This document shows, piece by piece, positions 1-43,501 of a DNA stretch of 43,501 nucleotides. The stretch is from a virus (taxonomy: Duplodnaviria; Heunggongvirae; Uroviricota; Caudoviricetes). Where the stretch lies: the IMG/VR virus record IMGVR_UViG_2547132420_000011; one strand, 5' to 3'. The translations under genes were made by a program, and so were the position numbers. Each line of letters starts with the position of its first letter. Positions within the stretch are counted from its first letter, which is position 1. Below the pieces are notes generated by a model, which had not been told where the DNA came from, searched no databases, and worked only from the letters and a program-made list of their open reading frames with translations.

Positions 1-468
1 ATGCCAGATCAAAAAGAAAGTGAGAACACCAAACTCACTTGTGAAGAACAAAAGGATAATGAACTGGTTTCTCGAGTAATCGAAAATCCAGAGGTCTTAA
101 ACAGGGTTTTGGATAGTCCGCAGGTGCGGGCTATTGTTTGCCAGCATTTTCAGGGGCCTGTTCCGCCACCTTCAATGCTTAAAAAGTATGATCAACTGGT
201 GCCTGGGCTTGCAAATCGACTTGTTGAGTTGACCGAAAAAGAGCAGGCTCATCGCCATAAAACAGTGGCTGATAGCATTGATATTGCCAGAGATGGTCAA
301 ACAAAGGCTTTTTGGTTGGCAATATTGATCATCTTAGCTGCCACTGTCTTTGGCGTCATGGGGGAGACAGTTCTTGCCGGAACTCTCGTTTCAATAGATC
401 TTGTTGCATTGGTTACGGCATTTATTGTTGGAAAACATTATTCTAAGCAGGAACCTGATCAAGATTAG
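1..468 (+). CDS. Small membrane protein, DUF2335-like (assignment from memory)
   Basis: ATG at 1, stop TAG 466-468, 155 aa; hydrophilic N-terminal half then hydrophobic segment WLAILIILAATVFGVMGETVLAGTLVSIDLVALVTAFIVG; followed by an intrinsic terminator. Confidence 0.55.
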   Translation: MPDQKESENTKLTCEEQKDNELVSRVIENPEVLNRVLDSPQVRAIVCQHFQGPVPPPSMLKKYDQLVPGLANRLVELTEKEQAHRHKTVADSIDIARDGQTKAFWLAILIILAATVFGVMGETVLAGTLVSIDLVALVTAFIVGKHYSKQEPDQD

Positions 469-476
469 TCTCTGAA

Positions 477-499
477 CCCCGGTTGATGCCGGGGTTTTT
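477..499 (+). terminator. Rho-independent terminator
   Basis: Stem CCCCGG (477-482), loop TTGATG, stem CCGGGG (489-494), then T5 (495-499), 9 nt after the stop of the 1..468 ORF. Confidence 0.6.
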
Positions 500-544
500 A
501 CACTAGCAAAGCAATATCAACATTTTTCAGCTGTATTTATTTCG

Positions 545-1663
545 TCAAACAACCAATTTAACCCATTCCTGACCACGAGTATCGTTATAACGATCGGTGG
601 TTGCCTGGACTTTATGTCCCAGTAATGTTTTTGTATCAATACCCTGCGCGCGGTACAGTCGTTCTGACAGGGAGCGTTGTTCATGAAATGTTGGCGGAGT
701 TTTTCCTGCTGGTGGAGTTATCCCAGCCAGATCCCGTGCTTTGGCAAAGTAGTCGCTCAGGTTGTCTTTACTCATCGGCTTTGGTTGTTTCTGGTGCCGA
801 CTATGGATTAGATATGGACTTAATATTCTGTCTCGGCACCCATCAATAACTTCTTTTAACGTTATCCCAATGGCATCACAGCGTAGTGTAAGCGGTAACG
901 CCAGACGCATTCCGGTTTTCCCTTGGGTGATATGCAGGTGTTCGTTCCATACATCTGAAAAACGCATGTGGCAAATGTCATCTCGGCGCTGACCAGTAAC
1001 AATCGCAAGAAGCATTGCGTTACGGATAAAGTGTTTTTCAGGCGTTGCGTTGTAAATTTTTTGCCAGTCTTCCAGGGTGAGCCTGGCTCTGGTTACTTTA
1101 GGGATCGGTTTACGGGTAGCCTCCGGAGGATTCCATCCAGGAGGAACTTCCCCTGCATGCTGTGCTTCTTTATAAATATCAACCCATAATCCACGATTTA
1201 CTCTCGCTGTGCTGACCATGTCTTTATCCAGCCACTCATCCAGTATTAATGCAAAGTCTCTTACTTCCAGTTCTTTCAATGGGTGGTTTCCCAGACGGGA
1301 AACCAGGTATGCAGCCATTCGGGCTTTTTCTTTGTGAGTTGTAGTTGCAATATCCCCATTTTTCAGTCGCGTGTCCTGTATTTTCAGATATCGATCAACC
1401 CATGCCTTTAATCTGATACCCCGACGTTTTGTTGCTGACGGACTTTCATCAATTTTGCGCATGAAATATTCAGCTTCTGCTGCAGCTATTCGCTGATTGG
1501 CTGTGGAAGCGATTTTTTCTGCTTTGCCTTTGTCTGTTCCGAGACCGTGAAATTTTCCAGTCACAGGGTTTTTATACTGGTAGTAAACCCTGCCAGTTCT
1601 GCGATCAAACTTTTCGTAAAGACCGGTTACGTCAGTGCTGTTTTTTCGTGGCCTCGGTGACAT
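545..1663 (-). CDS. int: Tyrosine recombinase, phage lambda Int family integrase
   Basis: 372 aa; C-terminal catalytic region HEQRSLSERLY ... LLGHK ... TDRYNDTRGQEW closely parallels lambda Int (HELRSLSARLY ... LLGHK ... YRDDRGREW); its start overlaps the stop of the upstream excisionase-like ORF as in lambda xis-int. Confidence 0.92.
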   Translation of the reverse strand: MSPRPRKNSTDVTGLYEKFDRRTGRVYYQYKNPVTGKFHGLGTDKGKAEKIASTANQRIAAAEAEYFMRKIDESPSATKRRGIRLKAWVDRYLKIQDTRLKNGDIATTTHKEKARMAAYLVSRLGNHPLKELEVRDFALILDEWLDKDMVSTARVNRGLWVDIYKEAQHAGEVPPGWNPPEATRKPIPKVTRARLTLEDWQKIYNATPEKHFIRNAMLLAIVTGQRRDDICHMRFSDVWNEHLHITQGKTGMRLALPLTLRCDAIGITLKEVIDGCRDRILSPYLIHSRHQKQPKPMSKDNLSDYFAKARDLAGITPPAGKTPPTFHEQRSLSERLYRAQGIDTKTLLGHKVQATTDRYNDTRGQEWVKLVV

Positions 1664-1901
1664 GAGTTAAAATCTCCTTCAGTGCATCATCATCGCCAGT
1701 ATGAATTTCCGGCGCAATTCCCGTTTCACCAGGTCCAACAAATACTGCCCGGCGATCTATCAGCCAACGCCCACGAATTTTTTGTGGTCTTGGAACGATG
1801 TATCCTAGTTTTCCGTATTTCACCAGGGTAGTGTTTGTTATTGGGAGACTGAACCGTTTTGGTTTCCACTCATCGAGCGTTATCAGGTACTGTTCGCTCA
1901 T
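1632..1901 (-). CDS. Excisionase-like small DNA-binding protein (xis position)
   Basis: ORF 1632..1910; ATG at 1901 (MSEQYLITLDEW...) is preceded by GGAG; sits immediately upstream of and overlapping int; call is by position and size only. Confidence 0.5.
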   Translation of the reverse strand: MSEQYLITLDEWKPKRFSLPITNTTLVKYGKLGYIVPRPQKIRGRWLIDRRAVFVGPGETGIAPEIHTGDDDALKEILTHVTEATKKQH

Positions 1902-1962
1902 GGCTATCACTCCGGAACGCGCCAGTTGCAGAATACCAACGACAACTGGCGACGGTTGAACA

Positions 1963-4434
1963 TTAAAAATCAGCCTGATTCGGAATCAGTTTTTGCCAGA
2001 TAGCTGAAACGTATTTTGCCTGGTAACGGGCGTCATCAAGTGCATTATGGCGCTCACCTTCGAATGGAATAGCCGTTCTGGCATCGAAGTCTATGGCTTT
2101 CCCCAGCTCAACGATTGTGCGTACATCGCGATCGTTGTAGTAACGCCACGGGCAGGGGATCCCCTGCCGTTCGTATGAACGGCGCAAAATCGTGTTGTCG
2201 AAGTTGGCTCCATTTCCCCAAACCTGAACAAAAAATTCACCGGAGTTTTCGTCGATAAATTCCCGCAATTGTAACAGTGCATCATCTAACGGGATTTCAT
2301 CGGTCATAATGGCAGATTGCGCTTCGCGTGATTGCTTAAGCCACCATTTAATGGTGTCCCGATCAATGACTCCGCCAGCAGTTTCCAGATCGATAGTCTT
2401 ACTAAATTCCGGTCCCATATCTCCGGTTTGCGGATCGAAAAATATTGCACCTATTGAGATAATCGGGGCATCAGGATTTTTTCCCATGGTTTCAAGGTCG
2501 ATCATTAGATGGTCACACGTCCTACTGGCGGATGTGATTTCGTGATGACTGTTCACCTTAATTGAGTGATCTGCCGTCTCGCCAGTTTCATTATCGCTAT
2601 TGTGATGCTGATTGCCGCCAGTGTTCTTCTTGTTTGGATGTTCAGCGCCTTCCATTTCCTCCGGATCATCTTCCTGAACTTCAACCTGATACTCTTCATC
2701 GAATGTTTCCTGGTATGTTGCGTCGCCCATCACCGCGCCACAATCAGGGCAGTTGCCGCCGCCGGTCTGACCGCAGGCGGTGCAGATCTTTTCCGGTTCC
2801 TGTTGCACTACTGGTTCAGGTTGTTTCGTTTCTGGCTCGTTTTGTAACGCATTTGGGCTGTTTTGTTCCGCTTTCTGGCCGTTCTGTTCCGTTTCTTGCT
2901 GGTTCTGGTTCACAGTATCGCGGGTCTGGATCCCCTTAACCCATTTCGGATCATTCGGGTCGCTAATCCCTTCAATAAATTCACCACGTGATGCAGCAAG
3001 CAACTTATCGGCGTCAGGCTGGCTGATATTGGCTGCCTGCATAATTTTGTTTACTTCGTCAGCGGTAACTTTTACCGGTTCTGGCTGTGCGGTCGTGTCA
3101 GATGCACCAGTATTTTGTTGTGAACCTGAGTATGTACTGTTTTTGCGGGCGAAATATTCTTCTTTCGTGATTTCAGTAGCCCCGGCAGCCAGCGCCTTAT
3201 CCAGACCAGAAAGTTTGTTTGCGCGACCGTATTTTTCGCCATCCTTGTCGGTGAAGAGGAAGTAGAACGGCCCCTCACGCTCTACAGATGGTTCGACTTC
3301 CACTTTGCATTCGGTTTTTTCGTTGTCCGGAATTGCCGTTTCCACTGCATCAGTTTCTGGTACTGGCGACGAGAGAGTATCAGTTGCGCTCTGATTTGTT
3401 CCTTCATCTTCAAACACGCCCTTTGTAGTCAGGTATTCAGTAATGTATTTGTTCAGTGCCACAGGATCTTTGTGAATGTCGATCGGACGTTCACGGACAA
3501 GGCCAAAAATAGTCTGGCGGTCGTAGCGAAGGGCATCAGGCTGTTTGCGCATCGATGCCGAGATACGCTTCCAGTCTTCGCGGTCGTTGTCGATAACTTC
3601 ATTTTTTGCCCAGCGATGGATGCTGCCGTCAATGTTTCCGGCATCCACATCACCAGGCCAGAGAGCGTAGGCCAGTTCGTCATCCAGTGTTTTCCATGTC
3701 TGCTTGTATTCGCGATGAGTGGCAGCAATGACCGGGTTGATTTTTCCTGTTGAATTTTCAGTGTTCTGTTGATTGGCTCTGGCGCGGGCGAGATCAACAA
3801 CAGACGTGTATTTTCCGGTTTCCTTGCGCTCACCTTCGCGACGTTTTTTCCAGATGCGCATCTCTGCCTGAATTTCGGGCCATTTGGCACCAGGCTTACA
3901 TTTATGCTTAACCCACCCGATGGCATGCAGCTTAAGCTCCGGATACATGGCGTTAACTTCTGGCATTTTCATCAACGCTTCAACGATATGTCCGTCGAAT
4001 GCTGCCATGTCTTCCTGCAACAATTCCTGCGCGCTAATCACCATATCAACGGTGATGTTTTCACATGTGTCGAACTTAACCATGACAGCGTTCTGTACTT
4101 CAGGGGCCAGCTTGTCAAAAGTGACGTTCATCGGATCTGATTCAGTCTCAACCGGGACAAAGGAAGCTGACTCCTCATCCCAGCGGTTTTCCTGCATATA
4201 TTCAGCATCCCAGGAATCGAGGGCAGGGCGGGGTATACCGGGTTTATCCTCGCAAACAAGAAATTTATAAGCGCAGTCCTGAGCAGCCGGATAATGCTCC
4301 AGGAATTGCCAGGTAAATTTGGCACGGGCGCGGCGTTCGTCGCCAGCTTCAATGGCAGTGGCTACAGCGACTGCACCTTCTTCCTTTATTGCCTGTTCGT
4401 CCGGAATAGCGGCGCAAATAAAGACTTTACTCAT
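1963..4434 (-). CDS. RecE-like large exonuclease with C-terminal DEDDh (DnaQ-like) 3'-5' exonuclease domain
   Basis: 823 aa; C-terminal motifs HLMIDLETMG (Exo I), VWGNGANFDNTIL (Exo II), HNALDDARYQAKY (Exo III); central segment DADKLLAASRGEF..SDPNDPKWVKGIQTRD recalled as RecE-like; Cys4 motif CTACGQTGGGNCPDCG; low-complexity Q/E/P-rich linker. Confidence 0.75.
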   Translation of the reverse strand: MSKVFICAAIPDEQAIKEEGAVAVATAIEAGDERRARAKFTWQFLEHYPAAQDCAYKFLVCEDKPGIPRPALDSWDAEYMQENRWDEESASFVPVETESDPMNVTFDKLAPEVQNAVMVKFDTCENITVDMVISAQELLQEDMAAFDGHIVEALMKMPEVNAMYPELKLHAIGWVKHKCKPGAKWPEIQAEMRIWKKRREGERKETGKYTSVVDLARARANQQNTENSTGKINPVIAATHREYKQTWKTLDDELAYALWPGDVDAGNIDGSIHRWAKNEVIDNDREDWKRISASMRKQPDALRYDRQTIFGLVRERPIDIHKDPVALNKYITEYLTTKGVFEDEGTNQSATDTLSSPVPETDAVETAIPDNEKTECKVEVEPSVEREGPFYFLFTDKDGEKYGRANKLSGLDKALAAGATEITKEEYFARKNSTYSGSQQNTGASDTTAQPEPVKVTADEVNKIMQAANISQPDADKLLAASRGEFIEGISDPNDPKWVKGIQTRDTVNQNQQETEQNGQKAEQNSPNALQNEPETKQPEPVVQQEPEKICTACGQTGGGNCPDCGAVMGDATYQETFDEEYQVEVQEDDPEEMEGAEHPNKKNTGGNQHHNSDNETGETADHSIKVNSHHEITSASRTCDHLMIDLETMGKNPDAPIISIGAIFFDPQTGDMGPEFSKTIDLETAGGVIDRDTIKWWLKQSREAQSAIMTDEIPLDDALLQLREFIDENSGEFFVQVWGNGANFDNTILRRSYERQGIPCPWRYYNDRDVRTIVELGKAIDFDARTAIPFEGERHNALDDARYQAKYVSAIWQKLIPNQADF

Positions 4435-4514
4435 GTTGTTTTAACCTCATTACAGATTTAAGGGTGAACAAATCCCTGCCATTGCTGGCATATAAAAATG
4501 AAACCGGATATTAA

Positions 4515-4718
4515 TTACGGTGCTGTTTTAAGTCCTGCCGGGATTTCGTTATTATCCATGTGAATAACTTTATCGACCGGATAACAGTTACCGGGAATTT
4601 TCTGTTCCGCTGCGGCAGCCATGCATTCTTTCATTGAACCGTAAATGTCAATAACCATGTCAACAGGCTCACCAGTATTAAGAAAAACAGTCAGAGTGAG
4701 GGCAATAGTAGTATTCAT
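4515..4718 (-). CDS. Small prophage early protein, unknown function
   Basis: ORF 4515..4772; internal ATG at 4718 (MNTTIAL...) preceded by AGGA; ATGA start/stop overlap with the upstream gene. Confidence 0.45.
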   Translation of the reverse strand: MNTTIALTLTVFLNTGEPVDMVIDIYGSMKECMAAAAEQKIPGNCYPVDKVIHMDNNEIPAGLKTAP

Positions 4719-4903
4719 TGCCAGTATCCTTTTTGCATCGGGCGTAAACGTGCCAGCATTGAAAGAATGCATATTTTATTTAATAGCTCCCGTTCGTATT
4801 TTCTCTTATTAATGGCATCTTCAGTAAATACAGGGTTACTGATTCTGACACCAATTTCAAAACAACCTTCAGACGTATTGACGTTTGGTAATAACGTTTC
4901 CAT
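4715..4903 (-). CDS. Small prophage early protein, unknown function (kil-like position)
   Basis: ORF 4715..4999; ATG at 4903 (METLLPN...) preceded by GAGGA; first gene of the leftward operon; 62 aa. Confidence 0.4.
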   Translation of the reverse strand: METLLPNVNTSEGCFEIGVRISNPVFTEDAINKRKYERELLNKICILSMLARLRPMQKGYWQ

Positions 4904-4920
4904 TATCGCGTCCTCAACAA

Positions 4921-5082
4921 TGAATTTTGTGATGCGGTGCCTGGTGCCTCCAGGTGACGTTAACCAGTTAATAATTAACGCCGGATACAGAGAACCCACC
5001 CATAAGAACCAATACGGAAGTCAACTGGTCTTTTTAACTGTTCCGCGTGCGCTGAGCCGCATTCACCGCATCACAAAATTCA
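4921..5082. repeat. 19-bp perfect inverted repeat (TGAATTTTGTGATGCGGTG, 4921-4939 and 5064-5082) flanking a 124-bp spacer
   Basis: Read directly from the sequence; the arms are exact reverse complements; lies in the divergent intergenic region upstream of the leftward early operon. Confidence 0.7.
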
Positions 5083-5470
5083 CTTTAAAAGGGGCGGGTA
5101 TCATGGGAAAAACAAAACGGATACCCGCCAAAAGGTAATCAACATGGGTTGTTGCAGCGGGGTTGTCACTCAGGCGTATGGTCAACCTGACAACCCGGTG
5201 GACATTTGCGAGGAACGGAGAACCCCCGCCATACTTACCGCCGCGCCATTTCGCGGAGTGCCACAACCGGAAGCGCACGGTCGACGAAAATTTAACGACA
5301 GGCTATCTATGAACCAACAACTTCGCCGTGCGCTTTCGCGTTATGCCCTGACTTTTCAGGGAGATATCCTTTCAGTAAACTGTCAGTGCCGGATGCTCAC
5401 CCGTGTCCGGCGCACGCACTCCACCTCACCCGTGGAGAACTCCTTAATTACTAACCCTCAGGAGGATGAA

Positions 5471-5746
5471 ATGGGGTTTGATGTCAATGAAACTCTTAAC
5501 TCTCTTATACGGAAAATTAATGATTTTGATAAAACACTACAGCATGCTGCGGCGCGTAGTGATATAACATTGTTAGCAATTTCATACCTTGCATCTGCCA
5601 TGAATAAAGATGAAACGGTACGAAAGAATCTCGTTGATTATATCGACTCGCTTCAGCCGGGCACTTTCAACCCTGAGAGCTTCAATCATGAGAAAGAGCA
5701 TGTTAAATCTGTAATTAATTCTCTTGTTTTGAATCAAAAGAATTGA
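5471..5746 (+). CDS. Hypothetical protein, 91 aa (sieB-equivalent position)
   Basis: ATG at 5471 directly preceded by GGAGG (5461-5465); the long upstream in-frame ORF (5144-5470) has Cys/Arg-rich non-protein-like composition; convergent with and overlapping the 3' end of the 5715..6056 gene by 32 nt. Confidence 0.45.
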   Translation: MGFDVNETLNSLIRKINDFDKTLQHAAARSDITLLAISYLASAMNKDETVRKNLVDYIDSLQPGTFNPESFNHEKEHVKSVINSLVLNQKN

Positions 5747-6056
5747 TGCTTCTTGTTACGAAGCAATTTTCAAGGGGTTCTATCCGAATCCCTTTCTTTT
5801 CCATTAACAAGCCAAACCCCTTATTAATGATGTCCATTAATTCCAGGAAGTATTTTTTATGTAAATCCTGGTTATCAGAGAGTTGCTTCTCTTCGTACAG
5901 ACCGATAAAGGCACGACGCACGTTACCGGATATATTATCGATGGTTTCTTTTTCTACGGTACTCAGGTCAAGAGTCGCCAATTGAGAATGAACTATATTC
6001 GCTGCCATTTCCTGGAATGGCATTGGTAAATCTTTAAATTCCATCGTCAACCTCAT
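5715..6056 (-). CDS. Hypothetical protein, 113 aa, translationally coupled to upstream DUF1391-like gene
   Basis: ATG at 6056 overlaps the TGA stop of the upstream gene (ATGA); alternative ATG at 6044 with GAGG; balanced amino-acid composition. Confidence 0.5.
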   Translation of the reverse strand: MRLTMEFKDLPMPFQEMAANIVHSQLATLDLSTVEKETIDNISGNVRRAFIGLYEEKQLSDNQDLHKKYFLELMDIINKGFGLLMEKKGIRIEPLENCFVTRSINSFDSKQEN

Positions 6057-6208
6057 CAGTCAGTATTTCTGGCTAACCAGCGACGCGCGCCAGCTTCGGT
6101 TTTAAACGTTTTGCTTTTGGTATACGTCATCGCCGTGAACGTGCCGTCTTGGTTTGGAAACACGCCGTATACCAGAGACTCGTTGTTGCCAAGATCGATA
6201 GTATCCAT
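6056..6208 (-). CDS. Small prophage protein, DUF1391-like (YdaF/YdfA-like, from memory)
   Basis: ORF 6056..6286; ATG at 6208 (MDTIDLGNNESLVYGVFPNQDGTFTAMTYTKSKTFK...) preceded by GAGG; 50 aa; downstream of the repressor on the same strand. Confidence 0.5.
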   Translation of the reverse strand: MDTIDLGNNESLVYGVFPNQDGTFTAMTYTKSKTFKTEAGARRWLARNTD

Positions 6209-6497
6209 GTTGACCTCATTTCCCCTTAACGCCGGGGTAGCGGAACAAAAACCTGCTGCATAGTTAAAGTTGAACCCTGCCGTCATGTTCTTACGCCTCG
6301 GGCTGGCTACTTAACCCCTGACCACTGCCTGGTAACTCGAAGTATTGCCCTGCATTCTGTAGGATGGGGTGAGGGAATGAATGAAGTTTAGAAAAACGAA
6401 CTTTTCAGGTCAATGTTTTTTTATCAAAACATTTTAAGCAGGCAGCTGTTAAGCCATCACCACGATGGCATACAGTTAATCAAATAGATGAGGTTGG

Positions 6498-7136
6498 TTA
6501 AATATCTTGTTGAATTTTAAAGCATACGCCCAATATGCAAGATAGATCATCCAGCATAATTGAAGGGTAGCGAGGATTCGTGGGGACTAAAAGAATATCC
6601 GGCCCTTCTATCTCCAGTTTACGAATGACAGGTGTTGTGGTCCCTTTGGGTAAGGCAAGGACAATATTTCCTGGTTGTACGGTTCGATCGGGATCAACAA
6701 AAACTGTTGAACCATTTGGGATGGAAACTCCCCCACCAGATGTTGACATACTGTCACTCTCTAGAACAACTGCAAAGGTATTGACCGGGATTTCTCCGAC
6801 AAGCTGCACACAAGAGGTTATTGAGGAATTTTTCATATAATCACTCCAGCTTGCTGCCTGCTGAAGTGATAGTAGCGGAACCGTTTTTATCGGCGGTAAA
6901 GATAGATCAAGCGAATCACCTGTATTTAACTCTCCTCCATTAAGAAGCCAATTTTCGTTTACTTTCAATATTTTTGCCAGTGAACTTATGTAACGCGAGG
7001 ACGGCGCTCCTCCACCGTTCATCCATTGACTTACGGAGCCTTTTGATGCGCCAGTGCCATTGACAAGGTCTTTGCCTTTCAGGTTTAGCGCATGCATACG
7101 TTGGGTTATGCGTTCAGATATAGTTTGCTTGCTCAT
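6498..7136 (-). CDS. cI-like prophage repressor (HTH plus S24 LexA-type peptidase domain)
   Basis: 212 aa; N-terminal HTH region (LKGKDLVNGTGASKGSVSQWMNG), C-terminal S24-like region with Ser (ESDSM) and Lys; divergent from the cro-like gene across an operator region. Confidence 0.85.
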   Translation of the reverse strand: MSKQTISERITQRMHALNLKGKDLVNGTGASKGSVSQWMNGGGAPSSRYISSLAKILKVNENWLLNGGELNTGDSLDLSLPPIKTVPLLSLQQAASWSDYMKNSSITSCVQLVGEIPVNTFAVVLESDSMSTSGGGVSIPNGSTVFVDPDRTVQPGNIVLALPKGTTTPVIRKLEIEGPDILLVPTNPRYPSIMLDDLSCILGVCFKIQQDI

Positions 7137-7227
7137 GTTTTGATTTTAAAACACAGATGGTTTTGTTTCTTGACTTTCTTTGGTTTTGATTATTAAACTT
7201 TTGACGTTCAGTTTTATGGAGCGACTC
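7137..7227. promoter_or_regulatory. Divergent immunity promoter/operator region (OR/PR/PRM analogue)
   Basis: 91-bp AT-rich intergenic region between divergent repressor and cro-like genes; repeated TTGA(C/T)TTT and GGTTTTG motifs. Confidence 0.5.
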
Positions 7228-7458
7228 ATGAAAAAATCAGAAGTATTAGGCTATTTTGGCGGAGTTGTTAAAACAGCCGCAGCTCTTGGAACGTCAAAAA
7301 CCACAGTCAGCATGTGGGGGGAAGAGGTTCCGTGGAAATGGGCGTTGCTAATTCAGGCAGTCACTGCCGGGGCGCTCAAATATGAGTTACACATACCGAC
7401 GGTTGTCATTCCCGGTTCTGATCATAATCCGCCTTCTAACCAAGGGGGGGATTCATGA
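7228..7458 (+). CDS. Cro-like HTH regulator
   Basis: ATG at 7228 preceded by GGAG; 76 aa; HTH-like segment VVKTAAALGTSKTTVSMW; stop overlaps the next gene start (ATGA). Confidence 0.7.
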   Translation: MKKSEVLGYFGGVVKTAAALGTSKTTVSMWGEEVPWKWALLIQAVTAGALKYELHIPTVVIPGSDHNPPSNQGGDS

Positions 7459-7880
7459 AAATCAAGCATGAACACATCCGCATGGCGATGAATGCCTGGG
7501 CGCATCCGGACGGCGAAAAAGTACCGGCTGCGAAAATTACCAAAGCGTATTTCGAGCTGGGAATGACGTTCCCGGAACTGTATGACGACAGCCATCCGGA
7601 AGCCCTGGCTCGCAATACCCAGAAAATTTTCCGCTGGGTAGAGAAAGACACCCCTGATGCAGTTGAAAAAATTCAGGCGTTGTTACCAGCGATCGAAAAG
7701 GCAATGCCACCTTTGCTGGTGGCCAGAATGCGCAGCCACAGTTCAGCTTATTTTCGGGAGCTGGTGGAGACGCGGGAGCGACTGGTGAGAGACGCTGATG
7801 ATTTTGTCGCAGTGGCAATCGCCGGTTTCAATCAGATGAACCGTGGTGGCCCGGCAGGAAATGCTGTGGCAGTACATTGA
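7455..7880 (+). CDS. YdaT-like protein (CII-like regulator position)
   Basis: 141 aa, translationally coupled to cro-like gene; size and position match YdaT of Rac-type prophages (from memory). Confidence 0.55.
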   Translation: MKIKHEHIRMAMNAWAHPDGEKVPAAKITKAYFELGMTFPELYDDSHPEALARNTQKIFRWVEKDTPDAVEKIQALLPAIEKAMPPLLVARMRSHSSAYFRELVETRERLVRDADDFVAVAIAGFNQMNRGGPAGNAVAVH

Positions 7881-7951
7881 CTGACAATAGCCATATCGAA
7901 TCGCTTCCGGCAACTCGTGAGTAAAAAGATTCGGTATCAGAAGAGGTGAGT

Positions 7952-9022
7952 ATGGCTAACGCCTGGCTCAGATTATGGCATGACATGCCAAATGACCCTA
8001 AGTGGCGAACAATTGCCAGGGTGTCAGGGCAGCCAATTGCAACAGTGATGGCAGTGTATATCCACCTCCTGGTGAGCGCGTCACGAAATGTCACGCGAGG
8101 TCACATTGATGTCACGACAGAAGATTTGGCAAGTGCGCTCGACGTGACAGAAGAGGTAATTGATTCAATTTTGCAGACGATGCAGGGGCGGGTACTTGAT
8201 GGTGATTTAATCACTGGATGGGAAAAACGCCAGGTGCTGAAAGAGGACAACGGCAATATTTCGCAAACCGCAAAATCTCCGGCAGAGCGCAAGAGGGCGC
8301 AGCGAGAGAGGGAAAGAAAGCGGGAACAAAATGGCGATTGTCACGGCGAGTCACGAAATGTCACGCACATGTCACGACGAGTCACGACAGATAAAGATAC
8401 AGATAAAGATACAGATCAAGAAGATCAAAACACTATGGTCCATGGCGTAAAAAACGCCACGAACCAGGCAGGGGATGTTCAGACCGTCAATCTTGGTCAG
8501 CCAGCAGGCACGACACCGGAAGCCGATTCAGCGTATGCGCTGAAAGCCGATTCGGGCGCTGTGCAGCAGGTGATGACCGCAAGGCCGGAGCAATCACACC
8601 AACTGCAGCAGCCCGAAGCCGATTCCGCCATTCAGCGGGAAGCCGATCGGGTAGTCCCGGAAAACACCGGGCAGTCTGTGGGACGAGTGGATTATCCGGA
8701 TGTGTTCGAACAGGTCTGGCGGGAGTACCCGTTGCGTGCTGGGGCAAACCCGAAGAAATCCGCTTTCAGTGCCTGGAAGGCCAGATTACGCGAGGGGGTG
8801 CCACCAGAGGCCATGCTGGATGGCGTGAGGCGTTACGCAAGATACTTGGCGGCTACCGGGAAAACGGGAACGGAATTTGTTCAGCGAGCGACGACGTTTT
8901 TTGGACCGGACCGGAATTTTGAGAACCCCTGGTTGCTCCCGGTAAGCGGCACGAACAACCAGCGTTGTGTGAATCATATTTCTGAACCGGATAACGAAAT
9001 TCCGCCGGGCTTCAGGGGGTAA
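7952..9022 (+). CDS. Replication initiator (O-like functional analogue) carrying iterons within its own gene
   Basis: ORF 7946..9022, ATG at 7952 preceded by GAGG; two in-gene clusters of GTCACG repeats at 10-11 bp spacing followed by an AT-rich segment, as for ori-lambda inside O. Confidence 0.65.
   Translation: MANAWLRLWHDMPNDPKWRTIARVSGQPIATVMAVYIHLLVSASRNVTRGHIDVTTEDLASALDVTEEVIDSILQTMQGRVLDGDLITGWEKRQVLKEDNGNISQTAKSPAERKRAQRERERKREQNGDCHGESRNVTHMSRRVTTDKDTDKDTDQEDQNTMVHGVKNATNQAGDVQTVNLGQPAGTTPEADSAYALKADSGAVQQVMTARPEQSHQLQQPEADSAIQREADRVVPENTGQSVGRVDYPDVFEQVWREYPLRAGANPKKSAFSAWKARLREGVPPEAMLDGVRRYARYLAATGKTGTEFVQRATTFFGPDRNFENPWLLPVSGTNNQRCVNHISEPDNEIPPGFRG
8080..8116. repeat. Iteron cluster 1: four GTCAC(G/A) repeats at 8080, 8090, 8100, 8111
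   Basis: Read directly; spacing 10, 10, 11 bp; encodes SRNVTRGHIDVTT. Confidence 0.6.
8340..8413. repeat. Iteron cluster 2 plus AT-rich direct repeats (putative replication origin)
   Basis: Five GTCACG repeats at 8340, 8350, 8360, 8371, 8381, then tandem GATAAAGATACA x2 (8390-8413). Confidence 0.6.
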
Positions 9023-9062
9023 GTGTTAATTTCTGGTCATGAGGTAATTTTCAGGAGGGCTT

Positions 9063-9485
9063 GTGGCAAAAGTTTTTACACAAGAAGAGCGGGAAAAAAT
9101 TAAAGGGCAGGTTCTTGAACTCGTACGCCAGAGTGGGCGCGAGACGTTACGACAACTGGAAGCTAAAACTGGGGCAACAAGATATCTGATGAGCGTTCTG
9201 GCCAGAGAGCTGGTTGCCAGTGGCGATGTATACAATTCTGGCTACGGGTTATTCCCGTCTGAACAGGCTCGTAAAGACTGGCAAAATGCCCGCAAAAAAT
9301 TATCGAGGGCAAAGCTGAAGAAACCGGTTGTGGTTGATCCGGACCTTATCTGGTCATTACCTGACGGAGAAATACGTCGCTACGACAGTCGCCTAAACAT
9401 AATCTGTCGCGAGTGCCGGAAGAGCGAAGTTATGCAGCGCATATTGTCGTTTTATCAGGGGGATGTTCGGTATTTATTGAAGTGA
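9063..9485 (+). CDS. Hypothetical protein, 140 aa (last gene of replication module before cargo)
   Basis: GTG start preceded by AGGAGG (9053-9058) at 4-nt spacing; basic C-terminal half; no recognisable helicase-loader motifs. Confidence 0.5.
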   Translation: MAKVFTQEEREKIKGQVLELVRQSGRETLRQLEAKTGATRYLMSVLARELVASGDVYNSGYGLFPSEQARKDWQNARKKLSRAKLKKPVVVDPDLIWSLPDGEIRRYDSRLNIICRECRKSEVMQRILSFYQGDVRYLLK

Positions 9486-9819
9486 CGAGATTAAAGTGCA
9501 TTAGTTCAGATGCAAATTGACATTTTGTGGCACAGGGTAGAGCTAGCGTGGTTGTCCGCTTTGTGCCAAGAGCAGACGCTGGTAATTCGTGCCTAATATA
9601 CTTCACTTAACTTATATCCCAGCTTTGATACAGATCATACAAATTAAATGCCCCAGTAATTGGCAGGCTGAGTAACTTAAAACTCCTTAGAATATAGGAT
9701 GATTTGTATCGGCACTCATTCCACCATGCATTCCGATTAACCCCGCATAGCCAGTTGAACTTTGCTACTCTGTGAGAGGTAGTACCTTCTATCCAGTGCG
9801 GATTTAATTAATGGAATAA

Positions 9820-11823
9820 ATGATTATGAGTGAAAATGATACAACCCCAAAGAAGTCTACAAGCCAGATTAACAAAGCGGTATTCTTTACATCTGCTTTG
9901 CTAATTTTCCTTCTTGTCGCCTTTGCCGCCGTATTCCCGGATGTCGCCGACAAAAATTTTAAACTACTTCAGCAACAAATCTTCACGAATGCCAGCTGGT
10001 TCTACATACTTGCTGTGGCCCTGATTTTACTGAGCGTCACGTTCCTTGGACTCTCACGTTACGGTGATATAAAGCTGGGCCCAGACCATGCGCAGCCTGA
10101 TTTCAGCTACCACTCCTGGTTCGCGATGCTTTTTTCGGCAGGGATGGGGATCGGCCTGATGTTCTTTGGCGTTGCCGAACCTGTGATGCATTATCTTTCG
10201 CCACCTGTCGGCACTCCAGAGACCGTTGCGGCAGCGAAGGAAGCCATGCGCCTGACGTTCTTCCACTGGGGTCTGCACGCATGGGCAATTTATGCCATCG
10301 TGGCGCTGATTCTGGCCTTTTTCAGTTACCGTCACGGTCTGCCTTTAACGCTGCGTTCTGCGCTCTATCCCATTATCGGCGATCGCATTTACGGGCCTAT
10401 AGGCCACGCGGTTGATATCTTCGCCGTGATAGGCACTGTCTTTGGCGTTGCAACATCGCTGGGTTACGGTGTATTGCAGGTGAATGCCGGTTTGAACCAT
10501 CTTTTCGGCGTGCCCATCAATGAAACGGTACAGGTCATTTTGATCGTGGTCATCACGGGGTTAGCGACGATTTCGGTGGTGTCCGGCCTGGACAAGGGAA
10601 TACGCATCCTGTCTGAGCTTAATCTGGGCCTGGCGGTGTTGCTCCTGGCGCTGGTCTTGTGCCTGGGTCCCACTGTGCTTCTGCTGAAGTCATTTGTGGA
10701 AAATACGGGTGGTTATCTGTCGGAACTGGTGAGTAAAACGTTCAACCTTTACGCGTATGAACCCAAGTCGAGCAACTGGCTGGGGGGCTGGACATTATTA
10801 TACTGGGGATGGTGGCTTTCATGGTCGCCGTTTGTAGGTATGTTCATTGCACGCGTTTCCCGCGGCAGGACAATTCGTGAGTTCGTGACTGGCGTGTTGT
10901 TTGTTCCCGCCGGCTTTACGCTCATGTGGATGACGGTGTTTGGAAACAGCGCCATCTATCTCATCATGAACCAGGGCGCCACTGACCTCGCCAATACCGT
11001 TCAGCAGGATGTTGCGCTTGCCCTGTTTAATTTCCTGGAGCATTTCCCGTTCTCTTCCGTGCTGTCATTCATTGCAATGGCGATGGTCATCGTCTTCTTT
11101 GTAACGTCTGCTGATTCGGGGGCAATGGTTGTGGATACTCTGGCATCAGGTGGGGTGGCAAACACGCCCGTCTGGCAGCGAATTTTCTGGGCATCGCTCA
11201 TGGGCGTTGTTGCTATTGCCCTGCTGATCGCAGGGGGGCTGAGTGCGTTGCAAACCGTAACGATAGCGAGTGCATTGCCCTTCTCAGTTATCTTATTAAT
11301 ATCCATATACGGACTGTTAAAAGCCCTGCGTCGGGATTTGACCAAGCGTGAAAGCCTTAGCATGGCGACTATTGCTCCTACGGCTGCACGTAACCCAATT
11401 CCCTGGCAGAGAAGGTTACGCAATATCGCGTATTTGCCGAAGCGCTCTCTTGTGAAACGTTTTATGGACGACATTATCCACCCCGCCATGACGCTGGTTC
11501 AGGAGGAACTTAACAAGCAGGGAACGATAAGCCACATCAGTGACGCCGCCGAGGATCGTATTCGCCTTGAAGTCGATTTGGGCAACGAGCTGAATTATAT
11601 ATATGAAGTGAGGCTTCGCGGGTATAACTCACCGACCTTCGCGCTCGCTGCGCTGGATAATGATGAGCAGCAGAGTGAACAACATCGATATTATCGCGCT
11701 GAAGTCTATCTCAAAGAGGGCGGCCAAAATTATGATGTAATGGGCTGGAATCAGGAACAGCTGATTAATGACATACTGGACCAGTACGAAAAACACCTGC
11801 ACTTCCTGCATCTGGTTCGTTAA
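9820..11823 (+). CDS. BCCT-family transporter, BetT-like (choline/betaine/carnitine)
   Basis: 667 aa, multiple TM helices; motifs GIGLMFFGVAEP and WTLLYWGWWLSWSPFVGMFIARVSRGRTIREF typical of BCCT transporters; hydrophilic C-terminal tail as in BetT; ATG at 9826 is an alternative start. Confidence 0.85.
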   Translation: MIMSENDTTPKKSTSQINKAVFFTSALLIFLLVAFAAVFPDVADKNFKLLQQQIFTNASWFYILAVALILLSVTFLGLSRYGDIKLGPDHAQPDFSYHSWFAMLFSAGMGIGLMFFGVAEPVMHYLSPPVGTPETVAAAKEAMRLTFFHWGLHAWAIYAIVALILAFFSYRHGLPLTLRSALYPIIGDRIYGPIGHAVDIFAVIGTVFGVATSLGYGVLQVNAGLNHLFGVPINETVQVILIVVITGLATISVVSGLDKGIRILSELNLGLAVLLLALVLCLGPTVLLLKSFVENTGGYLSELVSKTFNLYAYEPKSSNWLGGWTLLYWGWWLSWSPFVGMFIARVSRGRTIREFVTGVLFVPAGFTLMWMTVFGNSAIYLIMNQGATDLANTVQQDVALALFNFLEHFPFSSVLSFIAMAMVIVFFVTSADSGAMVVDTLASGGVANTPVWQRIFWASLMGVVAIALLIAGGLSALQTVTIASALPFSVILLISIYGLLKALRRDLTKRESLSMATIAPTAARNPIPWQRRLRNIAYLPKRSLVKRFMDDIIHPAMTLVQEELNKQGTISHISDAAEDRIRLEVDLGNELNYIYEVRLRGYNSPTFALAALDNDEQQSEQHRYYRAEVYLKEGGQNYDVMGWNQEQLINDILDQYEKHLHFLHLVR

Positions 11824-11886
11824 CAGCAACATGCCGCCACAGAGGCGGCATTTATTTATCCCGGCTGCAATATGAGGGAATGCAGA

Positions 11887-13164
11887 ATGATTTCACGCTG
11901 GAAATGGATGCTGAAGCAGACATTTAAAAAACTATGGTTCAGGGCAACGTTATTCGCAATTGTCGCAATAATAACGGCCCTTTTATCAATTCTTTTTAAA
12001 TCAATGATACCTGAGTCGGTTTCCGTGAAGGTTGGTGCGGAAGCAGTCGATAACATTCTGAACATACTGGCATCGAGTATGCTGGCAGTGACCACATTTT
12101 CGCTGAGCATCATGGTCACAGCCTACGGTTCAGCCACTACTAATGTGACTCCCAGAGCTACTCGTTTAGTTGTTGAAGACGTCACCACACAAAATGTACT
12201 GGCCACCTTCATCGGTTCTTTTCTCTTCAGTCTGGTAGGGATTATTGCCCTCAATATGGGAGCTTATGGAGAAAGGGGGAGAGTCATTTTATTCATTGTA
12301 ACACTGGTTGTCATTGCCTTAATCCTCATCACATTGCTTCGCTGGATACAGCATTTGACCTCTCTGGGGAGGGTTGGTGAGACAACGGCAAAAGTAGAAC
12401 AGGCGGCCATCGAAACATTTATTGCGAGAGCAAGAAATCCCTGTCTCGGCGGATATCCATGGCTTGAGAACAATGAACAGCCGAAAGGAACGGTTGCAGT
12501 TTATCCGAAAAAGATTGGCTATATTGAATATGTTGATATGGTGAAACTCAGCAAGCTGCTGACCAATGATCCCCGTCATGTATACCTCGTGGCGCAGCCG
12601 GGCAGTTTCATACATCCGTCCACGCCAGTTTTGTACCTGAGTCAGGGCCAGGAGTCATCAATCAGCACCGATTTACTTGAGACGATTATTGTCTCGGATG
12701 TACGTTCATTTGCTCAGGACCCCCGATTTTGTCTTAGCGTCATGGCCGAAATAGCCTGCCGAGCCCTTTCCCCCGCAGTGAACGATCCTGGAACCGCCAT
12801 TGATGTCATTGGCAGAGGTGTACGTATACTTTCCGCTTACGCGCAGAATAAATCTGATGAAATAGAAGTGAAATATCCTTCTGTACATGTTGCACCACTT
12901 CAGAATAACGATCTACTTGAAGACTTTTTCTCACCTGTTGCGCGCGATGGTGCCAGTATGAGGGAAATTCAGATAAGGGTACTTAAAGGACTGTCGATGC
13001 TGAGTAAGGGTTGGCCTGGAATTTTTGCTGAAGCCGCACAAACCCTAGCATTTGAAACATTAGAGCATGCTACTCGTGCTGACCATATAGATTCTGACAG
13101 ATATCTAATAAAATCAATTTATTATAATTTATTTAGTGGCGAAGATTCTAATAAAAAACCATAG
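11887..13164 (+). CDS. Membrane protein with N-terminal TM helices and soluble C-terminal domain (DUF2254-like, from memory)
   Basis: ORF 11872..13164; ATG at 11887 has a better GAGGGA spacing; four predicted TM segments in the first 170 aa. Confidence 0.65.
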   Translation: MISRWKWMLKQTFKKLWFRATLFAIVAIITALLSILFKSMIPESVSVKVGAEAVDNILNILASSMLAVTTFSLSIMVTAYGSATTNVTPRATRLVVEDVTTQNVLATFIGSFLFSLVGIIALNMGAYGERGRVILFIVTLVVIALILITLLRWIQHLTSLGRVGETTAKVEQAAIETFIARARNPCLGGYPWLENNEQPKGTVAVYPKKIGYIEYVDMVKLSKLLTNDPRHVYLVAQPGSFIHPSTPVLYLSQGQESSISTDLLETIIVSDVRSFAQDPRFCLSVMAEIACRALSPAVNDPGTAIDVIGRGVRILSAYAQNKSDEIEVKYPSVHVAPLQNNDLLEDFFSPVARDGASMREIQIRVLKGLSMLSKGWPGIFAEAAQTLAFETLEHATRADHIDSDRYLIKSIYYNLFSGEDSNKKP

Positions 13165-13294
13165 TTGCGGAGCAAGCGATACGGTTGTTGGCAAGTCAAG
13201 GGCAAAGCATTCGCGTGAGAGTGGGCGTCTGCTTTGTGCCAGAAGCGGACATACGTAACTTATGATACGCATCGCCAATCATCCGTTTCAAACA

Positions 13295-14176
13295 TCAACG
13301 CGGAAACGTTTTAAGAATGTAATCCCGAACATAGGCGGTTCGGCTGTTATTAGCCGTCCTTTTGTTCCAGACCAGATAAAGATGATTAGTCGGAGCGAGG
13401 TCTGCAGGTGTCACTGAAATCAGGCGACCACTTTTCAGGTCATTGTCACAGTGATAATCCGGCAGCACTGTCCACCCGTGGCCGTCACAGACCAAGTCGC
13501 GGATAATACGTAAATCCGGAATGGTGAATGTAGCCTGCATCTCAGGGGCTCTCTGAAACATGGAGGCCCAGAGCGCTCTAATCAGTGGCAACTCTTCGTC
13601 ATAAGCAATCAGCGGTAATGAGGCAAGCGTTTCAGCACCAGGTTCTGATCCGATGATCTCTGACATGGCGGGAGCATGAACAAGGAGCATGCGTTCAGTC
13701 AGTAGATGTGCATAGCCGTACAGACGGTCATCAGGCATAGATGCGGTAACAGCGAGATCGGCGCTCCCGTCATGCAAAAGGGAATAAATACGTTGCTTAT
13801 TGCCGGTATGAAAGCGTAGGCGATACCCCTCCTTCATTAGTGGAGCCATTACTGTCCCAAGCCGGGAATGAATAAAATCTGGCGGTCCTGCCAGATTAAT
13901 TGTTCCCCCACGTACAGAGCCTGACCGGAAAGAGGACAGCTTTTCTTCCAGACCATCAATGAAGGGTGAAACTGAGCGGGCAAGCTCATCCGCAGCTTCG
14001 GTTGCCGTCACGCCTCTGGCCTGCCTGATAAACAGACGCTTACCAACCAGAGTCTCAAGAGACTGGATATGCTGTGACGCCGCGGGCTGAGTGATGCCCA
14101 GTAGTTCTGCCGCCTTTGAAAAGGAGCCAGAGCGATAGGCCTCAAGAAACGTTCGCAGATGGCTCAGATGGCTCAT
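13295..14176 (-). CDS. LysR-family transcriptional regulator
   Basis: 293 aa; N-terminal HTH (SFSKAAELLGITQPAASQHIQSLE), LysR substrate-binding-like C-terminal domain; start overlaps the upstream ChaC-like gene stop. Confidence 0.85.
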   Translation of the reverse strand: MSHLSHLRTFLEAYRSGSFSKAAELLGITQPAASQHIQSLETLVGKRLFIRQARGVTATEAADELARSVSPFIDGLEEKLSSFRSGSVRGGTINLAGPPDFIHSRLGTVMAPLMKEGYRLRFHTGNKQRIYSLLHDGSADLAVTASMPDDRLYGYAHLLTERMLLVHAPAMSEIIGSEPGAETLASLPLIAYDEELPLIRALWASMFQRAPEMQATFTIPDLRIIRDLVCDGHGWTVLPDYHCDNDLKSGRLISVTPADLAPTNHLYLVWNKRTANNSRTAYVRDYILKTFPR

Positions 14177-14865
14177 AGTGAAGCGCCTCGCTGATGAAGT
14201 TTATCGTTACAGGGAGCCTCATGCAGAGCAAGGGCCAGTTCACTCACGTAATCATCCCGTATTCCCAACGCACCCAGAGTGGCCTGCAGTTTCCATACAT
14301 AATCTGCATTCGTGCCAATGTCTCCACGGGCAGATGCGATGCTCAACGCTACGGTCGCTGTAAGATTGTCCTGTTCATAATGCGGATGCAGTCTGTCTGA
14401 TACGAAAGCCAGCGCCTGAATTTCCTTACCGTTTCCTAGCGAAACGTCTGCCCAGACCGGACGGTAAAGACCGGTTATCATCTCGCGCGTCCAGACAATT
14501 TCCAGCTCATTAATAAGAGTCGATTCCGGCAGTCTGAACGCAATACCTTCGGTAATTCCACCTTCGTCGAGCGATAACATCCTGCCGGGGACATCAGGAG
14601 TCGCTCGTCCGGATATCAAACGAATGCAGAAACTGCGCTGCCATCCTTTCAGACGGGCCCGTTGCATTTCTTCAATCGCCAGCACGGGATTCCACATCAA
14701 TGACCCGTAGGCAAATATCCAGACAGGAGCACCCGTCGGGCGCTCCTCCAGAGTAGAGTTCATTGATGCGCGTATTTTTTCAGCGTCCCAGAGCATATTC
14801 GCCGGGAGCAGCGCTTCATGCACCCTGACAAATGTGCCATTAAGCATATTTTCACGGGTAAGCAT
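14173..14865 (-). CDS. ChaC-like gamma-glutamylcyclotransferase
   Basis: 230 aa; motif FAYGSLMWNP characteristic of the ChaC family. Confidence 0.8.
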   Translation of the reverse strand: MLTRENMLNGTFVRVHEALLPANMLWDAEKIRASMNSTLEERPTGAPVWIFAYGSLMWNPVLAIEEMQRARLKGWQRSFCIRLISGRATPDVPGRMLSLDEGGITEGIAFRLPESTLINELEIVWTREMITGLYRPVWADVSLGNGKEIQALAFVSDRLHPHYEQDNLTATVALSIASARGDIGTNADYVWKLQATLGALGIRDDYVSELALALHEAPCNDKLHQRGASL

Positions 14866-14876
14866 ATAACCTCCCT

Positions 14877-16076
14877 TTACTGGCCTACGATTTTAACCTG
14901 TTGAAATTTACGACTGTGGCTGCGACGGATTTGTGCAAGCAGCAACAGCAGGCCGAGCAGAGAAACAATCGCACCGCTGATACCGGTATACACGATACCG
15001 GCGTGGCTTATAGTAATGCTGCCCAGTACTGATCCCAGCGCTATACCTGAGTTGAAGCCCGCAATATTCAGGCCGGCAGCAACACCATGCGCATGAGGAG
15101 CATGTTGCTCAGCGACACCAATCAGACGGGCCTGCAGTGCCGGCACTGCGGCAAATGTCACCATACCCAGTAGCGCAACCAGAATGCCCATGCTCACCGG
15201 TGAGGATGACAGCAGCCACATACCAAGCACGACAACAACAATGCCGCTAATGATGAGTATATTGGCACGATTAACCCCCATGCTGTCGGTAAGTTTCCCA
15301 CCAAGAATATTACCTACCGCAGCTGTAATACCGTAAACCAGCATAAACAGACTCACCGTTGCTCCGGTAACCCCTGTCACCTGCGTCAGAATAGGTGCGA
15401 TAAAGGTGTAATCCGTAAACGAGCCTGCATACGCCAGCACCGTAACCAGCGCGCCGGCCAGCAACTTACGGTTAAACAGCATGCCGATATTCTGCATTGC
15501 TGAGTCACTATGTTCACCGGGCACGCTGCGTACGGGATCTTTCATACCGAACAACAGTCCAAGGAATCCGAACGCGCCAAAAGCGGCAATAGCGCCGAGA
15601 ACTGGACGCCATGAGACCACCCCCCCCAACCATGTACTCAGCGGTACGCCGATTGCCATCGCCAGAGTAAAGCCACCAAATACCACAGCCACCGCTCTGC
15701 CTGCTTTACCCGGTCCAGCAAGACGAGCTGCGGTACTGGATGCCGCAGCCAGAAACAGGCCGTGTCCCAGACCAGCAATGAACCGCGCTAACAGGAGCTG
15801 AGGTAATGTGGCTGCAAACGCGGCCGCCAGACTACCGGCAGTAAACACAACGGCAGTTGTAAGCATTACATTTTTCCGGCTCCAGCTTGCTGTCAGCGCA
15901 GACAGTACGGGTGCCGCGAACGTTGCCCCCAGTGCATAGGTTGTAACCGCTGCCCCGGTCTGCTCCACACCCACACACAACCCCTGAGCCATAACGTCTG
16001 TCAGCCCAATGGGGACAAATTCCGCGAGTCCGAGCGCAAAGGCACTGATAGTAAACACATAAATAACAAATGGCAT
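14877..16076 (-). CDS. MFS transporter
   Basis: 399 aa, about 12 TM helices, Gly/Ala-rich hydrophobic composition typical of the major facilitator superfamily. Confidence 0.85.
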   Translation of the reverse strand: MPFVIYVFTISAFALGLAEFVPIGLTDVMAQGLCVGVEQTGAAVTTYALGATFAAPVLSALTASWSRKNVMLTTAVVFTAGSLAAAFAATLPQLLLARFIAGLGHGLFLAAASSTAARLAGPGKAGRAVAVVFGGFTLAMAIGVPLSTWLGGVVSWRPVLGAIAAFGAFGFLGLLFGMKDPVRSVPGEHSDSAMQNIGMLFNRKLLAGALVTVLAYAGSFTDYTFIAPILTQVTGVTGATVSLFMLVYGITAAVGNILGGKLTDSMGVNRANILIISGIVVVVLGMWLLSSSPVSMGILVALLGMVTFAAVPALQARLIGVAEQHAPHAHGVAAGLNIAGFNSGIALGSVLGSITISHAGIVYTGISGAIVSLLGLLLLLAQIRRSHSRKFQQVKIVGQ

Positions 16077-16495
16077 GACTGGCTCCTGATTTAAGTAAGG
16101 AGTGCAGTCTGATTTAGAAAAACAGATAAATAAAATAATGTAAACTTCAGGCGGGATAAAATTATTTATATCTAAGGCAAAGATTCAATATTCCCACAGC
16201 ACACAGAAGTTTTCTGTCTTCAGGGAGAGGAGCTTCGAAAGTTCAGACGAAAAATTCCTGCGGCCCCTTTAAGAGTCAGTTGGCCGGGTTTGGTCCGCTC
16301 CTCGCTCAAAGCGGACTAGAAGGTTAGCTTGCGTCGGACTTGGCGTATTTAAAGAAGTGCTGGTGGTGACTGGTTGTTGTGTTCCATTTCTACAGAACAA
16401 AATCACAGAAACTATACCCAATAGTTATATTGAATCAATGATGAGACAGCCTCATATTTATCAGAACTGGTGTACGTCCAATACAGGAGGTTGTC

Positions 16496-16585
16496 GTGCT
16501 GGTTCTCAAATGTGCGCTAGCTATTGCGGCTGTAATGGCAATTTATTGTCTTGCTGTTGTTCTTATGGAGCGGCTTTCTGATTGA
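16496..16585 (+). CDS. Candidate small hydrophobic membrane peptide (29 aa)
   Basis: GTG at 16496 preceded by AGGAGG (16485-16490) at 5-nt spacing; translation MLVLKCALAIAAVMAIYCLAVVLMERLSD is a single TM helix with charged C-terminus; stop TGA 16583-16585. Confidence 0.3.
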   Translation: MLVLKCALAIAAVMAIYCLAVVLMERLSD

Positions 16586-16799
16586 TTACATACTGGCTAG
16601 AAAAAAGGTGTTACCTTGGTTTATCTTTGTCCGGCAAGGTGCGCTCATTAATCTTAAGTAAATTTATTGCTCAAGTATTCAGATTACTTCTTATGGTTGA
16701 AGTCTCCTGTCAATGTAGAACCAATATATTTACAAAAATGAGACCCGTCGGGGATAGCCCTGCCGGGTCTGACTGTTAAAGCATTTTTAATATGATCAT

Positions 16800-17162
16800 C
16801 TATTTTTTGGTGCTATAGACTTTTTCGCCCGAGAAGTCTGGAGCGACCCAAAAGTTAATATTAAACTGAGCATCATCGCTTAGTTCAACACGGTGCCAGT
16901 ATTGTGGTGGGCTTGTTGCAAAAGCGCCAGCATTAATGACTACTTTTATCTCCGGTTCAGTAGCATTCTCATCAGTAAAACCATAATATGTTACAGTGCC
17001 TTCCATTACGCACAACTGCCCAAAAACACCTGCTGCTGTATTATGATGTGTTAATAACGCTGAAGGTACGTTCTCTTTTGTGAAGAACGGAGTTGAGCGT
17101 TTGATTACCCAATCTTTAGGAATTCTCTTGTGTGTCATAACCACCTCATCAAAAACATGCAT
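16800..17162 (-). CDS. yeaR: YeaR-like protein (DUF1971 family)
   Basis: 120 aa; resembles E. coli YeaR by size and motifs (KRSTPFF, FW/FNINFWVAP) from memory; hairpin plus T-run downstream on the minus strand. Confidence 0.7.
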   Translation of the reverse strand: MHVFDEVVMTHKRIPKDWVIKRSTPFFTKENVPSALLTHHNTAAGVFGQLCVMEGTVTYYGFTDENATEPEIKVVINAGAFATSPPQYWHRVELSDDAQFNINFWVAPDFSGEKVYSTKK

Positions 17163-17951
17163 TATAAATGCGTGTTTTTGATGGTTATGTCAAGCTGTTA
17201 TGAAACACATAATTGATATGTTGATTAGAGGAGAAGATATAATAAATATGGTTGTTTTTCGTATAACTATTTGTTTTACTTTTAGTTTATGCATTCTGTG
17301 TGTTAGGAATAAGTTATTAAAGTTTAATCAAAAAATCTCGATGTAGTCCACATAGATTATTGTTACTGAACCTTATTGTGTGTATTAGTTGTGTTCTGAA
17401 ATTTCAGCTTAATTATTTATGATGTATTTTTTAACGATAAATATTTTCCCAGGATACCTTTACTGTGTATATAAATAAATTATATACACATAAATAATGT
17501 AAAGGCGTCCTTTTAGATATATCTTATCAAATGTTAATGACTTGAGTGGGAAATATGATTCCAGCAACTTATCATGTGGCTACTTTATAAAAATAATGCC
17601 CATATAAAACAACAAGCGAAAAGGATTACGGATAAAAAAGGAGCGAGATGTGCGAACTTGTTATTTTCCATGTTTAACCACCTTAAATAATTGATGATGA
17701 CGGGATGATTGCATCTGTAATGCTTTTATTGAAATGTTATGATAAAAAAGAACTTTTGCATAACATTAAAATGTAATTTATCTAATCGTTTTTAATAATA
17801 AATGTCGTATTTCTATCCTTGTACCAGCTATTTGATATGTAGTGTTTGTTCATGCTATGTGGGGCTTTACACCATAGCCAGTTTATTTATACTTTATTCG
17901 TCAGCCTGAACAACTGGCATCTGCTGCGCTGCGCCATCGAGAGATTGAGAA

Positions 17952-18551
17952 ATGGCGCATATACAACTGGTCAAACAAACTTCTTCTGGTTTACTTCTCC
18001 CGGCGACGCCGGAGAGTTGCGATTTTCTGCATCAAATCAAAATAGGTGAGTGGATACACGCAGACTTTAAGCGTGTGCGTAACTACGCATTCCACAAGCG
18101 TTTTTTCAAACTCCTGCAACTGGGATTCGATTACTGGACTCCGGTCGGTGGGGCGATCACGCCTCGCGAACGAGAACTGCTGTCTGGTTTCGTTGATTAC
18201 CTGTGCGAATCAGTTGGTCGGGAACACACGCCAGCCCTGAGTGATGCCGCAGAGCAATACCTTAACACCGTTGCGACTCGTAGAACCCGGGATACGGCGT
18301 TGCTAAAGTCGTTTGAGGCTTTCCGCGAGTGGGTAACCATTCAGGCCGGATTTTACACCGAGCATATTTATCCGGACGGTAGCCGTGGGCGTCGGGCAAA
18401 ATCCATCGCTTTTGCGAATATGGACGAAGTCGAGTTTCAGCAGGTTTATAAATCTGTACTGAATGTGCTGTGGAACTGGATTCTGTTTCGTAAATTCTCC
18501 TCTCAGGAGGAAGTTGAAAATGTGGCCGCACAACTACTGGAGTTTGCGTAA
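17952..18551 (+). CDS. Phage nin-region protein, DUF1367-like
   Basis: 199 aa; first phage-like gene after the AT-rich gap; stop overlaps the next gene start (TAATG). Confidence 0.7.
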   Translation: MAHIQLVKQTSSGLLLPATPESCDFLHQIKIGEWIHADFKRVRNYAFHKRFFKLLQLGFDYWTPVGGAITPRERELLSGFVDYLCESVGREHTPALSDAAEQYLNTVATRRTRDTALLKSFEAFREWVTIQAGFYTEHIYPDGSRGRRAKSIAFANMDEVEFQQVYKSVLNVLWNWILFRKFSSQEEVENVAAQLLEFA

Positions 18552-18841
18552 TGGTGAATTTACGTAAAGCGGCTAAAGGCCAGATGTGCCAGATCAGAAT
18601 CCCTGGCTACTGCAATCACAATCCCGAAACCTCTGTGCTGGCGCATTACAGGCTGGCGGGGACGTGCGGAACAGCGACAAAACCACACGATATGCAGGCG
18701 GCGATAGCCTGTAGCTCATGCCACGATCTAATCGACGGGCGGGTAAAAACCAGCGATTACACCAAAGAAGAATTGCGCCTGATGCATGCTGAAGGGGTTT
18801 TTCGCACACAAGAAATCTGGAGAAAGAAAGGTCATTTATGA
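18551..18841 (+). CDS. ybcO: YbcO-like protein (DUF1364, putative nuclease with Cys/His metal site)
   Basis: 96 aa; motifs CQIRIPGYCNHNPETSVLAH and ACSSCHD resemble DLP12 YbcO (from memory); translationally coupled to flanking genes. Confidence 0.7.
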   Translation: MVNLRKAAKGQMCQIRIPGYCNHNPETSVLAHYRLAGTCGTATKPHDMQAAIACSSCHDLIDGRVKTSDYTKEELRLMHAEGVFRTQEIWRKKGHL

Positions 18842-19380
18842 TTTACCCAACGAATACAGGAAAAAGCGGAGAACACCTTCGCCTCACCACGCTGGAAAGT
18901 GTCTGGATTCAGGGAAAACTACGTATGTGGGGGCGCTGGTCGTATATTGGCGGTGGCAGGTCAGGGAATATGTTCAATCAGTTGTTGGCATCCAAAAAAC
19001 TGACGAAAACAGCCATTAATGAAGCCCTGCGTAGAATGAAAAAAGCGGGAATAGAGAAAGCTGAGCTGGAAGCGTTTTTGCGAGAGATGATCAACGGCAA
19101 GCAAAAGAGCTGGCTGGCGCATTGTACTGATGCAGAGGCGTTATGTATTGATCGAGTCATAAGTGAGGTGCTGGCAGAGCATCCAGGATTGATTTGCATT
19201 CTCCGGCAACGCTATGAAGGGCGGGGGATGACTAAGCGCAAAATGGCTGAATTGCTAAATGATGGACACCCAGAGTGGTGTTTTAGCACATGCGAAAAAC
19301 GGATTGCTAATTGGTTAGCTGTTGCTGAGTATGCCCTATATATTCCCATGCGTGAATCATTTGCTGAGAAAATGGCTTGA
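18838..19380 (+). CDS. Putative late-gene antiterminator (Q-like), called by position
   Basis: 180 aa; last nin-region gene, followed 80 nt downstream by a strong intrinsic terminator and then the late/lysis genes. Confidence 0.55.
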   Translation: MIYPTNTGKSGEHLRLTTLESVWIQGKLRMWGRWSYIGGGRSGNMFNQLLASKKLTKTAINEALRRMKKAGIEKAELEAFLREMINGKQKSWLAHCTDAEALCIDRVISEVLAEHPGLICILRQRYEGRGMTKRKMAELLNDGHPEWCFSTCEKRIANWLAVAEYALYIPMRESFAEKMA

Positions 19381-19460
19381 TTTCTTACGTATAAACTGCT
19401 TCAATTTTGCTATGCTTCGCACAGCTGTATCGCGAGGCGGATTGCAGACATGGACATCGT

Positions 19461-19487
19461 AAAAAAACCGCTTAATGCGGTTTTTTT
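19461..19487 (+). terminator. tR'-like intrinsic terminator downstream of Q-like gene
   Basis: A7 (19461-19467), short GC stem CCGC/GCGG around loop, then T7 (19481-19487); symmetric A-run/T-run suggests bidirectional function. Confidence 0.55.
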
Positions 19488-19807
19488 ACGTCAGGAAAGC
19501 AGGGGAGAATGCTGCTAGTTGGGCAACTGGTCTTTCTGCTCCAAATTATAACAGAGACCAGTTATAGTTTCGGTGCTGTGTTTTTTTTACAATATTGTGA
19601 TAACACATTGCTGGCGGGAGTTTTGATATTTCTTGGCAGGGGCTGATGATGCGTTATCCTGATGTCGTCAACTCATATAAAATGAGATGAGAGATCATTG
19701 CAGGGTGGTTTGTAATTCGCTGTTTAGCGGGACAATATGTTGTCTGATACAAGACACCCGACGCCTCAGATTACTATAATAAAGACGAAGCATCCTTTGT
19801 ATTGACC

Positions 19808-19833
19808 AACCGCCTGTTTAGGCGGTTCTTTTT
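19808..19833 (+). terminator. Rho-independent terminator
   Basis: Stem AACCGCC (19808-19814), loop TGTTTA, stem GGCGGTT (19821-19827), then CTTTTT. Confidence 0.5.
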
Positions 19834-20423
19834 GGACTGGTTTATTGTATGCCAAATGATTATTAAAAAGGTTGTGTTAATAACAAAATCCGAAATAATA
19901 TGCCTGCATATTTTTATCTTGCTTATATTCTGCATATTGTGCATAGCAGGCTCATCCCTGCAATCAAAACTGTATGATGAGTATTTTTTTTTTCCTTTTT
20001 TCCAGTCATCTGATGATGACCTGCTTCTTTTTAATCCGGATCGACATCAGTTTTTTAAGATAATTCCTGCGAGTTATATGCATAAATACCACAAACTCCG
20101 CATTTTATGTGGTTGGGAGTTGCCGGGCGCGCAGTGAGTTTGCTAAGAAAACTCCTGCATGGTGAATCCCCCTGTGCGGTGGGGTGATACCATTAACCTT
20201 TTCTGTCGCCGACAGGTATCACGAACATTTTGTTCACCGGGAGGCACCCGGCACCATGCACTTCAATAGATTCTCTCCACATTATGGATATTCTTTCAGA
20301 ATATCCCACGCAGACTTTGTGTAAATGTTAACAAATGTGCGTTTTATTTGATCTGATTCGCTGTTTGAGCGTCCAAAACAACGGTATATATAATCCTTTA
20401 CTATATGACATATGTGAGGAAAA

Positions 20424-20852
20424 ATGGGTTTTCGTAGCGCATCAATTCTTACGTTGATTATTAGTGGGATTATTATCGGGTGCACTGATGCTGTATCGAC
20501 AAATTATCATGACCGTACATCATATTACTCCGATAAAGCAATAGAGACACAGTATGTGAGTTCATCTGAACGTACTTCTGATGTTAGTGAGGATATCCGT
20601 CTGTATGCCCATCAAATCAAGAGCGCCATCGAAAAACAGTTCGGGGATGCGAGTAAGTATTCAGGAAAAGAGTGTACACTGAGAATGCATATGGCCCCGA
20701 ATGGCCTTCTACTGGAGGTTAAAAGAGAAAGTGGAGACCTCGATTTATGTCGTGAAGCGATGAATGCGATAAAGAATGCTGATATACCTGCCCCCCCTTC
20801 GCCGGAAGTATATAAAGTATTTCAAAATGGGGTGCTGGATTTTAAACCCTGA
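20424..20852 (+). CDS. Lipoprotein with TolA C-terminal (domain III)-like domain, moron
   Basis: 142 aa; signal peptide and lipobox IIGC; C-terminal segment IRLYAHQIKSAIEKQFGDASKYSGKECTLRMHMAPNGLLLEVKRESGDLDLCREAMNAIKNADIPAPPSPEVYKVFQNGVLDFKP resembles E. coli TolA C-terminus from memory; GAGG upstream. Confidence 0.7.
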   Translation: MGFRSASILTLIISGIIIGCTDAVSTNYHDRTSYYSDKAIETQYVSSSERTSDVSEDIRLYAHQIKSAIEKQFGDASKYSGKECTLRMHMAPNGLLLEVKRESGDLDLCREAMNAIKNADIPAPPSPEVYKVFQNGVLDFKP

Positions 20853-21002
20853 TATTTATTGTTTTGTAATAAACGGTTTCGGCTTAGGTTTGTTCTGACA
20901 CAGCTACGGCACTGAGCTAAATTTAGCGGATAGTCAGCTCTGAGCCAGTGGCGGACGTAACAACTACTATTGCTGAGATTTTAATGGATTGAGGAGCAAG
21001 AA

Positions 21003-21398
21003 GTGGGATTAAAGAAAATCGTTATGTTGACTTTTTGGGTCGGTTTTGTTGCGGGATGCACACCTTTACACCCTTCAGATTGCCACAAAACTACTGCTAC
21101 AGGTAGTTGCAGTTCAGGACGCTGGGATGATCAGGATGAATGGGGGGCGCAAGCGCGGGGAATCAGAGCTGCAATTAATGCCAAACTTGATGAGCCGCAT
21201 AACTGGAAAGGGAAAAAATGCAGGTTGCATATGGAATTCTCTCAGGATGGCACGGCGTTAAAAATATCTACCAGTAACGGTGATAAAGCCTATTGCGAAG
21301 CGATAAAGTCCGCAGCTCATAAAGCCAAATTTCCGGCCTTCAACAATCCGGAAGTCTACAGAGATTTTCAGAAATCTGGCTTTGACATGCGAGGTTAG
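21003..21398 (+). CDS. Lipoprotein paralog with divergent TolA-III-like C-terminal domain
   Basis: 131 aa; GTG start preceded by GAGGAG; lipobox VAGC; shares motifs with the neighbouring lipoprotein (GKKCRLHMEF..DGTALKI, two Cys, PEVYRDFQ). Confidence 0.65.
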   Translation: MGLKKIVMLTFWVGFVAGCTPLHPSDCHKTTATGSCSSGRWDDQDEWGAQARGIRAAINAKLDEPHNWKGKKCRLHMEFSQDGTALKISTSNGDKAYCEAIKSAAHKAKFPAFNNPEVYRDFQKSGFDMRG

Positions 21399-21523
21399 CT
21401 CTTCAATTACTATATCTCATTCATAGCAAACTGACAGATTTGATGATGTTCTATATACGAAACCTGTGATGTCAAGTCTGAGCTAATACAAATAAACATA
21501 ATATCAGAGAAATACATTTTATT

Positions 21524-21545
21524 AGCTCGCTACGGCGAGCTTTTT
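21524..21545 (+). terminator. Rho-independent terminator after lipoprotein moron pair
   Basis: Stem AGCTCGC (21524-21530), loop TACG, stem GCGAGCT (21535-21541), T-run to 21545. Confidence 0.6.
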
Positions 21546-21649
21546 ATATTGCATCGTCTCCAGCATATATATCAATTAAGGCTCTGATTGATGTGTCTGA
21601 AAGCCTACACATAATAACTATGCCATCCGTTCCGTGCGGAGGTGAGGCT

Positions 21650-21865
21650 ATGAAATCCATGGACAAAATTTCAACAGGCATTGCCTACGGCACCTCCGCA
21701 GGCAGTGCTGGCTACTGGTTTTTACAGTTGCTCGATAGAGTAACTCCGTCACAGTGGGCTGCAATCGGTGTGCTGGGTAGTCTGGTATTTGGCCTGCTGA
21801 CGTACCTGACAAACCTTTATTTCAAGATTAAAGAAGATAAGCGCAAGGCTGCGAGAGGTGAATAA
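21650..21865 (+). CDS. S: Holin, phage 21 S-like pinholin with dual start
   Basis: ORF 21593..21865; ATG at 21650 preceded by GGAGGTGAGG; [26 protein letters not shown]... matches S21 from memory; second in-frame ATG at 21659; 71 aa. Confidence 0.85.
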
Positions 21866-22362
21866 TGCCTCCATCATTACGAAAAGTCGTTGCTGCTGCT
21901 ATTGGTGGCGGAGCAATTGCTATAGCATCAGTGTTAATCACTGGCCCAAGTGGTAACGATGGTCTGGAAGGTGTCAGCTACATACCATACAAAGATATTG
22001 TTGGTGTATGGACTGTATGTCACGGGCATACAGGAAAAGACATCATGCTCGGTAAAACGTATACCAAAGCAGAATGCAAAACACTCTTGAATAAAGACCT
22101 TGCCACGGTCGCCAGACAAATTAACCCGTACATCAAAGTCGATATACCGGAAACAACGCGCGGCGCTCTTTACTCATTCGTTTACAACGTGGGTGCTGGC
22201 AATTTCAGAACATCGACGCTTCTTCGCAAAATAAACCAGGGCGATATCAAAGGCGCATGTGATCAGCTACGTCGCTGGACATATGCTGGCGGTAAGCAAT
22301 GGAAAGGTCTCATGACTCGTCGTGAGATTGAGCGTGAAATCTGTTTGTGGGGTCAGCAATGA
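21865..22362 (+). CDS. R: SAR endolysin (lysozyme, phage 21 R-like)
   Basis: 165 aa; N-terminal Gly/Ala-rich signal-arrest-release segment [20 protein letters not shown] followed by lysozyme-like domain; start overlaps holin stop (TAATG). Confidence 0.85.
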
Positions 22363-22823
22363 ACAGAGTAACCGCGATTATCTCCGCTCTGGTTATCTGC
22401 ATCGTCGTCTGCCTGTCATGGGGTGTTAATCATTACCGTGATAACGCCATCGCCTACAAAGAACAGCGCGACAAAAATGCCAGAGAACTGAAGCTGGCGA
22501 ACGCGGCAATTACTGACATGCAGATGCGTCAGCGTGATGTTGCTGCGCTCGATGCAAAATACACGAAGGAGTTAGCTGATGCGAAAGCTGAAAATGATGT
22601 TCTGCGTGATGATGTTGCCGCTGGTCGTCGTCGGTTGCACATCAAAGCAGTCTGTCAGTCAGTGCGTGAAGCCACCACCGCCTCCGGCGTGGATAATGCA
22701 GCCTCCCCCCGACTGGCAGACACCGCTGAACGGGATTATTTCACCCTCCGGGAACGACTGGTAATGATGCAGGCCCAACTTGAAGGTGCTCAGCAATACA
22801 TAACCGAGCAGTGTTTAAAGTAA
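22359..22823 (+). CDS. Rz: i-spanin Rz
   Basis: ORF 22347..22823; ATG at 22359 overlaps the endolysin stop; N-terminal TM segment then coiled-coil-rich periplasmic domain. Confidence 0.8.
22579..22764 (+). CDS. Rz1: o-spanin Rz1 (lipoprotein embedded in Rz in the +1 frame)
   Basis: 61 aa; signal peptide with lipobox VVGC; Pro-rich mature part ([15 protein letters not shown]); entirely within Rz; AGGAG upstream. Confidence 0.75.
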
Positions 22824-22960
22824 AATCTTAACTACAATATGATTCATTTTGATGATTGTTTCATAAGAAACAGTGAAGTAAGATCTAAGAGGAGTTAAAT
22901 TTTATACAGTATAATCATAATATTGCAGCAAGGTGGTTATAATTGAAAGAATATTTAGAT

Positions 22961-24418
22961 ATGAATACATCTCATGTAAGAGTTGTTACTCATATGTGTG
23001 GGTTCCTGGTTTGGCTCTATAGTCTTTCAATGTTGCCACCAATGGTTGTAGCATTGTTTTATAAAGAAAAAAGCCTGTTCGTTTTCTTTATAACTTTCGT
23101 TATATTTTTTTGCATTGGTGGCGGAGCGTGGTATACAACTAAGAAATCTGGCATTCAATTACGTACCCGTGATGGGTTTATTATAATTGTAATGTTTTGG
23201 ATTTTGTTTTCTGTTATTAGTGCATTCCCTTTATGGATTGACTCAGAACTTAATTTAACGTTCATTGATGCTCTGTTTGAAGGGGTTTCTGGAATAACAA
23301 CAACAGGAGCAACTGTAATTGATGATGTTAGTTCATTACCTCGGGCATATTTGTACTATCGGTCACAGTTAAATTTTATAGGTGGTTTAGGAGTTATTGT
23401 TCTGGCGGTTGCTGTATTGCCATTATTGGGTATTGGTGGTGCAAAGCTTTATCAGTCAGAAATGCCGGGGCCATTTAAGGATGACAAACTCACTCCCCGC
23501 CTGGCCGATACGTCACGGACACTGTGGATAACTTATTCTTTATTAGGTATTGCTTGTATTGTCTGTTATAGACTTGCAGGAATGCCTTTGTTTGATGCTA
23601 TTTGTCACGGGATTTCCACAGTTTCGCTTGGTGGTTTCTCAACTCATAGCGAGAGTATCGGATATTTTAATAACTATTTGGTTGAGCTGGTGGCTGGTTC
23701 TTTTTCCCTGCTATCGGCTTTCAACTTCACTCTTTGGTATATTGTTATTAGCAGGAAAACGATAAAACCTTTAATCAGAGATATTGAACTTCGTTTCTTT
23801 CTGTTAATAGCCTTAGGGGTGATCATTGTTACCTCTTTCCAGGTCTGGCATATAGGTATGTATGACTTGCATGGAAGTTTTATTCATTCGTTTTTTCTTG
23901 CCAGCTCCATGCTCACTGATAATGGTTTAGCTACGCAGGATTATGCAAGTTGGCCCACGCACACGATAGTGTTTTTGCTGTTGTCAAGTTTCTTTGGGGG
24001 ATGTATAGGTTCAACTTGTGGTGGAATTAAGTCACTTCGATTTCTTATACTTTTCAAACAAAGCAAACACGAGATAAATCAGCTTTCTCATCCCAGAGCG
24101 TTGTTGAGTGTAAATGTAGGAGGGAAGATAGTTACAGATCGTGTAATGAGGTCTGTATGGAGTTTCTTTTTTCTTTATACTCTCTTCACGGTGTTTTTTA
24201 TACTGGTGTTAAATGGTATGGGATATGATTTTCTTACATCATTTGCAACAGTGGCTGCATGTATTAATAATATGGGATTAGGTTTTGGGGCTACTGCATC
24301 GTCATTCGGAGTGCTTAATGACATTGCAAAATGTTTAATGTGCATAGCTATGATTCTTGGTCGCCTTGAAATTTATCCTGTTATTATATTGTTTTCAGGT
24401 TTTTTTTGGCGCTCCTAA
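22961..24418 (+). CDS. trkG: Potassium uptake protein TrkG (TrkH/TrkG family)
   Basis: ORF 22943..24418; ATG at 22961 gives 485 aa starting MNTSHVRVVTHMCGFLVWLYSL, matching E. coli Rac-prophage TrkG from memory; AT-rich gene. Confidence 0.9.
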   Translation: MNTSHVRVVTHMCGFLVWLYSLSMLPPMVVALFYKEKSLFVFFITFVIFFCIGGGAWYTTKKSGIQLRTRDGFIIIVMFWILFSVISAFPLWIDSELNLTFIDALFEGVSGITTTGATVIDDVSSLPRAYLYYRSQLNFIGGLGVIVLAVAVLPLLGIGGAKLYQSEMPGPFKDDKLTPRLADTSRTLWITYSLLGIACIVCYRLAGMPLFDAICHGISTVSLGGFSTHSESIGYFNNYLVELVAGSFSLLSAFNFTLWYIVISRKTIKPLIRDIELRFFLLIALGVIIVTSFQVWHIGMYDLHGSFIHSFFLASSMLTDNGLATQDYASWPTHTIVFLLLSSFFGGCIGSTCGGIKSLRFLILFKQSKHEINQLSHPRALLSVNVGGKIVTDRVMRSVWSFFFLYTLFTVFFILVLNGMGYDFLTSFATVAACINNMGLGFGATASSFGVLNDIAKCLMCIAMILGRLEIYPVIILFSGFFWRS

Positions 24419-24555
24419 TATATGGCTGATTTATAATTGTGAGTTTAATATTATGTTGACTCACTCATTGATCCAATACCTAACTTTACCAGCAACCCCT
24501 CCGTCCCCAGTAGCACTGGCTGCTGGGGTGCGTTTTATTCATAAAGCAAGGCTGT

Positions 24556-25350
24556 ATGAGCGAGAAATTAAAGATAGTCTATCGCCCATTACAAGAATTG
24601 TCACCGTATGCGCACAACGCCAGGACGCACAGCCCTGAGCAGGTGGCACAACTGGTAGAAAGTATTAAGCAATTCGGCTGGACTAATCCGGTGCTGATTG
24701 ACGAAAAGGGCGAAATTATTGCGGGTCACGGTCGTGTTATGGCGGCTGAAATGCTCAAAATGGATTCTGTTCCGGTCATTGTTCTGTCTGGCCTGACGGA
24801 TGAGCAGAAAAAGGCGTACCGCCTGGCAGATAATCGCCTGCCGATGAATGCTGGCTGGGATGAAGATCTGTTGCGGATGGAGCTGTCGGACCTAATCAAT
24901 GCTGATTTTGATGTCTCCCTGACAGGCTTCATCCCGACAGAAATTGATGAACTGTTGACGGATGTTTTGCCCGGTACAGGAAATGAGGAGGAGCCGTATA
25001 CGACGAAAATTGATACGCCTGTTTATGAGCCGTCGGGCGGTAAACCGGATATCAGTGAACTGTACGACGATACGAAAACTCAGGAGCTGATCAGCCGGAT
25101 ACGTTCGGCGTCCCTTGATCCTGATATTGAGAAATTCCTCCTGTGTGCGGCAGAACGTCACACAGTGTTTAATTTCAGCAGAATTGCGGACTATTACGCT
25201 CATGCCCCCGCTGAAATTCAGTGCCTTTTCGAGGAGTCGGCGCTGGTGATCATTGATTATCAGCAGGCTATTGAAAATGGATTTGTCCGAATGACGCAGC
25301 GCATGGTGGAGATCATGCATGGCGGGGAGGAGGAGGAGGAATATGCGTGA
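24556..25350 (+). CDS. ParB-like nuclease domain protein (full-length YnaK-like)
   Basis: 264 aa; N-terminal ParB/Srx-like region (VYRPLQELSPYAHNARTHSPEQV ... GHGRVMAA); C-terminus ends GGEEEEEYA encoded by a GGAGGAGGAGGAGGA repeat. Confidence 0.8.
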   Translation: MSEKLKIVYRPLQELSPYAHNARTHSPEQVAQLVESIKQFGWTNPVLIDEKGEIIAGHGRVMAAEMLKMDSVPVIVLSGLTDEQKKAYRLADNRLPMNAGWDEDLLRMELSDLINADFDVSLTGFIPTEIDELLTDVLPGTGNEEEPYTTKIDTPVYEPSGGKPDISELYDDTKTQELISRIRSASLDPDIEKFLLCAAERHTVFNFSRIADYYAHAPAEIQCLFEESALVIIDYQQAIENGFVRMTQRMVEIMHGGEEEEEYA

Positions 25351-26275
25351 TGATTTTTGCGCCTTTATTCTGACTCACGGGCGACCGGACAAAGTTCTGA
25401 CTTACCGGACGTTGCGTCGTGCTGGCTATACCGGGAAAATTTTTATCGTTGTTGATGATGAAGATAAGACACGGCATCAGTACATGGCTGAATTTGGTGA
25501 ACAGGTGCTGGTATTTTCCAAAGCCGATATTGCCAGTCGTTTTGACGAAGCCGATAATTTTGGTGATCGCCGCTCAATTTTTTACGCCCGTAATGCCTGT
25601 TTCGACCTGGCAAAACTGGTCGGGTGTAAATACTTCATTCAGCTCGATGATGATTATCACGAGTTCCAGTTTCGGGTGGATCGCAACTATGACCAGGCCT
25701 ATTTCCCGATAAGGAAACTGGATGCGATCCTTTCTGAAATGCTGGCGTATTACGAATCAATACCCGCGCTTTCCATCGCTATGTCGCAGGGCGGGGATTT
25801 TCTTGGTGACAATGGCGGCCATGCTTCGTGGGTGAAACGCAAGGCAATGAACAGCTTTATCTGTTCGGTTGATCGACCGTTCTCATTCATGGGGCGCATT
25901 AACGAGGATGTGAATACGTACACGAATCTCGGTCGCTGTGGTGAATTGTTTATGACGATCGGTGCTGTCCAGTTAGGGCAGAAACAGACGCAGAAAAACA
26001 GCGGCGGAATGACCGAGCTGTATCTGGATTCCGGAACCTACGTTAAAAGTTTTTACTCCGTCATGTATTCGCCGTCGTGCGTAAAAATCTCACTGATGGG
26101 TGCCAGCCATAAACGCATTCACCATCAGGTCACCTGGAACAACGCTGCAGTAAAAATCCTTCACGAAAAATACAGGAAGAAGACACCCTGCATATCAATG
26201 GGGGTGACAAATGATTCCGTATTCGAAAGTCGAGTCTCTGGCAGCGTGCCGGATGACTGCACAACAAATCGCTGA
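25343..26275 (+). CDS. Hypothetical protein; possible nucleotide-sugar transferase-like fold (DxD-type acidic motifs), unassigned
   Basis: ORF 25319..26275; ATG at 25343 lies directly after the GGAGGA repeat; motifs FIVVDDEDKT and FIQLDDDYHEF; overlaps the ParB-like stop by 8 nt. Confidence 0.55.
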   Translation: MRDDFCAFILTHGRPDKVLTYRTLRRAGYTGKIFIVVDDEDKTRHQYMAEFGEQVLVFSKADIASRFDEADNFGDRRSIFYARNACFDLAKLVGCKYFIQLDDDYHEFQFRVDRNYDQAYFPIRKLDAILSEMLAYYESIPALSIAMSQGGDFLGDNGGHASWVKRKAMNSFICSVDRPFSFMGRINEDVNTYTNLGRCGELFMTIGAVQLGQKQTQKNSGGMTELYLDSGTYVKSFYSVMYSPSCVKISLMGASHKRIHHQVTWNNAAVKILHEKYRKKTPCISMGVTNDSVFESRVSGSVPDDCTTNR

Positions 26276-26462
26276 CGTTCTGGATGTTGATCTGAACCGA
26301 CTGAAAGAAAATCGGGAAGCAATGACAGATTTTTATGCGGCCATCCGTAAGGGCAGAGCGAAAGGTGAAGCCGAGTTACGAGCGGCATTGTTTAAGCTTG
26401 CCAGAAAAGGGGATGCCTTTGCTCTGCGCGAACTACTCAGGGTGGATAAAAATCAGGACTAA
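26211..26462 (+). CDS. Small HTH-like protein upstream of terminase
   Basis: 83 aa; ATG at 26211 preceded by GGGGGTGA but overlaps the upstream gene by 65 nt (internal ATG at 26253 would overlap 23 nt); stop 4 nt before terS. Confidence 0.4.
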   Translation: MIPYSKVESLAACRMTAQQIADVLDVDLNRLKENREAMTDFYAAIRKGRAKGEAELRAALFKLARKGDAFALRELLRVDKNQD

Positions 26463-26465
26463 CTG

Positions 26466-27560
26466 ATGAGCAGACCGGACTGGGGGGCGTTGCAGCAGGA
26501 GTATATTGCTGAATACACCCGCTCCGGTATATCTCCGGTGGCATGGTGTGAAGCAAGGGGACTGAACTACGCAACAGCCCGTCGTTACATCAAAAAAACT
26601 CCGAAAAATGCGCAGAAAGAAATGCGCAAAACTGCGCAAAAAAGTGCGCGAAAAAAAACTGCGCAGACTGCGCAAAGGCAGAACAGAAAATCTCAGAAAA
26701 AAAAGGCTGTATCCGATGCACTCCTGATTGAGGGGGACACGGAAGAAATTTCGTTCTGCCCCGATGAATTCGGTATTTCTGACCAGCAGGCAAAATTCGC
26801 CATGTTGGTTGCTCAGGGGAAAAAGCCGACAGAGGCATACCGACTGGCTGGTTATGAGGGGCAAGGTGCGACAGCTAACAGCAACGCCAGCCGTATGCTT
26901 AGAAATGCCAGGGTTTATCGTGCTATCAGCTACTTCCGCAATCAGTACCAGAAACGCTATACCGCAGACCTGGATTTACTGGTGAGCCAGTTGATGGCCA
27001 TTGTCCAGGCCGACCCCAATCAGTTGGCACAATTTCGCCGTGTTAACTGCCGTTATTGCTGGGGCGAGAATCATCTCTACCAGTGGCGTGATATTGCAGA
27101 ATTCGATAAGGCTGCGGCACAGGCCTCCAGAGATGGTAAACCCGAGCCGGAATATGGAGGCCTCGGCTTTGTTGATAACGCCATACCCAATCCTGATTGC
27201 CCGAAGTGCTGCGGTGAGGGAACAGGACAGCTTTATATGGCTGATACCACACTGCTTGATGGGGATGCGCGGCAATTATATGCAGGGTCAAAGCTCGGAA
27301 AATACGGTGTTGAGATCCTGCTGGAGGATAAGGCTGCCGCCCGGCGTGAATTGTTGCGTTTGCTTTCTGCTGGCGGGGCATTATGTGCAGATAAGCGGCT
27401 ACAGGAACTGGAAATTGAACGGCGCAGAATAGAGAACCAGAAGCTGCGCAAAGAGATCGAAACGGTGGAGGATAATGAACATCCCCAGCCTGTGGCGATC
27501 AATATTAATGTGGTTGATGCCAGATTAAGGAGTGATGAAGATGATCTCTCCGACGCTTAA
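26466..27560 (+). CDS. Terminase small subunit with extended Cys-rich C-terminal region
   Basis: 364 aa; N-terminal HTH, Lys-rich repeat, then motif GATANSNASRMLRNARVYRAI typical of small terminases (from memory); C-terminal Cys clusters CRYCWGENH and CPKCCGEG. Confidence 0.7.
   Translation: MSRPDWGALQQEYIAEYTRSGISPVAWCEARGLNYATARRYIKKTPKNAQKEMRKTAQKSARKKTAQTAQRQNRKSQKKKAVSDALLIEGDTEEISFCPDEFGISDQQAKFAMLVAQGKKPTEAYRLAGYEGQGATANSNASRMLRNARVYRAISYFRNQYQKRYTADLDLLVSQLMAIVQADPNQLAQFRRVNCRYCWGENHLYQWRDIAEFDKAAAQASRDGKPEPEYGGLGFVDNAIPNPDCPKCCGEGTGQLYMADTTLLDGDARQLYAGSKLGKYGVEILLEDKAAARRELLRLLSAGGALCADKRLQELEIERRRIENQKLRKEIETVEDNEHPQPVAININVVDARLRSDEDDLSDA
26609..26674. repeat. Six TGCGC(A/G) hexamer repeats in A-rich context inside terS (candidate pac/TerS-binding site)
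   Basis: TGCGCA at 26609, 26623, 26633, 26660, 26669 and TGCGCG at 26645, located by codon position; encodes KNAQKEMRKTAQKSARKKTAQTAQ. Confidence 0.45.
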
Positions 27561-28842
27561 TGTGCCTCAGGCGCGATTTCTTTCAATGCCCCATAAATTT
27601 AAAGCCTATATTGCTGGTTTTGGCTCGGGCAAAACATGGGTTGGGTGTGGCGGCATATGCAAGGGGATTTGGGAGCATCCAGGTATAAATCAGGGATATT
27701 TTGCGCCAACGTATCCCCAAATTCGCGATATTTTTTACCCTACAGTGGAAGAAGTTGCTGCTGACTGGGGATTGAACGTAAAAATTAATGAGGGAAATAA
27801 AGAGGTTCACTTTTATTACGGACGCCAGTATCGGGGAACCACTATCTGCAGATCGATGGAGAAGCCACAAACGATCGTCGGTTTCAAAATTGGTAATGCG
27901 CTGGTGGATGAACTGGACATTTTGCCGAAGGAAAAAGCCAGAACGGCGTGGCGCAAGATAATTGCGCGTATGCGTTATAAGATTGATGGACTTCGCAACG
28001 GTATTGACGTTACAACCACGCCGGAAGGATTCAAATTTGTCTACGAGCAGTTTGTTAAAGCCGTGCGTGAAAAAACAGATCTGGCCTCACTGTATGGTCT
28101 GGTGCAGGCATCTACTTTCGATAATGAAAAGAACCTGCCAGCAGATTACATTCCTTCACTTCTTGAATCATACCCTCCAGAGCTGATTAAAGCCTATCTT
28201 CTAGGACGGTTTACTAACCTGACAAGTGGTACTGTTTACCATCAGTTTGACCGGAAACTGAATAATTGCGAAGAAGTGGAGCAGCCAGGGGAGCCGATTT
28301 ATATTGGGATGGATTTTAACGTTGGAAAGATGGCGGGAATCGTCCATGTGCTGCGTTTGGGGCTTCCATGTGCGGTAACTGAAATCATCAATGCCTACGA
28401 TACGCCGGATATGATCCGCCTCATTAAAGAACGCTTCTGGCTGTATGACGGGCATGATTACCGGAAAGTGAGGGAGATTTATATTTATCCAGATGCTTCC
28501 GGAGATTCCAGAAAATCAAGTAACGCAAGTACGACGGATATAGCCCAGCTTAAGCAGGCAGGTTTTAACGTTGTGGTGAACAGCTCGACCCCGCCAGTAA
28601 AAGATCGCGTTAACTCAATGAATGCAATGTTCTGCAATGCCAATGGTGAGCGTCGCTATAAAGTTAATGTGAAGCGTTGTCCGGTATATGCCGAATCTCT
28701 GGAGCAACAGGTCTGGGATGATAAGGGGGAGCCTGATAAAAAATCTGGCAATGATCACCCGAATGATGCCGGAGGTTATTTCATCGTTAAGCAATTCCCT
28801 ATTGTCAAACCGACCGGAAGAGTCACATCACTTCGGATTTAA
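27535..28842 (+). CDS. Terminase large subunit
   Basis: ORF 27532..28842; ATG at 27535 preceded by AGGAG; Walker A-like AGFGSGKTW; C-terminal nuclease-like acidic residues; overlaps terS 3' end. Confidence 0.9.
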   Translation: MKMISPTLNVPQARFLSMPHKFKAYIAGFGSGKTWVGCGGICKGIWEHPGINQGYFAPTYPQIRDIFYPTVEEVAADWGLNVKINEGNKEVHFYYGRQYRGTTICRSMEKPQTIVGFKIGNALVDELDILPKEKARTAWRKIIARMRYKIDGLRNGIDVTTTPEGFKFVYEQFVKAVREKTDLASLYGLVQASTFDNEKNLPADYIPSLLESYPPELIKAYLLGRFTNLTSGTVYHQFDRKLNNCEEVEQPGEPIYIGMDFNVGKMAGIVHVLRLGLPCAVTEIINAYDTPDMIRLIKERFWLYDGHDYRKVREIYIYPDASGDSRKSSNASTTDIAQLKQAGFNVVVNSSTPPVKDRVNSMNAMFCNANGERRYKVNVKRCPVYAESLEQQVWDDKGEPDKKSGNDHPNDAGGYFIVKQFPIVKPTGRVTSLRI

Positions 28843-28844
28843 TT

Positions 28845-30251
28845 ATGGCTGATATATCAACACCCAACCTCGACTATAACGATATGCTGGAGGCGTGGGA
28901 TATTAACGACGCATTGATGGGCGGTACGCTTGAAATGCGCAGGCAGGGGGAAAATTATCTCCCCAAATGGCCTAATGAAGATGAAGACGCTTATAAAAAA
29001 CGCCTGTCTGTGGCTACGTTACTTCCTGTGTATGAAGAAAGCATCAAACAAAATATTGGGCGCATATTTGCAGAGCCGACAGTATTGAGTGAGGAAACGC
29101 CGGAAAAAATCAGGGAATATGCAGAAAATATCGACATGGAGGGGAGCCGACTGGATGTGTGGGCGCAGCAATTTTTCAGTCTCGCATTTCAGTATGGTGT
29201 GGCACATGCGCTGGTGGACTATCCACGAACGGATATGAACGAGATTCGGACAAAAGCCGATGAAAACGCGGCCGGTGGTCGCCCGTACGTTACGATGCTG
29301 AATCCACGCCAGGTTATTGGATGGAAATCGAAAGTTGAAAAAGGGAAAGTTGTTCTCACTGATTTGCGTATAAAAGAGGTCATCATTATTGATGGTGATG
29401 ATTTCGGGCAGAAGAAGGTGGAGCAGATCCGCCATATTATGCCCCGTCGAGTAGAAATTTATCGACGCAGCGAAGGTACTAATGGCGAATCTGTCTGGAT
29501 GCTTCATGAGTCATGGAATACCAGCCGTGATGATATTCCTCTGGTAACACTGTATACGAAGAAAACAGGGTTTATGCGTGGTACACCGCCATTGCTTAAT
29601 CTTGGCTTGCTGAATATCAAGCACTGGCAAAGCCAGAGCGAGCAGGACAATATTCTTCATGTTGCCCGCGTTCCATTGCTGGTGGCCTACGGGCTGGACA
29701 GGAATGAAGAACTGACGGTTGGTGCATCCACGGCTACGATTTTTGAGGACAGAACAAAAAATGGCCTCGAATATGTTGAACATAGTGGCGCAGCGATAGA
29801 ATCTGGCGAAACATCACTTGAGAAGCTGGAAAATCAGATGCGTCATGCCGGCGCTAAACTTCTGCGGGCTGAAAATACATCCACCAAATCTGTTGATCAG
29901 ACTAATGAAGAGCGGATGCAGGAACACTCGCCGCTTTATACAATGGCGAACTCCCTCGAAGATGCCCTCGATAATATTCTCCAGATAATGGCGGAATGGA
30001 GCGGAGAGAGTTGCGGTGGCAATGTGGATGTGCGCACTGAACTGGATGTATCTGCCCAGGTGTTTGACTCATCCTCCGCGCTGGCTGTTCAGTCATTGCG
30101 TCAGGGCGGTGATATACGTCAGATTGATGCGGTTCGGGTGTTGCAGGCGTTGAAATTTATCGATCAGGATTCCCGTCCAGAGGATGTGATCGATGAATTA
30201 AAAAATCAGAGTGTAATGTTGATGGAAATCAATGATGCAAACCGTGAATGA
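28845..30251 (+). CDS. Portal protein
   Basis: 468 aa immediately downstream of terminase large subunit; size and position typical of portal. Confidence 0.75.
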   Translation: MADISTPNLDYNDMLEAWDINDALMGGTLEMRRQGENYLPKWPNEDEDAYKKRLSVATLLPVYEESIKQNIGRIFAEPTVLSEETPEKIREYAENIDMEGSRLDVWAQQFFSLAFQYGVAHALVDYPRTDMNEIRTKADENAAGGRPYVTMLNPRQVIGWKSKVEKGKVVLTDLRIKEVIIIDGDDFGQKKVEQIRHIMPRRVEIYRRSEGTNGESVWMLHESWNTSRDDIPLVTLYTKKTGFMRGTPPLLNLGLLNIKHWQSQSEQDNILHVARVPLLVAYGLDRNEELTVGASTATIFEDRTKNGLEYVEHSGAAIESGETSLEKLENQMRHAGAKLLRAENTSTKSVDQTNEERMQEHSPLYTMANSLEDALDNILQIMAEWSGESCGGNVDVRTELDVSAQVFDSSSALAVQSLRQGGDIRQIDAVRVLQALKFIDQDSRPEDVIDELKNQSVMLMEINDANRE

Positions 30252-31347
30252 ACGGCTGCGTGATGAATCAATTGCTCATGCAGTCTGGATATCCCGCTAT
30301 AGCACTGGTGTGGCTGCCAGAATGGTGAAAATACTGAATGACAGCGATGCGGAGCTTACAGCTCGCCTGCTGGTAGCACTGGACAGCCTCGATCCTGGTA
30401 GTTTTACCGTTACGCGCCTGGAGTCACTTCTGGCGAGTGTCAGAGAGGTTAACCGCGCTGCTATTAACAGCATGTTTACCAGTCTCTCCGGAGAGCTGAA
30501 CGAGCTGGCAATTTATGAGGCTGGTTATCAGTTAAGTCTGTTTGATTCTCTGCTACCTGATTTTGTTGCTGATGTTCACCCTCTGGTTGGTATATCTTCT
30601 GATGCACTTTACGCCGCTGCAATGGCGCGACCATTCCAGGGACGACTGCTCAGTGAGTGGGCCTTGGATCTTGAGGCGGATCGGCTCAGACGCATAACAA
30701 ATACGGTGCGTCAGGGTTTTTTGCTGGGGGATACCAATGAGCAGATCGCAAGAAAAATTCGGGGACATGTCAGCAAGGGATTTCAGGATGGTGCATTGCA
30801 GATGAGCCGGGCTAATGCGGCCAGCATTGCAAAAACAGCGGTTGGACATCTTGCTGCTACTGCCCGTGAGAGTTTTGCCAGCGCGAATAATGATTTGATT
30901 AAGGGTAAGCAATGGTTATCAACGCTTGATAATCGTACTACGCCACAATGTCGAATCAGGGATCGCCTCAAATATACGCTGGATAATAAACCTGTAGGTC
31001 ACAGTGTGCCTTATTTGCATGGGCCGGGAAAAATTCATTTCTGCTGCCGCTCAACGGAAACGTTCATTCTGAAATCAGCGAAGGAACTGGGTATTGATGT
31101 TCGTGATATTTCCCCGGCTGAGCGGGCCAGCATGGATGGCGTGGTGGCCGGAGATACAACCTACAGGGAATGGTTTTTGCGTCAGCCTTACACCAGACAA
31201 AAACAGATTGTGGGGGAAACCCGGGCAAAGCTGATTCGGGATGGCGGTATGTCGCCAGATGAATTTTACACCGATAAAGGCGAATGGCTGACGCTGAAGC
31301 AACTCCGTGAGCGTGATGCACAGGTATTCAGAAAAGCAGGGATTTAA
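30232..31347 (+). CDS. Head morphogenesis protein (Mu F / SPP1 gp7-like minor head protein)
   Basis: 371 aa, overlaps portal 3' end; gene order portal then F-like morphogenesis protein. Confidence 0.7.
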   Translation: MMQTVNERLRDESIAHAVWISRYSTGVAARMVKILNDSDAELTARLLVALDSLDPGSFTVTRLESLLASVREVNRAAINSMFTSLSGELNELAIYEAGYQLSLFDSLLPDFVADVHPLVGISSDALYAAAMARPFQGRLLSEWALDLEADRLRRITNTVRQGFLLGDTNEQIARKIRGHVSKGFQDGALQMSRANAASIAKTAVGHLAATARESFASANNDLIKGKQWLSTLDNRTTPQCRIRDRLKYTLDNKPVGHSVPYLHGPGKIHFCCRSTETFILKSAKELGIDVRDISPAERASMDGVVAGDTTYREWFLRQPYTRQKQIVGETRAKLIRDGGMSPDEFYTDKGEWLTLKQLRERDAQVFRKAGI

Positions 31348-31367
31348 ATAAATCATTTATTACAACA

Positions 31368-31391
31368 GGCTACCTTCGGGTGGCCTTTTTT
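31368..31391 (+). terminator. Rho-independent terminator with UUCG tetraloop
   Basis: Stem GGCTACC (31368-31374), loop TTCG, stem GGTGGCC (31379-31385, one G-U pair), T6 (31386-31391). Confidence 0.6.
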
Positions 31392-31451
31392 ATTGCTGCG
31401 ATCCGGATGGTGAGCAGCGTAACTGTCGGAAGACTTAAACCAGGTACTAAT

Positions 31452-32216
31452 ATGAAACTGAAAACGGTCGAGATTAACGGAAAACAATACGCAGAAATTG
31501 ATACTGCTGGCCTGCCAGTTTATGTGCACGACGATGGTAAAGAAATCGGCTTCGATGCACCGCTGGCGATAAAAAAAATTACAGAGCTTAATGGCGAGGC
31601 AAAAAATCATCGCCTGGCTAAAGAAGCTGCAGAGGAAAAACTGGCTAAGTTTGCCGCTATCGAAGACCCGAAGAAGGCGATCGAGGCACTGGAAATGCTG
31701 TTAAAAATCGACCAGAAAAAGCTGATCGATGCGGGACAGGTTGACCAGGTTAAGGCAGAAATTACGAAAAATTTTCAGCAGCAATTAGATGAAGAAAAGC
31801 AACGCTCTCAGATGCTGGAGACGCAGCTTTACGATTCTATGATTGGCGGTAGTTTTGCGGGTTCAAAATATATTGCCGATAAAATTGCGATCCCGGCAGA
31901 TTTATTACAAGCCCGCTTCGGGCAGGCATTCAAAGTGGAAGAAGGGAAGATCGTTGCTTATGACGCTTCCGGCAACAAAATTTATTCCCGCGCGAAGCCT
32001 GGCGAACTGGCGCAGTTTGATGAGGCGCTGGAGTTCCTTGTCGAAAATTACCCTCAGAAAGACTACATCCTGAAAGCCAGTGGCAACAATGGCGGCGGCT
32101 CCCGTCCGACACAGCATGATATTGGTCAGAAAACGATGAAACGCTCTGCTTTTGATGCACTGGATGTTGCAGGTAAGCAAAACGCATTGAAAGACGGTAT
32201 CACAATCGTTGATTAA
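31452..32216 (+). CDS. Putative scaffolding protein
   Basis: ORF 31380..32216; ATG at 31452 (MKLKTVEINGKQY...) chosen because upstream part overlaps the terminator; charged coiled-coil-rich sequence; immediately precedes major capsid gene. Confidence 0.55.
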   Translation: MKLKTVEINGKQYAEIDTAGLPVYVHDDGKEIGFDAPLAIKKITELNGEAKNHRLAKEAAEEKLAKFAAIEDPKKAIEALEMLLKIDQKKLIDAGQVDQVKAEITKNFQQQLDEEKQRSQMLETQLYDSMIGGSFAGSKYIADKIAIPADLLQARFGQAFKVEEGKIVAYDASGNKIYSRAKPGELAQFDEALEFLVENYPQKDYILKASGNNGGGSRPTQHDIGQKTMKRSAFDALDVAGKQNALKDGITIVD

Positions 32217-32314
32217 CACATTTGTCAGCTTCCGGATGGGAGCTGGTGTCAGGGCTGGATAGCTCATTACTCCATCTATTCACAATTACGCAAATTTTTA
32301 AGGAATATTTAATT

Positions 32315-33454
32315 ATGGCTGGAAATACCCTGACCGGGTTGATCCCGACTATTTATACCGCCCTGGATGTTGTATCCCGTGAGCAGGTAGGTTTTATCCC
32401 TGCGGTAGCAAAAAACGTAAAAGCTGACGCCGCAGCAAAAGATCAGACGGTAACCGCGCCAGTTGCGCCTGAGGCGAAAACCGAAGATATCGTACCGGGG
32501 CCGTCAGCTCCGAATACCGGTGATCAAAATATTGGCACTGTTGATGTAAAAATTACTAAATCCAAAATGGCACCGGTTAAATGGAATGGTGAAGAACAAC
32601 TGGCTCTTGGCCCTTCAGGGACTTACAACACCATTCTGGCTGATCAGTTCAAGCAGGCTTTTCGCGCCCTTGCAAACGAGGTTGAGGCTGATCTTGGTGC
32701 GTTGTATTTCGGTGCTTCCCGCGCCGTGGGAACCGCAGGGACAACGCCGTTTGGTGTTAAAGATGATCTTTCTGATGCTGCTCTGGCTCGTCAGGTTCTG
32801 GAGGATAACGGCGCACCGACAACCGATCTGCAGATGGTGCTTGGCTCCACTGCCATTGCTAATTTGCGCGGAAAACAGTCTGTATTGTTTAAAGTGAATG
32901 AATCCGGCACTGAACAGCTACTGCGTGAGGGCGTGTTGGGGCGTCTGGAGGGATTCAATATTCACAGTTCGGCAGGTGTGAAACGAGCGCCAAAGGTTGC
33001 TGCAACTGGTTATCTCGTGAATGGAGAGAAAAAAGAAGGCGATGTTCTTATTTCCATTGATACTGGTTCGGGGAGTATTTCTGCAGGTCAGATTGTTACG
33101 TTCGCTGGTGATCCGAATCAGTATGTTGTGGCAGCAGCGACCAGCAATCTGATTACTCTTGCAGCGCCCGGACTGCGTCAGGATCTGGCCGATGATACTG
33201 CCATCACAGTTGTTGGGGCCTTTACGGCAAATATGGCGTTTGATCGCAACGCGTTTCTGCTGGCATCCCGTACTCCGGCAATGCCGGAAGGTGGCGATAA
33301 TGCTGATGATGTAATGAATGTTACGGACCCGATTTCAGGGATTACGTTCCAGATTGCACTGTATCGTCAGTATCGCCAGGTGCGCTATGAAGTTGGACTG
33401 GCATGGGGTGTTTCATCAGTGAAGCCGGCACATGGTTGTCTGATTCTTGGTTAA
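32315..33454 (+). CDS. Major capsid protein
   Basis: ORF 32222..33454; ATG at 32315 preceded by AAGGA; 379 aa; follows scaffold-like gene; flanked by strong terminators. Confidence 0.7.
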   Translation: MAGNTLTGLIPTIYTALDVVSREQVGFIPAVAKNVKADAAAKDQTVTAPVAPEAKTEDIVPGPSAPNTGDQNIGTVDVKITKSKMAPVKWNGEEQLALGPSGTYNTILADQFKQAFRALANEVEADLGALYFGASRAVGTAGTTPFGVKDDLSDAALARQVLEDNGAPTTDLQMVLGSTAIANLRGKQSVLFKVNESGTEQLLREGVLGRLEGFNIHSSAGVKRAPKVAATGYLVNGEKKEGDVLISIDTGSGSISAGQIVTFAGDPNQYVVAAATSNLITLAAPGLRQDLADDTAITVVGAFTANMAFDRNAFLLASRTPAMPEGGDNADDVMNVTDPISGITFQIALYRQYRQVRYEVGLAWGVSSVKPAHGCLILG

Positions 33455-33464
33455 ACATTCAAAC

Positions 33465-33484
33465 GGGGCTTCGGCCCCATTTTT
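33465..33484 (+). terminator. Rho-independent terminator with UUCG tetraloop after capsid gene
   Basis: Stem GGGGC (33465-33469), loop TTCG, stem GCCCC (33474-33478), then ATTTTT. Confidence 0.6.
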
Positions 33485-33496
33485 AATGGGGGGCAT

Positions 33497-33673
33497 ATGG
33501 CCGGATTAACTAAAGAGCAAAGAGCACAGCGTGAAGCCGCACAAAAAACGCAAATTGAGTTAGTGGTTATGGTGACCGATTATCAGATGTTTCCCGGCGC
33601 ACCAACTATCGCTAATGTTCATCCTGATGAAGTTGACAACTGGAAGGCTATGGGCTGGAAAACTCAGGAGTAA
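33497..33673 (+). CDS. Small head-region protein, 58 aa (below the ORF-track length cutoff)
   Basis: ATG at 33497 preceded by GGGGGG; translation MAGLTKEQRAQREAAQKTQIELVVMVTDYQMFPGAPTIANVHPDEVDNWKAMGWKTQE; stop TAA 33671-33673, 3 nt before the next gene. Confidence 0.4.
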   Translation: MAGLTKEQRAQREAAQKTQIELVVMVTDYQMFPGAPTIANVHPDEVDNWKAMGWKTQE

Positions 33674-33676
33674 CAC

Positions 33677-34072
33677 ATGATCACTTACGTGACCTGTGAT
33701 GACGTTGATAATGCGTTTGGGAACGCCTGGACGAGTGAGAACGCTAAAAATAAAGCTGTTTTAATGGCTAATGCCTGGCTTAATGGCTTCAACCTGAAAA
33801 TTAACCCATCCCGTATTCCGGAAGAGGTAAAACTTGCGGGAGCATATGCAGCCAGAATTGCCTCATTCGGTAAGTTGTTTCAGCAGAAAAATGATTCTGG
33901 CGTTGTTATCAGTAAAGCCGTGTCGGCTGACGGGGTCAGTGTATCGAAATCATTTTCTGAGTTGCCAGCAAACAGCACTGCATTGCTTGAACCCGATTTA
34001 CAGCTTGCGATAGCACTGCTGAAACCGTACGGACTTAGTCGCTCACAAGTCAGGGTTGTGAGGGGGGGATAA
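33677..34072 (+). CDS. Putative head-tail connector / head completion protein
   Basis: 131 aa; AGGAG upstream; called by position in head-to-tail gene order. Confidence 0.5.
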   Translation: MITYVTCDDVDNAFGNAWTSENAKNKAVLMANAWLNGFNLKINPSRIPEEVKLAGAYAARIASFGKLFQQKNDSGVVISKAVSADGVSVSKSFSELPANSTALLEPDLQLAIALLKPYGLSRSQVRVVRGG

Positions 34073-34455
34073 TGGGGCTTCGTGAAGAGATTCAGTCAGA
34101 GGTTGCCGCTGCTTTTGATGAGGATTTAGCGGACGCCGTGAGTGATTTTTCTGGTTCTTACGTTACGCACCGGCACTGGGATCCTGTGACGGAAACTGGC
34201 GGCGAATCCACCGCAATCTATACCGGGCGAGGCGTGTTGACACGTTATAAGCTGGGCAGAATTGATGGGATTAATATTTTGCATGGTGACCTTAAATTAA
34301 CCGCTCTGGTATGCGAGGTTACGGATAAACCAGCTGTCGACCATATTATTGAGATTTATGATCCTGTATCAAGGCAGTTACAACGATACGAGGTAATTAC
34401 AGCAAGTGTAGATCCTTCCGCATCAGTTTACTCTATCCAGTTAAGGAGAGCGTAA
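34072..34455 (+). CDS. Putative head-tail adaptor / head closure protein
   Basis: 127 aa; translationally coupled (TAATG); called by position. Confidence 0.5.
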   Translation: MGLREEIQSEVAAAFDEDLADAVSDFSGSYVTHRHWDPVTETGGESTAIYTGRGVLTRYKLGRIDGINILHGDLKLTALVCEVTDKPAVDHIIEIYDPVSRQLQRYEVITASVDPSASVYSIQLRRA

Positions 34456-34836
34456 ATGGCAAAGGCATGGGATATAGAACCGTCAATATTTGCCGGGATG
34501 ATTGAGGAAGATGTAGGGCTGAAGATTCGCTACATCGCTATTCAGATTCTTACTGCTATTGATATTGCTGCTCCGGTTGATACCGGACGTTTCAGAAATA
34601 ACAACCTGGTGTCGTTACAGCATCCCGATTTTGGTATATCTGATAACGTGGATCCGAACGGTACGATTGCTGTTCAGCGTGGGATCGGGGTTATTTCGAA
34701 AGCTGCAAATTACGGAGTTATTTATATCCAGAATAACCTTCCTTATGCAGAGGCTCTTGAAAACGGTCATTCACAACAAGCGCCAACTGGCGTGTATGCC
34801 AACGCTTTTCATGGTGTTTTACAGGCTTACAAATGA
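34456..34836 (+). CDS. HK97 gp10-like tail-completion family protein
   Basis: 126 aa; C-terminal motif NNLPYAEALENGHSQQAP resembles HK97 gp10 family (from memory). Confidence 0.6.
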   Translation: MAKAWDIEPSIFAGMIEEDVGLKIRYIAIQILTAIDIAAPVDTGRFRNNNLVSLQHPDFGISDNVDPNGTIAVQRGIGVISKAANYGVIYIQNNLPYAEALENGHSQQAPTGVYANAFHGVLQAYK

Positions 34837-35225
34837 CGTTTACTGAAATCAGAAATACGGTTATTTCCAGAATGACGGCACAGACGATTATTGATGGAAA
34901 AGACGTATTGTATCCGAACGCGCCAACGTTCGATCCTTCCGGTAAGTTAATCTGGGCGCGGTTAAGTAATATTCCCGGGCAGGCTGGAGTTAATGAAATT
35001 GGCGCGGGGCCGATTGTTTATCGCACGGGGATAATCATTATTCAGTTATTTGTCCCCGCAGGTTCTGGTTCAAAACTCATTACTGAGACAGCCGATAAAT
35101 TGCGGGAACTGTTTGAGTTTCAGGATGACGATCGTCTCAGTTACCAGGCTGTTTCCTCAATAGCCGTTGGCGAAAAGAATGGCTGGTTCCAGCTTAATCT
35201 TCAAATTCCATATCGCGCGCTCTAG
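34833..35225 (+). CDS. Putative tail terminator / tail completion protein
   Basis: 130 aa; ATGA overlap with upstream gene; called by position before major tail protein. Confidence 0.5.
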   Translation: MTFTEIRNTVISRMTAQTIIDGKDVLYPNAPTFDPSGKLIWARLSNIPGQAGVNEIGAGPIVYRTGIIIIQLFVPAGSGSKLITETADKLRELFEFQDDDRLSYQAVSSIAVGEKNGWFQLNLQIPYRAL

Positions 35226-35251
35226 CGCAATTAATGACATAGGAGGCTCCT

Positions 35252-36214
35252 GTGAGTTCAGGTGCAAAGGTTATCTCGGCATTTATCCGGGAGACGGTTG
35301 CAGGCACTACGCCAGCAAGTGGTGACTGGAGTTTATTAAAACGCACAAGCTGGGGAGTAAAACCCACCCAGAATAAAGGCGAAAATAATGAGATTGGTGG
35401 CTCCCGGATGGCTCAGGGGGCGACGCCTGGCACTGTGGATGTCGGCGGTGATGTTGGTACCAAATTTCGCTGGGGTCAACATGATGATTTTCTTGCATCC
35501 TGTTTCGGCGCGGAATGGTCAGGCGATTCTCTGACAATGGGGAATGAGCGAATAACATTTTCTCTGGCGACCTATGCGTCCGATGTCGGAATTGCCTCTG
35601 TCGTCAGAGGAGCGCAGGTTGGCTCATGGAAAATGCAGATCCCTAACGACGGCGATATTACAGCGACCGTAACCTTTGCCGGACTGGACTGGGAATCAAA
35701 GGCCGATGATACGAATTTTATCAAAGGCGAACCTGTGGATAGTGCAGGAAAGCTACGTTATTCGTTTAAGGAGGTTTCAGCAGTAAGCCTGAATGGTGTT
35801 GCCGGAGGTAACGGTTTTTGTATCGACAGTTTTGATATTCAGTTCGATAACAAACTCCAGACACAGCGTTGTATCGGGACTGGCTCGCCTTATGCAGGAG
35901 CAAATATTCCGACTACTTTTACACCGTCCGGTACGGTGACGCTTTCATGGTCTAAAGCCGCGTGGGAAATCTGGAGTAAAACACTGACTGGAGAAACAGT
36001 TCCGTTCAGCTTCACGCTTTCGAATGGAGAGGGGGCATACACTTTCAGTTTCCCGAAGGTTCAGGTGTCAGGTGAATGGCCTGATGGGGGTAATAGCGAC
36101 ATTATCCAGGTTCAATTGAGCATTACCGCAGCAGATGAAGCACCTACGATAACCAGAAAAAAAAATTCCCCGGCTGCCGTGATCGCAAAAGCCAGTGCTG
36201 AGGCGATTAGTTGA
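35252..36214 (+). CDS. Major tail (tube) protein
   Basis: 320 aa; GTG start preceded by AGGAGG (35241-35246); immediately upstream of tail assembly chaperone and tape measure. Confidence 0.7.
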   Translation: MSSGAKVISAFIRETVAGTTPASGDWSLLKRTSWGVKPTQNKGENNEIGGSRMAQGATPGTVDVGGDVGTKFRWGQHDDFLASCFGAEWSGDSLTMGNERITFSLATYASDVGIASVVRGAQVGSWKMQIPNDGDITATVTFAGLDWESKADDTNFIKGEPVDSAGKLRYSFKEVSAVSLNGVAGGNGFCIDSFDIQFDNKLQTQRCIGTGSPYAGANIPTTFTPSGTVTLSWSKAAWEIWSKTLTGETVPFSFTLSNGEGAYTFSFPKVQVSGEWPDGGNSDIIQVQLSITAADEAPTITRKKNSPAAVIAKASAEAIS

Positions 36215-36262
36215 TTTTCCGTTATTCCTCCTGTGGTACTGCCCTACAGGGGGACGCATTGA

Positions 36263-36724
36263 ATGAGGTTATGGATGTTTATTCTTAATCAGAAAATTAT
36301 CATTGGTGTAGAACGCTGGTTTACGCCAATGAAGGACTTAAAACCTGTAGACGGGTTAAAACTGTTGGTGGCAAGCAGCGATAACGATCAGTATCGCTCC
36401 CGTAATGCATTAATCCGTCGCCACATTGAGAAAATGGATGCCAGTTTGCACGTCGGAACGAAGGAGTTTGATATTTCAAAGGTTTCCGAGGTGGATTCTG
36501 TTGATGATTTACTCATTGATAATGCCGCTCGTTATCTGCTGAAAGACTGGAAAGGGGTTGGTGAACTGGTTAATGGTGTTGAGGTTGCACTGGAATATAC
36601 GGCAGAACGAGGGATCGCGCTGCTTAAGCAGAATCCAGAGTTGTACTGGCAGATCCTTGCAGAAGCAGCCAGCATCGCCCAGGGTAAAGAGCAGCAGAAG
36701 CAGGATACGATAAAAAAGCCATAG
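36263..36724 (+). CDS. Tail assembly chaperone (lambda G-like)
   Basis: 153 aa; ATG preceded by GGGGG; acidic protein upstream of tape measure; contains slippery site near its 3' end. Confidence 0.7.
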   Translation: MRLWMFILNQKIIIGVERWFTPMKDLKPVDGLKLLVASSDNDQYRSRNALIRRHIEKMDASLHVGTKEFDISKVSEVDSVDDLLIDNAARYLLKDWKGVGELVNGVEVALEYTAERGIALLKQNPELYWQILAEAASIAQGKEQQKQDTIKKP

Positions 36725-37032
36725 CTGCCCAGCGGTGGTTATCGGAGTTCGGGGGAGAAAGGGGGGAAAAGGCAAGATGGAAGCGAGAAAAACTCAGGTT
36801 GCCACCGATACCGGAACCAGAAATAGACCCGGTGCTTAAGGAGTTGTTGTACGCCTATTCGGTAATATCCCGTGCCCGACGTTATGCTGGAATGGCTGGG
36901 GGGCCTTTGCCTTTATCTCTGACAGAGATAAATGAATATTTAACCACTCATCCGGTATTGATTGAGCGCGATGAATTTGAAGCAGTGATCTTTGCACTGG
37001 ATGACCAGTATTTTCAGGAGCAGTGTGTGTAG
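36263..37032 (+). CDS. Tail assembly chaperone frameshift fusion (lambda GT-like), produced by -1 slip at 36712-36718
   Basis: -1 frame continues ...AIAAQRWLSEFGGERGEKARWKREKLRLPPIPEPE... to stop TAG 37030-37032; standard G/GT arrangement upstream of tape measure. Confidence 0.55.
36712..36718 (+). other. Programmed -1 ribosomal frameshift site A_AAA_AAG (G to GT)
   Basis: Heptamer A AAA AAG in the zero frame of G, 4 nt before the G stop (TAG 36722-36724); the -1 frame is open from 36688 to 37032. Confidence 0.6.
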
Positions 37033-37152
37033 TTGTTAATTACGTACACTCTGTTACAGAGATGTGATGGTGTCTTTAATTAAATCGATGATGCTCCTGG
37101 AGAAAAGCATTGCGTGGCCTCGTAATCGCTATATCTACTATTATGTCGCCTG

Positions 37153-37177
37153 AAACCCACTTCGCGGTGGGTTTTTT
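37153..37177 (+). terminator. Intrinsic terminator-like hairpin between GT and tape measure gene
   Basis: Stem AAACCCAC (37153-37160), loop TTCGCG, stem GTGGGTTT, T-run to 37177. Confidence 0.5.
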
Positions 37178-37197
37178 GTTGTCAGGAGTTTTAATAA

Positions 37198-40100
37198 ATG
37201 GCAGAGCAAACCTCGCGTCTCGCAATAATTATTGATAGCACTGGAGCGAAAAATAATGCTGACAATCTGACCTCCTCATTAGTCAAAATGACGCAGGCTG
37301 GGGAAACTGCTGCAAATAGCGCAGGGAAAGTGACTAAGGCAACAGAAGATGAGAAGAACGCGCTCGCAAAATTAAAAGCAGCTATTGATCCAGTTGGTGC
37401 CGCAATTGATACTGTCGGTCGACGCTATTCTGAATTAAAGAAATTTTTCGATAAAGGGCTTATTGATAAAGAAGAATATGAATTTCTTGTCCGTAAACTT
37501 AATGAAACCACAGAGGAATTGAGCGGGGTTGCGCAAGCGCAGAGAGAAGCCGAGAAGGCCGGAAAACTTGCTGCCGCCCAGCAGGAAGCGCAGGCTCAGG
37601 CCTTTCAAAGAATGCTGGACAAGATCGACCCTCTGGCTGCGGCGCTAAGAAATCTTGAACAACAGCATGATGAACTTAATGCTGCGTTTGCATCCGGGAA
37701 AATAAATGGTTCTCAGTTTGAGAATTATAGCCGAAAAATACAGGAAACACGGCGAGAGCTTACCGGAGAGGCTCAGGCAGAGCGAGAAGCAGCAAAAGCG
37801 CATGATGAACAGGTTGTTGCTTTGCAACGTCTGATTGCTCAACTTGATCCTGTCGGAACTGCTTTTAATCGTCTGGTAGAACAACAGAAACAGCTCAATG
37901 AAGCAAAAGCTAAGGGGATGCTTTCTCCTGAAATGTATGAGGAGCTTTCTGGAAAACTTCGTGCTATGCGGAGTGAGCTTGAGGTTACTCAATCACAATT
38001 AAGCAAAACCGGAATGTCGGCAAAACAAACGGCTTTTGCTATGCGCATGTTGCCTGCACAAATGACGGATATTGTTGTTGGGTTGTCCACTGGTCAGTCG
38101 CCATTTATGGTGTTAATGCAGCAGGGCGGCCAGCTAAAAGATATGTTCGGTGGGATTGGCCCGGCGATCAAAGGGGTAGGTTCTTATGTGCTGGGATTAA
38201 TTAATCCTTTTACCCTGGCCGCAGCAGCCGTTGGGGTCTTAGGACTGGCTTACTATAAAGGCTCTCAGGAGCAGGACGAATTTAATAAATCTCTTATTCT
38301 TACCGGAAATCAGTTGGGGACAACCAGCGGGCAATTGGGCGATTTAGCTCAACGTGCCGGGAATGCGGCTGATTCGACAACTGGTGCTGCGGCGGCAGTA
38401 TTAAATCAGCTTGTGCGTTCGGGAAAGGTAGCGAGCAGTTCGCTGGAGCAAGTGACGACAGCGATAGTAAAAACGAGCGAAGTAACAGGAATATCAACCG
38501 AACAACTGGTTAATGACTTCAATGAAATTGCAAAGGATCCTGTCAGTGCCATATCAAAACTTAATGATCAGTACCATTTTCTGACACTTGCGACTTATAA
38601 CCAGATTAAGGCGCTACAGGATGAAGGGAACCAGCAGGAGGCCGCCCGCATTGCGACAGAAGAATACTCATCCTCAATGATCCAGCGCACCAACCAGATT
38701 AAAGAAAATCTTGGTTATCTTGAGACTGCATGGAAAGCTGTCGCAGACTCCGCAAAATGGGCATGGGATTCCATGCTGGATATTGGCCGTGAGGCCTCCC
38801 TTGATCAAAAAATCTCAGATGTTCTCCGTCAAATTGATGAAATAGAAAAAAATACCCGATCCGGAGTTTTCGGGTTAGGTGGCATTGGAGATGGCGGAGC
38901 TCAAAATAAAAGGCTGGCACGATTAAAGCAGCAATTGGGCGTACTTCAAGCAGAAAAAATTGCTCAGGACGTACTAAATTCATCAATAAACGATTACAAC
39001 AAGCGACAACAGGAAGGAATTGAACTCAGACAGAGAGCAGATGCCTTTTCAAAACAATATCAGACCCGGGAGCAGCAGAGAGCTAGTGAACTTGCAAAAC
39101 TGGAAAAGCTAAAGAATCAGTATTCAAAGGAAGAATATAATAATCTTATCGCTCAAATAAATGAGCGTTATAAAGATCCAAAGCAACCAAAGGCGAAAGA
39201 TTATTCTGATGATGCAGCCCAACGAATGATTGATCATCTGAATCAACAGAATGCGTTACTAAGTTCACAAGCTGAGTTGACCGTTAAATTAAGTTCCTCT
39301 GAACAGGAACTGGTTAAGTGGCGTCAGCGGATTGCCGACCTAGAGTCACGACCATCATCGAAATTAACCCAGGATCAGAAATCGCTTCTCTTACACCGGG
39401 AAGAAATAACCACGTTGATGGAGAAAAATGTTGCGATTGAAAAAAATAACAGGCTAATCAAGGAATCCGCCGAAATAACAGCATGGCGTGATTCATTGCA
39501 GGCTTCGATTGATAATCGTCAGCAGGGGTATGATATTCAGATTGCTGGTTATGGGGTTGGCGATAAAAATCAGCAACGCCAGCAGGAATTACTGCGGATT
39601 GAACATGGATATAACAATCAGCGTCTGCAACTTGAACGTGACTATGCAGATAAATCCCGTGGAATGTCAGATCATGTTTTTCAAGAGAAAATGCAGGCTC
39701 TGAATGATGCTCTGGAACGGGAAAAAGAAATTGTCAGACAGAAAAACGAGCAGCTCGATATTCAGGCAGGAGACTGGGTTAGTGGTGCCTCCCAGGGATT
39801 CAATAACTGGCTGGATGACACTAAGGATATCAGTGAGCAGATAAAATCAACCACGACTCAGATGTTTGATGGGATGACCGATGCGCTGGGTGATTTTGTC
39901 ACGACAGGCAAGGCAAATTTTCGTTCTTTCGCTACTTCCGTGATTTCGGATCTTAGTCGAATAGCATTAAAGGCTTCAATTACTGGGATTTTCGACAGCA
40001 TTAGTAACAGTTCTTCTGGGGGGATTTTAGGAACTATCGGGAGTGCTATTAGTAAATTTATTCCGAATGCAAAGGGCGGTGTTTATGAGTCTCCGTCATT

Positions 40101-40431
40101 GAGCACGTATTCGAACGGTATTTATGATTCCCCGCAATTTTTTGCTTTTGCAAAAGGGGCTGGTGTTTTTGGTGAGGCTGGACCGGAAGCCATTATGCCA
40201 TTAACACGAACTTCCGATGGTTCTCTTGGTGTCAGAGCTATTAATAGTAAAAGTGGTAATGGAGGCGGAGATATTACCTATGCCCCTGTATACCAAATCA
40301 CTATTCAAAATGACGGCCAGAATGGAGAGATTGGCCCTCAGGCAATAAAAGCACTTATGGGGATGGTTGATCAGCGGGTGCAGGGCAATCTGTTAAATAT
40401 GCGACGTGATGGGGGAATGTTAAGTGGCTAA
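37198..40431 (+). CDS. H: Tail tape measure protein (lambda H-like)
   Basis: 1077 aa; long coiled-coil/Ala-Gln-rich N-terminal part, hydrophobic Gly-rich segment, C-terminal region resembling lambda gpH; AGGAG upstream. Confidence 0.9.
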
Positions 40432-40762
40432 TACGGAAGAATTTCACTGGTTACCAGAGGATGGAATGAAAACAGAAAATAAACCATCGATAAAAACTGT
40501 AAGATTTGGCGATGGTTATGAGCAACGAAGTCCAAATGGACTTAATCATTCTCTGCGCGTTTTCACCTGTGATTTCAAAGTTGAGGCGAATGAACGTGAT
40601 TCATTTGAAAAATTTTTAGCCCGGCATGAAGGCTATAAATCTTTTTTTTGGCGCCCGCCGGGTATTAACAGAAAAATCAGAGTGGTGTGTCGAACGTGGT
40701 CAGCGACAGAACATATCACCTATACCGATTTTTCGTGTCAGTTTGACGAAGTGGTGATCTGA
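40424..40762 (+). CDS. M: Minor tail protein M (lambda gpM-like)
   Basis: 112 aa; motifs [16 protein letters not shown] and FWRPP ... VVCRTWS resemble lambda gpM; overlaps H 3' end. Confidence 0.85.
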
Positions 40763-41460
40763 TGCAGGACATACAACAGGAAACGCTGAATGAATGCATT
40801 CGTGCGGAGCAGTCGGCCAGCGTGGTGCTCTGGGAAATCGACCTGACCGAGGTAGGCGGGGATCGCTACTTTTTCTGTAATGAGCAGAACGAAAAAGGTG
40901 AGTCTGTCACCTGGCAGAGTCGGCAGTATCAGGCCTATCCCATTCAGGGGAGTGGATTTGAGATGAACGGCAAGGGCAGTGCTGCCCGTCCGACACTGAC
41001 GGTCTCTAACCTGCACGGCATGATCACCGGGATGGCGGAAGATCTGCAGAGTCTGGTCGGCGGAACGGTGGTCCGGCGTAAGGTTTACGCCCGCTTTCTG
41101 GATGCGGTGAACTTCGTCAACGGAAACAGCGAAGCCGATCCGGAGCAGGAGGTGATCAGCCGCTGGCGCATCGAGCAGTGCAGCGAACTGAGCGCGGTCA
41201 GTGCCTCTTTTGTACTGTCCACGCCGACTGAAACGGATGGCGCTGTTTTTCCGGGACGTATCATGCTGGCCAACACCTGCACCTGGACCTATCGCGGCGA
41301 TGAGTGCGGTTATAGCGGTCCGGCGGTCGCGGATGAATATGACCAGCCGACGTCCGATATCACGAAGGATAAATGCAGCAAATGCCTGAGTGGCTGTAAG
41401 TTTCGCAATAATGTCGGCAACTTTGGCAGCTTCCTTTCCATTAACAAACTTTCGCAGTAA
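40762..41460 (+). CDS. L: Minor tail protein L (lambda gpL-like)
   Basis: 232 aa; C-terminal Cys cluster CTWTYRGDECGY ... CSKCLSGCKFRNN typical of gpL; ATGA overlap with M. Confidence 0.85.
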   Translation: MQDIQQETLNECIRAEQSASVVLWEIDLTEVGGDRYFFCNEQNEKGESVTWQSRQYQAYPIQGSGFEMNGKGSAARPTLTVSNLHGMITGMAEDLQSLVGGTVVRRKVYARFLDAVNFVNGNSEADPEQEVISRWRIEQCSELSAVSASFVLSTPTETDGAVFPGRIMLANTCTWTYRGDECGYSGPAVADEYDQPTSDITKDKCSKCLSGCKFRNNVGNFGSFLSINKLSQ

Positions 41461-41465
41461 ATCCC

Positions 41466-42209
41466 ATGACAGAGACAGAATCAGCGATTCTGGCGCACGC
41501 CCGGCGATGTGCGCCAGCGGAGTCGTGCGGCTTCGTGGTGAGAACGCCGGAGGAGGAAAGATATTTTCCCTGCGTGAATATCTCCGGTGAGCCGGAGGAG
41601 TATTTCCGGATGTCGCCGGAGGACTGGCTGAGTGCAGAAATGCAGAGAGAGATTGTGGCGCTGGTCCACAGCCACCCCGGTGGTCTGCCCTGGCTGAGTG
41701 AGGCCGACCGGCGGCTGCAGGTACAGAGTGATTTGCCGTGGTGGCTGGTCTGCCGGGGGGCGATTCATAAATTCCGCTGTGTGCCGCATCTCACCGGGCG
41801 GCGCTTTGAGCACGGGGTAACGGACTGTTACACGCTGTTCCGGGACGCTTACCATCTGGCGGGAATTGAGATGCCGGATTTTCATCGCGGGGATGACTGG
41901 TGGCGTAACGGTCAGAATCTCTATCTGGATAATCTGGAGGCCACAGGGCTGTATCAGGTGCCGTTGTCAGCGGCGCAGCCGGGCGATGTGCTGCTGTGCT
42001 GTTTTGGTTCATCGGTGCCGAATCATGCCGCCATTTACTGTGGTGACAGCGAGCTGCTGCACCATATTCCTGAACAACTGAGCAAACGAGAGAGGTACAC
42101 CGACAAATGGCAGCGACGCACACACTCCCTCTGGCGTCACCGGGCATGGCACGCATCTGCCTTTACGGGGATTTACAACGATTTGGCCGCCGCATCGACC
42201 TTCGAGTGA
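41466..42209 (+). CDS. K: Tail assembly protein K (lambda gpK-like, MPN/JAB plus NlpC/P60-like)
   Basis: 247 aa; N-terminus MTETESAILAHARRCAPAESCGFVV and HSHPGG (JAB motif) then Cys/His peptidase-like region. Confidence 0.85.
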   Translation: MTETESAILAHARRCAPAESCGFVVRTPEEERYFPCVNISGEPEEYFRMSPEDWLSAEMQREIVALVHSHPGGLPWLSEADRRLQVQSDLPWWLVCRGAIHKFRCVPHLTGRRFEHGVTDCYTLFRDAYHLAGIEMPDFHRGDDWWRNGQNLYLDNLEATGLYQVPLSAAQPGDVLLCCFGSSVPNHAAIYCGDSELLHHIPEQLSKRERYTDKWQRRTHSLWRHRAWHASAFTGIYNDLAAASTFE

Positions 42210-42748
42210 AAACGGGGTCCGAAGCCATCCGGGCGCTGGCCATGCAGATCCCGGCATTTCGTCAGAAACTGAGCGACGGCTGGTACCAGGTACGCATTGC
42301 CGGGCGTGATGCAGGTGAAACCGAATTGTCTGCCCGTCTTAATGAGCCGCTGGAAAATGGTGCCGTGATCCATATCGTGCCGCGTCTGGCAGGAGCCAAA
42401 AGTGGCGGTGTGTTTCAGGCTGTGCTGGGGGCGGCTGTTATGGCGGTTGCTATATGGATGCCGGGGGTAGGAATTATGGCGAGTAATCTGCTGTTTTCTC
42501 TCGGTGCCAGTATGACGCTTGGCGGTGTTGCACAGATGCTGGCCCCTAAACCCAAAACCCCCCGCACACAGACAACGGATAACGGCAAACAGAATACCTA
42601 TTTTTCTTCACTGGATAACATGGTTGCCCAGGGCAATGTTCTGCCGGTTCTGTACGGTGAAATGCGCGTGGGGTCACGCGTGGTTTCTCAGGAGATCAGC
42701 ACGGCAGACGAAGGGGATGGTGGTCAGGTTGTGGTGATTGGTCGCTGA
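42107..42748 (+). CDS. I: Tail assembly protein I (lambda gpI-like)
   Basis: 213 aa; N-terminus MAATHTLPLASPGMARICLYGDLQRFGRRIDLRVKTG as lambda gpI from memory; overlaps K 3' end by about 100 nt (internal ATG at 42146 is an alternative start). Confidence 0.75.
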   Translation: MAATHTLPLASPGMARICLYGDLQRFGRRIDLRVKTGSEAIRALAMQIPAFRQKLSDGWYQVRIAGRDAGETELSARLNEPLENGAVIHIVPRLAGAKSGGVFQAVLGAAVMAVAIWMPGVGIMASNLLFSLGASMTLGGVAQMLAPKPKTPRTQTTDNGKQNTYFSSLDNMVAQGNVLPVLYGEMRVGSRVVSQEISTADEGDGGQVVVIGR

Positions 42749-42808
42749 TGCAAAATGTTTTATGTGAAACCGCCTCCGGGCGGTTTTATCGTTTATGGAG
42801 CATGACGA

Positions 42809-43501
42809 ATGGGTAAAGGCAGCAGTAAGGGGCATACCCCGCGCGAAGCGAAGGACAACCTGAAGTCCACGCAGCTGCTGAGTGTGATCGATGCCATCAG
42901 CGAAGGGCCGGTTGAAGGTCCGGTGGATGGATTAAAAAGCGTGCTGCTGAACAGTACGCCGGTGCTGGACAGTGAGGGGAATACCAATATATCCGGCGTC
43001 ACGGTGGTGTTCCGGGCCGGTGAGCAGGAGCAGACACCGCCGGAGGGATTTGAATCCTCCGGCTCCGAGACGGTGCTGGGTACGGAAGTGAAGTACGACA
43101 CGCCGATTACCAGGACCATCACGTCGGCAAACATCGACCGTCTGCGCTTTACCTTCGGTGTGCAGGCACTGGTGGAAACCACCTCAAAGGGGGACCGGAA
43201 TCCGTCGGAAGTCCGCCTGCTGGTTCAGATACAGCGTAATGGTGGCTGGGTGACGGAAAAAGACATCACCATTAAAGGCAAAACCACCTCGCAGTATCTG
43301 GCATCGGTGGTGGTGGGTAACCTGCCGCCGCGCCCGTTCAATATCCGGATGCGCAGGATGACGCCGGACAGCACCACAGACCAGCTGCAGAACAAAACGC
43401 TCTGGTCGTCATACACCGAAATCATCGATGTGAAACAGTGCTACCCGAACACGGCACTGGTCGGCGTACAGGTGGATTCGGAGCAGTTCGGCAGCCAGCA
43501 G
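42809..43501 (+). CDS. J: Host specificity / tip attachment protein J, 5' partial (runs off window)
   Basis: ATG at 42809 preceded by GGAG; open frame to the window end (231 codons, no stop); N-terminus MGKGSSKGHTPREAKDNLKSTQLLSVIDAISEGP matches lambda gpJ; not in the ORF track because it lacks a stop. Confidence 0.85.
   Translation, partial: MGKGSSKGHTPREAKDNLKSTQLLSVIDAISEGPVEGPVDGLKSVLLNSTPVLDSEGNTNISGVTVVFRAGEQEQTPPEGFESSGSETVLGTEVKYDTPITRTITSANIDRLRFTFGVQALVETTSKGDRNPSEVRLLVQIQRNGGWVTEKDITIKGKTTSQYLASVVVGNLPPRPFNIRMRRMTPDSTTDQLQNKTLWSSYTEIIDVKQCYPNTALVGVQVDSEQFGSQQ

Follow-up and report, generated by a model that had tools for sequence, protein, structure and literature searches.

STnc100 (EcOnc27/sRNA103 of EHEC) and the PasD RNAs (PasD1/PasD2 of EPEC) have been reported as Hfq-bound small RNAs (sRNAs) that are visible on northern blots. 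DicB and KilR, the division inhibitors encoded in the Qin and Rac prophages of Escherichia coli K-12, are toxic. kilR is reportedly silenced by Rho/NusG, and its expression is said to be limited by Rho/NusG-dependent termination and induced by read-through (Barshishat et al. 2018). Helices cut by RNase III are known from the lambda N leader, the T7 intercistronic sites and the rRNA precursor stems. In the K-12 dicB operon, RNase III processes the leader at a mapped site 5' of DicF, where it makes the 5' end of a 190-nt DicF precursor, and an internal promoter was not found (Ragunathan et al. 2023). In the case of the Pas sRNAs, every member has a terminator at its end (Zhu et al.).

The stretch of DNA analyzed here, referred to as the window, comprises 43,501 nt of a virus of the Caudoviricetes (IMG/VR record IMGVR_UViG_2547132420_000011). 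Within positions 4904-5470, the 19 nt of TGAATTTTGTGATGCGGTG (4921-4939) recur as an exact reverse complement (100%) at 5064-5082, after a spacer of 124 nt, just as the initial annotation had reported. This 19-bp inverted repeat is helix P1, which closes a folded, conserved RNA domain some 165 nt long. The domain is transcribed leftward in the early-left (dicB) operon of a lambdoid prophage and sits between the intrinsic terminator of an sRNA in the DicF position and the dicB ribosome-binding site (Table 1).

The inverted repeat closes a five-helix RNA domain

Among perfect inverted repeats with arms within 300 nt of each other, the 19-bp pair is the longest in the whole window, the runner-up measuring 14 bp. 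The longest perfect inverted repeats in 100 block-shuffles of the window were 10-13 bp, so the pair is beyond chance, as had been suggested. The neighboring GGTTG/CAACC segments, which had been singled out as able to form stems, contain a 9-bp perfect inverted repeat (5160-5168/5188-5196). A further inverted repeat of 13 nt and 92% complementarity, at 5268-5280/5326-5338, had been missed.

Read as minus-strand RNA, the main stem gains two pairs to reach 21 contiguous ones (19 Watson-Crick, one A-U and one G-U), long enough for the ~20-bp, two-turn RNase III criterion. Five helices are arranged around a tight junction with only four unpaired nucleotides, and the near-invariant motifs of the domain are G-AAU after P1 and UCACCnGGAGGCACnnGGC at P4. 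Folding of both strands favored the minus strand, with a minimum free energy of −70.3 kcal/mol (z −6.8) versus −56.9 kcal/mol for the plus strand, and a covariance model scored 168.4 bits on the minus strand versus 30 bits on the plus strand. In an analysis of 64 homologs with MAFFT, RNAalifold and pair counts, 98.2% of cells were paired, compared with 27-44% in slid controls, and compensatory change was found in 9 pairs and 88 cells, a result equaled in 0 of 500 shuffles. Compensatory change is present in the outer extension of P1 too. Alignment columns 113 and 137 form a G-U pair in 46 of the 64 homologs, and since such frequent G-U wobbles on the dicB-sense strand would be A-C mismatches on the other, the RNA strand is the minus strand. 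A column-pair scan of the family alignment detected no extra tertiary or pseudoknot pairs beyond the five helices.

Two other roles for the unit were considered and set aside. A coding role, through the ORFs at 4767-5138 (plus) and 5063-5278 (minus), is contradicted by length differences among homologs that are not multiples of three, with pairing rather than reading frame being kept. A sigma-54 site, suggested by the two occurrences of GGCAC, has the wrong spacing to the GC element and a variable 3' part, as judged by eye.

The domain lies in the untranslated part of a dicB operon

In a side-by-side comparison with K-12, the minus strand of 4904-5470 corresponds by homology to the untranslated region of Qin ydfC-dicF-dicB, and it is likewise a homolog of the kilS-kilR spacer of Rac. 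The description of this region as a divergent intergenic one holds insofar as dicB (minus strand, ATG at 4903) and the plus-strand ORF at 5471 point apart, but by homology it is an internal untranslated part of a leftward operon. Within the early-left operon, the unit is flanked by the cI-like repressor side and by recE, and a PL-like promoter is predicted near 6385-6413. The untranslated stretch of the operon is about 570 nt in Qin and longer here, and a consensus scan of minus-strand 4904-5140 returned no dicB promoter within the unit. In a prophage of a RefSeq genome that carries a unit 100% identical over window positions 4915-5090, the downstream gene is annotated dicB. The ORF at 5471-5746 (plus strand, 91 aa) has a strong AGGAGG ribosome-binding site and a terminator-like site at 5772-5794; tblastn of its product against phage genomes gave no match. 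A tRNA scan of the window was negative.

The conserved leader upstream of the sRNA slot contains a long imperfect hairpin around 5268-5338 and a hairpin at 5160-5196, both of which appear in the predicted fold. Counting 190 nt back from the annotated dicF 3' end, the DicF-precursor 5' end made by RNase III in K-12 would correspond to about window position 5274, good to a few nucleotides, in the equivalent of a hairpin arm.

The sRNA slot consists of a short 5' segment, a terminator hairpin (5129-5120/5102-5093), CC and a U-tract (5090-5087); the 10 bp of the hairpin were already recorded, correctly, in the initial annotation. Among prophages the slot is hypervariable, but its end is constant, reading GGCGG...CCGCC(C)-UUUU(U)AAAG. 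DicF (RF00039) and KilS occupy the same slot and share its GGCGG...CCGCC terminator and UUUU(U)AAAG junction, whereas the 5' (seed) part of the element here is unrelated to DicF and differs from that of KilS, and the part of DicF that pairs with ftsZ is unmatched. The Rfam DicF model found nothing at E<=10 in 4400-6200, compared with scores of 76.7 bits for K-12 dicF and 39.1 bits for Rac KilS. The element in the slot is a neighbor of the inverted repeat and distinct from it.

Table 1. Features of the dicB operon region and of the second STnc100-type locus in the window
Feature	Position	Strand	Evidence
Conserved untranslated leader, homolog of K-12 Qin ydfC-dicF spacer	5140..5455	-	K-12 side-by-side reading; megablast matches to dicB-operon phages
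sRNA slot, DicF position	5086..5134	-	Same place as dicF in Qin, kilS in Rac
Five-helix RNA domain, A-type STnc100-like fold	4919..5084	-	RNAfold, RNAalifold, covariance model, Rfam STnc100
P1	5084-5064/4939-4919	-	Perfect 19-bp core 5082-5064/4939-4921
P2	5060-5045	-	RNAfold
Central helix with variable insert	5044-4983	-	RNAfold
P3	4982-4956	-	RNAfold
P4, loop AGGCA	4954-4940	-	RNAfold
dicB Shine-Dalgarno GAGGA	4911..4915	-	Sequence; 3-5 nt downstream of P1 3' arm
dicB, 62-aa cell-division inhibitor, directly downstream of domain	4715..4903	-	Pfam DicB PF05358, 127.9 bits, full length
Canonical STnc100-type copy	20141..20275	+	Rfam STnc100 at 20127-20313, 86.6 bits (gathering score 47)

Relationship to STnc100, PasD and EcOnc27

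The unit belongs, as a divergent subclass embedded in an operon, to the prophage RNA fold represented by STnc100, PasD and EcOnc27. The Rfam STnc100 model (RF02076) matches it at 34.1 bits (E 2.9e-5, model positions 21-154 of 206), below the gathering score of 47, and the same model gives 34.4 bits for the K-12 Qin copy and 43 bits for the P7 copy. No other Rfam family matched the unit at E<=10. In the Rfam alignment, the inverted repeat falls on the outer helix of the STnc100 model. The window also contains a canonical STnc100-type copy, flanked by a Q-like gene (18838-19380) and a TolA-C-like moron ORF (20424-20852), and in the reverse test a model built from A-type units only found this copy end to end (49.1 bits, E 5.6e-15). 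Both of the near-invariant STnc100 motifs, GGUGAAU on the 5' side and UCACCnGGAGGCACnnGGCnCC on the 3' side, are present in the unit, and the latter occurs exactly twice in the window, once in the unit and once in the canonical copy, versus 0.01 occurrences expected. Across 135 family matches from many Enterobacterales genera, in an alignment that was fitted to the model itself, pairing holds in 97.3% of cells, with compensatory change at 23 of 28 pairs.

STnc100 and PasD1/PasD2 share with the unit the same helix plan of P1, P2, central helix, P3 and P4, and both are confined to Enterobacterales prophages. The sequences of P2 and P3 differ, and P1 measures 21 bp or more in the unit versus 6-14 bp in free-standing STnc100-type copies. 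The unit has no terminator of its own, there being none at 4904-4921 with the dicB Shine-Dalgarno sequence within 3-5 nt of P1, whereas the Pas sRNAs all reportedly end in one. It is also placed immediately before an ORF of the early-left operon rather than in the Q/PR' late moron site, PasD and STnc100 having been reported near Q, lysis genes or stx. The fold itself is known from STnc100, and the operon-embedded variant found as a dicB/kilR leader is new.

Distribution and genomic context

A search of 5,426 complete E. coli genomes recovered 10,437 copies of the unit, spread over 4,642 of them (~85%), with up to 9 per genome and some on plasmids; the unit is therefore very widespread rather than peculiar to this locus. 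In nearly all sampled records the domain is without annotation. Context was examined in phage and IMG/VR loci, in K-12 Qin and Rac and in one RefSeq prophage. The copies examined there are syntenic, lying at fixed places in prophage operons where the sRNA slot (or tRNAs) precedes them and dicB, kilR/kil or terB follows. The full range of downstream partners takes in DicB, KilR/Kil, TerB/TciA, small membrane proteins, tRNAs, sRNA-like terminators and another copy of the domain. A riboswitch was rejected, because these partners have no common pathway.

The K-12 Qin dicF-dicB and Rac kilS-kilR spacers (NC_000913 1649435-1649608 and 1418230-1418404) are orthologous copies, ~86-88% identical to the unit, with the same layout of sRNA terminator, unit and ribosome-binding site of a division inhibitor. 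Neither spacer carries an annotation. The unit is not discussed in the dicBF and KilS literature surveyed, in which no RNA end or RNase III cut is mapped inside either spacer, and the locus is not mentioned in the main texts of RNase III cleavage-map papers. A literature search on the motif strings returned unrelated papers only.

Operators, mobile elements and the gene at 5471

The initial annotation had offered three explanations for the repeat. Two identical 19-bp sites, inverted and 124 bp apart in a region between divergently oriented ORFs, could be a pair of DNA operators that loop to control the leftward early promoter. We give this reading almost no credence, because the same arms are found in prophages with unrelated or distant repressors: they are identical alongside RacR, DicA, Tritos CI and the window repressor (212 aa), which has no similarity to RacR, 35% identity to DicA over the HTH only and 31% identity to Tritos CI over 32 residues. 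The arms thus show no co-variation with the immunity repressor of the kind expected of OR/OL, and in other members they differ yet stay complementary in a compensatory way, G-U pairs included. The region is moreover internal to the K-12 transcript, about 1 kb from dicBp, and the PL-like promoter is predicted elsewhere. It is just as hard to credit that the 162-bp unit represents a MITE, a small non-autonomous transposon, with the 19-bp arms as its terminal inverted repeats, even though these repeats are perfect and the unit lacks coding capacity and has thousands of copies, some on plasmids. A check at the arms found no target-site duplication; the flanks are AAAG versus TTGT (on the RNA strand, ...UUUUAAAG versus UUGUUGAGGA) and share no direct repeat. 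Conservation is lowest at the supposed termini (6-30 bp, covarying) and resides in the interior, the copies examined in the IMG/VR census, K-12 and one RefSeq prophage stand at fixed positions in prophage operons, and copy number matches that of lambdoid prophages and P1-like plasmids per genome. Among the contexts examined, neither empty sites, with the dicF terminator running straight into the dicB ribosome-binding site, whose filled counterparts have a duplicated target nor insertions in unrelated chromosomal genes were seen. The third proposal, a structured leader of, or antisense RNA against, the plus-strand 5471 gene, was right in kind, but the leader belongs to dicB on the minus strand. 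The AGGAGG ribosome-binding site and terminator-like site of the 5471 ORF do imply that a plus-strand transcript must start upstream. However, block 5140-5455 and the domain are kept where this ORF is missing, in Qin, Rac and many phages, the strand-specific G-U pairs and model scores indicate the minus strand, and the domain is at least 390 nt from the 5471 start, which leaves a role for the region in expression of that gene extremely improbable.

A possible processing and translation gate upstream of dicB

Our preferred interpretation, which we believe slightly more than we doubt it, is that the domain acts in cis as a processing and translation gate for dicB, with an RNase III-type helix abutting a partly sequestered Shine-Dalgarno sequence. 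Only when transcription continues past the sRNA terminator would the domain form, and the 21 bp of P1 could lengthen further by pairing of the terminator U-tract region with the dicB Shine-Dalgarno region. In the dicB/kilR class, this long helix would keep the start region of the toxic dicB message poorly translatable. Long P1 is also a predicted double-stranded RNase III-type processing site, and its cleavage would divide the transcript into upstream sRNA, folded domain and dicB mRNA, so that the dicB start region might be freed or destabilized. The core, P2-P4, is presumably a binding or tertiary module common to the free-standing STnc100-type sRNAs.

The length of P1 in A-type copies is bimodal, at 8-15 bp or 21-30 bp, and the long form (21-30 bp, one bulge allowed) occurs only in the class sandwiched between an sRNA terminator and dicB/kilR. 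It is this restriction to the operon-embedded dicB/kilR class that leads us to propose the cis gate. In read-through RNA, the predicted pairing partner of the dicB Shine-Dalgarno sequence is the CCUU tail of the terminator upstream, and in a partition-function fold the mean probability that the Shine-Dalgarno sequence is unpaired is 0.21 in the full RNA versus 0.76 without the 5' partner. In the case of K-12 Qin dicB, the corresponding values are 0.26 and 0.80. The Rac kilR Shine-Dalgarno sequence is open (0.77), confining the predicted sequestration to the dicB class. Like the lambda N leader, T7 and rRNA stems, P1 is a long helix formed by sequences that flank a structured or coding segment, and like the phage RNase III helices it lies just upstream of a ribosome-binding site in a phage early transcript. 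It differs in closing a conserved multi-helix domain, whereas the lambda/T7 type is a simple irregular hairpin, and its cleavage is only predicted.

The short-P1 members (P7/D6 upstream of terB, Klebsiella and the STnc100 type) cannot be RNase III substrates, and the conserved core must therefore have another role. For gating as such, a simple hairpin would suffice. The occurrence of the domain before tRNAs and sRNA-like hairpins and in tandem arrays fits a self-contained functional RNA better than a dedicated leader.

The domain may instead be the product itself, a stable trans-acting or protein-binding RNA excised from the polycistronic transcript by cleavage of P1, for which the position before dicB is incidental; we regard this as rather unlikely. 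The unit and STnc100 are reciprocal homologs, the latter and PasD being the Hfq-bound, northern-visible RNAs described above, and 49 of 140 copies in the family have an intrinsic terminator after them, as a stand-alone sRNA gene would. Some A-type copies precede a KilS-like hairpin and terminator with no ORF, others form tandem arrays or neighbor tRNA genes, and the limitation of long P1 to embedded copies could reflect a need for excision from a precursor, which is paralleled in rRNA. Here, however, the domain gives way to the dicB ribosome-binding site within 5 nt, with neither a terminator nor another defined 3' end after it; the K-12 copies have no published RNA species, KilS as defined ends upstream of the domain, and the P7/D6 copies have a short P1 in spite of being operon-embedded. 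We think it improbable that the domain instead modulates termination, either through a fold that hides C-rich CACC repeats on which Rho could load or by acting on RNA polymerase, and so sets how much read-through reaches the toxic gene. The kilR leader, whose gene is reportedly silenced by Rho/NusG and expressed by read-through, does have the domain, three CACC repeats in its 3' half are sequestered in P4 and P1, and the operon has the long untranslated stretch noted above. But the domain is downstream of the sRNA intrinsic terminator and so cannot suppress that terminator. HK022 put elements consist of two hairpins in ~70 nt, and the domain seems to bear no resemblance to them. Another reading that we think improbable is that STnc100-type and dicB/kilR-leader domains together make up a new autonomous RNA class of temperate enterobacterial phages, self-processing (ribozyme-like) or factor-recruiting, which cuts or insulates polycistronic phage transcripts where stable RNAs (sRNAs, tRNAs) meet accessory or toxic genes. 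Such RNAs would be neither conventional base-pairing sRNAs nor simple leaders. Several features of the domain are typical of RNAs of this kind: the tight junction, invariant loops, a freely covarying P1, an inconsistent gene partner, several copies per genome and back-to-back arrays.

Implications

A folded RNA that stands before the division inhibitors dicB and kilR and is unannotated even in K-12 is a blind spot in a well-studied genome, and the Rfam model at its curated threshold misses the whole A-type subclass. With it, the STnc100/PasD/EcOnc27 family grows from an sRNA of the late region into a modular fold whose members are encountered in early operons, on P1-type plasmids, in tRNA clusters and in tandem arrays, which makes its core function more worth solving. 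The toxins DicB and KilR are of importance in phage exclusion and in stress-induced division arrest (OxyS-NusG-KilR), and possibly in predicting STEC virulence, and a leader element that gates dicB/kilR would, if true, add a concrete layer of control.

An RNA domain closed by the inverted repeat

The arms of the inverted repeat at window 4921-4939 and 5064-5082 are 19 nt long, fully complementary and 124 nt apart. No longer perfect inverted repeat with arms at most 300 nt apart exists in the whole window, and in 100 block-shuffled versions of the window the longest never exceeded 13 bp, upholding the view of the initial annotation that such a repeat is not expected by chance. The neighboring 10-bp hairpin that it had described is present at 5093-5102/5120-5129, and its GGTTG/CAACC stretch holds a 9-bp inverted repeat (5160-5168/5188-5196). 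The second-longest perfect repeat of the window, 14 bp at 19458-19490, lies immediately downstream of a Q-like gene and may be part of a late terminator or qut region.

Single-sequence folding of both strands gave −70.3 kcal/mol (z −6.8) for the minus-strand RNA versus −56.9 for the plus strand. Homologs of the unit came from motif scans of IMG/VR (5' motif) and GTDB genomes (3' motif), and 64 non-identical units were aligned with MAFFT and analyzed with RNAalifold, which returned five helices (see table) around a junction with just four unpaired nucleotides. Standard pairs occupy 98.2% of cells in this alignment, versus 27-44% when partners are slid by 1 to 3 columns, and changes on both sides affect 9 pairs (88 cells), a level reached in 0 of 500 shuffles. 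G-U wobbles are common and tell the strands apart: in P3, one pair is G-U in 46 of the 64 sequences, and pairs in P1 take the form G-U or U-G in 8-16 of them; on the plus strand all of these would read as A-C mismatches. With a covariance model derived from the alignment, the window's unit reaches 168 bits on the minus strand, compared with 30 bits on the plus strand.

STnc100 (RF02076) is the sole Rfam match; the unit scores 34.1 bits (E 2.9e-5; gathering score 47), and the inverted repeat falls on the outer helix of the model. The window also carries a canonical STnc100 copy at 20127-20313 (+) (86.6 bits), in an AT-rich moron zone between a Q-like antiterminator gene (18838-19380) and a TolA-C-like ORF (20424-20852). 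Unit and copy have their fold and the motifs GGUGAAU and UCACCnGGAGGCACnnGGCnCC in common, and the 3' motif occurs at just these two sites in the window. In the reverse test, a model made from dicB/kilR-type units alone finds the STnc100 copy with 49.1 bits (E 5.6e-15). That model collected 135 copies from loci of Kosakonia, Enterobacter, Salmonella, Klebsiella, Citrobacter, Pantoea, Erwinia, Rahnella, and other genera, in which 97.3% of cells are paired and compensatory change is seen at 23 of 28 pairs, figures that lean to structure because the alignment was fitted to the model. Together these results show that the inverted repeat, as the perfect core of P1, belongs to a conserved, covarying RNA domain on the dicB-sense strand that is homologous to STnc100/PasD. 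The folded RNA lies on the minus strand. Three readings are effectively excluded: a leader for the 5471 gene, a pair of DNA operator sites, and a MITE.

Position within the dicB operon

The minus strand of window 5455-4904 aligns base for base with the K-12 Qin prophage from the ydfC stop codon to the dicB start, and phage-genome megablast matches are to records labeled "dicB", "DicF antisense sRNA" and "ydfD". What had been called a divergent intergenic region is therefore the untranslated middle of a leftward operon.

Features in and around the region 4904-5470, in window coordinates
Feature	Coordinates	Strand	Remarks
cro- and YdaT-like genes		plus	right of region
cI/LexA-type repressor, 212 aa	6498-7136	minus	right of region
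DUF1391 (YdfA/YdaF-like) gene			right of region
Conserved leader	5455-5140	minus	
Hairpin and U-tract	5134-5086	minus	exact dicF position
Unit closed by inverted repeat	5084-4919	minus	
P1	5084-5064 / 4939-4919	minus	
P2	5060-5045	minus	
Central helix	5044-4983	minus	with variable insert
P3	4982-4956	minus	
P4	4954-4940	minus	
dicB Shine-Dalgarno (SD)	4915-4911	minus	GAGGA
dicB ATG	4903	minus	
DicB ORF	4715-4903	minus	Pfam PF05358, 127.9 bits, full length; just left of region
YdfD-like DUF1482 protein, then RecE-like exonuclease			follow DicB ORF

In K-12, the operon transcript begins at dicBp, upstream of ydfA, and RNase III processing of its leader generates the 5' terminus of a DicF precursor 190 nt long, RNase E being responsible for the 53-nt DicF (Ragunathan et al. 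2023). If 190 nt are counted back from the 3' end of the dicF annotation, the reported RNase III site likely falls, to within a few nucleotides, in an arm of a long imperfect hairpin at window 5268-5338 (-), which consists of a 13-nt, 92% inverted repeat (I3) plus extensions and is conserved with K-12.

The hairpin at 5093-5129 terminates an sRNA slot, which in the collected prophages invariably ends in GGCGG...CCGCC(C)-UUUU(U)AAAG, followed directly by the 5' arm of the inverted repeat, and all versions have the GGCGG...CCGCC terminator and the UUUUAAAG junction in common (equivalents in L001-L127; window 5086-5134 (-)). The 5' part is hypervariable, with DicF, KilS, and POCJ13 types, the type of the window, and others. 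The Rfam DicF model gives 76.7 bits for K-12 dicF and 39.1 bits, below threshold, for KilS of Rac, a score that suggests KilS is a DicF homolog. The model does not match the window's version even at E ≤ 10, so this element may represent a DicF-position sRNA, so far undescribed, whose seed differs.

On the plus strand, a 91-aa ORF (5471-5746) has a strong AGGAGG RBS, its own terminator-like site (5772-5794 (+)), and the same position and orientation as sieB in Rac. It had no Pfam or PHROG match, and tblastn found no match among 50,697 phage records. A RefSeq prophage annotates this ORF as 145 aa, starting at window ~5309; this longer form would run into the conserved leader on the minus strand and probably extends too far.

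Distribution of the unit

Of 5,426 complete E. coli genomes searched with a 176-nt query, 4,642 carry the unit, at 10,437 places in all (median 2, maximum 9 per genome; 144 places plasmid-borne). No annotation lay beneath the match in 39 of 40 sampled rows, and the RefSeq prophage just mentioned, whose unit is 100% identical over window 4915-5090, likewise leaves it unannotated. Both K-12 cryptic prophages carry it, between dicF and dicB in Qin and between kilS and kilR in Rac. Phage genomes differ in the gene that follows: some have dicB, Shigella phage POCJ13, which carries an N gene as well, has kil, and the P1-like phages P7 and D6, where the unit lies downstream of the tRNA genes, have terB/tciA. 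The tRNA just upstream in P7 (L004 2726-2813 (-)) and D6 is called tRNA-Ser(tga) by ARAGORN and scores 46.6 bits as Rfam tRNA-Sec (threshold 47). A copy ~87% identical to the E. coli unit lies at the extreme end of the 254-kb jumbo-phage record of Aeromonas phage AP1 (MT713136.1, 249963-250152); it is odd for the host range and may be an assembly chimera or contamination.

Among 115 IMG/VR copies, the unit is followed by DicB (~55), KilR/Kil (~20), TerB (3), or small membrane proteins, and in a further class by a KilS-like hairpin and terminator in place of an ORF. Loci with this inverted order (L010, L008, L043, and similar IMG/VR loci) have a short 9-bp P1, a different P3, and a KilS-like sequence at most ~10 nt after the unit that ends in a terminator; the two look like one ~200-nt sRNA gene.

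Possible functions of the domain

DicB and KilR are toxic, and kilR is silenced by Rho/NusG and expressed via read-through (Barshishat et al. 2018). P1 measures 6-14 bp in STnc100-type copies and is bimodal in the dicB/kilR-type family: a short mode of 8-15 bp comprises P7/D6, Klebsiella, and the class with a downstream sRNA, and a long mode of 21-30 bp (one bulge allowed) comprises copies between the sRNA terminator and dicB or kilR. The outer extension of P1 carries compensatory changes of its own. In the window and Qin, P1 ends 3-5 nt before the dicB SD. In read-through RNA this SD is predicted to pair with the upstream terminator's CCUU/CUUU tail; its mean predicted P(unpaired) is 0.21-0.26, rising to 0.76-0.80 when the 5' partner is removed. 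The kilR SD of Rac is predicted to be open (0.77).

From these features we infer, at somewhat better than an even chance for identity and cis role together, that the domain acts in cis. The specific mechanism is more tentative, with a chance below even. In the operon-embedded class, the lengthened P1 would be a gate on transcripts that pass the sRNA terminator, holding the dicB start region poorly accessible, and would also offer an RNase III-type helix whose cleavage would part sRNA, domain, and toxin mRNA. The main competing explanation, which we regard as rather unlikely, takes the domain as the product itself: in the manner of its STnc100 relatives it would be a stable RNA that binds Hfq or a protein and is cut out through the long P1. 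STnc100-type RNA is described in the literature as an Hfq-bound prophage sRNA (EcOnc27/sRNA103, downstream of stx2B). In the genome set, the next element downstream of 140 copies is an intrinsic terminator in 49, an ORF in 21, another copy in 9, and a tRNA in 3; the domain is not always a leader. In Citrobacter braakii (L203 3725-5476 (+)), two copies lie immediately upstream of a tRNA-Met gene (4749) and a tRNA-like sequence (~4192), and a Pantoea prophage (L204 4121-5942 (-)) has three back-to-back copies whose P1 sequences differ and mutually compensate. Clusters or tandem arrays are also seen at L189 and L154/L167/L177 (Pantoea plasmid pAPP145_2).

Control of Rho access by the domain is improbable in our estimate. 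The conserved core (P2 loop, P4 loop AGGCA, and tight junction) must have a role beyond that of a hairpin or seed sequence. That the domain belongs to a hitherto unrecognized RNA class, with a processing or catalytic role, seems to us a long shot.

The fold family itself is already known as Rfam STnc100 and PasD, recent literature having tied STnc100-type RNA structurally to PasD1/PasD2 of EPEC. The dicB/kilR-leader subclass differs from STnc100 in falling below the Rfam threshold, in P1 length and genomic position, and in having no terminator of its own. A literature search found no paper that describes the unit in its dicF-dicB position or ahead of kilR, and the subclass seems to have gone undescribed despite its presence in K-12. 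To a specialist in prophage RNAs it would come as a surprise that so conserved a structure, lying upstream of two well-studied toxins, has escaped notice.

Follow-up and report, generated by a model that had tools for sequence, protein, structure and literature searches.

Convergent small genes and a structured leader in the early-left operon of an Escherichia coli Qin/dicB-type prophage

The small genes next to the cI-like repressor of an Escherichia coli prophage were interpreted, tentatively and at slightly less than an even chance, as the promoter-proximal segment of an early-left operon of Qin/dicB type in which an opposite-strand accessory gene is embedded. This gene would be of moron type, expressed in the lysogen and subject to both translational and antisense control. 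The DNA analysed, referred to here as the window, is the whole 43,501-nt stretch of IMG/VR virus record IMGVR_UViG_2547132420_000011, and its Pfam matches and gene order are those of an E. coli Qin/dicB-type prophage. The embedded plus-strand gene, which encodes 91 aa, is a real gene under purifying selection, and both this gene and the 109-aa gene that converges on it from the minus strand exceed chance open reading frames (ORFs).

The early-left operon and its control region

The cI-like repressor, identified on the same strand as two of the small genes in the initial annotation, was located at 6498–7136 (minus strand) and is a 212-aa protein with HTH_3 and Peptidase_S24 domains (ORF list and Pfam). 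RefSeq annotates only the C-terminal 112 aa of this repressor. A gap of 211 nt separates cI from the DUF1391 gene and contains an OL/PL-like control region (6385–6432, minus strand), in which an operator-like palindrome (ATGTTTTTTTATCAAAACAT, 6413–6432) overlaps a promoter-like site found by consensus scan (TTGACC-17-TAAACT, 6413 to 6385 on the minus strand). Related copies of the palindrome were found at 7135–7153 and 7181–7201, in the cI–cro intergenic region. Since the operator and the promoter-like site separate them from cI, we take the DUF1391 gene and the 109-aa gene to be the first genes of a repressor-controlled early-left operon.

The DUF1391 gene of the ydfA/ydaF family (6056–6208, minus strand, 50 aa; phrog_751) stands first in the operon. 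Its family had been recognised earlier from the sequence, and the Pfam search agreed, with a match to PF07151 of 98.9 bits against a cut-off of 27.3 (E = 1e-28; residues 28–74 of the 76-aa ORF). The gene showed a pN/pS of about 0.13, and a hit of its product to AbiEi in PADLOC 2023 (E = 0.005) was sub-threshold noise. Pfam matches within the operon were to DUF1391, DicB, DUF1482 and an Rv2179c-like exonuclease. On the minus strand the window runs from the DUF1391 gene through the 109-aa gene, a long untranslated region, an sRNA hairpin at the DicF position, dicB, a ydfD-like gene and the exonuclease gene to xis and int; in a synteny comparison the order of the operon matched K-12 Qin and phage Tritos. 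The downstream dicB gene of the same operon lies at 4715–4903 (minus strand; Pfam DicB, E = 3e-37) and the neighbouring DUF1482/ydfD-like gene at 4515–4718 (minus strand; Pfam match and RefSeq annotation). A repressor-controlled promoter followed on one strand by ydfA-like, dicB and ydfD-like genes, the arrangement by which a Qin/dicB-type early-left operon is recognised, was thus present in the window.

The likeness to the dicBF operon of Qin (ydfABC-dicF-dicB-ydfD) covers the repressor, DUF1391 gene, long untranslated region, sRNA hairpin, dicB and ydfD-like gene in one order, and the untranslated region is about 87–95% identical to those of other Qin-type phages and prophages. The two operons differ in that the convergent 109-aa/91-aa pair takes the place of ydfB and ydfC, and another hairpin, unknown to Rfam, takes that of DicF. 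This sRNA-like terminator hairpin (5085–5145, minus strand) is a minority variant that Rfam does not recognise as DicF. No match to DicF (RF00039) was obtained between the ydfC position and dicB even at E ≤ 10, and alignment showed the DicF segment to be swapped for the different hairpin in this prophage. A candidate leftward sRNA promoter (TTGGTT-17-TAAATT) was also noted; it is at odds with the primer-extension data for Qin (PMC10448788) and consistent with the KilS TSS data (PMC8175672).

The second gene of the operon encodes an early protein of the MEFKDL family (phrog_6937, annotated as of unknown function). The 113-aa ORF of the initial annotation exists as the longest version of this gene (5715–6056, minus strand), but the ATGA overlap said to join it to the DUF1391 gene does not: the junction of the DUF1391 stop and the 113-aa ATG is TGATG, with an overlap of 1 nt. 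This upstream ATG is missing in loci L002 and L005. The second ATG (MEFKDL, 6044) has GAGG upstream, is the start given by RefSeq and is used by all the full-length database homologues whose sequences were inspected. Because the MEFKDL start is conserved, we consider the gene to encode 109 aa (5715–6044, minus strand) and to start 11 nt past the DUF1391 stop. Its frame gave a pN/pS of about 0.25 between two alleles about 15% apart. The N-terminal ~55 aa of the protein are common to several other PHROGs and the C-terminal part is mosaic; no assignment was obtained for the 109/113-aa protein in Pfam, NCBIfam or PADLOC.

The opposite-strand gene and its structured leader

The 91-aa gene (5471–5746, plus strand), one of several alternative 'cargo' genes and designated type A, was found with the strong GGAGG site attributed to it earlier, as part of AGGAGG at 5460–5465, 5 nt ahead of the ATG at 5471. 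The convergent overlap with the 109-aa gene is 32 nt long (5715–5746), likewise as first described. A consensus scan placed a terminator-like hairpin with a T run at 5772–5794 (plus strand), 26 nt past the plus-strand stop and within the 109-aa coding sequence. Between two alleles about 15% apart the 91-aa frame had a pN/pS of 0.37, the best of the six frames. The plus-strand gene has two RefSeq/PGAP annotations, a 145-aa form starting at 5309 in this strain and a 91-aa form in a second strain. The 54-codon extension was considered as an N-terminus and as a uORF, and was rejected in both forms: it sits in DNA common to cargo-less phages and has no codon-position bias, its ATG is missing in several variants, and in others it is interrupted or out of frame. 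The Shine-Dalgarno (SD) sequence and ATG at 5471 are moreover common to unrelated cargo ORFs, which favours the 91-aa start, and 91 aa is the better call for this gene.

The product is predicted to be a small, soluble, helical protein with no membrane segments, and its models (pLDDT 61–68) matched only generic helical bundles. Its first helix has 40 residues, a length suggestive of a homo-oligomer. It is a member of a family of ~92-aa helical proteins. A profile built solely from A-type sequences reached a 92-aa relative at E = 3e-5 in a full HMMER scan of 1.84 billion representative proteins, and the alignment stayed collinear from end to end, with 12 residues invariant. The family comprises 44 clusters, is conserved down to 24–33% identity, and all its members with a source name come from E. 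coli or Salmonella. Common homology of the 91-, 92- and 73-aa antisense proteins was considered and rejected: BLASTP gave nothing, the 91- and 92-aa proteins were linked via an intermediate, and the 73-aa protein and the other types are unrelated.

The 91-aa protein had no match in Pfam, NCBIfam, PADLOC or PDB sequences. For this protein and the 109-aa protein together, no assignable homology was found in Pfam, PHROGs, NCBIfam, PADLOC, PDB profiles, word-indexed and profile searches or the HMMER scan. The statement of the initial annotation that no function could be assigned to the two proteins thus holds for Pfam, NCBIfam and PADLOC, and the remote homology search and structure prediction that it had proposed returned nothing assignable. 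None of the known anti-phage defence models of PADLOC 2023 was matched by the 91-aa protein, whose hit to BrxA (E = 0.024) was sub-threshold noise, or by the other cargo types. Profile searches detected no homology of these proteins to Rex, SieB, Kil or any defence family, and a literature search on the RefSeq protein accessions returned no paper.

The gene is preceded by a conserved structured leader of about 200 nt (5269–5470, plus strand), delineated by folding and covariation. We distinguished the stems P0 (5269–5280/5326–5337), P1 (5346–5351/5356–5361), P3 (5387–5396/5403–5412), P4 (5419–5424/5432–5437) and P5, the last formed by an anti-SD sequence at 5440–5444 and the SD sequence at 5460–5464 (all plus strand). 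The leader stems can form on either strand. The plus-strand fold had a z score of −2.54, with none of 200 shuffles as good, compared with −0.84 and 44 of 200 for the minus strand, and the plus strand was more stable than the minus in each of the nine variants tested. G·U pairs in P0, P3 and a small 5' hairpin become A·C mismatches on the opposite strand. In a sample of 9–16 related sequences with few independent events, 97% of the cells in P1–P5 were paired and four compensatory pairs were counted, which was matched by 1 of 500 shuffles; for P0 the values were 96% and three compensatory pairs, with a covariation score reached by none of 500 shuffles. The pairing of SD and anti-SD in P5 was kept in 11 of 11 sequences, three of which showed U-A to A-U swaps.

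By this conserved and covarying pairing the hairpins of the plus-strand leader are predicted to sequester the SD site. As in RNA thermometers and translational riboregulators, a conserved anti-SD sequence (CUCCU) pairs with AGGAG of the SD, here with a 15–17-nt loop and compensatory change. In contrast to such leaders, this one is also part of an opposite-strand processing site and matched no Rfam family, nor did the sRNA variant. Upstream of and within the leader no plus-strand sigma-70 promoter with at least 9 of 12 consensus matches was found, and relaxed scans gave weak, unconserved candidates.

Stem P0 falls on the RNase III site described in the literature for the DicF precursor. When mapped onto the sequence, a 190-nt DicF species extending to the DicF terminator has its 5' end within the 3' arm of P0, and this end depends on RNase III (PMC10448788). 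The KilS 5' end (PMC8175672) maps to the same motif as P0. In the 'long untranslated region' of the dicBF operon, the RNase III site can be re-read as one arm of a conserved stem in a larger structured element.

Distribution of the cassette and exchange of cargo

Phages Tritos and 204576, like K-12 Qin, lack the cassette (about 5457–6046), which in other strains adjoins ydfB-ydfC. The version found here was present in 97 of 5426 complete E. coli genomes. Its G+C content is 33–40%, compared with 49–54% in the leader region. In K-12 Qin the leader is retained with no gene behind it, apparently as an empty version of the cargo site. In a viral-contig sample about 80 of 141 leader copies were cargo-less; because most copies carry no cargo, the leader is probably conserved at least partly for processing of the minus-strand DicF precursor.

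Across different prophages, at least eight unrelated small ORFs have this leader upstream of them. The cargo consists of single ORFs of 36–93 aa, and the unrelated ORFs all start at one SD-spacer-ATG fused to the leader. In E. coli, Salmonella and Trabulsiella, one leader and ribosome binding site serve many unrelated small proteins of lambdoid, Rac-like and P2-like prophages. The 91-aa family was found on three backbones (Qin-type, Salmonella Rac-like and Salmonella P2-like), on all of which it is antisense to the early operon with an overlap of 32–41 nt; other variants showed overlaps of 11–68 nt at the same convergent junction. We read the 3' overlap with the 109-aa gene as most likely a side effect of compaction: the frame of the early gene continues into the cassette as far as the first stop.

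In P2-like prophages the leader-cargo unit lies inside the early operon and adjoins cox. Leader sequence accompanied the cargo in dicF-less backbones too, as the P3–P5 part in phage phi367 and Trabulsiella and as the whole of P0–P5 in P2-like Salmonella prophages. A scan of genome contigs with a degenerate pattern yielded two real loci among the matches listed, both from Trabulsiella, the others being chance matches in GC-rich genomes.

Relation to known accessory loci and alternative readings

Prophages use antisense accessory genes near the immunity region for exclusion and defence (examples being sieB, rex and bstA), and the 91-aa gene was found at the same place and in the same orientation as Rac sieB in a comparison with K-12 Rac and phage 666R9. 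The order in K-12 Rac is racR, ydaG, ydaF (DUF1391), sieB on the opposite strand overlapping the 3' end of ydaF, the adjoining DicF-like sRNA KilS, and kilR. Like the 91-aa gene, sieB of Rac, lambda and P22 is embedded in the early-left operon near the immunity region and is transcribed against the operon. The first leader stem, P0, is homologous to DNA upstream of K-12 Rac sieB; this DNA shares P0 only, and the leader beyond it, including the SD-sequestering hairpin, is not shared. SieB proteins are 162–200 aa long with hydrophobic segments, whereas the protein here has 91 aa and is predicted to be soluble and helical, and no sequence homology to SieB was found by Pfam, PHROG or BLASTP. The exclusion-gene position proposed in the initial annotation is therefore borne out in place, orientation and the shared P0, but finds no counterpart in homology to Rex, SieB, Kil or defence families, and the label 'exclusion or host-lethal' is drawn from position only. 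Antisense regulation, which had also been suggested, is possible: sieB is a prophage-expressed function, and its regulation in P22 by RNA from the PL transcript (sieB/sas) is a documented precedent for control by the early-left transcript (PMC7067206, PMC12197685). An orientation 'antisense to lytic genes' is a hallmark of prophage accessory loci (PMC7067206).

The 91-aa cassette resembles morons in being present or absent between near-identical prophages and between homologous phages, in its lower G+C, in its orientation opposite to the flanking lytic genes and in the terminator-like hairpin after the gene. It departs from them in that consensus scans gave no promoter of its own for the 91-aa gene, and a structured leader and identical ribosome binding site shared by many unrelated cargo ORFs are not part of the usual moron description. 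In 2022 Rousset et al. reportedly described variable hotspots at which P2-like prophages and P4 satellites carry anti-phage genes. These hotspots are alike in having a fixed backbone position with alternative unrelated cargo between conserved flanks, and one of the backbones that carry the leader-cargo unit is itself P2-like; the cargo here differs in consisting of small single ORFs, none of which matches defence models.

In the mechanism that we propose, the leader-cargo unit would be a moron-type module transcribed rightward in the lysogen, and translation of the cargo would be gated by pairing of the leader CUCCU with AGGAG of the SD in stem P5. On loss of the repressor, leftward early transcription would cross the module. 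The leftward RNA, being fully complementary, would then turn the cargo off through collision and RNase III cleavage, and the same cleavage would simultaneously process the DicF-type sRNA precursor at P0. Because sieB sits at the same place, the 91-aa protein might act in the lysogen against superinfecting phage or buffer the toxic early functions of the prophage, a suggestion of low certainty.

The initial annotation had arranged these genes differently, with the DUF1391 and 113-aa genes as a translationally coupled, rexAB-like pair downstream of cI and cotranscribed with it, carrying an exclusion or toxic function. Although both genes lie directly downstream of cI on its strand, cI read-through is conceivable and DicB of the Qin operon was reported to be phage-protective (PMC6832061), we regard this layout as very improbable. 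The operator and the promoter-like site intervene in the gap after cI, and the arrangement is homologous to the Qin dicBF early operon, which is DicA-repressed (PMC5069750, PMC10448788) and has ydfA as the first gene of the repressed transcript (PMC10448788). The conserved start leaves an 11-nt spacer in place of the ATGA overlap, the presence of ydfB and ydfC between the DUF1391 and 109-aa genes in other strains means that the two are not an obligate pair, and there is no Rex homology. A further reading, which also seems quite unlikely, makes the 109-aa protein an effector that is toxic or takes over the host, and the lysogen-made 91-aa protein its specific neutraliser (antitoxin- or immunity-like), the two being coupled by the convergent overlap. 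The MEFKDL-family gene and a cargo gene do go together in Qin-type prophages, where the indel of about 5457–6046 removes both, their 3' ends overlap in every variant, and dicBF-type operons are toxic and fire spontaneously in a subpopulation (PMC10448788). However, an almost unchanged forward protein (83% identity over 104 aa) faces the unrelated A cargo (91 aa) or C cargo (73 aa), or none (type G), and the A/B cargo family faces four forward proteins (109/133 aa, 71 aa and a 171–191-aa HTH protein in P2-like prophages). That these forward proteins have common C-terminal tails follows from the overlapping DNA that they share. A type II toxin-antitoxin pair was considered and rejected: the genes are convergent, the partners are exchangeable and no TA family was matched.

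The leader region could instead be a processing element and nothing else, 5145–5470 being the untranslated region of the leftward dicBF-type transcript used for RNase III/RNase E processing of the DicF-type sRNA, with the plus-strand ORFs as weak or silent passengers at a recombination-prone boundary and the SD pairing fortuitous. This would fit the many cargo-less prophages in which the block is kept, the consensus scans that found no plus-strand promoter, and the RNase III-dependent processing of the leftward transcript mapped here, with no other promoter on that strand (PMC10448788). We nevertheless consider it unlikely, since unrelated cargo ORFs share the SD-spacer-ATG fused to the leader, the leader, in part or as a whole, travels with cargo into backbones without dicF, the SD:anti-SD pairing is maintained by compensatory change, folding and the pattern of G·U pairs favour the plus strand, and the cargo family is under purifying selection and is conserved down to 24–33% identity.

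We keep to the embedded, lysogen-expressed accessory gene as the preferred reading. A broader form of it, about which we are doubtful, would make the ~200-nt element at 5269–5470 a portable RNA platform working on both strands: leftward for the RNase III release of DicF/KilS-type sRNAs, and rightward as a gated leader for swapped cargo on at least three unrelated backbones, namely lambdoid (Qin-type, N-type, Rac-like and Stx phages), P2-like and an unclassified Trabulsiella prophage. On this view sieB would itself count among the cargo genes, and the 91-aa family would represent a new anti-phage or prophage-control factor expressed in the lysogen. If true, this would define a dedicated exchange site for small proteins coupled to the lysis-lysogeny state. 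Should lysogens express the rightward unit, its leader could also serve as a sequence handle for harvesting uncharacterised small prophage proteins, and would hint at how cargo expression follows the state of the repressor. Cargo carriers include prophages of pathogens, among them those of ETEC H10407, which has the A2 allele, and the Stx phages.

Genes of the early operon and of the opposite strand

The chromosome of E. coli NCCP 13717 matched the 1.5 kb around the cluster at 5471-6208 with 100% identity, and 97 of 5426 complete E. coli genomes contained this stretch at a coverage of at least 80%. All genes up to position 7136 are on the minus strand; counted from the left end of the window, they are integrase and excisionase, an 823-aa 3'-5' exonuclease, DUF1482 (ydfD-like), dicB, then after a gap the genes considered here and the cI-like repressor. 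Next come two plus-strand genes, one P22-Cro-like and one YdaT-like. The K-12 Qin cryptic prophage (dicC, dicA, ydfA, ydfB, ydfC, dicF, dicB, ydfD) and phage Tritos have this layout too. The repressor gene (6498-7136, minus strand) is an intact ORF of 212 aa whose product has an HTH at its N-terminus and an S24 peptidase domain at its C-terminus; RefSeq annotates only 112 aa of it (6498-6836, 'LexA family protein') here and in ETEC H10407, and this short call is probably a start-site annotation artefact. The Cro-like gene (7228-7471, plus strand), frameshifted according to RefSeq, carries a 1-nt insertion within a G run close to its end, which changes the tail from GGIHENQA to GGDS, leaves the HTH part unaffected and also alters the GGAGGG before the overlapping YdaT-like gene.

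The initial annotation described a DUF1391-like gene and a 113-aa gene, joined by an ATGA overlap, as a coupled pair downstream of cI, with a 91-aa gene converging on them. The DUF1391 gene is present at 6056-6208 on the minus strand (98.9 bits). An ORF for the 113-aa gene exists as well (5715-6056, minus strand), though conservation places the start at its second ATG (6044). Since this ATG, which opens the sequence MEFKDL, has GAGG in front, is the start chosen by RefSeq and is common to every full-length homologue whose sequence was examined, and since the upstream ATG is absent in strains with ydfB-ydfC between the two genes, we assign 109 aa to the protein. The DUF1391 stop junction reads TGATG, not ATGA, which gives a 1-nt overlap with the longer ORF or an 11-nt spacer before the real start. 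The plus-strand 91-aa ORF (5471-5746), its AGGAGG (5460-5465) and its 32-nt 3' overlap were confirmed in full. RefSeq starts this gene at 5309 in this strain (145 aa) and gives it 91 aa elsewhere; the longer version was rejected, as the DNA of the extension occurs also in phages without the gene, carries no coding signature and does not form an open frame in other variants. A comparison of two alleles about 15% apart gave a pN/pS of 0.37 for the 91-aa frame (the best of six), about 0.25 for the 109-aa frame and about 0.13 for DUF1391. All three genes are real.

The gap between the end of cI at 6498 and the DUF1391 gene contains a 20-nt palindrome, ATGTTTTTTTATCAAAACAT (6413-6432). Two related sequences stand at 7135-7153 and 7181-7201, between cI and cro, and a leftward promoter-like sequence, TTGACC-17-TAAACT, overlaps the palindrome. 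In Qin, DicA represses the homologous promoter, dicBp, from which ydfABC-dicF-dicB-ydfD is transcribed (PMC5069750, PMC10448788). The palindrome, the promoter-like site and the homology to dicBp therefore make the minus-strand pair the start of a repressed early-left operon, separated from cI by the first two. The observation made initially was largely correct and its sieB-like position, with possible antisense control, stands, while the cI-linked coupled pair does not: the locus is an ordinary dicB-type early operon with a moron-like antisense gene.

The 109-aa protein matched PHROG 6937 (E=1e-65), its first ~55 residues matched four further PHROGs, and its relatives of 106-137 aa have the N-terminal domain in common and differ in the C-terminal part. 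Forward genes of four comparison loci (L012, L024, L085 and L270) contain a ~65-aa module (…ELKHVIxLLLEDAKRL…EPNAGTEARIW…) that is found by itself as a 71-aa protein, in fusions behind the MEFKDL domain or behind YdfC, and at the start of a 119-aa protein. Early genes at this position are assembled from shuffled modules.

Exchangeable cargo behind one flank

Searches of PDB sequences, Pfam, NCBIfam and PADLOC gave no match to the 91-aa protein. Remote homology search and structure prediction, the route named initially, provided no informative relatives: the models had a pLDDT of 61-68 and three or four helices, the first of 40 residues, and a fold search with them returned generic matches only. 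A word-indexed search found only 11 clusters, those with a named source all from E. coli. When a profile of these was run against 1.84 billion representatives, one further distant relative was detected (92 aa, E=3e-5), which connects the type of the window (A) to a second type (B). Types A and B align collinearly over their whole length (24-33% identity), and 12 positions are invariant among 13 aligned sequences (L12, R29, D31, L34, S38, K46, R51, E74, K75, H77, I82 and S84). A later profile search yielded 44 family clusters, whose source-named members are all E. coli or Salmonella. The family occurs on three backbones: Qin-type lambdoid prophages, Salmonella Rac-like prophages (repressor, 71-aa gene, 93-aa gene on the opposite strand, ydaE, exonuclease VIII, recT) and Salmonella P2-like prophages (int, C, cox, 171-191-aa HTH protein, 92-aa gene on the opposite strand). 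Whatever the context, the family gene runs antisense to the early lytic operon, and it shares 32-41 nt with the 3' end of the early gene before it.

Alignment of related loci showed that a cassette of approximately 5457-6046, from directly before the plus-strand SD to shortly past the MEFKDL ATG, is missing from phage Tritos, phage 204576 and K-12 Qin, where ydfC adjoins the same left flank in its place; in other strains the cassette adjoins ydfB-ydfC. Its G+C content is 33-40%, against 49-54% in the leader region on its left. Homologues of the 109-aa gene in other prophages are each accompanied by a convergent overlapping small gene of other sequence (73, 92, 77 or 63-69 aa). Scanning viral contigs with a 28-nt piece of the left flank gave 120 loci and, together with the earlier ones, 141 flank copies. 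No gene lies behind the flank in about 80 of them; the others carry one of at least six unrelated ORFs, which we call cargo types A to F and which all begin in the same context, CTCAGGAGG(A/G)TGAAATG. Further cargo behind the flank came from the Stx-like phage phi367 (a 73-aa ORF), from Trabulsiella (ORFs of 63 and 36 aa) and from an Stx1c phage that encodes an N antiterminator (an E-type ORF).

An obligate cognate pair of cargo and facing gene was rejected because partners exchange on both sides: the facing early proteins are mutually unrelated apart from their last ~15 residues, and a near-identical 109/124-aa protein faces A cargo, C cargo or no cargo. The common tails arise because they are encoded by the shared overlapping DNA. 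Given this exchange and this origin of the tails, we read the 3' overlap as compaction, in which the frame of the early gene continues into the cassette up to a stop.

A structured leader possibly used on both strands

Approximately 200-330 nt upstream of the cargo are conserved as DNA on all these backbones. Within this leader (5269-5470 in the window) we delineated, on the plus strand, a long-range stem P0 (5269-5280 with 5326-5337), P1 (5346-5351 with 5356-5361), P3 (5387-5396 with 5403-5412), P4 (5419-5424 with 5432-5437) and P5, in which CUCCU (5440-5444) pairs with the SD AGGAG (5460-5464). A putative P2, a variable hairpin with a conserved GUAA(A/G)CUG loop region, was spotted by eye and is absent from both RNAalifold consensus structures; P1, P3, P4 and P5 were recovered by RNAalifold. 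No Rfam family matched the leader. The plus strand of the window folded better than its shuffles (z=-2.54, 0 of 200 folding as well), the minus strand did not (z=-0.84, 44 of 200), and free energy was lower on the plus strand in 9 of 9 variants; several plus-strand G·U pairs become A·C mismatches if read on the minus strand. Support for the stems, SD sequestration included, is computational and from covariation, the latter drawn from few lineages. Across nine sequences 97% of cells were paired (slid controls 35-51%), with four compensatory pairs, a number reached in 1 of 500 shuffles. For P0 in 16 sequences the value was 96% (slid controls 32-58%), with compensatory change at three positions (12 cells; 0 of 500 shuffles). 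P5 was intact in 11 of 11 sequences; E. coli lambdoid phages have CUCCU:AGGAG, while the P2-like and Salmonella Rac-like copies and those of Trabulsiella have CUCCAU:AUGGAG.

Partial leaders were also observed. In Trabulsiella guamensis (L220, 50-704) the 3' part (P3-P5) precedes the 36-aa ORF, which is proline-rich. After this ORF comes a 156-aa protein that has hydrophobic segments and whose gene converges on a Cro-like gene adjoining a cI-like repressor; neither protein matched Pfam or PADLOC. The Stx2a phage P13374 of O104:H4 (L273, 1801-1842) has the P3 hairpin alone, GCCGGAUG...UCCGGC, preceded by GUAAGCUGG, and in several Stx2 podophages such P3-only copies stand immediately before the start of a leftward gene, with no cargo behind. 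K-12 Qin (L020, 2043-2250) and Tritos (L003) have the whole leader with the anti-SD CUCCU, lack SD and cargo gene, and adjoin the ydfC stop directly; from their sequence they look like empty sites, by deletion or pre-insertion.

Both arms of P0 were also found upstream of sieB in K-12 Rac and a Rac-type phage, with a compensatory change from A-U to G-C. Rac sieB is likewise antisense, overlapping the DUF1391 gene ydaF and adjoining the sRNA KilS; its leader resembles the cargo leader in P0 and a P1-like hairpin and diverges beyond. The P0 3' arm, taken on the operon strand, contains both the 5' end annotated for KilS (PMC8175672) and the one expected for the 190-nt Qin DicF precursor, ~190 nt upstream of the DicF terminator. 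Since this Qin end is RNase III-dependent (PMC10448788), P0 is very probably the place where RNase III cuts the leftward transcript. The element thus serves the minus strand irrespective of events on the plus strand, which explains its persistence in many cargo-less prophages, K-12 Qin included. What is unusual is that one conserved structured leader and ribosome-binding site stands, on several phage backbones, before small ORFs of many unrelated kinds and very probably doubles as the DicF-precursor processing site; the literature searched held no description of such a dual element.

Proposed control of the cargo unit and neighbouring RNA features

We count gene order, cassette boundaries, ORF selection, family distribution and orientation, and the shared leader with its SD as established. 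Shut-off of the leftward operon by the repressor and RNase III processing at the place of the leader are known from the literature (PMC10448788), and sieB is a prophage-expressed exclusion gene under antisense RNA control in P22 (PMC7067206, PMC12197685). By our model, the leader-cargo unit would be transcribed rightward in the lysogen, P5 would restrain cargo translation until some signal opens the stem, and derepressed leftward transcription would silence the unit through collision and a perfect RNA duplex. A search for a plus-strand promoter of the unit gave no credible candidate, and phi367 leaves only ~125 nt free for one. The 91-aa protein might, tentatively, counter incoming phage or buffer the prophage's own early functions.

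Qin-type and P2-like loci also share a perfect 8-bp inverted repeat, GGTTGTCA(N19)TGACAACC (5166-5196, plus strand), within the conserved stretch that separates the sRNA hairpin from P0; the repeat could be a DicF-precursor hairpin or a protein-binding site. The position of DicF itself (5085-5145, minus strand) is occupied by another terminator-hairpin sequence, UUGAUUACCUUUUGGCGGGUAUCCGUUUUGUUUUUCCCAUGAUACCCGCCCCUUUU, which did not match Rfam DicF and may be an sRNA with a different seed; about 7 of 110 related loci have this variant or one close to it, the others having canonical DicF. The Rfam sRNA STnc100 matched at full length at 20127-20313 (plus strand, 86.6 bits), and the untranslated region directly upstream of dicB holds a partial STnc100-like match below threshold (4926-5080, minus strand, 34 bits).

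Follow-up and report, generated by a model that had tools for sequence, protein, structure and literature searches.

The initiator gene and its neighborhood

The window, the 43,501-nt stretch of DNA analyzed here, carries on its plus strand (7952-9022) a gene for a 356-amino-acid protein of the replisome-organizer type, and the iterons, AT-rich tract and hairpin described below all lie inside this gene. The ATG at 7952 is the likely start codon: the sequence GAGGTG is found 4 nt upstream, and homologues start with MANAWLRLW. The gene occupies the replication slot past CI, Cro and CII. A CI-like repressor gene lies on the minus strand at 6498-7136, and a Cro-like gene (approximately 7228-7458) and a CII/YdaT-like gene (7455-7880) follow on the plus strand, each assigned by Pfam and PHROG matches. 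A site at 7170-7199 is promoter-like by consensus match only; rightward early transcription would traverse the putative origin. On the other side of the initiator gene, at 9063-9485 on the plus strand, a DUF977/Ren-like gene (Pfam PF06163, E 2e-28; phrog_142), known as LygF in related phages, takes the place held by P in lambda. No helicase or loader gene was recognizable downstream of the initiator gene in the window by inspection of open reading frames or by Pfam and PHROG matches.

The encoded protein opens with an N-terminal winged helix (residues 1-95). A basic helix (110-126) and a linker that is acidic and disordered (142-243) come next, and a C-terminal domain of helical structure (approximately 245-330) and a DnaT-like tail (333-356) complete it. 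PHROGs and NCBI name such proteins replication initiator or replisome organizer. The NCBI name for this one is 'phage replisome organizer', despite sub-threshold scores: PF09681 (Phage_rep_org_N) aligned over positions 1-119 of 121 but with 16.8 bits against a cut-off of 23.3, and TIGR01714 reached 15.4 bits (E 0.016) against a threshold of 49.8. Only four of 83 relatives matched PF09681 at E <= 0.01.

The N-terminal fold is closest to the N-terminal domain of DnaD, a winged helix on which it superposes structurally. Foldseek returned only weak winged-helix matches for this domain (E > 0.8), and its profile had no match among Protein Data Bank sequences. The N-terminal domain of DnaD is known mainly as an oligomerization module, and DnaD itself is not known to bind origins sequence-specifically. 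DnaD and the RepA_N initiators (pSK41 type) differ from the prophage protein in being chromosomal or plasmid proteins of Firmicutes, and there is no match to them at the sequence level.

The C-terminal 24 residues (GTNNQRCVNHISEPDNEIPPGFRG, encoded at 8948-9019 on the plus strand) match the C-terminal tail of the host DnaT. They align to positions 156-179 of the 179 in the NCBIfam DnaT model and through to the end of the Protein Data Bank chains 6aep_A, 2ru8_A and 9zbt_D, with the shared pattern VN.(I/V)SEPD..IPPGFRG; the tail alone is held in common by the prophage protein and E. coli DnaT. The tail is a candidate contact for the host helicase-loading machinery; the literature consulted (PMC13377028) does not settle on a binding partner for it. 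The rest of the C-terminal domain matches PHROGs named 'DnaD-like helicase loader' and 'primosomal protein', and no Pfam model.

Repeat arrays, AT-rich tract and hairpin

Reading of the sequence and a pattern search identified nine plus-strand copies of GTCAC(G/A), which confirms the two clusters and the 10-11-bp period described in the initial annotation. Cluster 1 (8080-8116) contains four copies, at 8080, 8090, 8100 (GTCACA) and 8111, and cluster 2 (8340-8386) contains five GTCACG copies, at 8340, 8350, 8360, 8371 and 8381. The spacing is 10, 10 and 11 bp in the first array and 10, 10, 11 and 10 bp in the second, with 229 bp between the two. The core measures approximately 7 bp, and the nine plus-strand copies constitute the helical-phase direct repeats expected of an iteron-type theta origin. 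A tenth, inverted copy (GTCACG, minus strand, 8143-8148) stands alone inside codons D64-V65-T66. The earlier placement of the repeats and tract within the gene stands, but its codon numbering (45-158) does not; counted from the ATG at 7952, cluster 1, cluster 2 and the tract occupy codons 43-55, 130-145 and 146-162, respectively.

The clustering is not random. At the rate found outside the segment, 0.15 plus-strand GTCACR copies would be expected in 307 bp, giving a Poisson probability of approximately 9e-14 for at least nine. The maximum in any 307-bp span was three copies in 300 first-order Markov (Markov-1) simulations of the window, and a 6-mer with at least four copies within 60 bp arose in only 2 of 100 simulated windows. 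No second GTCACG cluster was found anywhere in the 43,501 nt, where the remaining GTCACR copies are scattered singles.

The two arrays lie in different parts of the coding sequence. Cluster 1 encodes the end of the helix formed by residues 29-45 and a variable loop with an invariant R49-G50, the loop position being taken from a structure model, and it has no AT-rich neighbor. Cluster 2 lies at the start of the linker, immediately past the basic helix; in the structure model the domain boundary of the protein coincides with the origin. Cluster 2 is the predicted core initiator-binding array of the origin, and cluster 1 is probably an auxiliary one.

Cluster 2 is followed directly by a 49-bp AT-rich, purine-rich tract (8387-8435, plus strand), in which 2.9 copies of ACAGATAAAGAT (8387-8421 by Tandem Repeats Finder) precede GATCAAGAAGATCAAAAC. 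The GC fraction is 0.33 at 8380-8439 and 0.29-0.33 at 8387-8435, against approximately 0.5-0.6 in the remainder of the gene. The tract holds two GATC sites (8414 and 8423) and also codes for the acidic linker sequence TDKDTDKDTDQEDQN. It is the probable DNA unwinding element. The tandem repeats in an AT-rich stretch behind the second cluster had been noticed previously, but the end given for them, 8413, falls short of the tract, which reaches approximately 8435.

Directly 3' of the tract is an imperfect palindrome (8436-8466) with 13-bp arms, TGGTCCATGGCGT-AAAAA-ACGCCACGAACCA, which folds as DNA at -8.7 kcal/mol (z -2.75). This hairpin lies outside the coordinates first assigned to the origin and would be its third element. 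In a promoter and terminator scan of 7000-9700, a minus-strand 'terminator' at 8466-8436 is this same palindrome; a minus-strand 'promoter' at 8364-8337 is built of iterons, and the counts of such hits are at chance level. An Rfam search of the region returned no RNA family.

Covariation with the initiator and selection on the DNA

Approximately 80 relatives from different species, which are found in prophages across Proteobacteria and beyond, have the same layout in the same places along the gene. Within the first 650 nt of the gene, a 6-mer with at least five copies at 10/11-bp spacing was present in 70% of 83 relatives and in none of 161 flanking 650-nt regions, and the clusters lie at approximately nt 129-188 and nt 340-450 of the gene. 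The description of two separated clusters as a less common layout is therefore apt in relation to lambda, but not within the family, where this layout is the norm. Nearly all relatives have cluster 2, even in clades without cluster 1. Approximately 25 of the 83 have no recognizable cluster 1; about a dozen of these still show a clear cluster 2, so the design can do without cluster 1. The detector found no clear iterons in the cyanophage relatives that are most distant, Mwe-JY25 and Cy-LDV1, so the layout is either not universal or has diverged past detection there. Helical phasing between the clusters was significant only at an assumed period of 10.0 bp (R 0.47) and not at 10.5 bp; as the former signal is confounded by the gain and loss of whole 10-bp iterons, it was excluded as evidence.

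The repeat core varies by protein clade, with GTCACG, GTAACG, GTGACG, GCAACG, CGAACGC and ACTACG all represented. Wherever both clusters exist the core is identical in the two, and the joint switch has occurred in at least five clades. The GTCACG core is found in E. coli, Pseudomonas, Aeromonas, Bordetella and Serratia, with N-domains mostly 59-75% identical to that encoded in the window, and enterobacterial relatives with other N-domains have other repeat cores. The core therefore tracks the N-domain clade and not the host, which implies a phage-encoded binder that moves with the N-domain.

These data also bear on the possibility that a host factor binds the repeats, or that another product of the phage, for example of the DUF977 gene or the CII-like gene, does so in place of the encoded initiator. 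The presumed recognition helix of the winged helix (residues 67-77) is acidic and hydrophobic, not basic, which would be compatible with a different binder. However, one core is shared by distant hosts while several occur within Enterobacterales, and the iterons are kept while the neighboring genes differ: DUF977 in the window, a primase/helicase gene in Pseudomonas phage P7869 and a P-like gene in E. coli MS 196-1. Nor does the origin segment or its vicinity contain a DnaA box, the nearest (with one mismatch) being at 8968, approximately 500 bp downstream. Binding by a protein other than the initiator is therefore very improbable. Iteron class was also compared with protein residues by mutual information, and the top columns were either iteron-encoded (H51 and R45) or in the basic helix, where it overlaps iteron-like codons; as this signal is confounded by shared ancestry and by iteron-encoded residues, no specificity residues are claimed.

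The N-domain and its iterons behave as a module with respect to the remainder of the gene. The gene in E. coli MS 196-1 combines this N-domain and its iterons with a different C-domain, with the recombination junction at the tract and a P-like gene downstream, and in Stx phages only the C-terminal half is held in common. Elsewhere in the family, a complete ssDNA-binding domain of the DnaT type (PF17948) occurs, and helicase genes lie 3' of the homologous gene in phages Firinga, Cy-LDV1, P7869 and pAEv1818.

Alternatively, the repeats might have no function as DNA and simply reflect a peptide that is repetitive or duplicated (NVT-RG-H...VT), or intragenic gene conversion. The two clusters do encode similar peptides, ASRNVT and ESRNVT, and the conserved ERG and RER motifs of the CGAACGC clade are encoded by GAACGC-like DNA. 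However, the period of the repeats is not divisible by three, and they are consequently read in all three frames, with the 10-11-nt period placing successive copies in different ones. Synonymous positions are also fixed. The top-codon fraction is 0.92 for the cluster-1 codons and 0.53 outside them (p 2.5e-5), whereas the spacer codon R49 is free (0.41), and the result was replicated in the CGAACGC clade (0.85 against 0.54, p 2.7e-4), which makes two independent clades. The V65 codon, within the inverted copy, is fixed as GTG in 22 of 22 GTCACG-clade loci, and CGTGAC or TGTGAC is kept at this site in the genes from E. coli, Pseudomonas and Aeromonas. The linker in which cluster 2 lies is disordered and poorly conserved, and yet the 6-mers of the cluster are invariant within the otherwise diverged DNA of E. 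coli, Pseudomonas and Aeromonas. Together with the joint switch of the core in both clusters, these observations make a peptide-level origin of the repeats barely credible: the iterons are under selection as DNA at synonymous sites.

The same holds for the tract, where GAT makes up 92% of its synonymous choices against 45% elsewhere in the gene (p 7e-30) and AAA 81% against 47% (p 1e-14). The 45 nt past the last iteron have a lower GC fraction than the upstream gene in 51 of 51 relatives (mean 0.34 against 0.56), and many of their tracts contain the motif (C/T)AGATAAAGA. Across the family, hairpins with stems of at least 6 bp occur at the post-tract position in 51% of loci, against 20% of control regions (p 4e-6).

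The origin segment was found in 2077 of 5426 complete E. coli genomes. Among 12 of 2079 records examined, the annotation was only hypothetical protein, replisome organizer or DnaT-like protein. A scan of viral contigs returned near-identical E. coli prophages only and was uninformative.

Comparison with known origins and a proposed mechanism

The closest parallels in layout are two experimentally proven origins, oriL of phage SPP1 (PMC5737612) and ori-lambda (PMC3349717). In SPP1 the iterons and the unwinding element lie inside gene 38, between the parts that code for the N- and C-terminal domains of the initiator, and short direct repeats bound by the initiator adjoin the AT-rich element (PMC5737612; PMC6316719). 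Direct reading of the SPP1 sequence showed GAAACGACA/AAAGACAC units approximately 11-12 bp apart, followed in mid-gene by AT-rich repeats of the GATAACAAT type, a layout like that of cluster 2 and the tract. As in the prophage, the SPP1 initiator is not an AAA+ protein. SPP1 also has a further initiator-bound array elsewhere, oriR. The two proteins have no detectable similarity, however: comparison of G38P with a profile of 83 N-domains gave an hhalign probability of 0.2 (E 0.33). SPP1 also differs in that loader and helicase genes of its own (39 and 40) directly adjoin the initiator gene downstream, genes that the prophage lacks, and in the position of oriR, which lies approximately 13 kb away with its own AT-rich region, whereas cluster 1 lies approximately 230 bp upstream, within codons of the DNA-binding domain and without an AT tract.

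In lambda, iterons and an AT-rich region lie inside gene O at the junction between the N-terminal origin-binding and the C-terminal recruiting parts (PMC3349717; PMC12663957). The slot past cI/cro/cII is the same, and in both cases the N-terminal half is exchanged as a module together with its iterons. A palindrome likewise flanks the AT-rich region of the lambda origin. The initial annotation likened the locus to ori-lambda, and the likeness is borne out for iterons plus an AT-rich region inside an initiator gene; it does not extend to kinship with O, as the protein had no Pfam match to Phage_rep_O, the domain of the lambda initiator, at E <= 0.1. The protein is thus not a member of the lambda O family, and the comparison is one of analogy. 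Lambda further differs in having one array of four 18-bp iterons (PMC3349717), against two arrays of an approximately 7-bp core at one-turn spacing, and in having a P-type loader gene downstream, where the window has the DUF977/Ren-like gene; an E. coli variant of the N-domain module does have a P-like gene. A literature search found no description of the origin of this family, of a GTCACG iteron, of the Eru replication types or of the two-cluster layout.

The repeats could alternatively be regulatory operators for the initiator or another phage protein, acting in autoregulation, read-through block or titration, with replication starting elsewhere. Both clusters do lie within a transcribed gene, cluster 1 lacks the AT-rich neighbor noted for cluster 2, and plasmid iterons commonly also serve copy-number control. 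G38P bound at SPP1 oriR has, moreover, been proposed to act as a fork block (PMC6316719). However, a tract under codon selection always lies behind cluster 2, often with a hairpin as well, which is the signature of an origin and not of an operator. SPP1 oriL and ori-lambda, both proven origins, have a matching layout, and the window contains no other GTCACG cluster. A purely regulatory role is consequently improbable, although cluster 1 may well serve in regulation too, beside origin function.

The best reading of these results is that the segment 8080-8466 is the theta-replication origin of an E. coli lambdoid prophage, located within the gene of its own initiator, a reading to which we assign a probability of roughly 0.8. 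The original proposal of a prophage origin with the gene product as its initiator is backed by the comparative evidence, namely the change of the iterons together with the N-domain, the selection at synonymous sites, the AT-rich tract, the position in the replication slot and the database names. The element would then be an ordinary origin of a known kind, with the upstream cluster in the variable loop as a feature of the family.

In the proposed mechanism, the N-terminal winged helix would bind the approximately 7-bp direct repeats ((A/G)N-GTCACG). As the repeats are one helical turn apart, the protomers are proposed to line one face of the DNA and to form an oligomeric complex. Assembly on the five repeats of cluster 2 would melt the adjoining AT-rich, purine-rich tract, and the neighboring hairpin-forming palindrome may aid strand opening or priming. 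Cluster 1, with the inverted copy, would serve as a second array, probably joining the complex by looping or regulating it. The C-terminal domain and the DnaT-like tail would recruit the host DnaB/DnaC machinery, a conjecture for a locus with no adjacent phage helicase or loader gene.

A more elaborate version of this scheme can be envisaged, in which the origin has two parts, the auxiliary array being carried by codons for a variable loop of the DNA-binding domain itself: the initiator, bound to both arrays, would loop approximately 230 bp of its own gene and so couple origin firing to initiator shut-off, a form of copy control in cis. The N-domain and iterons would form a single cassette for specificity, joined by recombination at the AT tract to varied helicase-recruiting C-terminal modules. 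A change in specificity (the NNN of NNN-ACGC) would then be needed at once in two arrays and in a protein loop. Similar loops are, however, found with different iterons (locus L162 compared with L163), and some clades have no cluster 1. This version is speculative and rather unlikely.

An element of this kind is to be expected in such a prophage, and its presence would be a modest surprise to a specialist. Its features do provide an annotation rule for one common class of prophage origin: in-gene NNN-ACGC repeats at one-turn spacing, (C/T)AGATAAAGA and a hairpin, in that order. They may also bear on the targets of origin-sensing defense systems, such as Lamassu, which senses ori-lambda (PMC12663957). 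The copy of the DnaT tail, in a phage initiator that has no helicase or loader of its own, may reveal how the host helicase-loading step is hijacked. More broadly, initiator and iteron specificities are paired throughout the family, a natural series in which the evolution of origin recognition can be studied, and the definition of the origin could possibly form a basis for forecasting replication incompatibility between co-resident prophages.

The iteron array, AT-rich tract and palindrome

The element lies within a plus-strand open reading frame (7946/7952-9022) encoding a protein of 356 amino acids. ATG 7952 is the likely start codon, because GAGGTG lies 4 nt upstream and homologues begin with MANAWLRLW. 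The initial annotation had described GTCAC(G/A) repeats in two clusters, the second followed by tandem repeats in an AT-rich stretch, and this description was borne out. Reading of the sequence and a pattern search recovered all nine plus-strand GTCACR copies, at 8080, 8090, 8100 and 8111 (cluster 1, 8080-8116) and at 8340, 8350, 8360, 8371 and 8381 (cluster 2, 8340-8386); Tandem Repeats Finder located ACAGATAAAGAT in 2.9 tandem copies at 8387-8421, and GC content fell to 0.33 across 8380-8439. A single inverted GTCACR copy is present at 8143-8148. An imperfect palindrome with 13-bp arms (8436-8466), absent from the initial annotation, lies directly 3' of the AT-rich tract (8387-8435); as single-stranded DNA it has a folding energy of -8.7 kcal/mol (z -2.75).

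About 0.15 copies of GTCACR are expected in 307 bp (P for at least nine copies, about 9e-14), and no 307-bp span in 300 simulated windows held more than three. The clustering is far above chance, and no further GTCACG cluster was found elsewhere in the 43.5-kb window. Consecutive copies fall in all three reading frames, the repeat period not being divisible by three. A search for DnaA boxes found none within or close to the origin segment; the nearest site with one mismatch is at 8968. The tract contains two GATC (Dam) sites, at 8414-8417 and 8423-8426, and AGATCT occurs at a similar tract position in several enterobacterial relatives; methylation or SeqA control through these sites is conceivable.

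Conservation of the layout and selection on the DNA

Two clusters of repeats at 10-bp spacing were also found in Pseudomonas phage P7869 and Aeromonas phage pAEv1818 (70% identical; GTCACG, clusters about 260 bp apart), a Manatee Spring phage genome (CGAACGC) and Ralstonia phage Firinga (GCAACGC). A scan with one genome per species added 80 loci, 35-99% identical and mostly from Proteobacteria, and each was searched for the 6-mer that recurred most often at 10, 11, 20, 21 or 22-bp spacing. At least five periodic copies were present in the first 650 nt of the gene in 70% of relatives, as against 0 of 161 flanking 650-nt controls, and the copies lay at gene nt ~129-188 and ~340-450. Some clades (e.g. 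loci L162, L163, L150 and L123) lack cluster 1 and carry only cluster 2, the tract and the hairpin, and no repeats were detected in a few distant cyanophage relatives. Another distant relative, Microcystis phage MACPNOA1 (2849-2908), has a different arrangement of the same core: GTCACACCCAAGTCACGGCGTGACA occurs twice, 35 bp apart, each unit holding direct and inverted GTCAC copies, and GGGGGGGGATATA-type repeats come next in place of the usual AT tract.

The core has the form NNN-ACG(C), with a triplet that is constant within each protein clade: GTC in the window, Pseudomonas, Aeromonas, Bordetella, Serratia and others, GTA in Pantoea and Enterobacter, GTG in Paraburkholderia, GCA in Cupriavidus, Burkholderia and Firinga, and CGA in many Betaproteobacteria. 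Loci with both clusters have an identical core in each. The core tracks the N-terminal winged-helix domain of the initiator (N-domain, aa 1-95) rather than the host, which argues that the binder is phage-encoded; the simplest explanation is that the N-domain itself binds the iterons.

The sequence beyond the last iteron is similarly constrained. All 51 loci compared showed a drop in GC over the next 45 nt, from a mean of 0.56 in upstream gene sequence to 0.34. The coding strand of the tract is purine-rich (0.73) and usually opens with (C/T)AGATAAAGA, a motif that recurs across clades with different iteron cores. Within the tract, GAT accounts for 92% of Asp codons (45% elsewhere; Fisher p 7e-30) and AAA for 81% of Lys codons (47% elsewhere; Fisher p 1e-14). 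This preference persists in GC-rich hosts, which indicates that ease of melting has been selected for, a property expected of an unwinding element. Some 30-60 nt past the last iteron, GC-rich hairpins are over-represented, with stems of at least 6 in 51% of loci vs 20% of control regions (p 4e-6).

Codon usage was compared at columns with a conserved amino acid in 22 GTCACG-clade loci from different species (median amino-acid identity 69%). The share of the commonest codon was 0.92 in cluster-1 codons and 0.53 in the rest of the domain (Mann-Whitney p 2.5e-5); the spacer codon R49 was free (0.41), and the V65 codon, within the inverted copy, was fixed. The CGAACGC clade replicated this result (0.85 vs 0.54, p 2.7e-4), the spacer position again being free. 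In a DNA alignment of the E. coli, Pseudomonas and Aeromonas genes, the 6-mers are invariant amid diverged sequence and repeat number changes by whole units. Cluster 1 of E. coli MS 196-1 (locus L170, 1413-1990) and E. albertii has gained two GTCAC copies via a 21-bp in-frame insertion, giving six copies rather than four and a protein loop that is 7 aa longer. These patterns argue that selection acts on the repeat DNA and not on the protein alone. In CGAACGC-clade loci (L004, L127, L122 and others; gene nt ~130-165 and ~330-390), the iteron overlaps the codons of two conserved motifs, the loop ERG (GAA CGC GGn) and the basic-helix RER (CGC GAA CGC), and iteron and residues may therefore have shaped each other.

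The initiator and its prophage

A Pfam search of the initiator returned no family at threshold. PHROGs assigned the whole protein to phrog_3729 ('replication initiation protein'), and its halves, taken singly, to 'replisome organizer' and 'DnaD-like helicase loader / primosomal protein' families. Lengths of 302 to 374 aa are seen among close homologues. An AlphaFold2 model built from 129 aligned sequences was confident for the N-domain (pLDDT ~94-98 for the most part, falling to 86 in the loop block), with helices at 4-11, 16-25, 29-45, 56-63, 67-77 and 90-93, a loop at 46-55 and a beta wing at 78-88; a basic helix (110-126), a disordered acidic linker (142-243) and a helical C-terminal domain (250-316) follow. 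Codons 43-55, which hold cluster 1, specify the end of helix 29-45 together with the variable loop and its invariant R49-G50. Just past the basic helix, where the disordered linker starts, come cluster 2 (codons 130-145), the AT tract (146-162) and then the hairpin (162-172). The core of the element therefore coincides with a domain boundary, a position shared with lambda O and SPP1 G38P. The C-terminal 24 residues (…VNHISEPDNEIPPGFRG; aa 333-356, 8948-9019) are a near copy of the host DnaT C-terminal tail (PDB 6aep, 2ru8, 9zbt), which suggests mimicry of a host primosome contact. The pAEv1818 protein has a PPGF end after what seems, by eye, a fuller DnaT C-terminal-domain-like region.

The window is apparently a complete E. 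coli lambdoid prophage. An integrase (545-1663), a large exonuclease and a minus-strand CI-like repressor (6498-7136) are followed by Cro-like and CII/YdaT-like genes (7180-7880) upstream of the initiator gene and a DUF977/Ren-like gene (9063-9485) downstream, so that the initiator gene occupies the replication slot. Cargo genes for a BCCT betaine/carnitine/choline transporter (9820-11823) and a DUF2254 membrane protein (11872-13164) come directly after the replication module, in the nin-region place of lambdoid phages, and terminase, portal, head and tail genes come after these. The sRNA STnc100 (20127-20313, plus strand; Rfam 86.6 bits, gathering score 47) lies between the cargo region and the late genes. 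TGCGCA is the sole 6-mer of the window besides the iterons with at least four copies within 60 bp: an A-rich stretch (26609-26680) in the 5' portion of the gene for the small terminase (26466-27560; Pfam Terminase_2) holds six TGCGC(A/G) copies at intervals of ~11-14 bp, of which five are exact TGCGCA, and these form a candidate pac (packaging recognition) site.

The initiator gene is 98-99% identical in E. coli phage records such as Tritos, Evi and vB_EcoS-689R5, and the origin segment (8040-8470) is present in 2077 of 5426 complete E. coli genomes. Among the 12 matches listed, it was annotated solely as a hypothetical, 'phage replisome organizer' or 'DnaT-like' protein.

Proposed origin function and modular exchange

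The analysis establishes how the element is built, that it is conserved, that repeats and protein change together, and that selection acts at the DNA level. The probability that the element is an origin bound by the product of its own gene is put at roughly four in five; much less confidence attaches to the role of cluster 1. N-domains would occupy direct repeats one turn apart, on one helix face, and then oligomerise, and the complex on cluster 2 would strain and open the adjoining AT tract. The hairpin may stabilise this opening, or provide a signal for priming or for loading. Cluster 1 would act together with the inverted copy as an auxiliary array, which may contact the core through a DNA loop or control expression of the initiator. 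The prophage has neither a helicase nor a loader gene next to the initiator gene, so the host DnaB/DnaC system would be recruited, presumably by the C-terminal domain and the DnaT-like tail. Rightward early transcription from a Cro-side promoter would traverse the origin, as in lambda.

In SPP1 oriL, repeats are followed by an AT-rich unwinding element at a domain boundary inside the initiator gene (PMC5737612; PMC6316719); read directly, mid-gene 38 of SPP1 has GAAACGACA/AAAGACAC units ~11-12 bp apart and then AT-rich GATAACAAT repeats. Ori-lambda comprises four 18-bp iterons and a 38-bp AT-rich region within gene O (PMC3349717). The prophage core shares the order and domain-boundary position of SPP1 oriL, and the same core layout is seen in ori-lambda. 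However, its repeat core is very short, with one-turn spacing, and a second array lies ~230 bp upstream within the codons of the DNA-binding domain; the prophage also differs from SPP1 and lambda in having no dedicated loader and a DnaT-like tail on its initiator. Pfam gave no Phage_rep_O match and no similarity to SPP1 G38P was found, placing the initiator, as judged by sequence, outside both families; its fold is akin to the DnaD N-terminal domain and RepA_N winged helices. No description of this family's origin was found in a literature search that was incomplete, and an older account may exist. The kind of element is textbook; the initiator family, the series of iterons matched to it and the conserved arrangement in two arrays seem not to have been described before.

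The window and MS 196-1 cease to be homologous at the AT tract (window ~8410-8440; L170 ~1890), which marks the recombination junction. The MS 196-1 gene has the same N-domain and iterons, then a DnaT-like ssDNA-binding domain (PF17948), and a lambda P-like gene comes next. Stx phages (75/02 type, 'Eru4') have only the C-terminal half of the window's gene in common, from nt 8544 on. Downstream of the initiator homologue lies a primase/helicase in P7869 and a DnaB-type helicase in Firinga and Cy-LDV1. These comparisons suggest that the N-domain and iterons constitute one specificity cassette, which would be joined at the unwinding element to varied helicase-recruiting modules.

What the first reader, a model, noticed from the sequence alone, without database searches (positions are those of the whole stretch)
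9486..17951. 8.4-kb block of non-phage transport and metabolic genes embedded between the replication and nin/Q modules
Seen: between the last replication-module gene (ends 9485) and the first nin-like gene (17952) lie a BetT-like BCCT transporter, a DUF2254-like membrane protein, a LysR regulator, a ChaC-like cyclotransferase, an MFS transporter and a YeaR-like gene, then 790 bp of very AT-rich DNA; no transposase or integrase is visible. No helicase-loader (P or DnaC-like) gene follows the initiator, suggesting the block replaced part of the replication/nin region. Inference: either a large moron or recombination scar that makes the prophage defective while adding osmolyte/transport functions, or a chromosomal segment captured between two prophage arms.
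Basis: partly seen in the sequence, partly recalled or inferred. Interest (0 to 1): 0.5.

Follow-up and report, generated by a model that had tools for sequence, protein, structure and literature searches.

The report
Site-bounded cargo cassettes in a prophage
The "foreign" transport and metabolism genes are two swappable gene cassettes sitting in a cargo hotspot of a lambda-like E. coli prophage, bounded by a conserved 24-base site that may define an undescribed recombinase-driven cassette system shared by phages, plasmids and genomic islands.

Summary
The block, however, is not one 8.4-kb unit and not a scar.

- **Backbone.** Window 16317-17951, holding the DUF1971 gene and the AT-rich spacer, is phage-type backbone.
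- **Insert.** The real insert is 9554-16316. It holds two cassettes: BetT+DUF2254 and LysR-ChaC-MFS.
- **Sites.** The cassettes are bounded by three copies of a 24-bp imperfect palindrome, GTCYGCT-N10-AGCRGAC. Shuffles of the window give none.
- **Breakpoints.** Homology with phages (Tritos, mEp460_ev081), qnrS1 plasmids and a Klebsiella IncF plasmid ends exactly at these sites.
- **Hotspot.** In a capped sample of 119 viral contigs, the same position downstream of the DUF977 gene holds at least 32 unrelated cargo classes. Many are anti-phage defence genes.
- **Two site types.** Cargo is bracketed by an "F" site (spacer GTGCCA) and an inverted "R" site (spacer GAGCGA).
- **Exchange point.** The left arm follows the upstream DNA in 100% of cases. 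The last two loop bases and the right arm follow the downstream cassette in 100% of cases.
- **Candidate enzyme.** A 202-aa tyrosine recombinase, absent from this window, sits exactly between an R and an F site in phages, plasmids and islands.

Recombinase-mediated cassette exchange is inferred, not shown. The missing helicase loader is not evidence of damage, because the same replication module occurs in deposited phage genomes.

The parts
7946..9022 (+). Replication initiator/organiser (358 aa). The backbone has no separate DnaC-like loader.
   Evidence: phrog_3729 at E = 1e-257. Residues 130-358 also match phrog_1701, a DnaD-like helicase loader family. The same gene is found in phage Tritos.
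9063..9485 (+). DUF977/LygF (Ren-like) gene, the last backbone gene before the cargo hotspot.
   Evidence: Pfam DUF977 and phrog_142. A homologue lies about 280 bp left of the F site in 77 of 123 loci.
9554..9577 (+). F-type site a: GTCCGCT TTGTGCCAAG AGCAGAC. It is a hybrid of a backbone left arm and the BetT-cassette right arm.
   Evidence: Tritos homology ends at its right edge, and plasmid homology starts at its left edge.
9578..13226 (+). Cassette 1: BetT-type BCCT transporter (9820-11823) plus a DUF2254 membrane protein (11872-13164).
   Evidence: Pfam and NCBIfam. It is 99.8% identical, over 9553-13252, to a segment of qnrS1 plasmids. The module occurs in 1533 plasmids.
13227..13250 (+). 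F-type site b: GTCTGCT TTGTGCCAGA AGCGGAC. It is the junction between the two cassettes.
   Evidence: The plasmid pPO125 match ends here and the Klebsiella plasmid match starts at 13253.
13251..16292 (-). Cassette 2: MFS transporter (14877-16076), ChaC-like gamma-glutamylcyclotransferase (14173-14865) and LysR regulator (13295-14176), arranged like an operon on the minus strand.
   Evidence: Pfam. It is 92.3% identical to a segment of K. pneumoniae IncF plasmid pINF231_2, where it is bracketed by an F and an R site.
16293..16316 (-). R-type site: GTCCGCT CCTCGCTCAA AGCGGAC. Its reverse complement matches the R consensus with no mismatch.
   Evidence: Tritos backbone homology resumes here.
16317..16600 (+). 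Phage backbone to the right of the hotspot, including a 29-codon hydrophobic ORF at 16496-16585.
   Evidence: 94.5% identical to Tritos upstream of hokD. This right flank follows an R site in 63 of 123 loci.
16800..17162 (-). DUF1971 (YeaR/TehB-N-like) gene. It is part of the phage-type backbone, not of the insert.
   Evidence: Pfam DUF1971 and phrog_34268. It lies inside the 92%-identical stretch 16803-19439 shared with vB_EcoS-666R9.
17163..17951 (.). AT-rich spacer (GC about 0.32) upstream of the nin-like genes. It is conserved together with DUF1971 in related lambdoid records.
   Evidence: No Rfam family was found there.
17952..19380 (+). nin/Q module: DUF1367 (NinB-like), DUF1364 (YbcO) and a Q-like antiterminator.

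Best explanation
Window 9554-16316 is a two-cassette cargo array in the accessory-gene hotspot that lies just downstream of the DUF977/LygF gene in Rac-type lambdoid phages.

**Site layout**
- Cargo in this hotspot is bracketed by two classes of a 24-bp site with a 9-6-9 layout.
- F is GTCCGCTTT-GTGCCA-nnAGCGGAC.
- R is its inverted counterpart, GTCCGCTTT-GAGCGA-nnAGCGGAC.
- The well-conserved arm faces the backbone. The variable nn plus AGCGGAC arm faces the cargo.

**How cassettes move**
- Cassettes move between phages, plasmids and genomic islands by conservative exchange inside the central region of these sites.
- The two fixed spacer differences would keep F from recombining with R. Pairs F x F and R x R would then swap a cassette, and two direct F sites would let a cassette leave or enter as a circle.
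- The BetT+DUF2254 cassette looks like such an integrated circle. It carries variant arms (AGCAGAC on its left, GTCTGCT on its right) that would form one perfect site if rejoined.

**Candidate enzyme**
- The most likely catalyst is a 202-aa, catalytic-domain-only tyrosine recombinase acting in trans.
- It is not encoded in this window.

**Function of the cargo**
- Inferred from family membership only: uptake of choline or a related quaternary amine, and an MFS/ChaC-type module under a LysR regulator. Both are probably expressed from the lysogen.

**Shown versus inferred**
- Shown: gene identities, the sites, the breakpoints, the cargo diversity, the exchange point, and the position of the recombinase gene.
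- Inferred: that the recombinase acts on these sites, the role of the spacers, and the physiological function.
For: 1. **The sites are non-random.** There are three exact matches in the window and none in 100 shuffles. They were also the top direct and inverted repeats in an unbiased repeat search (D1, I1, I2).
2. **Independent comparisons all break at the sites.** This holds for Tritos, for qnrS1 plasmids pPO125 and FDAARGOS_439, and for Klebsiella pINF231_2.
3. **The R class was not in the search pattern.** A viral scan specified only the F pattern. It still returned R sites in inverted orientation, with two fixed spacer differences (T to A in 90%/97% of copies, C to G in 96%/94%). The conserved right flank starts immediately after them.
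4. **Cargo is very diverse.** There are at least 32 unrelated cargo classes (541-5779 bp) between sites.
   - Defence or candidate-defence genes: PD-T7-1, DarT, RelA/SpoT (PDC-S33), AAA_13 (PDC-S06), a CAP12/Pycsar-type TIR-domain protein (PDC-S35), FRG (PDC-S15).
   - Metabolic genes: NUDIX+HAD.
5. **The exchange point is mapped.**
   - The left arm is 100% determined by the upstream flank (103 sites).
   - The nn bases and right arm are 100% determined by the downstream flank (94 sites).
   - The right end of the BetT cassette is joined to 8 different downstream classes.
6. **The same cassette occurs in several contexts with the same boundary.** Examples are c2, the BetT cassette and the LysR-ChaC-MFS cassette.
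7. **The recombinase sits between two sites.**
   - An R-type site lies about 57 bp upstream of the gene and an F-type site about 19 bp downstream. It takes the place of the 18-bp R-F spacer.
   - This holds in all 5 viral or plasmid loci that have the gene.
   - It also holds in Enterobacterales loci picked by protein only and in E. coli prophage and island loci.
8. **Relatives in Pseudomonas-type genomes are flanked by inverted GTCGCTAACCGGCCA**.
9. **The recombinase gene is common in E. coli**, occurring in 903 of 5426 complete genomes.
Against: - No recombinase of this kind is in the window, and its activity has never been tested here.
- No empty site and no free circle was observed. Among 5426 genomes, only one had both flanks within 700 bp, and that was an internally deleted cassette.
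- Exchange inside a 24-bp conserved sequence could also come from short-homology recombination. This prophage has a RecE-type exonuclease gene.
- Outside Enterobacterales and Pseudomonas, I could not show sites next to the recombinase gene.
- Absence from the literature rests on a few full-text searches of an incomplete library.
Confidence: 0.6

Rival explanations
1. The 24-bp sequences are conserved module-boundary sequences with some other primary role, such as protein binding or insulation. Cassettes are swapped by general or phage-encoded short-homology recombination (RecET/Red-type, relaxed fidelity), not by a dedicated site-specific recombinase.
For: - The prophage encodes a RecE-type exonuclease, and related Rac prophages encode RecE and RecT.
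- 24 bp plus conserved flanks is near the lower limit for such recombination (established knowledge of Red/RecET).
- The hotspot is never empty, and most carriers lack the small recombinase nearby.
Against: - It does not explain why unrelated cargo from plasmids, islands and at least 10 phage backbones all carry both site classes with the same polarity.
- It does not explain why two spacer positions differ consistently between F and R.
- It does not explain why a tyrosine recombinase gene sits exactly between an R and an F site in every locus examined.
Confidence: 0.25
2. The cassettes are non-autonomous transposons whose about 27-bp terminal inverted repeats (the F and R sites) are moved by a transposase encoded elsewhere.
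For: F and R are inverted relative to each other, with the same polarity toward the cargo. The conserved motif extends 3 bp into the cargo (aTt).
Against: - There are no target-site duplications in any of 23 distinct F...R pairs.
- No transposase is associated with them.
- About two thirds of copies sit at the identical backbone position.
- The internal junction in this window is a direct F repeat, not an inverted end.
Confidence: 0.05
3. One reading: the block is a recombination scar, or captured chromosome, that deleted part of the replication/nin region and left a defective prophage.
For: - No DnaC/P-type gene follows the initiator.
- No deposited phage genome carries these two cassettes.
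- The insert is about 4.9 kb larger than the Tritos cargo.
Against: - The same initiator+DUF977 arrangement without DnaC is found in phage Tritos, and the initiator lies at the same offset from the site in 32 sampled loci.
- Both flanks are contiguous backbone in phages.
- Junctions are precise, at conserved sites.
- All phage modules in the window have open reading frames.
- The same array is present in 252 complete E. coli genomes.
Confidence: 0.07

Closest known systems
Integron gene cassettes (IntI, attI, attC)
   Same: - Unrelated genes are stored as discrete units separated by short imperfectly palindromic sites.
- A tyrosine recombinase gene sits next to the array.
- The R-18bp-F junction has two inverted simple sites, like the two halves of an attC.
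- Defence genes are frequent cargo.
   Different: - The recombinase has only a catalytic domain (202 aa). It scores 17 bits on the integron-integrase models, whose cut-offs are 265-435.
- The sites lack the RYYYAAC/GTTRRRY cores and are sequence-conserved.
- Cassettes lie in both orientations and can carry their own regulators.
- Predicted single-strand folding is weak and does not pair R with F, so a double-stranded site is more likely.
pdif (XerC/XerD-site) modules of Acinetobacter plasmids
   Same: Discrete cargo modules bracketed by inverted short recombinase-type sites with a 6-bp central region. The same module is found in different replicons with identical boundaries.
   Different: - There is no sequence resemblance to dif or pdif (11-6-11, from my own knowledge).
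- A dedicated small recombinase gene is associated here, rather than host Xer.
- The main habitat here is a phage hotspot.
R64 shufflon (Rci recombinase, sfx sites)
   Same: - The sfx core is GTGCCAA, and only the core and one arm are conserved (PMC4176322, PMC11852207).
- The F spacer is GTGCCA(A/G).
- At recombinase-proximal F sites, only the spacer and the cargo-side arm are canonical.
   Different: [quoted passage not shown]
- sfx sites are 12-7-12 and their conserved arm has a different sequence (my own knowledge).
- Shufflons invert pilV segments rather than carry exchangeable cargo.
- Homology between the two recombinases was not tested.
Cargo hotspots and morons of temperate phages (P2/P4 hotspots; lambdoid morons such as trkG in Rac)
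   Same: A fixed position between conserved phage genes holds highly variable accessory and defence genes (PMC9122126 for P2/P4).
   Different: In the papers I read for P2/P4 (PMC13586616), no conserved recombination site or dedicated recombinase is mentioned for those hotspots. Here the boundaries are a defined 24-bp site pair.
Laboratory recombinase-mediated cassette exchange with heterospecific lox/FRT sites
   Same: Two inverted sites share the same arms but differ in spacer, so each recombines only with its own kind and a cassette is replaced without leaving an empty site.
   Different: That is an engineered arrangement. Here it is only inferred from natural sequence patterns.

Membership tests
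Lambdoid (Rac-type) prophage moron / cargo hotspot | Genes absent from related phages at the same backbone position, with backbone contiguous on both sides | tested here: met
   Tritos and mEp460_ev081 carry other cargo between the same flanks. About 60-80 viral contigs do the same.
Lambdoid (Rac-type) prophage moron / cargo hotspot | Own promoter and terminator allowing expression from the prophage | tested here: inconclusive
   The consensus scan found no more promoter-like sites than shuffles (14 against 13.8). A terminator-like hairpin follows betT at 11831-11851.
Integron cassette array | IntI-type integrase | tested here: not met
   The associated recombinase scores 17 bits on the integron-integrase models, whose cut-offs are 265 and 435. 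None is encoded in the window.
Integron cassette array | attC sites with RYYYAAC ... GTTRRRY cores that fold as single strands | tested here: not met
   The site consensus lacks these cores. Single-strand folding gives -1.9 to -6.3 kcal/mol, and the R-18-F composite does not fold R onto F.
pdif / Xer modules | 28-bp dif-like XerC and XerD binding arms | not tested
   Judged only by eye against the dif consensus recalled from memory, with no resemblance seen. No formal comparison was run.
Transposon / insertion sequence | Transposase gene and target-site duplication | tested here: not met
   There is no transposase in 9486-17951 and no duplication flanking 23 distinct F...R pairs.
Shufflon (Rci/sfx) | Rci-type recombinase with C-terminal domain; 12-7-12 sfx sites; inversion only | tested here: inconclusive
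   Only the spacer GTGCCA(A) and the one-arm asymmetry are shared (PMC4176322, PMC11852207). Recombinase relatedness to Rci was not tested, and no inversions were looked for.
BetT choline transporter (NCBIfam NF007399) | Score above the curated subfamily cut-off | tested here: met
   751.7 bits against a cut-off of 695. Substrate was not tested.

The most novel reading that the evidence does not exclude
F and R sites, together with the about 200-aa catalytic-domain-only tyrosine recombinase, form a previously undescribed cassette-exchange system. It would be integron-like in function but use conserved double-stranded heterospecific sites. It would stock a defined hotspot of lambdoid phages, as well as plasmids and genomic islands, with anti-phage defence and metabolic genes across Enterobacterales, with relatives in Pseudomonas and other Proteobacteria.
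Probability: 0.4. Interest if true: 0.85.

Novelty: new variant of a known kind. Interest (0 to 1): 0.62.

Why it matters
- **A mechanism for cargo turnover.** If the sites are true recombination sites, this gives a concrete way that lambdoid prophages exchange defence and metabolic cargo with plasmids and islands.
- **A link between phage and plasmid cargo.** The very same BetT+DUF2254 unit sits next to qnrS1 on resistance plasmids.
- **A discovery handle.** A sequence rule (F...R) could be used to mine new defence genes.
- **A possible tool.** The system offers a compact recombinase with a natural heterospecific site pair.
- **For this window.** The block should be annotated as two cassettes in an apparently intact prophage, not as damage.

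Tried and rejected
- **RNA element.** An Rfam scan of 9000-21500 at E <= 0.1 found nothing in the block, only STnc100 at 20127-20313.
- **Terminator or hairpin role for the sites.** There is no T-run after them and the terminator scan did not pick them up. Folding is weak, and the hybrid site a is no better than shuffles.
- **attC-like single-strand folding of the R-18-F junction.** The minimum-energy fold does not pair R with F.
- **Transposon model.** No target duplications were found.
- **Search for an empty hotspot.** Only an internally deleted cassette turned up, in strain A20.
- **Generic inverted-repeat test around the recombinase gene in all 79 loci.** It was uninformative, because exact-match length was no better than shuffles outside the Pseudomonas group.
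- **Perfect 7-10-7 palindrome count in non-enteric loci.** No shared motif emerged.
- **Compositional foreignness.** Cassette GC (0.48 and 0.52) is not distinct from the phage. Only the backbone spacer is AT-rich.
- **Literature.** Six searches and two paper look-ups found no description of these sites or this recombinase. The sequence-word search returned only chance hits.
- **The "vB_EcoS-...R" records.** At least one of these records, vB_EcoS-640R1, includes host potC/potD genes and is labelled a partial genome, so I do not count this series as proof of virions.
Full report
**1. Observation**

| Gene | Coordinates | Evidence |
|---|---|---|
| BCCT/BetT | 9820-11823 (+) | 751.7 bits against the BetT subfamily cut-off of 695 |
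| DUF2254 | 11872-13164 (+) | Pfam |
| LysR | 13295-14176 (-) | Pfam |
| ChaC-like | 14173-14865 (-) | Pfam |
| MFS | 14877-16076 (-) | Pfam |
| DUF1971 | 16800-17162 (-) | Pfam |

- The stretch 17163-17951 is AT-rich, with GC 0.32 over 17001-18000.
- The block lies between a DUF977/LygF gene (9063-9485) and a DUF1367/NinB-like gene (17952-18551), followed by YbcO and a Q-like antiterminator.
- The block holds no transposase or integrase.

**2. Context**

- The window is a lambdoid prophage of E. coli.
- Its centre and right part (7450-19500) are 99.7% identical to a Rac prophage at ttcA in strain NCTC11129.
- Its left arm (1-5000) is identical to a prophage next to potC in strain NCCP 13717.
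- No complete E. coli genome holds the whole combination.
- The 9.5 kb around the block occurs in 252 of 5426 complete E. coli genomes.
- All phage modules in the window have open reading frames. In NCTC11129 several are frameshifted or interrupted by an insertion sequence.

**3. The block is a mosaic with exact joints**

Local alignments gave the following matches.

| Comparison | Window stretch matched | Identity |
|---|---|---|
| Phage Tritos | 7450-9585 and 16293-16600 | 94-97% |
| qnrS1 plasmids | 9553-13252 | 99.8% |
| K. pneumoniae IncF plasmid | 13253-16317 | 92.3% |
| vB_EcoS-666R9 | 16803-19439 | 92% |

- Tritos carries a different 1.8-kb cargo, an FRG-domain gene, between its two matching stretches.
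- DUF1971 and the AT-rich spacer therefore travel with lambdoid backbone. DUF1971 also matches phrog_34268.
- The true insert is 9554-16316, made of two modules.

**4. The sites**

- Every one of these joints coincides with a copy of a 24-bp imperfect palindrome, at 9554-9577, 13227-13250 and 16293-16316.
- The pattern GTCYGCT-N10-AGCRGAC has 3 matches in the window and 0 in 100 shuffles.
- An unguided repeat search ranked these copies first.
- Tritos, the plasmids and the Klebsiella plasmid carry the same sites at their own joints.

**5. A general hotspot**

- In about 80 of these loci, the window's left flank (the 3' end of DUF977) abuts the site. In 63, the window's right flank starts directly after a second site of a different class.
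- The DUF977 gene lies about 280 bp to the left in 77 loci, downstream of at least three different replication modules.
- Between the sites lie at least 32 unrelated cargo classes, 541-5779 bp long, with GC from 0.30 to 0.60.
- Cargo includes PD-T7-1, DarT with a macro-domain partner, a RelA/SpoT-type protein (PDC-S33), an AAA_13 ATPase (PDC-S06), a CAP12/Pycsar-type TIR-domain protein (PDC-S35), FRG (PDC-S15) and a NUDIX+HAD pair.
- The evolved lambdoid phage mEp460_ev081 has F-[PD-T7-1-like gene]-R at this place.
- The sites also occur in at least 10 other backbones.

**6. Anatomy of the sites**

These consensus sequences come from 81 distinct F copies and 39 distinct R copies.
- F is GTCCGCTTT-GTGCCA-rrAGCGGAC-aTt.
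- The reverse complement of R is GTCCGCTTT-GAGCGA-nnAGCGGAC-nTt.
- The arms are the same. The central six bases differ at two fixed positions.
- F and R are inverted, so the conserved arm faces the backbone and the variable arm faces the cargo.
- Adjacent cassettes are separated by R, then 15-18 bp (consensus cttyagctcagttacctc), then F.
- There are no target-site duplications.
- As single strands the sites fold weakly. The hybrid site at 9554 folds no better than shuffles, which argues against a hairpin or terminator role.

**7. Where exchange happens**

- Across 137 F sites, the 7-nt left arm is fully predicted by the upstream flank (103 sites in 8 classes).
- The last two loop bases and the right arm are fully predicted by the downstream flank (94 sites in 16 classes). 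They are only 48% and 77% predicted by the upstream flank.
- The joint therefore lies within TTGTGCCA.
- The right end of the BetT cassette (left arm GTCTGCT in all 15 copies) is joined to 8 different downstream cassettes.
- The BetT cassette's own arms, AGCAGAC on the left and GTCTGCT on the right, are complementary variants. This is the pattern expected if a circle carrying one site GTCTGCT...AGCAGAC had crossed over with a resident GTCCGCT...AGCGGAC site. This is an inference.

**8. A candidate recombinase**

- A 202-aa protein with only a Phage_integrase catalytic domain falls below the cut-off of every NCBIfam model.
- It is found in five of the sampled loci. In each, an R-type site lies about 57 bp upstream and an F-type site about 19 bp downstream. 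The gene occupies the R-F spacer.
- Loci chosen by this protein alone came from more than 547 species, at 58-98% identity.
- Those from Buttiauxella, Pectobacterium, Pantoea, Phytobacter, Klebsiella, Erwinia, Leclercia, Providencia and Rahnella show the same flanking sites and arrays of F...R-18-F...R cassettes.
- Pseudomonas-type loci have inverted GTCGCTAACCGGCCA on both sides of the gene.
- The gene is in 903 of 5426 E. coli genomes. Two examples:
  - a Qin-type prophage with the order DUF977-F-cargo-R-18-F-PD-T7-1-R'-int-F'-cargo-R-hokD;
  - a UPEC island holding a 5.7-kb TonB-receptor/ABC-transporter cassette.
- The window has no such gene.

**9. Mechanism and rivals**

- The best reading is conservative exchange within these sites, most likely catalysed in trans by this recombinase. 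The F and R spacers would keep the two ends of a cassette distinct.
- The main rival is short-homology recombination (RecET/Red-type) at conserved boundary sequences. That rival fits the never-empty hotspot: only one genome of 5426 has both flanks within 700 bp, and it holds an internally deleted cassette. It does not explain the fixed spacer differences, the presence of the sites on unrelated replicons, or the position of the recombinase gene.
- A transposon model fails for lack of duplications and of a transposase.
  - The 358-aa initiator, whose C-terminal half matches a DnaD-like loader family, plus DUF977 and no DnaC-like gene is the full arrangement in Tritos, and the initiator lies just upstream of the site in 32 sampled loci.
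  - Homology runs unbroken up to the first site.

**10. Comparison with known systems**

- The system resembles integrons, Acinetobacter pdif modules, the R64 shufflon and engineered cassette exchange.
- The shufflon's sfx core is GTGCCAA, with only the core and one arm conserved (PMC4176322, PMC11852207).
- It fails the defining features of integrons that I tested and of transposons.
- I found no description of it in six literature searches and two paper look-ups. The library is incomplete, so this is weak evidence of novelty.

**11. What the cargo does here (inferred from family membership only)**

- Cassette 1 probably provides uptake of choline or a related osmoprotectant, plus a membrane protein of unknown role.
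  - The same unit occurs in 1533 plasmids, 68 of them at 99% identity or more and next to qnrS1 in the two examined.
  - A 93% version sits in Klebsiella IncF plasmids with a decayed F site at its right end.
- Cassette 2 is an MFS-ChaC-LysR operon-like unit on the opposite strand.

**12. Limits**

- No experiment was possible.
- The viral sample is capped and pattern-selected.
- At least one of the "vB_EcoS" records includes host genes, so I do not treat that series as virion evidence.
- No deposited phage genome carries these two cassettes, so whether a phage with them is viable remains open.

Noticed in passing
window 20127-20313 (+): Rfam STnc100 sRNA match (86.6 bits, gathering score 47), between the Q-like gene and a TolA-like ORF.
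   Followed up: no
window 16496-16585 (+): A 29-codon, very hydrophobic ORF (VLVLKCALAIAAVMAIYCLAVVLMERLSD) a few bases downstream of an AGGAGG. It lies in the backbone right of the R site and is conserved in phage Tritos upstream of hokD. It may be a small membrane toxin.
   Followed up: partly
window 20933-20956: A degenerate F/R-like site, GTCAGCTCTGAGCCAGTGGCGGAC, with 4 mismatches to either consensus and a hybrid spacer GAGCCA. It lies between a TolA-like gene (20424-20852) and the holin, and is conserved at the same place in related loci. It might mark a second, decayed cargo position.
   Followed up: partly
window 22943-24418 (+): A TrkG/TrkH-type potassium transporter gene of low GC (0.38-0.40), between the Rz gene and the packaging genes. 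This is the classic Rac moron. It is intact here but frameshifted in NCTC11129, and has no F/R sites next to it.
   Followed up: partly
L128-L135 and L163-L183, just upstream of the small recombinase gene (for example L128 7960-8000): A hairpin that would sequester the ribosome-binding site is kept, with different sequences, in Enterobacterales (CTCAAATCTCC/GGAGATTTGAG) and in Pseudomonas-type loci (GTCCTCC/GGAGGAC). This suggests translational control of the recombinase.
   Followed up: no
L002 (pPO125) 8002-15452; L003: On qnrS1 resistance plasmids of E. coli and Klebsiella, the BetT+DUF2254 cassette is followed by a 476-aa gene, the small recombinase and cassette c2, all bounded by F/R sites. 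A whole phage-type array sits on resistance plasmids next to ISKpn19 and IS26.
   Followed up: partly
window 1-5000 against L210 and L001: The prophage is a mosaic. Its integrase/left arm matches a potC-adjacent prophage (NCCP 13717), while its centre and right part match a ttcA-integrated Rac prophage (NCTC11129). No complete E. coli genome has the full combination.
   Followed up: partly

Follow-up and report, generated by a model that had tools for sequence, protein, structure and literature searches.

Group A colicins and filamentous phages share the C-terminal domain III of TolA as their point of entry in the periplasm. Because the integrity of the outer membrane depends on this domain, cells cannot rid themselves of the entry point by simple mutation. 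Small lipoproteins that act at the envelope are encoded by mobile elements, including Cor, T5 Llp, F-plasmid TraT and lambda Bor; most such exclusion lipoproteins come from accessory genes that are active in the carrier state, while Llp is a product of early T5 infection. The E. coli TolA domain (about residues 334-421; PDB 1S62, 3QDP, 1TOL, 2X9A) offers strand beta3, through strand addition, and helix alpha2 as binding surfaces for TolB, g3p-N1 and colicin N (PMC4339652). In the superinfection immunity caused by g3p (pIII) the same interaction between TolA III and its ligands is blocked, as periplasmic g3p-N1 sequesters TolA and produces tolerance to colicin A and lowers fd infection by 4 logs (PMC10424213). 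Engineered TolAIII that is secreted or periplasmic disturbs the envelope (PMC6195910), and leakage of periplasmic proteins is described in a passage of that paper citing Levengood-Freyermuth et al. 1993 and Wan & Baneyx 1998.

Here we describe two genes, ORF1 and ORF2, from the window, which is the whole 43,501-nucleotide stretch of the IMG/VR record IMGVR_UViG_2547132420_000011 (Caudoviricetes). Both products share the fold and the disulfide of E. coli TolA domain III, and ORF1 also ends in the LDFKP strand to which TolB, g3p-N1 and colicin N bind. Unlike TolA, they have no TolQR-binding transmembrane helix, no long domain II and no tolQRA-tolB-pal operon. TolA is anchored in the inner membrane, whereas the predicted lipid anchor of ORF1 and ORF2 would lie in the opposite, outer membrane, from where they could not transduce the proton-motive force. 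The engineered signal peptide fusions likewise put TolA III free into the periplasm, where it competes with native TolA, but these are artificial, soluble, over-expressed fragments of a host protein, whereas ORF1 and ORF2 are natural, diverged, predicted to be lipid-tethered and carried on mobile elements. The g3p case is the reverse: there the receptor is occupied by a mimic of its ligand, whereas ORF1 and ORF2 as receptor mimics would occupy the ligand. Pfam and PHROG scans gave no sequence relationship to Cor, Llp, TraT or Bor, and Cor and Llp inactivate the outer-membrane receptor FhuA, whereas ORF1 and ORF2 copy a periplasmic import hub. The reading that we prefer, at a rough probability of 0.45, is that the two proteins are dead-end TolA-III decoys giving tolerance to TolA-dependent colicins, inoviruses or both.

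Genomic setting of the gene pair

An earlier note on this DNA, made from the sequence alone, had described two adjacent plus-strand genes of 142 and 131 aa in the slot between Q and the lysis genes, and both genes and slot were found as described, the prophage being of the Rac type (Table 1). The terminator that it had seen behind the pair was likewise recovered, with a hairpin at 21524-21541 (AGCTCGC-tacg-GCGAGCT) followed by TTTTTAT (-15.6 kcal/mol, z -2.9). The upstream region, which had been called AT-rich, has a lower GC content than the window (40.4% vs 47.3%), though only modestly so. The note's proposal of moron architecture stood in one part, since the pair is inserted between conserved phage genes and is followed by its own terminator; an own promoter for such a moron would rest on a consensus-level match that is not conserved in ORF1 variants. 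Sigma-70 promoter matches in the region numbered 11, compared with 7.4 ± 2.9 in shuffles, which is not above chance expectation. The site at 20365-20394 had no counterpart upstream of ORF1 variants, and no alignment was possible between the upstream region of ORF1 and that of its 66% variants. This consensus match is the one feature from which expression in the lysogen may be suggested. It was also noted that the module at 20233-21866 is common, as one block, to the prophage and phage mEp460_ev081, in which the STnc100 match accompanies the pair as well.

Table 1. Positions of the gene pair and neighbouring features in the window
Feature	Position	Strand	Description
ORF1	20424..20852	+	142-aa predicted lipoprotein with TolA domain III; ATG start; open reading frame, Pfam, AF2, Foldseek
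ORF2	21003..21398	+	131-aa predicted lipoprotein with diverged TolA domain III; GTG start; open reading frame, Pfam, AF2, Foldseek
ORF1 Shine-Dalgarno GAGG	20416..20419	+	4 bases 5' of the ATG
ORF2 Shine-Dalgarno GAGGAG	20991..20996	+	6 bases 5' of the GTG at 21003
Sigma-70-like promoter candidate TTGAGC-18-TATAAT	20365..20394	+	30 bases 5' of ORF1; 10/12 consensus matches
Intrinsic terminator	21524..21547	+	3' of the ORF1/ORF2 pair, 5' of the holin gene
Prophage sRNA family STnc100 (RF02076) match	20127..20313	+	Directly 5' of ORF1; 86.6 bits, gathering score 47
Q-like late antiterminator gene	18838..19380	+	DUF1133 and Phage_antitermQ matches; upstream edge of the slot
Lysis cassette	21593..22823	+	Holin (P21 S type), endolysin, Rz, embedded Rz1; downstream edge of the slot
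ORF2 mature N-terminal segment, aa 19-48	21057..21146	+	CTPLHPSDCHKTTATGSCSSGRWDDQDEWG; predicted disordered, highly conserved

The position of the pair bears on a second explanation, which we regard as rather unlikely, namely that the proteins form a Tol-Pal antagonist expressed mainly late, with the Q-antiterminated operon, and catch at the outer membrane either the N-terminus of TolB or some other partner of TolA. TolA-driven release of Pal would be blocked, and the looser outer membrane would aid lysis, vesiculation or release of progeny; on plasmids, the envelope would be loosened for transfer. The pair lies 3' of the Q-like gene and directly before the holin, and ORF1 variants are positioned after two tRNAs, exactly in the place of stx in Stx phages; this late-transcribed location also counts against a decoy. 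However, the prophage already possesses a full holin-endolysin-spanin set, and between the pair and the holin stands a strong terminator. E. coli that secretes TolAIII leaks its periplasmic proteins, and secreted TolAIII is employed to obtain this leakage (PMC6195910); published TolA beta3 mutants without TolB binding show the full tol phenotype, beta3 being kept in ORF1. Antagonism of this kind is harder to reconcile with the weak affinity of TolB for TolA (40 µM) and with the ORF2-type genes found on plasmids and chromosomes far from any lysis genes, settings in which permanent damage to the envelope would come at a cost. The same consideration touches the decoy reading, as a decoy that binds TolB would be expected to bring a costly, leaky tol-like phenotype, which counts against it.

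TolA domain III homology and lipoprotein signals

ORF1 and ORF2 are members of the TolA C-terminal domain family (PF06519) by score and fold, and their similarity to TolA III is far above chance. In the profile HMM search they matched PF06519 (cut-off 25) at 82.6 bits (E 2.4e-23) and 54.6 bits (E 1.3e-14), respectively, and phmmer returned the solved E. coli TolA III structures at E 5e-28 and 5e-9. TolA III ranked first in Foldseek for both AF2 models, with 2x9a_B as the top match for ORF1 (rmsd 0.6 Å, TM 0.96) and 3qdp for ORF2 (rmsd 1.1 Å, TM 0.92); the domain pLDDT exceeded 90 in each, compared with less than 50 for residues 1-50 of ORF1 and about 40 for the N-terminal segment of ORF2. The alpha/beta fold and the conserved disulfide pair of TolA III were found in both proteins, C84/C109 of ORF1 and C73/C98 of ORF2 aligning with TolA C363/C388. 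These are the two conserved cysteines that the earlier note had pointed out, and the shared motifs which it had listed are present as GKECTLRM and PEVYKVFQ in ORF1 and as GKKCRLHM and PEVYRDFQ in ORF2. Pfam and PHROG scans returned only TolA/TonB C-terminal domains and phrog_5772, a family of unknown function.

Neither protein is TolA itself, as both lack the N-terminal transmembrane anchor, the long helical domain II and a place in the tol operon. Homologues are carried by plasmids or occupy unrelated sites in chromosomes, outside any tolQ-tolR-tolA-tolB-pal cluster. The NF007065 TolA equivalog (cut-off 213) was matched at only 107.8 and 53.7 bits, and of its 387 profile positions no more than 293-386 or 304-382 were covered. 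ORF1 did score above the TIGR02794 cut-off (75.6 compared with 59.45), but only positions 265-362 of 362 were covered.

The signal peptide and lipobox that had been claimed for each product were confirmed with the pattern [LVI][ASTVI][GAS]C. Both N-termini have a positive n-region, a hydrophobic core of 12-14 residues and a lipobox, which is the pattern of an SPase II substrate. ORF1 begins with MGFRSASILTLIISGIIIGC followed by TD (signal peptide and lipobox IIGC, aa 1-20; Cys20 codon 20481-20483) and ORF2 with MGLKKIVMLTFWVGFVAGC followed by TP (signal peptide and lipobox VAGC, aa 1-19; Cys19 codon 21057-21059). The GAGGAG located six bases 5' of it supports the GTG start of ORF2 at 21003, as do homologues whose sequences start with MGVKK. 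Lipidation and anchoring in the outer membrane are predicted from the lipobox and the +2 rule, the +2 residue being Thr in both. A lipobox was present in 49 of the 65 full-length short relatives, with Asp at +2 in none of the 49. Disordered tethers of about 29-35 residues (aa 21-54 in ORF1, where the segment is variable, and aa 20-48 in ORF2) lead to the TolAIII domain of ORF1 (aa 55-142, 20586-20849, equivalent to TolA 334-421) and the TolAIII-like domain of ORF2 (aa 49-131, 21147-21395).

Judged from their residues, the two proteins are not equivalent, most TolA-like contact residues having been lost in ORF2. With 59% identity to residues 334-421 of E. coli TolA, the C-terminus of ORF1 closely parallels TolA III, as had been claimed. 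ORF1 keeps 20 of the 31 partner-contact residues of TolA known from published work, including the beta3 positions L417, D418, F419, K420 and P421 (TolA numbering), and 10 of 14 helix alpha2 positions; its terminal LDFKP is identical to the end of the TolA beta3 strand. ORF2 is about 31% identical to TolA III and keeps only 7/31 contacts, a number that makes a TolA-ligand decoy role doubtful for this protein; D418 and the disulfide are among the features retained, and its C-terminus is GFDMRG in place of LDFKP. The segment aa 19-48 of ORF2 is predicted to be disordered, contains two extra Cys and a Trp-acidic-Trp motif, and is more conserved than the fold (mean top-residue frequency 0.96 vs 0.92 for the domain in 124 family sequences). 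The motif may resemble the TolB-binding epitopes of colicins (TolB box). A phmmer search of all PDB chains with the N-terminal 35-mer of ORF2 returned no colicin, the best match being DivIVA at E 1.8.

A third explanation, which seems improbable to us, is that the TolA-III scaffold has been repurposed apart from the known ligands of TolA, especially in ORF2 and its chromosomal relatives. The fold and the conserved disordered N-terminal motif would then bind another periplasmic or outer-membrane target, with possible roles in envelope homeostasis, conjugation or exclusion. This would suit the 7/31 contacts, the GFDMRG end and the 30 mature N-terminal residues of ORF2 that are more conserved than the fold, as well as the strong purifying selection, the fixed Enterobacter site without mobile-element genes and the placement inside the IncI-complex transfer region right after the relaxase, all described below. 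Strand addition, however, depends mainly on backbone contacts, and diverged side chains are therefore compatible with TolA-like binding (PMC4339652). Furthermore, D418 and the disulfide are retained in ORF2, ORF1 is clearly TolA-like, and no conserved neighbour gene indicates another pathway.

Distribution, annotation and selection

The family reaches far beyond prophages, to plasmids and to chromosomal sites without phage genes. The identical ORF1/ORF2 pair was found in 773 of 5,426 complete E. coli genomes (14%), and each exact ORF sequence occurred on at least 1000 contigs. ORF2-type genes were present on about 600 E. coli and Shigella plasmids, including resistance plasmids of the IncI complex, and genes of the family on about 1.2% of sequenced plasmids, pO157 being included in both counts. 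On conjugative IncI-complex plasmids the ORF2-type gene is located in the transfer region, directly after the nikB relaxase, and a more distant lipoprotein-TolAIII form is carried by conjugative IncF plasmids of the pKpQIL type in Klebsiella. In Enterobacter, ORF2 relatives occupy a fixed chromosomal site without phage, plasmid or other mobile-element genes, an arrangement that would suit a housekeeping role just as well as a decoy and that counts against the latter. GmrSD/HEPN defence genes adjoin one chromosomal copy. About 50 further, independent lipoprotein-TolAIII clusters have the same architecture, and many family representatives besides ORF1 end in xLDF[KR][PL].

A profile search with 33 diverse family members gave mainly Enterobacterales among the best 8000 candidates. 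Among viral collections, IMG/VR scans returned about 125 near-identical Rac-type contigs per gene and no fresh context, only 1 of 50,697 GenBank phage records carried the genes, and the BFVD viral structure library held no TolA-III fold at E ≤ 0.001. When all ORFs from 8 kb on either side of 31 genomic loci of the ORF2 family were clustered, no family was shared by more than four loci, and the ideas of an operon partner and of toxin immunity were therefore rejected. Neither ORF1 nor ORF2 had a match in PADLOC-DB v2 at E ≤ 1.

Existing annotations largely hide these genes, labelling them TolA or tolA pseudogene or giving the protein a truncated start, and a full-text literature search found no publication on these lipoproteins. 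RefSeq PGAP labels ORF1 an incomplete tolA pseudogene "missing N-terminus", which implies that the genes are non-functional debris of a captured tolA gene, and both proteins do fall under the NF007065 cut-off. This possibility is very improbable and already disfavoured: both ORFs are intact, with Shine-Dalgarno sequence, signal peptide and lipobox, the same architecture recurs in the independent clusters, and ORF1 and the pair are preserved in identical form across the contigs and genomes counted above. Selection on both families is purifying, with dN/dS well below 1 (between 0.07 and 0.12 in the ORF2 family, between 0.27 and 0.39 in the ORF1 family). In the ORF1 family, variable sites made up 11/19 positions of the contact helix alpha2, compared with 23/69 (odds ratio 2.75, p = 0.065), and dN/dS at this helix was 0.1; an arms race with diversifying selection on alpha2 was thus unsupported. 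The lack of such a sign on the contact helix and of a PADLOC match both count against a decoy.

A possible decoy for TolA ligands

Under the preferred decoy reading, each product would be secreted and lipid-modified at the lipobox cysteine and would display a stand-alone TolA domain III on a flexible tether in the periplasm just beneath the outer membrane. It is there that the translocation domains of group A colicins and g3p N1 first emerge, and TolB-Pal is located there too. A tethered domain without a TolQR-coupled anchor would bind TolA ligands yet could not energise import, and would therefore act as a dead-end decoy. ORF1 would work through TolA-like surfaces, and ORF2 through surfaces whose specificity has shifted, with an additional conserved disordered motif. 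Such a function, which the earlier note had proposed alongside a perturbation of Tol-Pal, is plausible on indirect support; it would require lipidation, an outer-membrane location, ligand binding, expression in the lysogen and a protective phenotype, each of which we infer.

Invaders outbind the native partner (KD of 1 µM for colicin N-TolA vs 40 µM for TolB-TolA), so a modest dose of decoy could block entry at little cost to Tol-Pal. Levengood-Freyermuth and colleagues reportedly saw colicin tolerance from periplasmic TolAIII in 1993. TolA-dependent filamentous phages use I and F pili as receptors, and the carriage of the family by conjugative plasmids of the IncI complex and IncF, which encode such pili, fits a defence role; the IF1 g3p-TolA complex (PDB 2x9a) was among the top structural matches. 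Since relatives are found on many plasmids, we propose an entry-blocking decoy role.

A broader reading, which we put forward tentatively and hold to be somewhat unlikely, is that lipid-anchored copies of TolA domain III form a widespread and so far unrecognised class of envelope-level defence, acting as receptor decoys on prophages, on conjugative plasmids (IncI complex, pKpQIL-type IncF), on pO157 and on some chromosomes. ORF2 would in that case be a double mimic, its Trp-acidic-Trp motif also engaging TolB as colicin TolB-binding epitopes do.

Implications

A mobile, tethered copy of TolA III would block invaders cheaply while leaving the host Tol-Pal system untouched. If the decoy idea is true, some of the tolerance to group A colicins that enterobacteria show in nature would be accounted for, and hosts of pilus-bearing plasmids would be protected from TolA-dependent filamentous phages. 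Attempts to combat resistance plasmids with pilus-specific phages would be affected as well. The proteins would then also provide natural competitive inhibitors for Tol-Pal research. If envelope weakening is true instead, the genes would have a bearing on the release of toxins, vesicles and phages.

Gene models and lipoprotein signals

Both plus-strand genes that an earlier note had placed in this region were found, and are termed ORF1 and ORF2 (the pair). The RefSeq start of ORF2 is an internal ATG at 21024 (124 aa), which has no ribosome-binding site and loses the charged n-region of the signal peptide; on these grounds, and because homologues begin with MGVKK aligned with the GTG position, the GTG start was taken as correct. 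The signal peptides and lipoboxes proposed for the two genes were borne out as classical lipoprotein N-termini (ORF1, MGFRSASILTLIISGIIIGC/TD; ORF2, MGLKKIVMLTFWVGFVAGC/TP), and the motifs GKxCxLxM and PEVYxxFQ and the two Cys described earlier are all present in each protein. Both are predicted to be lipidated and located at the outer membrane.

Coordinates of features in the window and in related genomes
Feature	Location	Strand	Remarks
Non-phage cargo block	9820-16076		between replication genes and hokD
Q-like antiterminator gene	18838-19380	+	DUF1133 and Phage_antitermQ matches
Promoter-like/hairpin unit	19751-19836	+	AAGACA-18-TATAAT (10/12); within ~30 bases, strong terminator-like hairpin AACCGCC-tgtt-TAGGCGGTT plus T run
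STnc100 (RF02076) prophage sRNA family match	20127-20313	+	86.6 bits; gathering score 47
Block shared with phage mEp460_ev081	20233-21866		5934-7567 in the phage locus (L002)
Sigma-70-like site	20365-20394	+	between STnc100 and ORF1; consensus-level match only
ORF1	20424-20852	+	142 aa; ATG start; GAGG 4 bases upstream
ORF2	21003-21398	+	131 aa; GTG start; GAGGAG 6 bases upstream
ORF2 mature N-terminal 30 residues	21057-21146		aa 19-48
Strong intrinsic terminator	21524-21541
trkG	22943-24418	+	potassium transporter gene
ORF1 in best-matching genome (L001)	20293-20553		labelled tolA pseudogene
ORF2 in best-matching genome (L001)	20725-21099
ORF2-type gene, IncI-complex plasmids (L003/L004/L214)	about 5995-6426
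ORF2-type gene, pO157 (L005)	5995-6426
Lipoprotein-TolAIII and thioredoxin-fold genes, NZ_CP036321.1 (L213)	4217-5246		also L206-L208
ORF2-type gene and GmrSD_N/HEPN pair (L012/L013)	6001-8736		protein named Serratia marcescens by source

A TolA domain III fold outside TolA

The claimed likeness of the C-termini to domain III of E. coli TolA (TolA III) was unambiguous, with profile search and structure prediction in agreement. Both proteins exceeded the curated cut-off of Pfam PF06519 (TolA C-terminal; E 2.4e-23 for ORF1 and 1.3e-14 for ORF2), and phmmer against solved structures matched E. coli TolA III at E 5e-28 for ORF1 (residues 55-142 to TolA 334-421) and 5e-9 for ORF2. AlphaFold2 gave pLDDT >90 across both domains, for which the top Foldseek hits were TolA III structures (ORF1: 2x9a_B, rmsd 0.6 Å, TM 0.96, 59% identity; ORF2: 3qdp, rmsd 1.1 Å, TM 0.92, 31% identity). 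The two Cys of each protein align with the C363-C388 disulfide of TolA. The pair share only 29% identity with each other, and the ORF1 domain is 59% identical to E. coli TolA versus at most 52% to every other lipoprotein relative. No TolA-III fold was found in the BFVD viral structure library at E <= 0.001.

Identity as genuine TolA was rejected, since unlike TolA neither protein has the transmembrane domain I, the helical domain II or a tol operon setting; beyond the signal peptide, disorder was predicted within residues 1-50 of ORF1 and 1-37 of ORF2 (AlphaFold2). Matches to NCBIfam TolA models were limited to the last ~80-100 positions: both proteins fell under the cut-off of the NF007065 TolA equivalog, and ORF1 passed the TIGR02794 score, yet covered only the last 98 model positions. 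Database names for the family such as 'cell envelope integrity protein TolA' and 'tolA family protein' are profile-driven misnomers, in which the domain assignment is already implicit. RefSeq/PGAP labels ORF1 a tolA pseudogene 'missing N-terminus', a misnomer of the same kind, and ORF1 is thus missing from those RefSeq proteomes. That the genes are dead tolA fragments is scarcely credible given their intact signals, the purifying selection acting on them and the breadth of the family. Four points seem to be recognised here for the first time: both proteins are built as lipoproteins, ORF1 has been mis-annotated as a pseudogene, the family extends over prophages, major plasmid families and chromosomes, and its members divide into a TolA-like copy (ORF1) and a diverged one (ORF2). 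We found no study of these lipoproteins in the full-text literature, which does not disprove that one exists.

Genomic setting in the prophage

The window represents a Rac-type lambdoid E. coli prophage, and the pair lies between the Q-like gene and the holin, the Q-to-lysis slot to which it had been assigned. The terminator claimed after the pair was also located, followed in order by holin, endolysin, Rz, Rz1 and trkG. From the gene order Q-like gene, pair, lysis genes, the pair therefore falls within the stretch that the Q-modified late transcript covers, and the terminator would halt non-antiterminated transcripts starting upstream. The stretch after the Q-like gene is a non-coding kilobase of 40% GC; the promoter-like and hairpin unit there could be a late promoter/tR'. 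The STnc100 match, the only one in the window at Rfam gathering level, lies ~110 bases ahead of ORF1; it could represent an sRNA gene, a late-leader transcript or the 5' leader of the TolA-like mRNA. A 2026 preprint links the family to PasD sRNAs. Promoter matches in the region numbered 11 compared to 7.4 ± 2.9 in shuffles, and the ORF1-ORF2 spacer is 150 bp. The pair may be expressed in the lysogen.

If expressed late, the pair could antagonise Tol-Pal and weaken the outer membrane, aiding lysis or vesiculation. This would suit their place in the late operon and the leakiness known from secreted TolAIII (PMC6195910). However, the prophage already has a complete spanin set, the terminator stands ahead of the holin and homologues occur outside phages, and we consider this role somewhat unlikely.

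The STnc100-pair arrangement recurs in phage mEp460_ev081, which has only one 1.6 kb block in common with the window (99%), containing ORF1, ORF2, the holin and the 3' portion of STnc100. This points to movement of the block between lambdoid genomes by recombination. ORF1 variants (65-74% identity) occupy the same slot in other lambdoid prophages, after a PF03589-type Q and two tRNAs, with unrelated upstream sequence; in Stx phages this slot is held by stx. It was also noted that trkG forms a second, Rac-typical accessory insertion, located after the lysis cassette and before the terminase genes. The cargo block encodes a BCCT transporter, a DUF2254 protein, a LysR regulator, a gamma-glutamylcyclotransferase and an MFS transporter (names from the annotation of a 99.4%-identical stretch of the best-matching genome), and positions 1-7450 of the window differ from that genome.

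Distribution across mobile elements and chromosomes

At >=99% identity the pair was found in 773 of 5,426 complete E. coli genomes; it was also present on ~125 IMG/VR contigs and in one of 50,697 GenBank phage records (mEp460_ev081). The one PLSDB entry with the full pair at this identity, NZ_CP141089.1 (4.94 Mb), is evidently a chromosome, so the count of one plasmid amounts to none. The ORF1 type does not extend beyond E. coli and its near relatives, Shigella among them; almost all of its 46 clusters bear the name E. coli. The ORF2 type is far broader (370 clusters), extending to Citrobacter, Enterobacter, Klebsiella, Raoultella, Serratia, Leclercia, Pantoea, Kluyvera, Rouxiella and others. 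When 1.84 billion representatives were searched exhaustively, 130 clusters at 50% identity were obtained, 65 of which look full-length (110-170 aa); a lipobox was present in 49 of these 65 and Asp at +2 in none.

The ORF2 type occurs at 88% identity on ~600 E. coli/Shigella plasmids. On IncI-complex conjugative plasmids (typed IncI1/B/O or IncK2/Z) the gene lies ~70 bases after a nikB-type relaxase (3/3 sampled), and the pO157 copy is flanked by the hok/psiA leading region and toxB. The prophage and these plasmid copies are homologous over the coding sequence and the 30 bases ahead of its start codon, and no further. Another ~294 plasmids, the majority from Klebsiella, carry a homologue of ~35% identity to ORF2 (tblastn). 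In the one sampled, the pKpQIL-type IncFIB/IncFII conjugative plasmid NZ_CP036321.1, a 144-aa lipoprotein-TolAIII (LLITAC/S, ending NAALDFRL; 35% identical to ORF2 in the domain) adjoins a signal-peptide-bearing periplasmic thioredoxin-fold gene. Among chromosomal copies, an Enterobacter family gene sits at a fixed site without phage genes, and another ORF2-type gene directly adjoins a GmrSD_N/HEPN pair in what looks like a defence island. Neighbour clustering of 31 genomic loci revealed no partner gene common to more than four, and the family was absent from PADLOC. Selection on both families is purifying (dN/dS 0.07-0.12 when ORF2 is compared with plasmid, Enterobacter and other copies; 0.27-0.39 among ORF1-family members).

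Contact surfaces and proposed function

We placed ORF1 and ORF2 on E. coli TolA, where g3p-N1, colicin N and TolB contact helix alpha2 and strand beta3 and colicin A contacts 375-LLDIKP-380 (Ridley & Lakey, PMC4339652). ORF1 keeps 20 of 31 contact residues, among them 10 of the 14 alpha2 residues and the C-terminal beta3 residues L-D-F-K-P, and its most variable part is the tether. ORF2 keeps 7 of 31 and ends in GFDMRG. Its mature N-terminal segment, C[TA]PLHPSxCHKTTATGSCSSGRWDDQDEWG, is better conserved than the fold (mean top-residue frequency 0.96 vs 0.92; n = 124 sequences) and disordered in the AlphaFold2 prediction despite this conservation, with two extra Cys and a Trp-acidic-Trp motif (GRWDDQDEWG). 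The segment recalls the TolB-binding epitopes of colicins, a likeness that a sequence search did not support. A new ligand unrelated to Tol, above all for ORF2, would be favored by the diverged surfaces, by the disordered but conserved motif and by the copies on chromosomes; we nevertheless regard this alternative as quite unlikely.

The reading we tentatively prefer, at a probability of roughly 45%, is that the pair are dead-end decoys for TolA ligands. Each lipoprotein would hold out its TolA III copy, by a short and flexible tether, at the site where phage g3p and the translocation domains of colicins first arrive in the periplasm; with no TolQR-coupled anchor, binding would occur without energised import. 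The structural part of the earlier interpretation was right and its functional part is a reasonable hypothesis, under which ligand binding and a protective phenotype would be expected. Secreted TolAIII is said to confer colicin tolerance, a result attributed to Levengood-Freyermuth et al. in 1993. The mirror reagent, g3p-N1 in the periplasm, makes cells tolerant to colicin A and lowers fd infection by 4 logs (PMC10424213). Envelope perturbation by secreted TolAIII (PMC6195910) is a further supporting point. TolA binds colicin N at 1 µM versus 40 µM for TolB (PMC4339652), so a decoy would titrate invaders ahead of the native partner. The closest known systems are TolA III itself, engineered periplasmic TolAIII and g3p-mediated TolA sequestration; the exclusion lipoproteins Cor, Llp, TraT and Bor are functional analogies only, with no homology to either protein.

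The structure 2x9a, among the matches to ORF1, is the IF1 g3p-TolA complex. The pili of IncI-complex and IncF plasmids are receptors for TolA-dependent filamentous phages, and carriage on these conjugative plasmids fits an anti-filamentous-phage role. We class these lipoproteins as candidate envelope exclusion or tolerance factors of mobile elements, built from a captured host domain.
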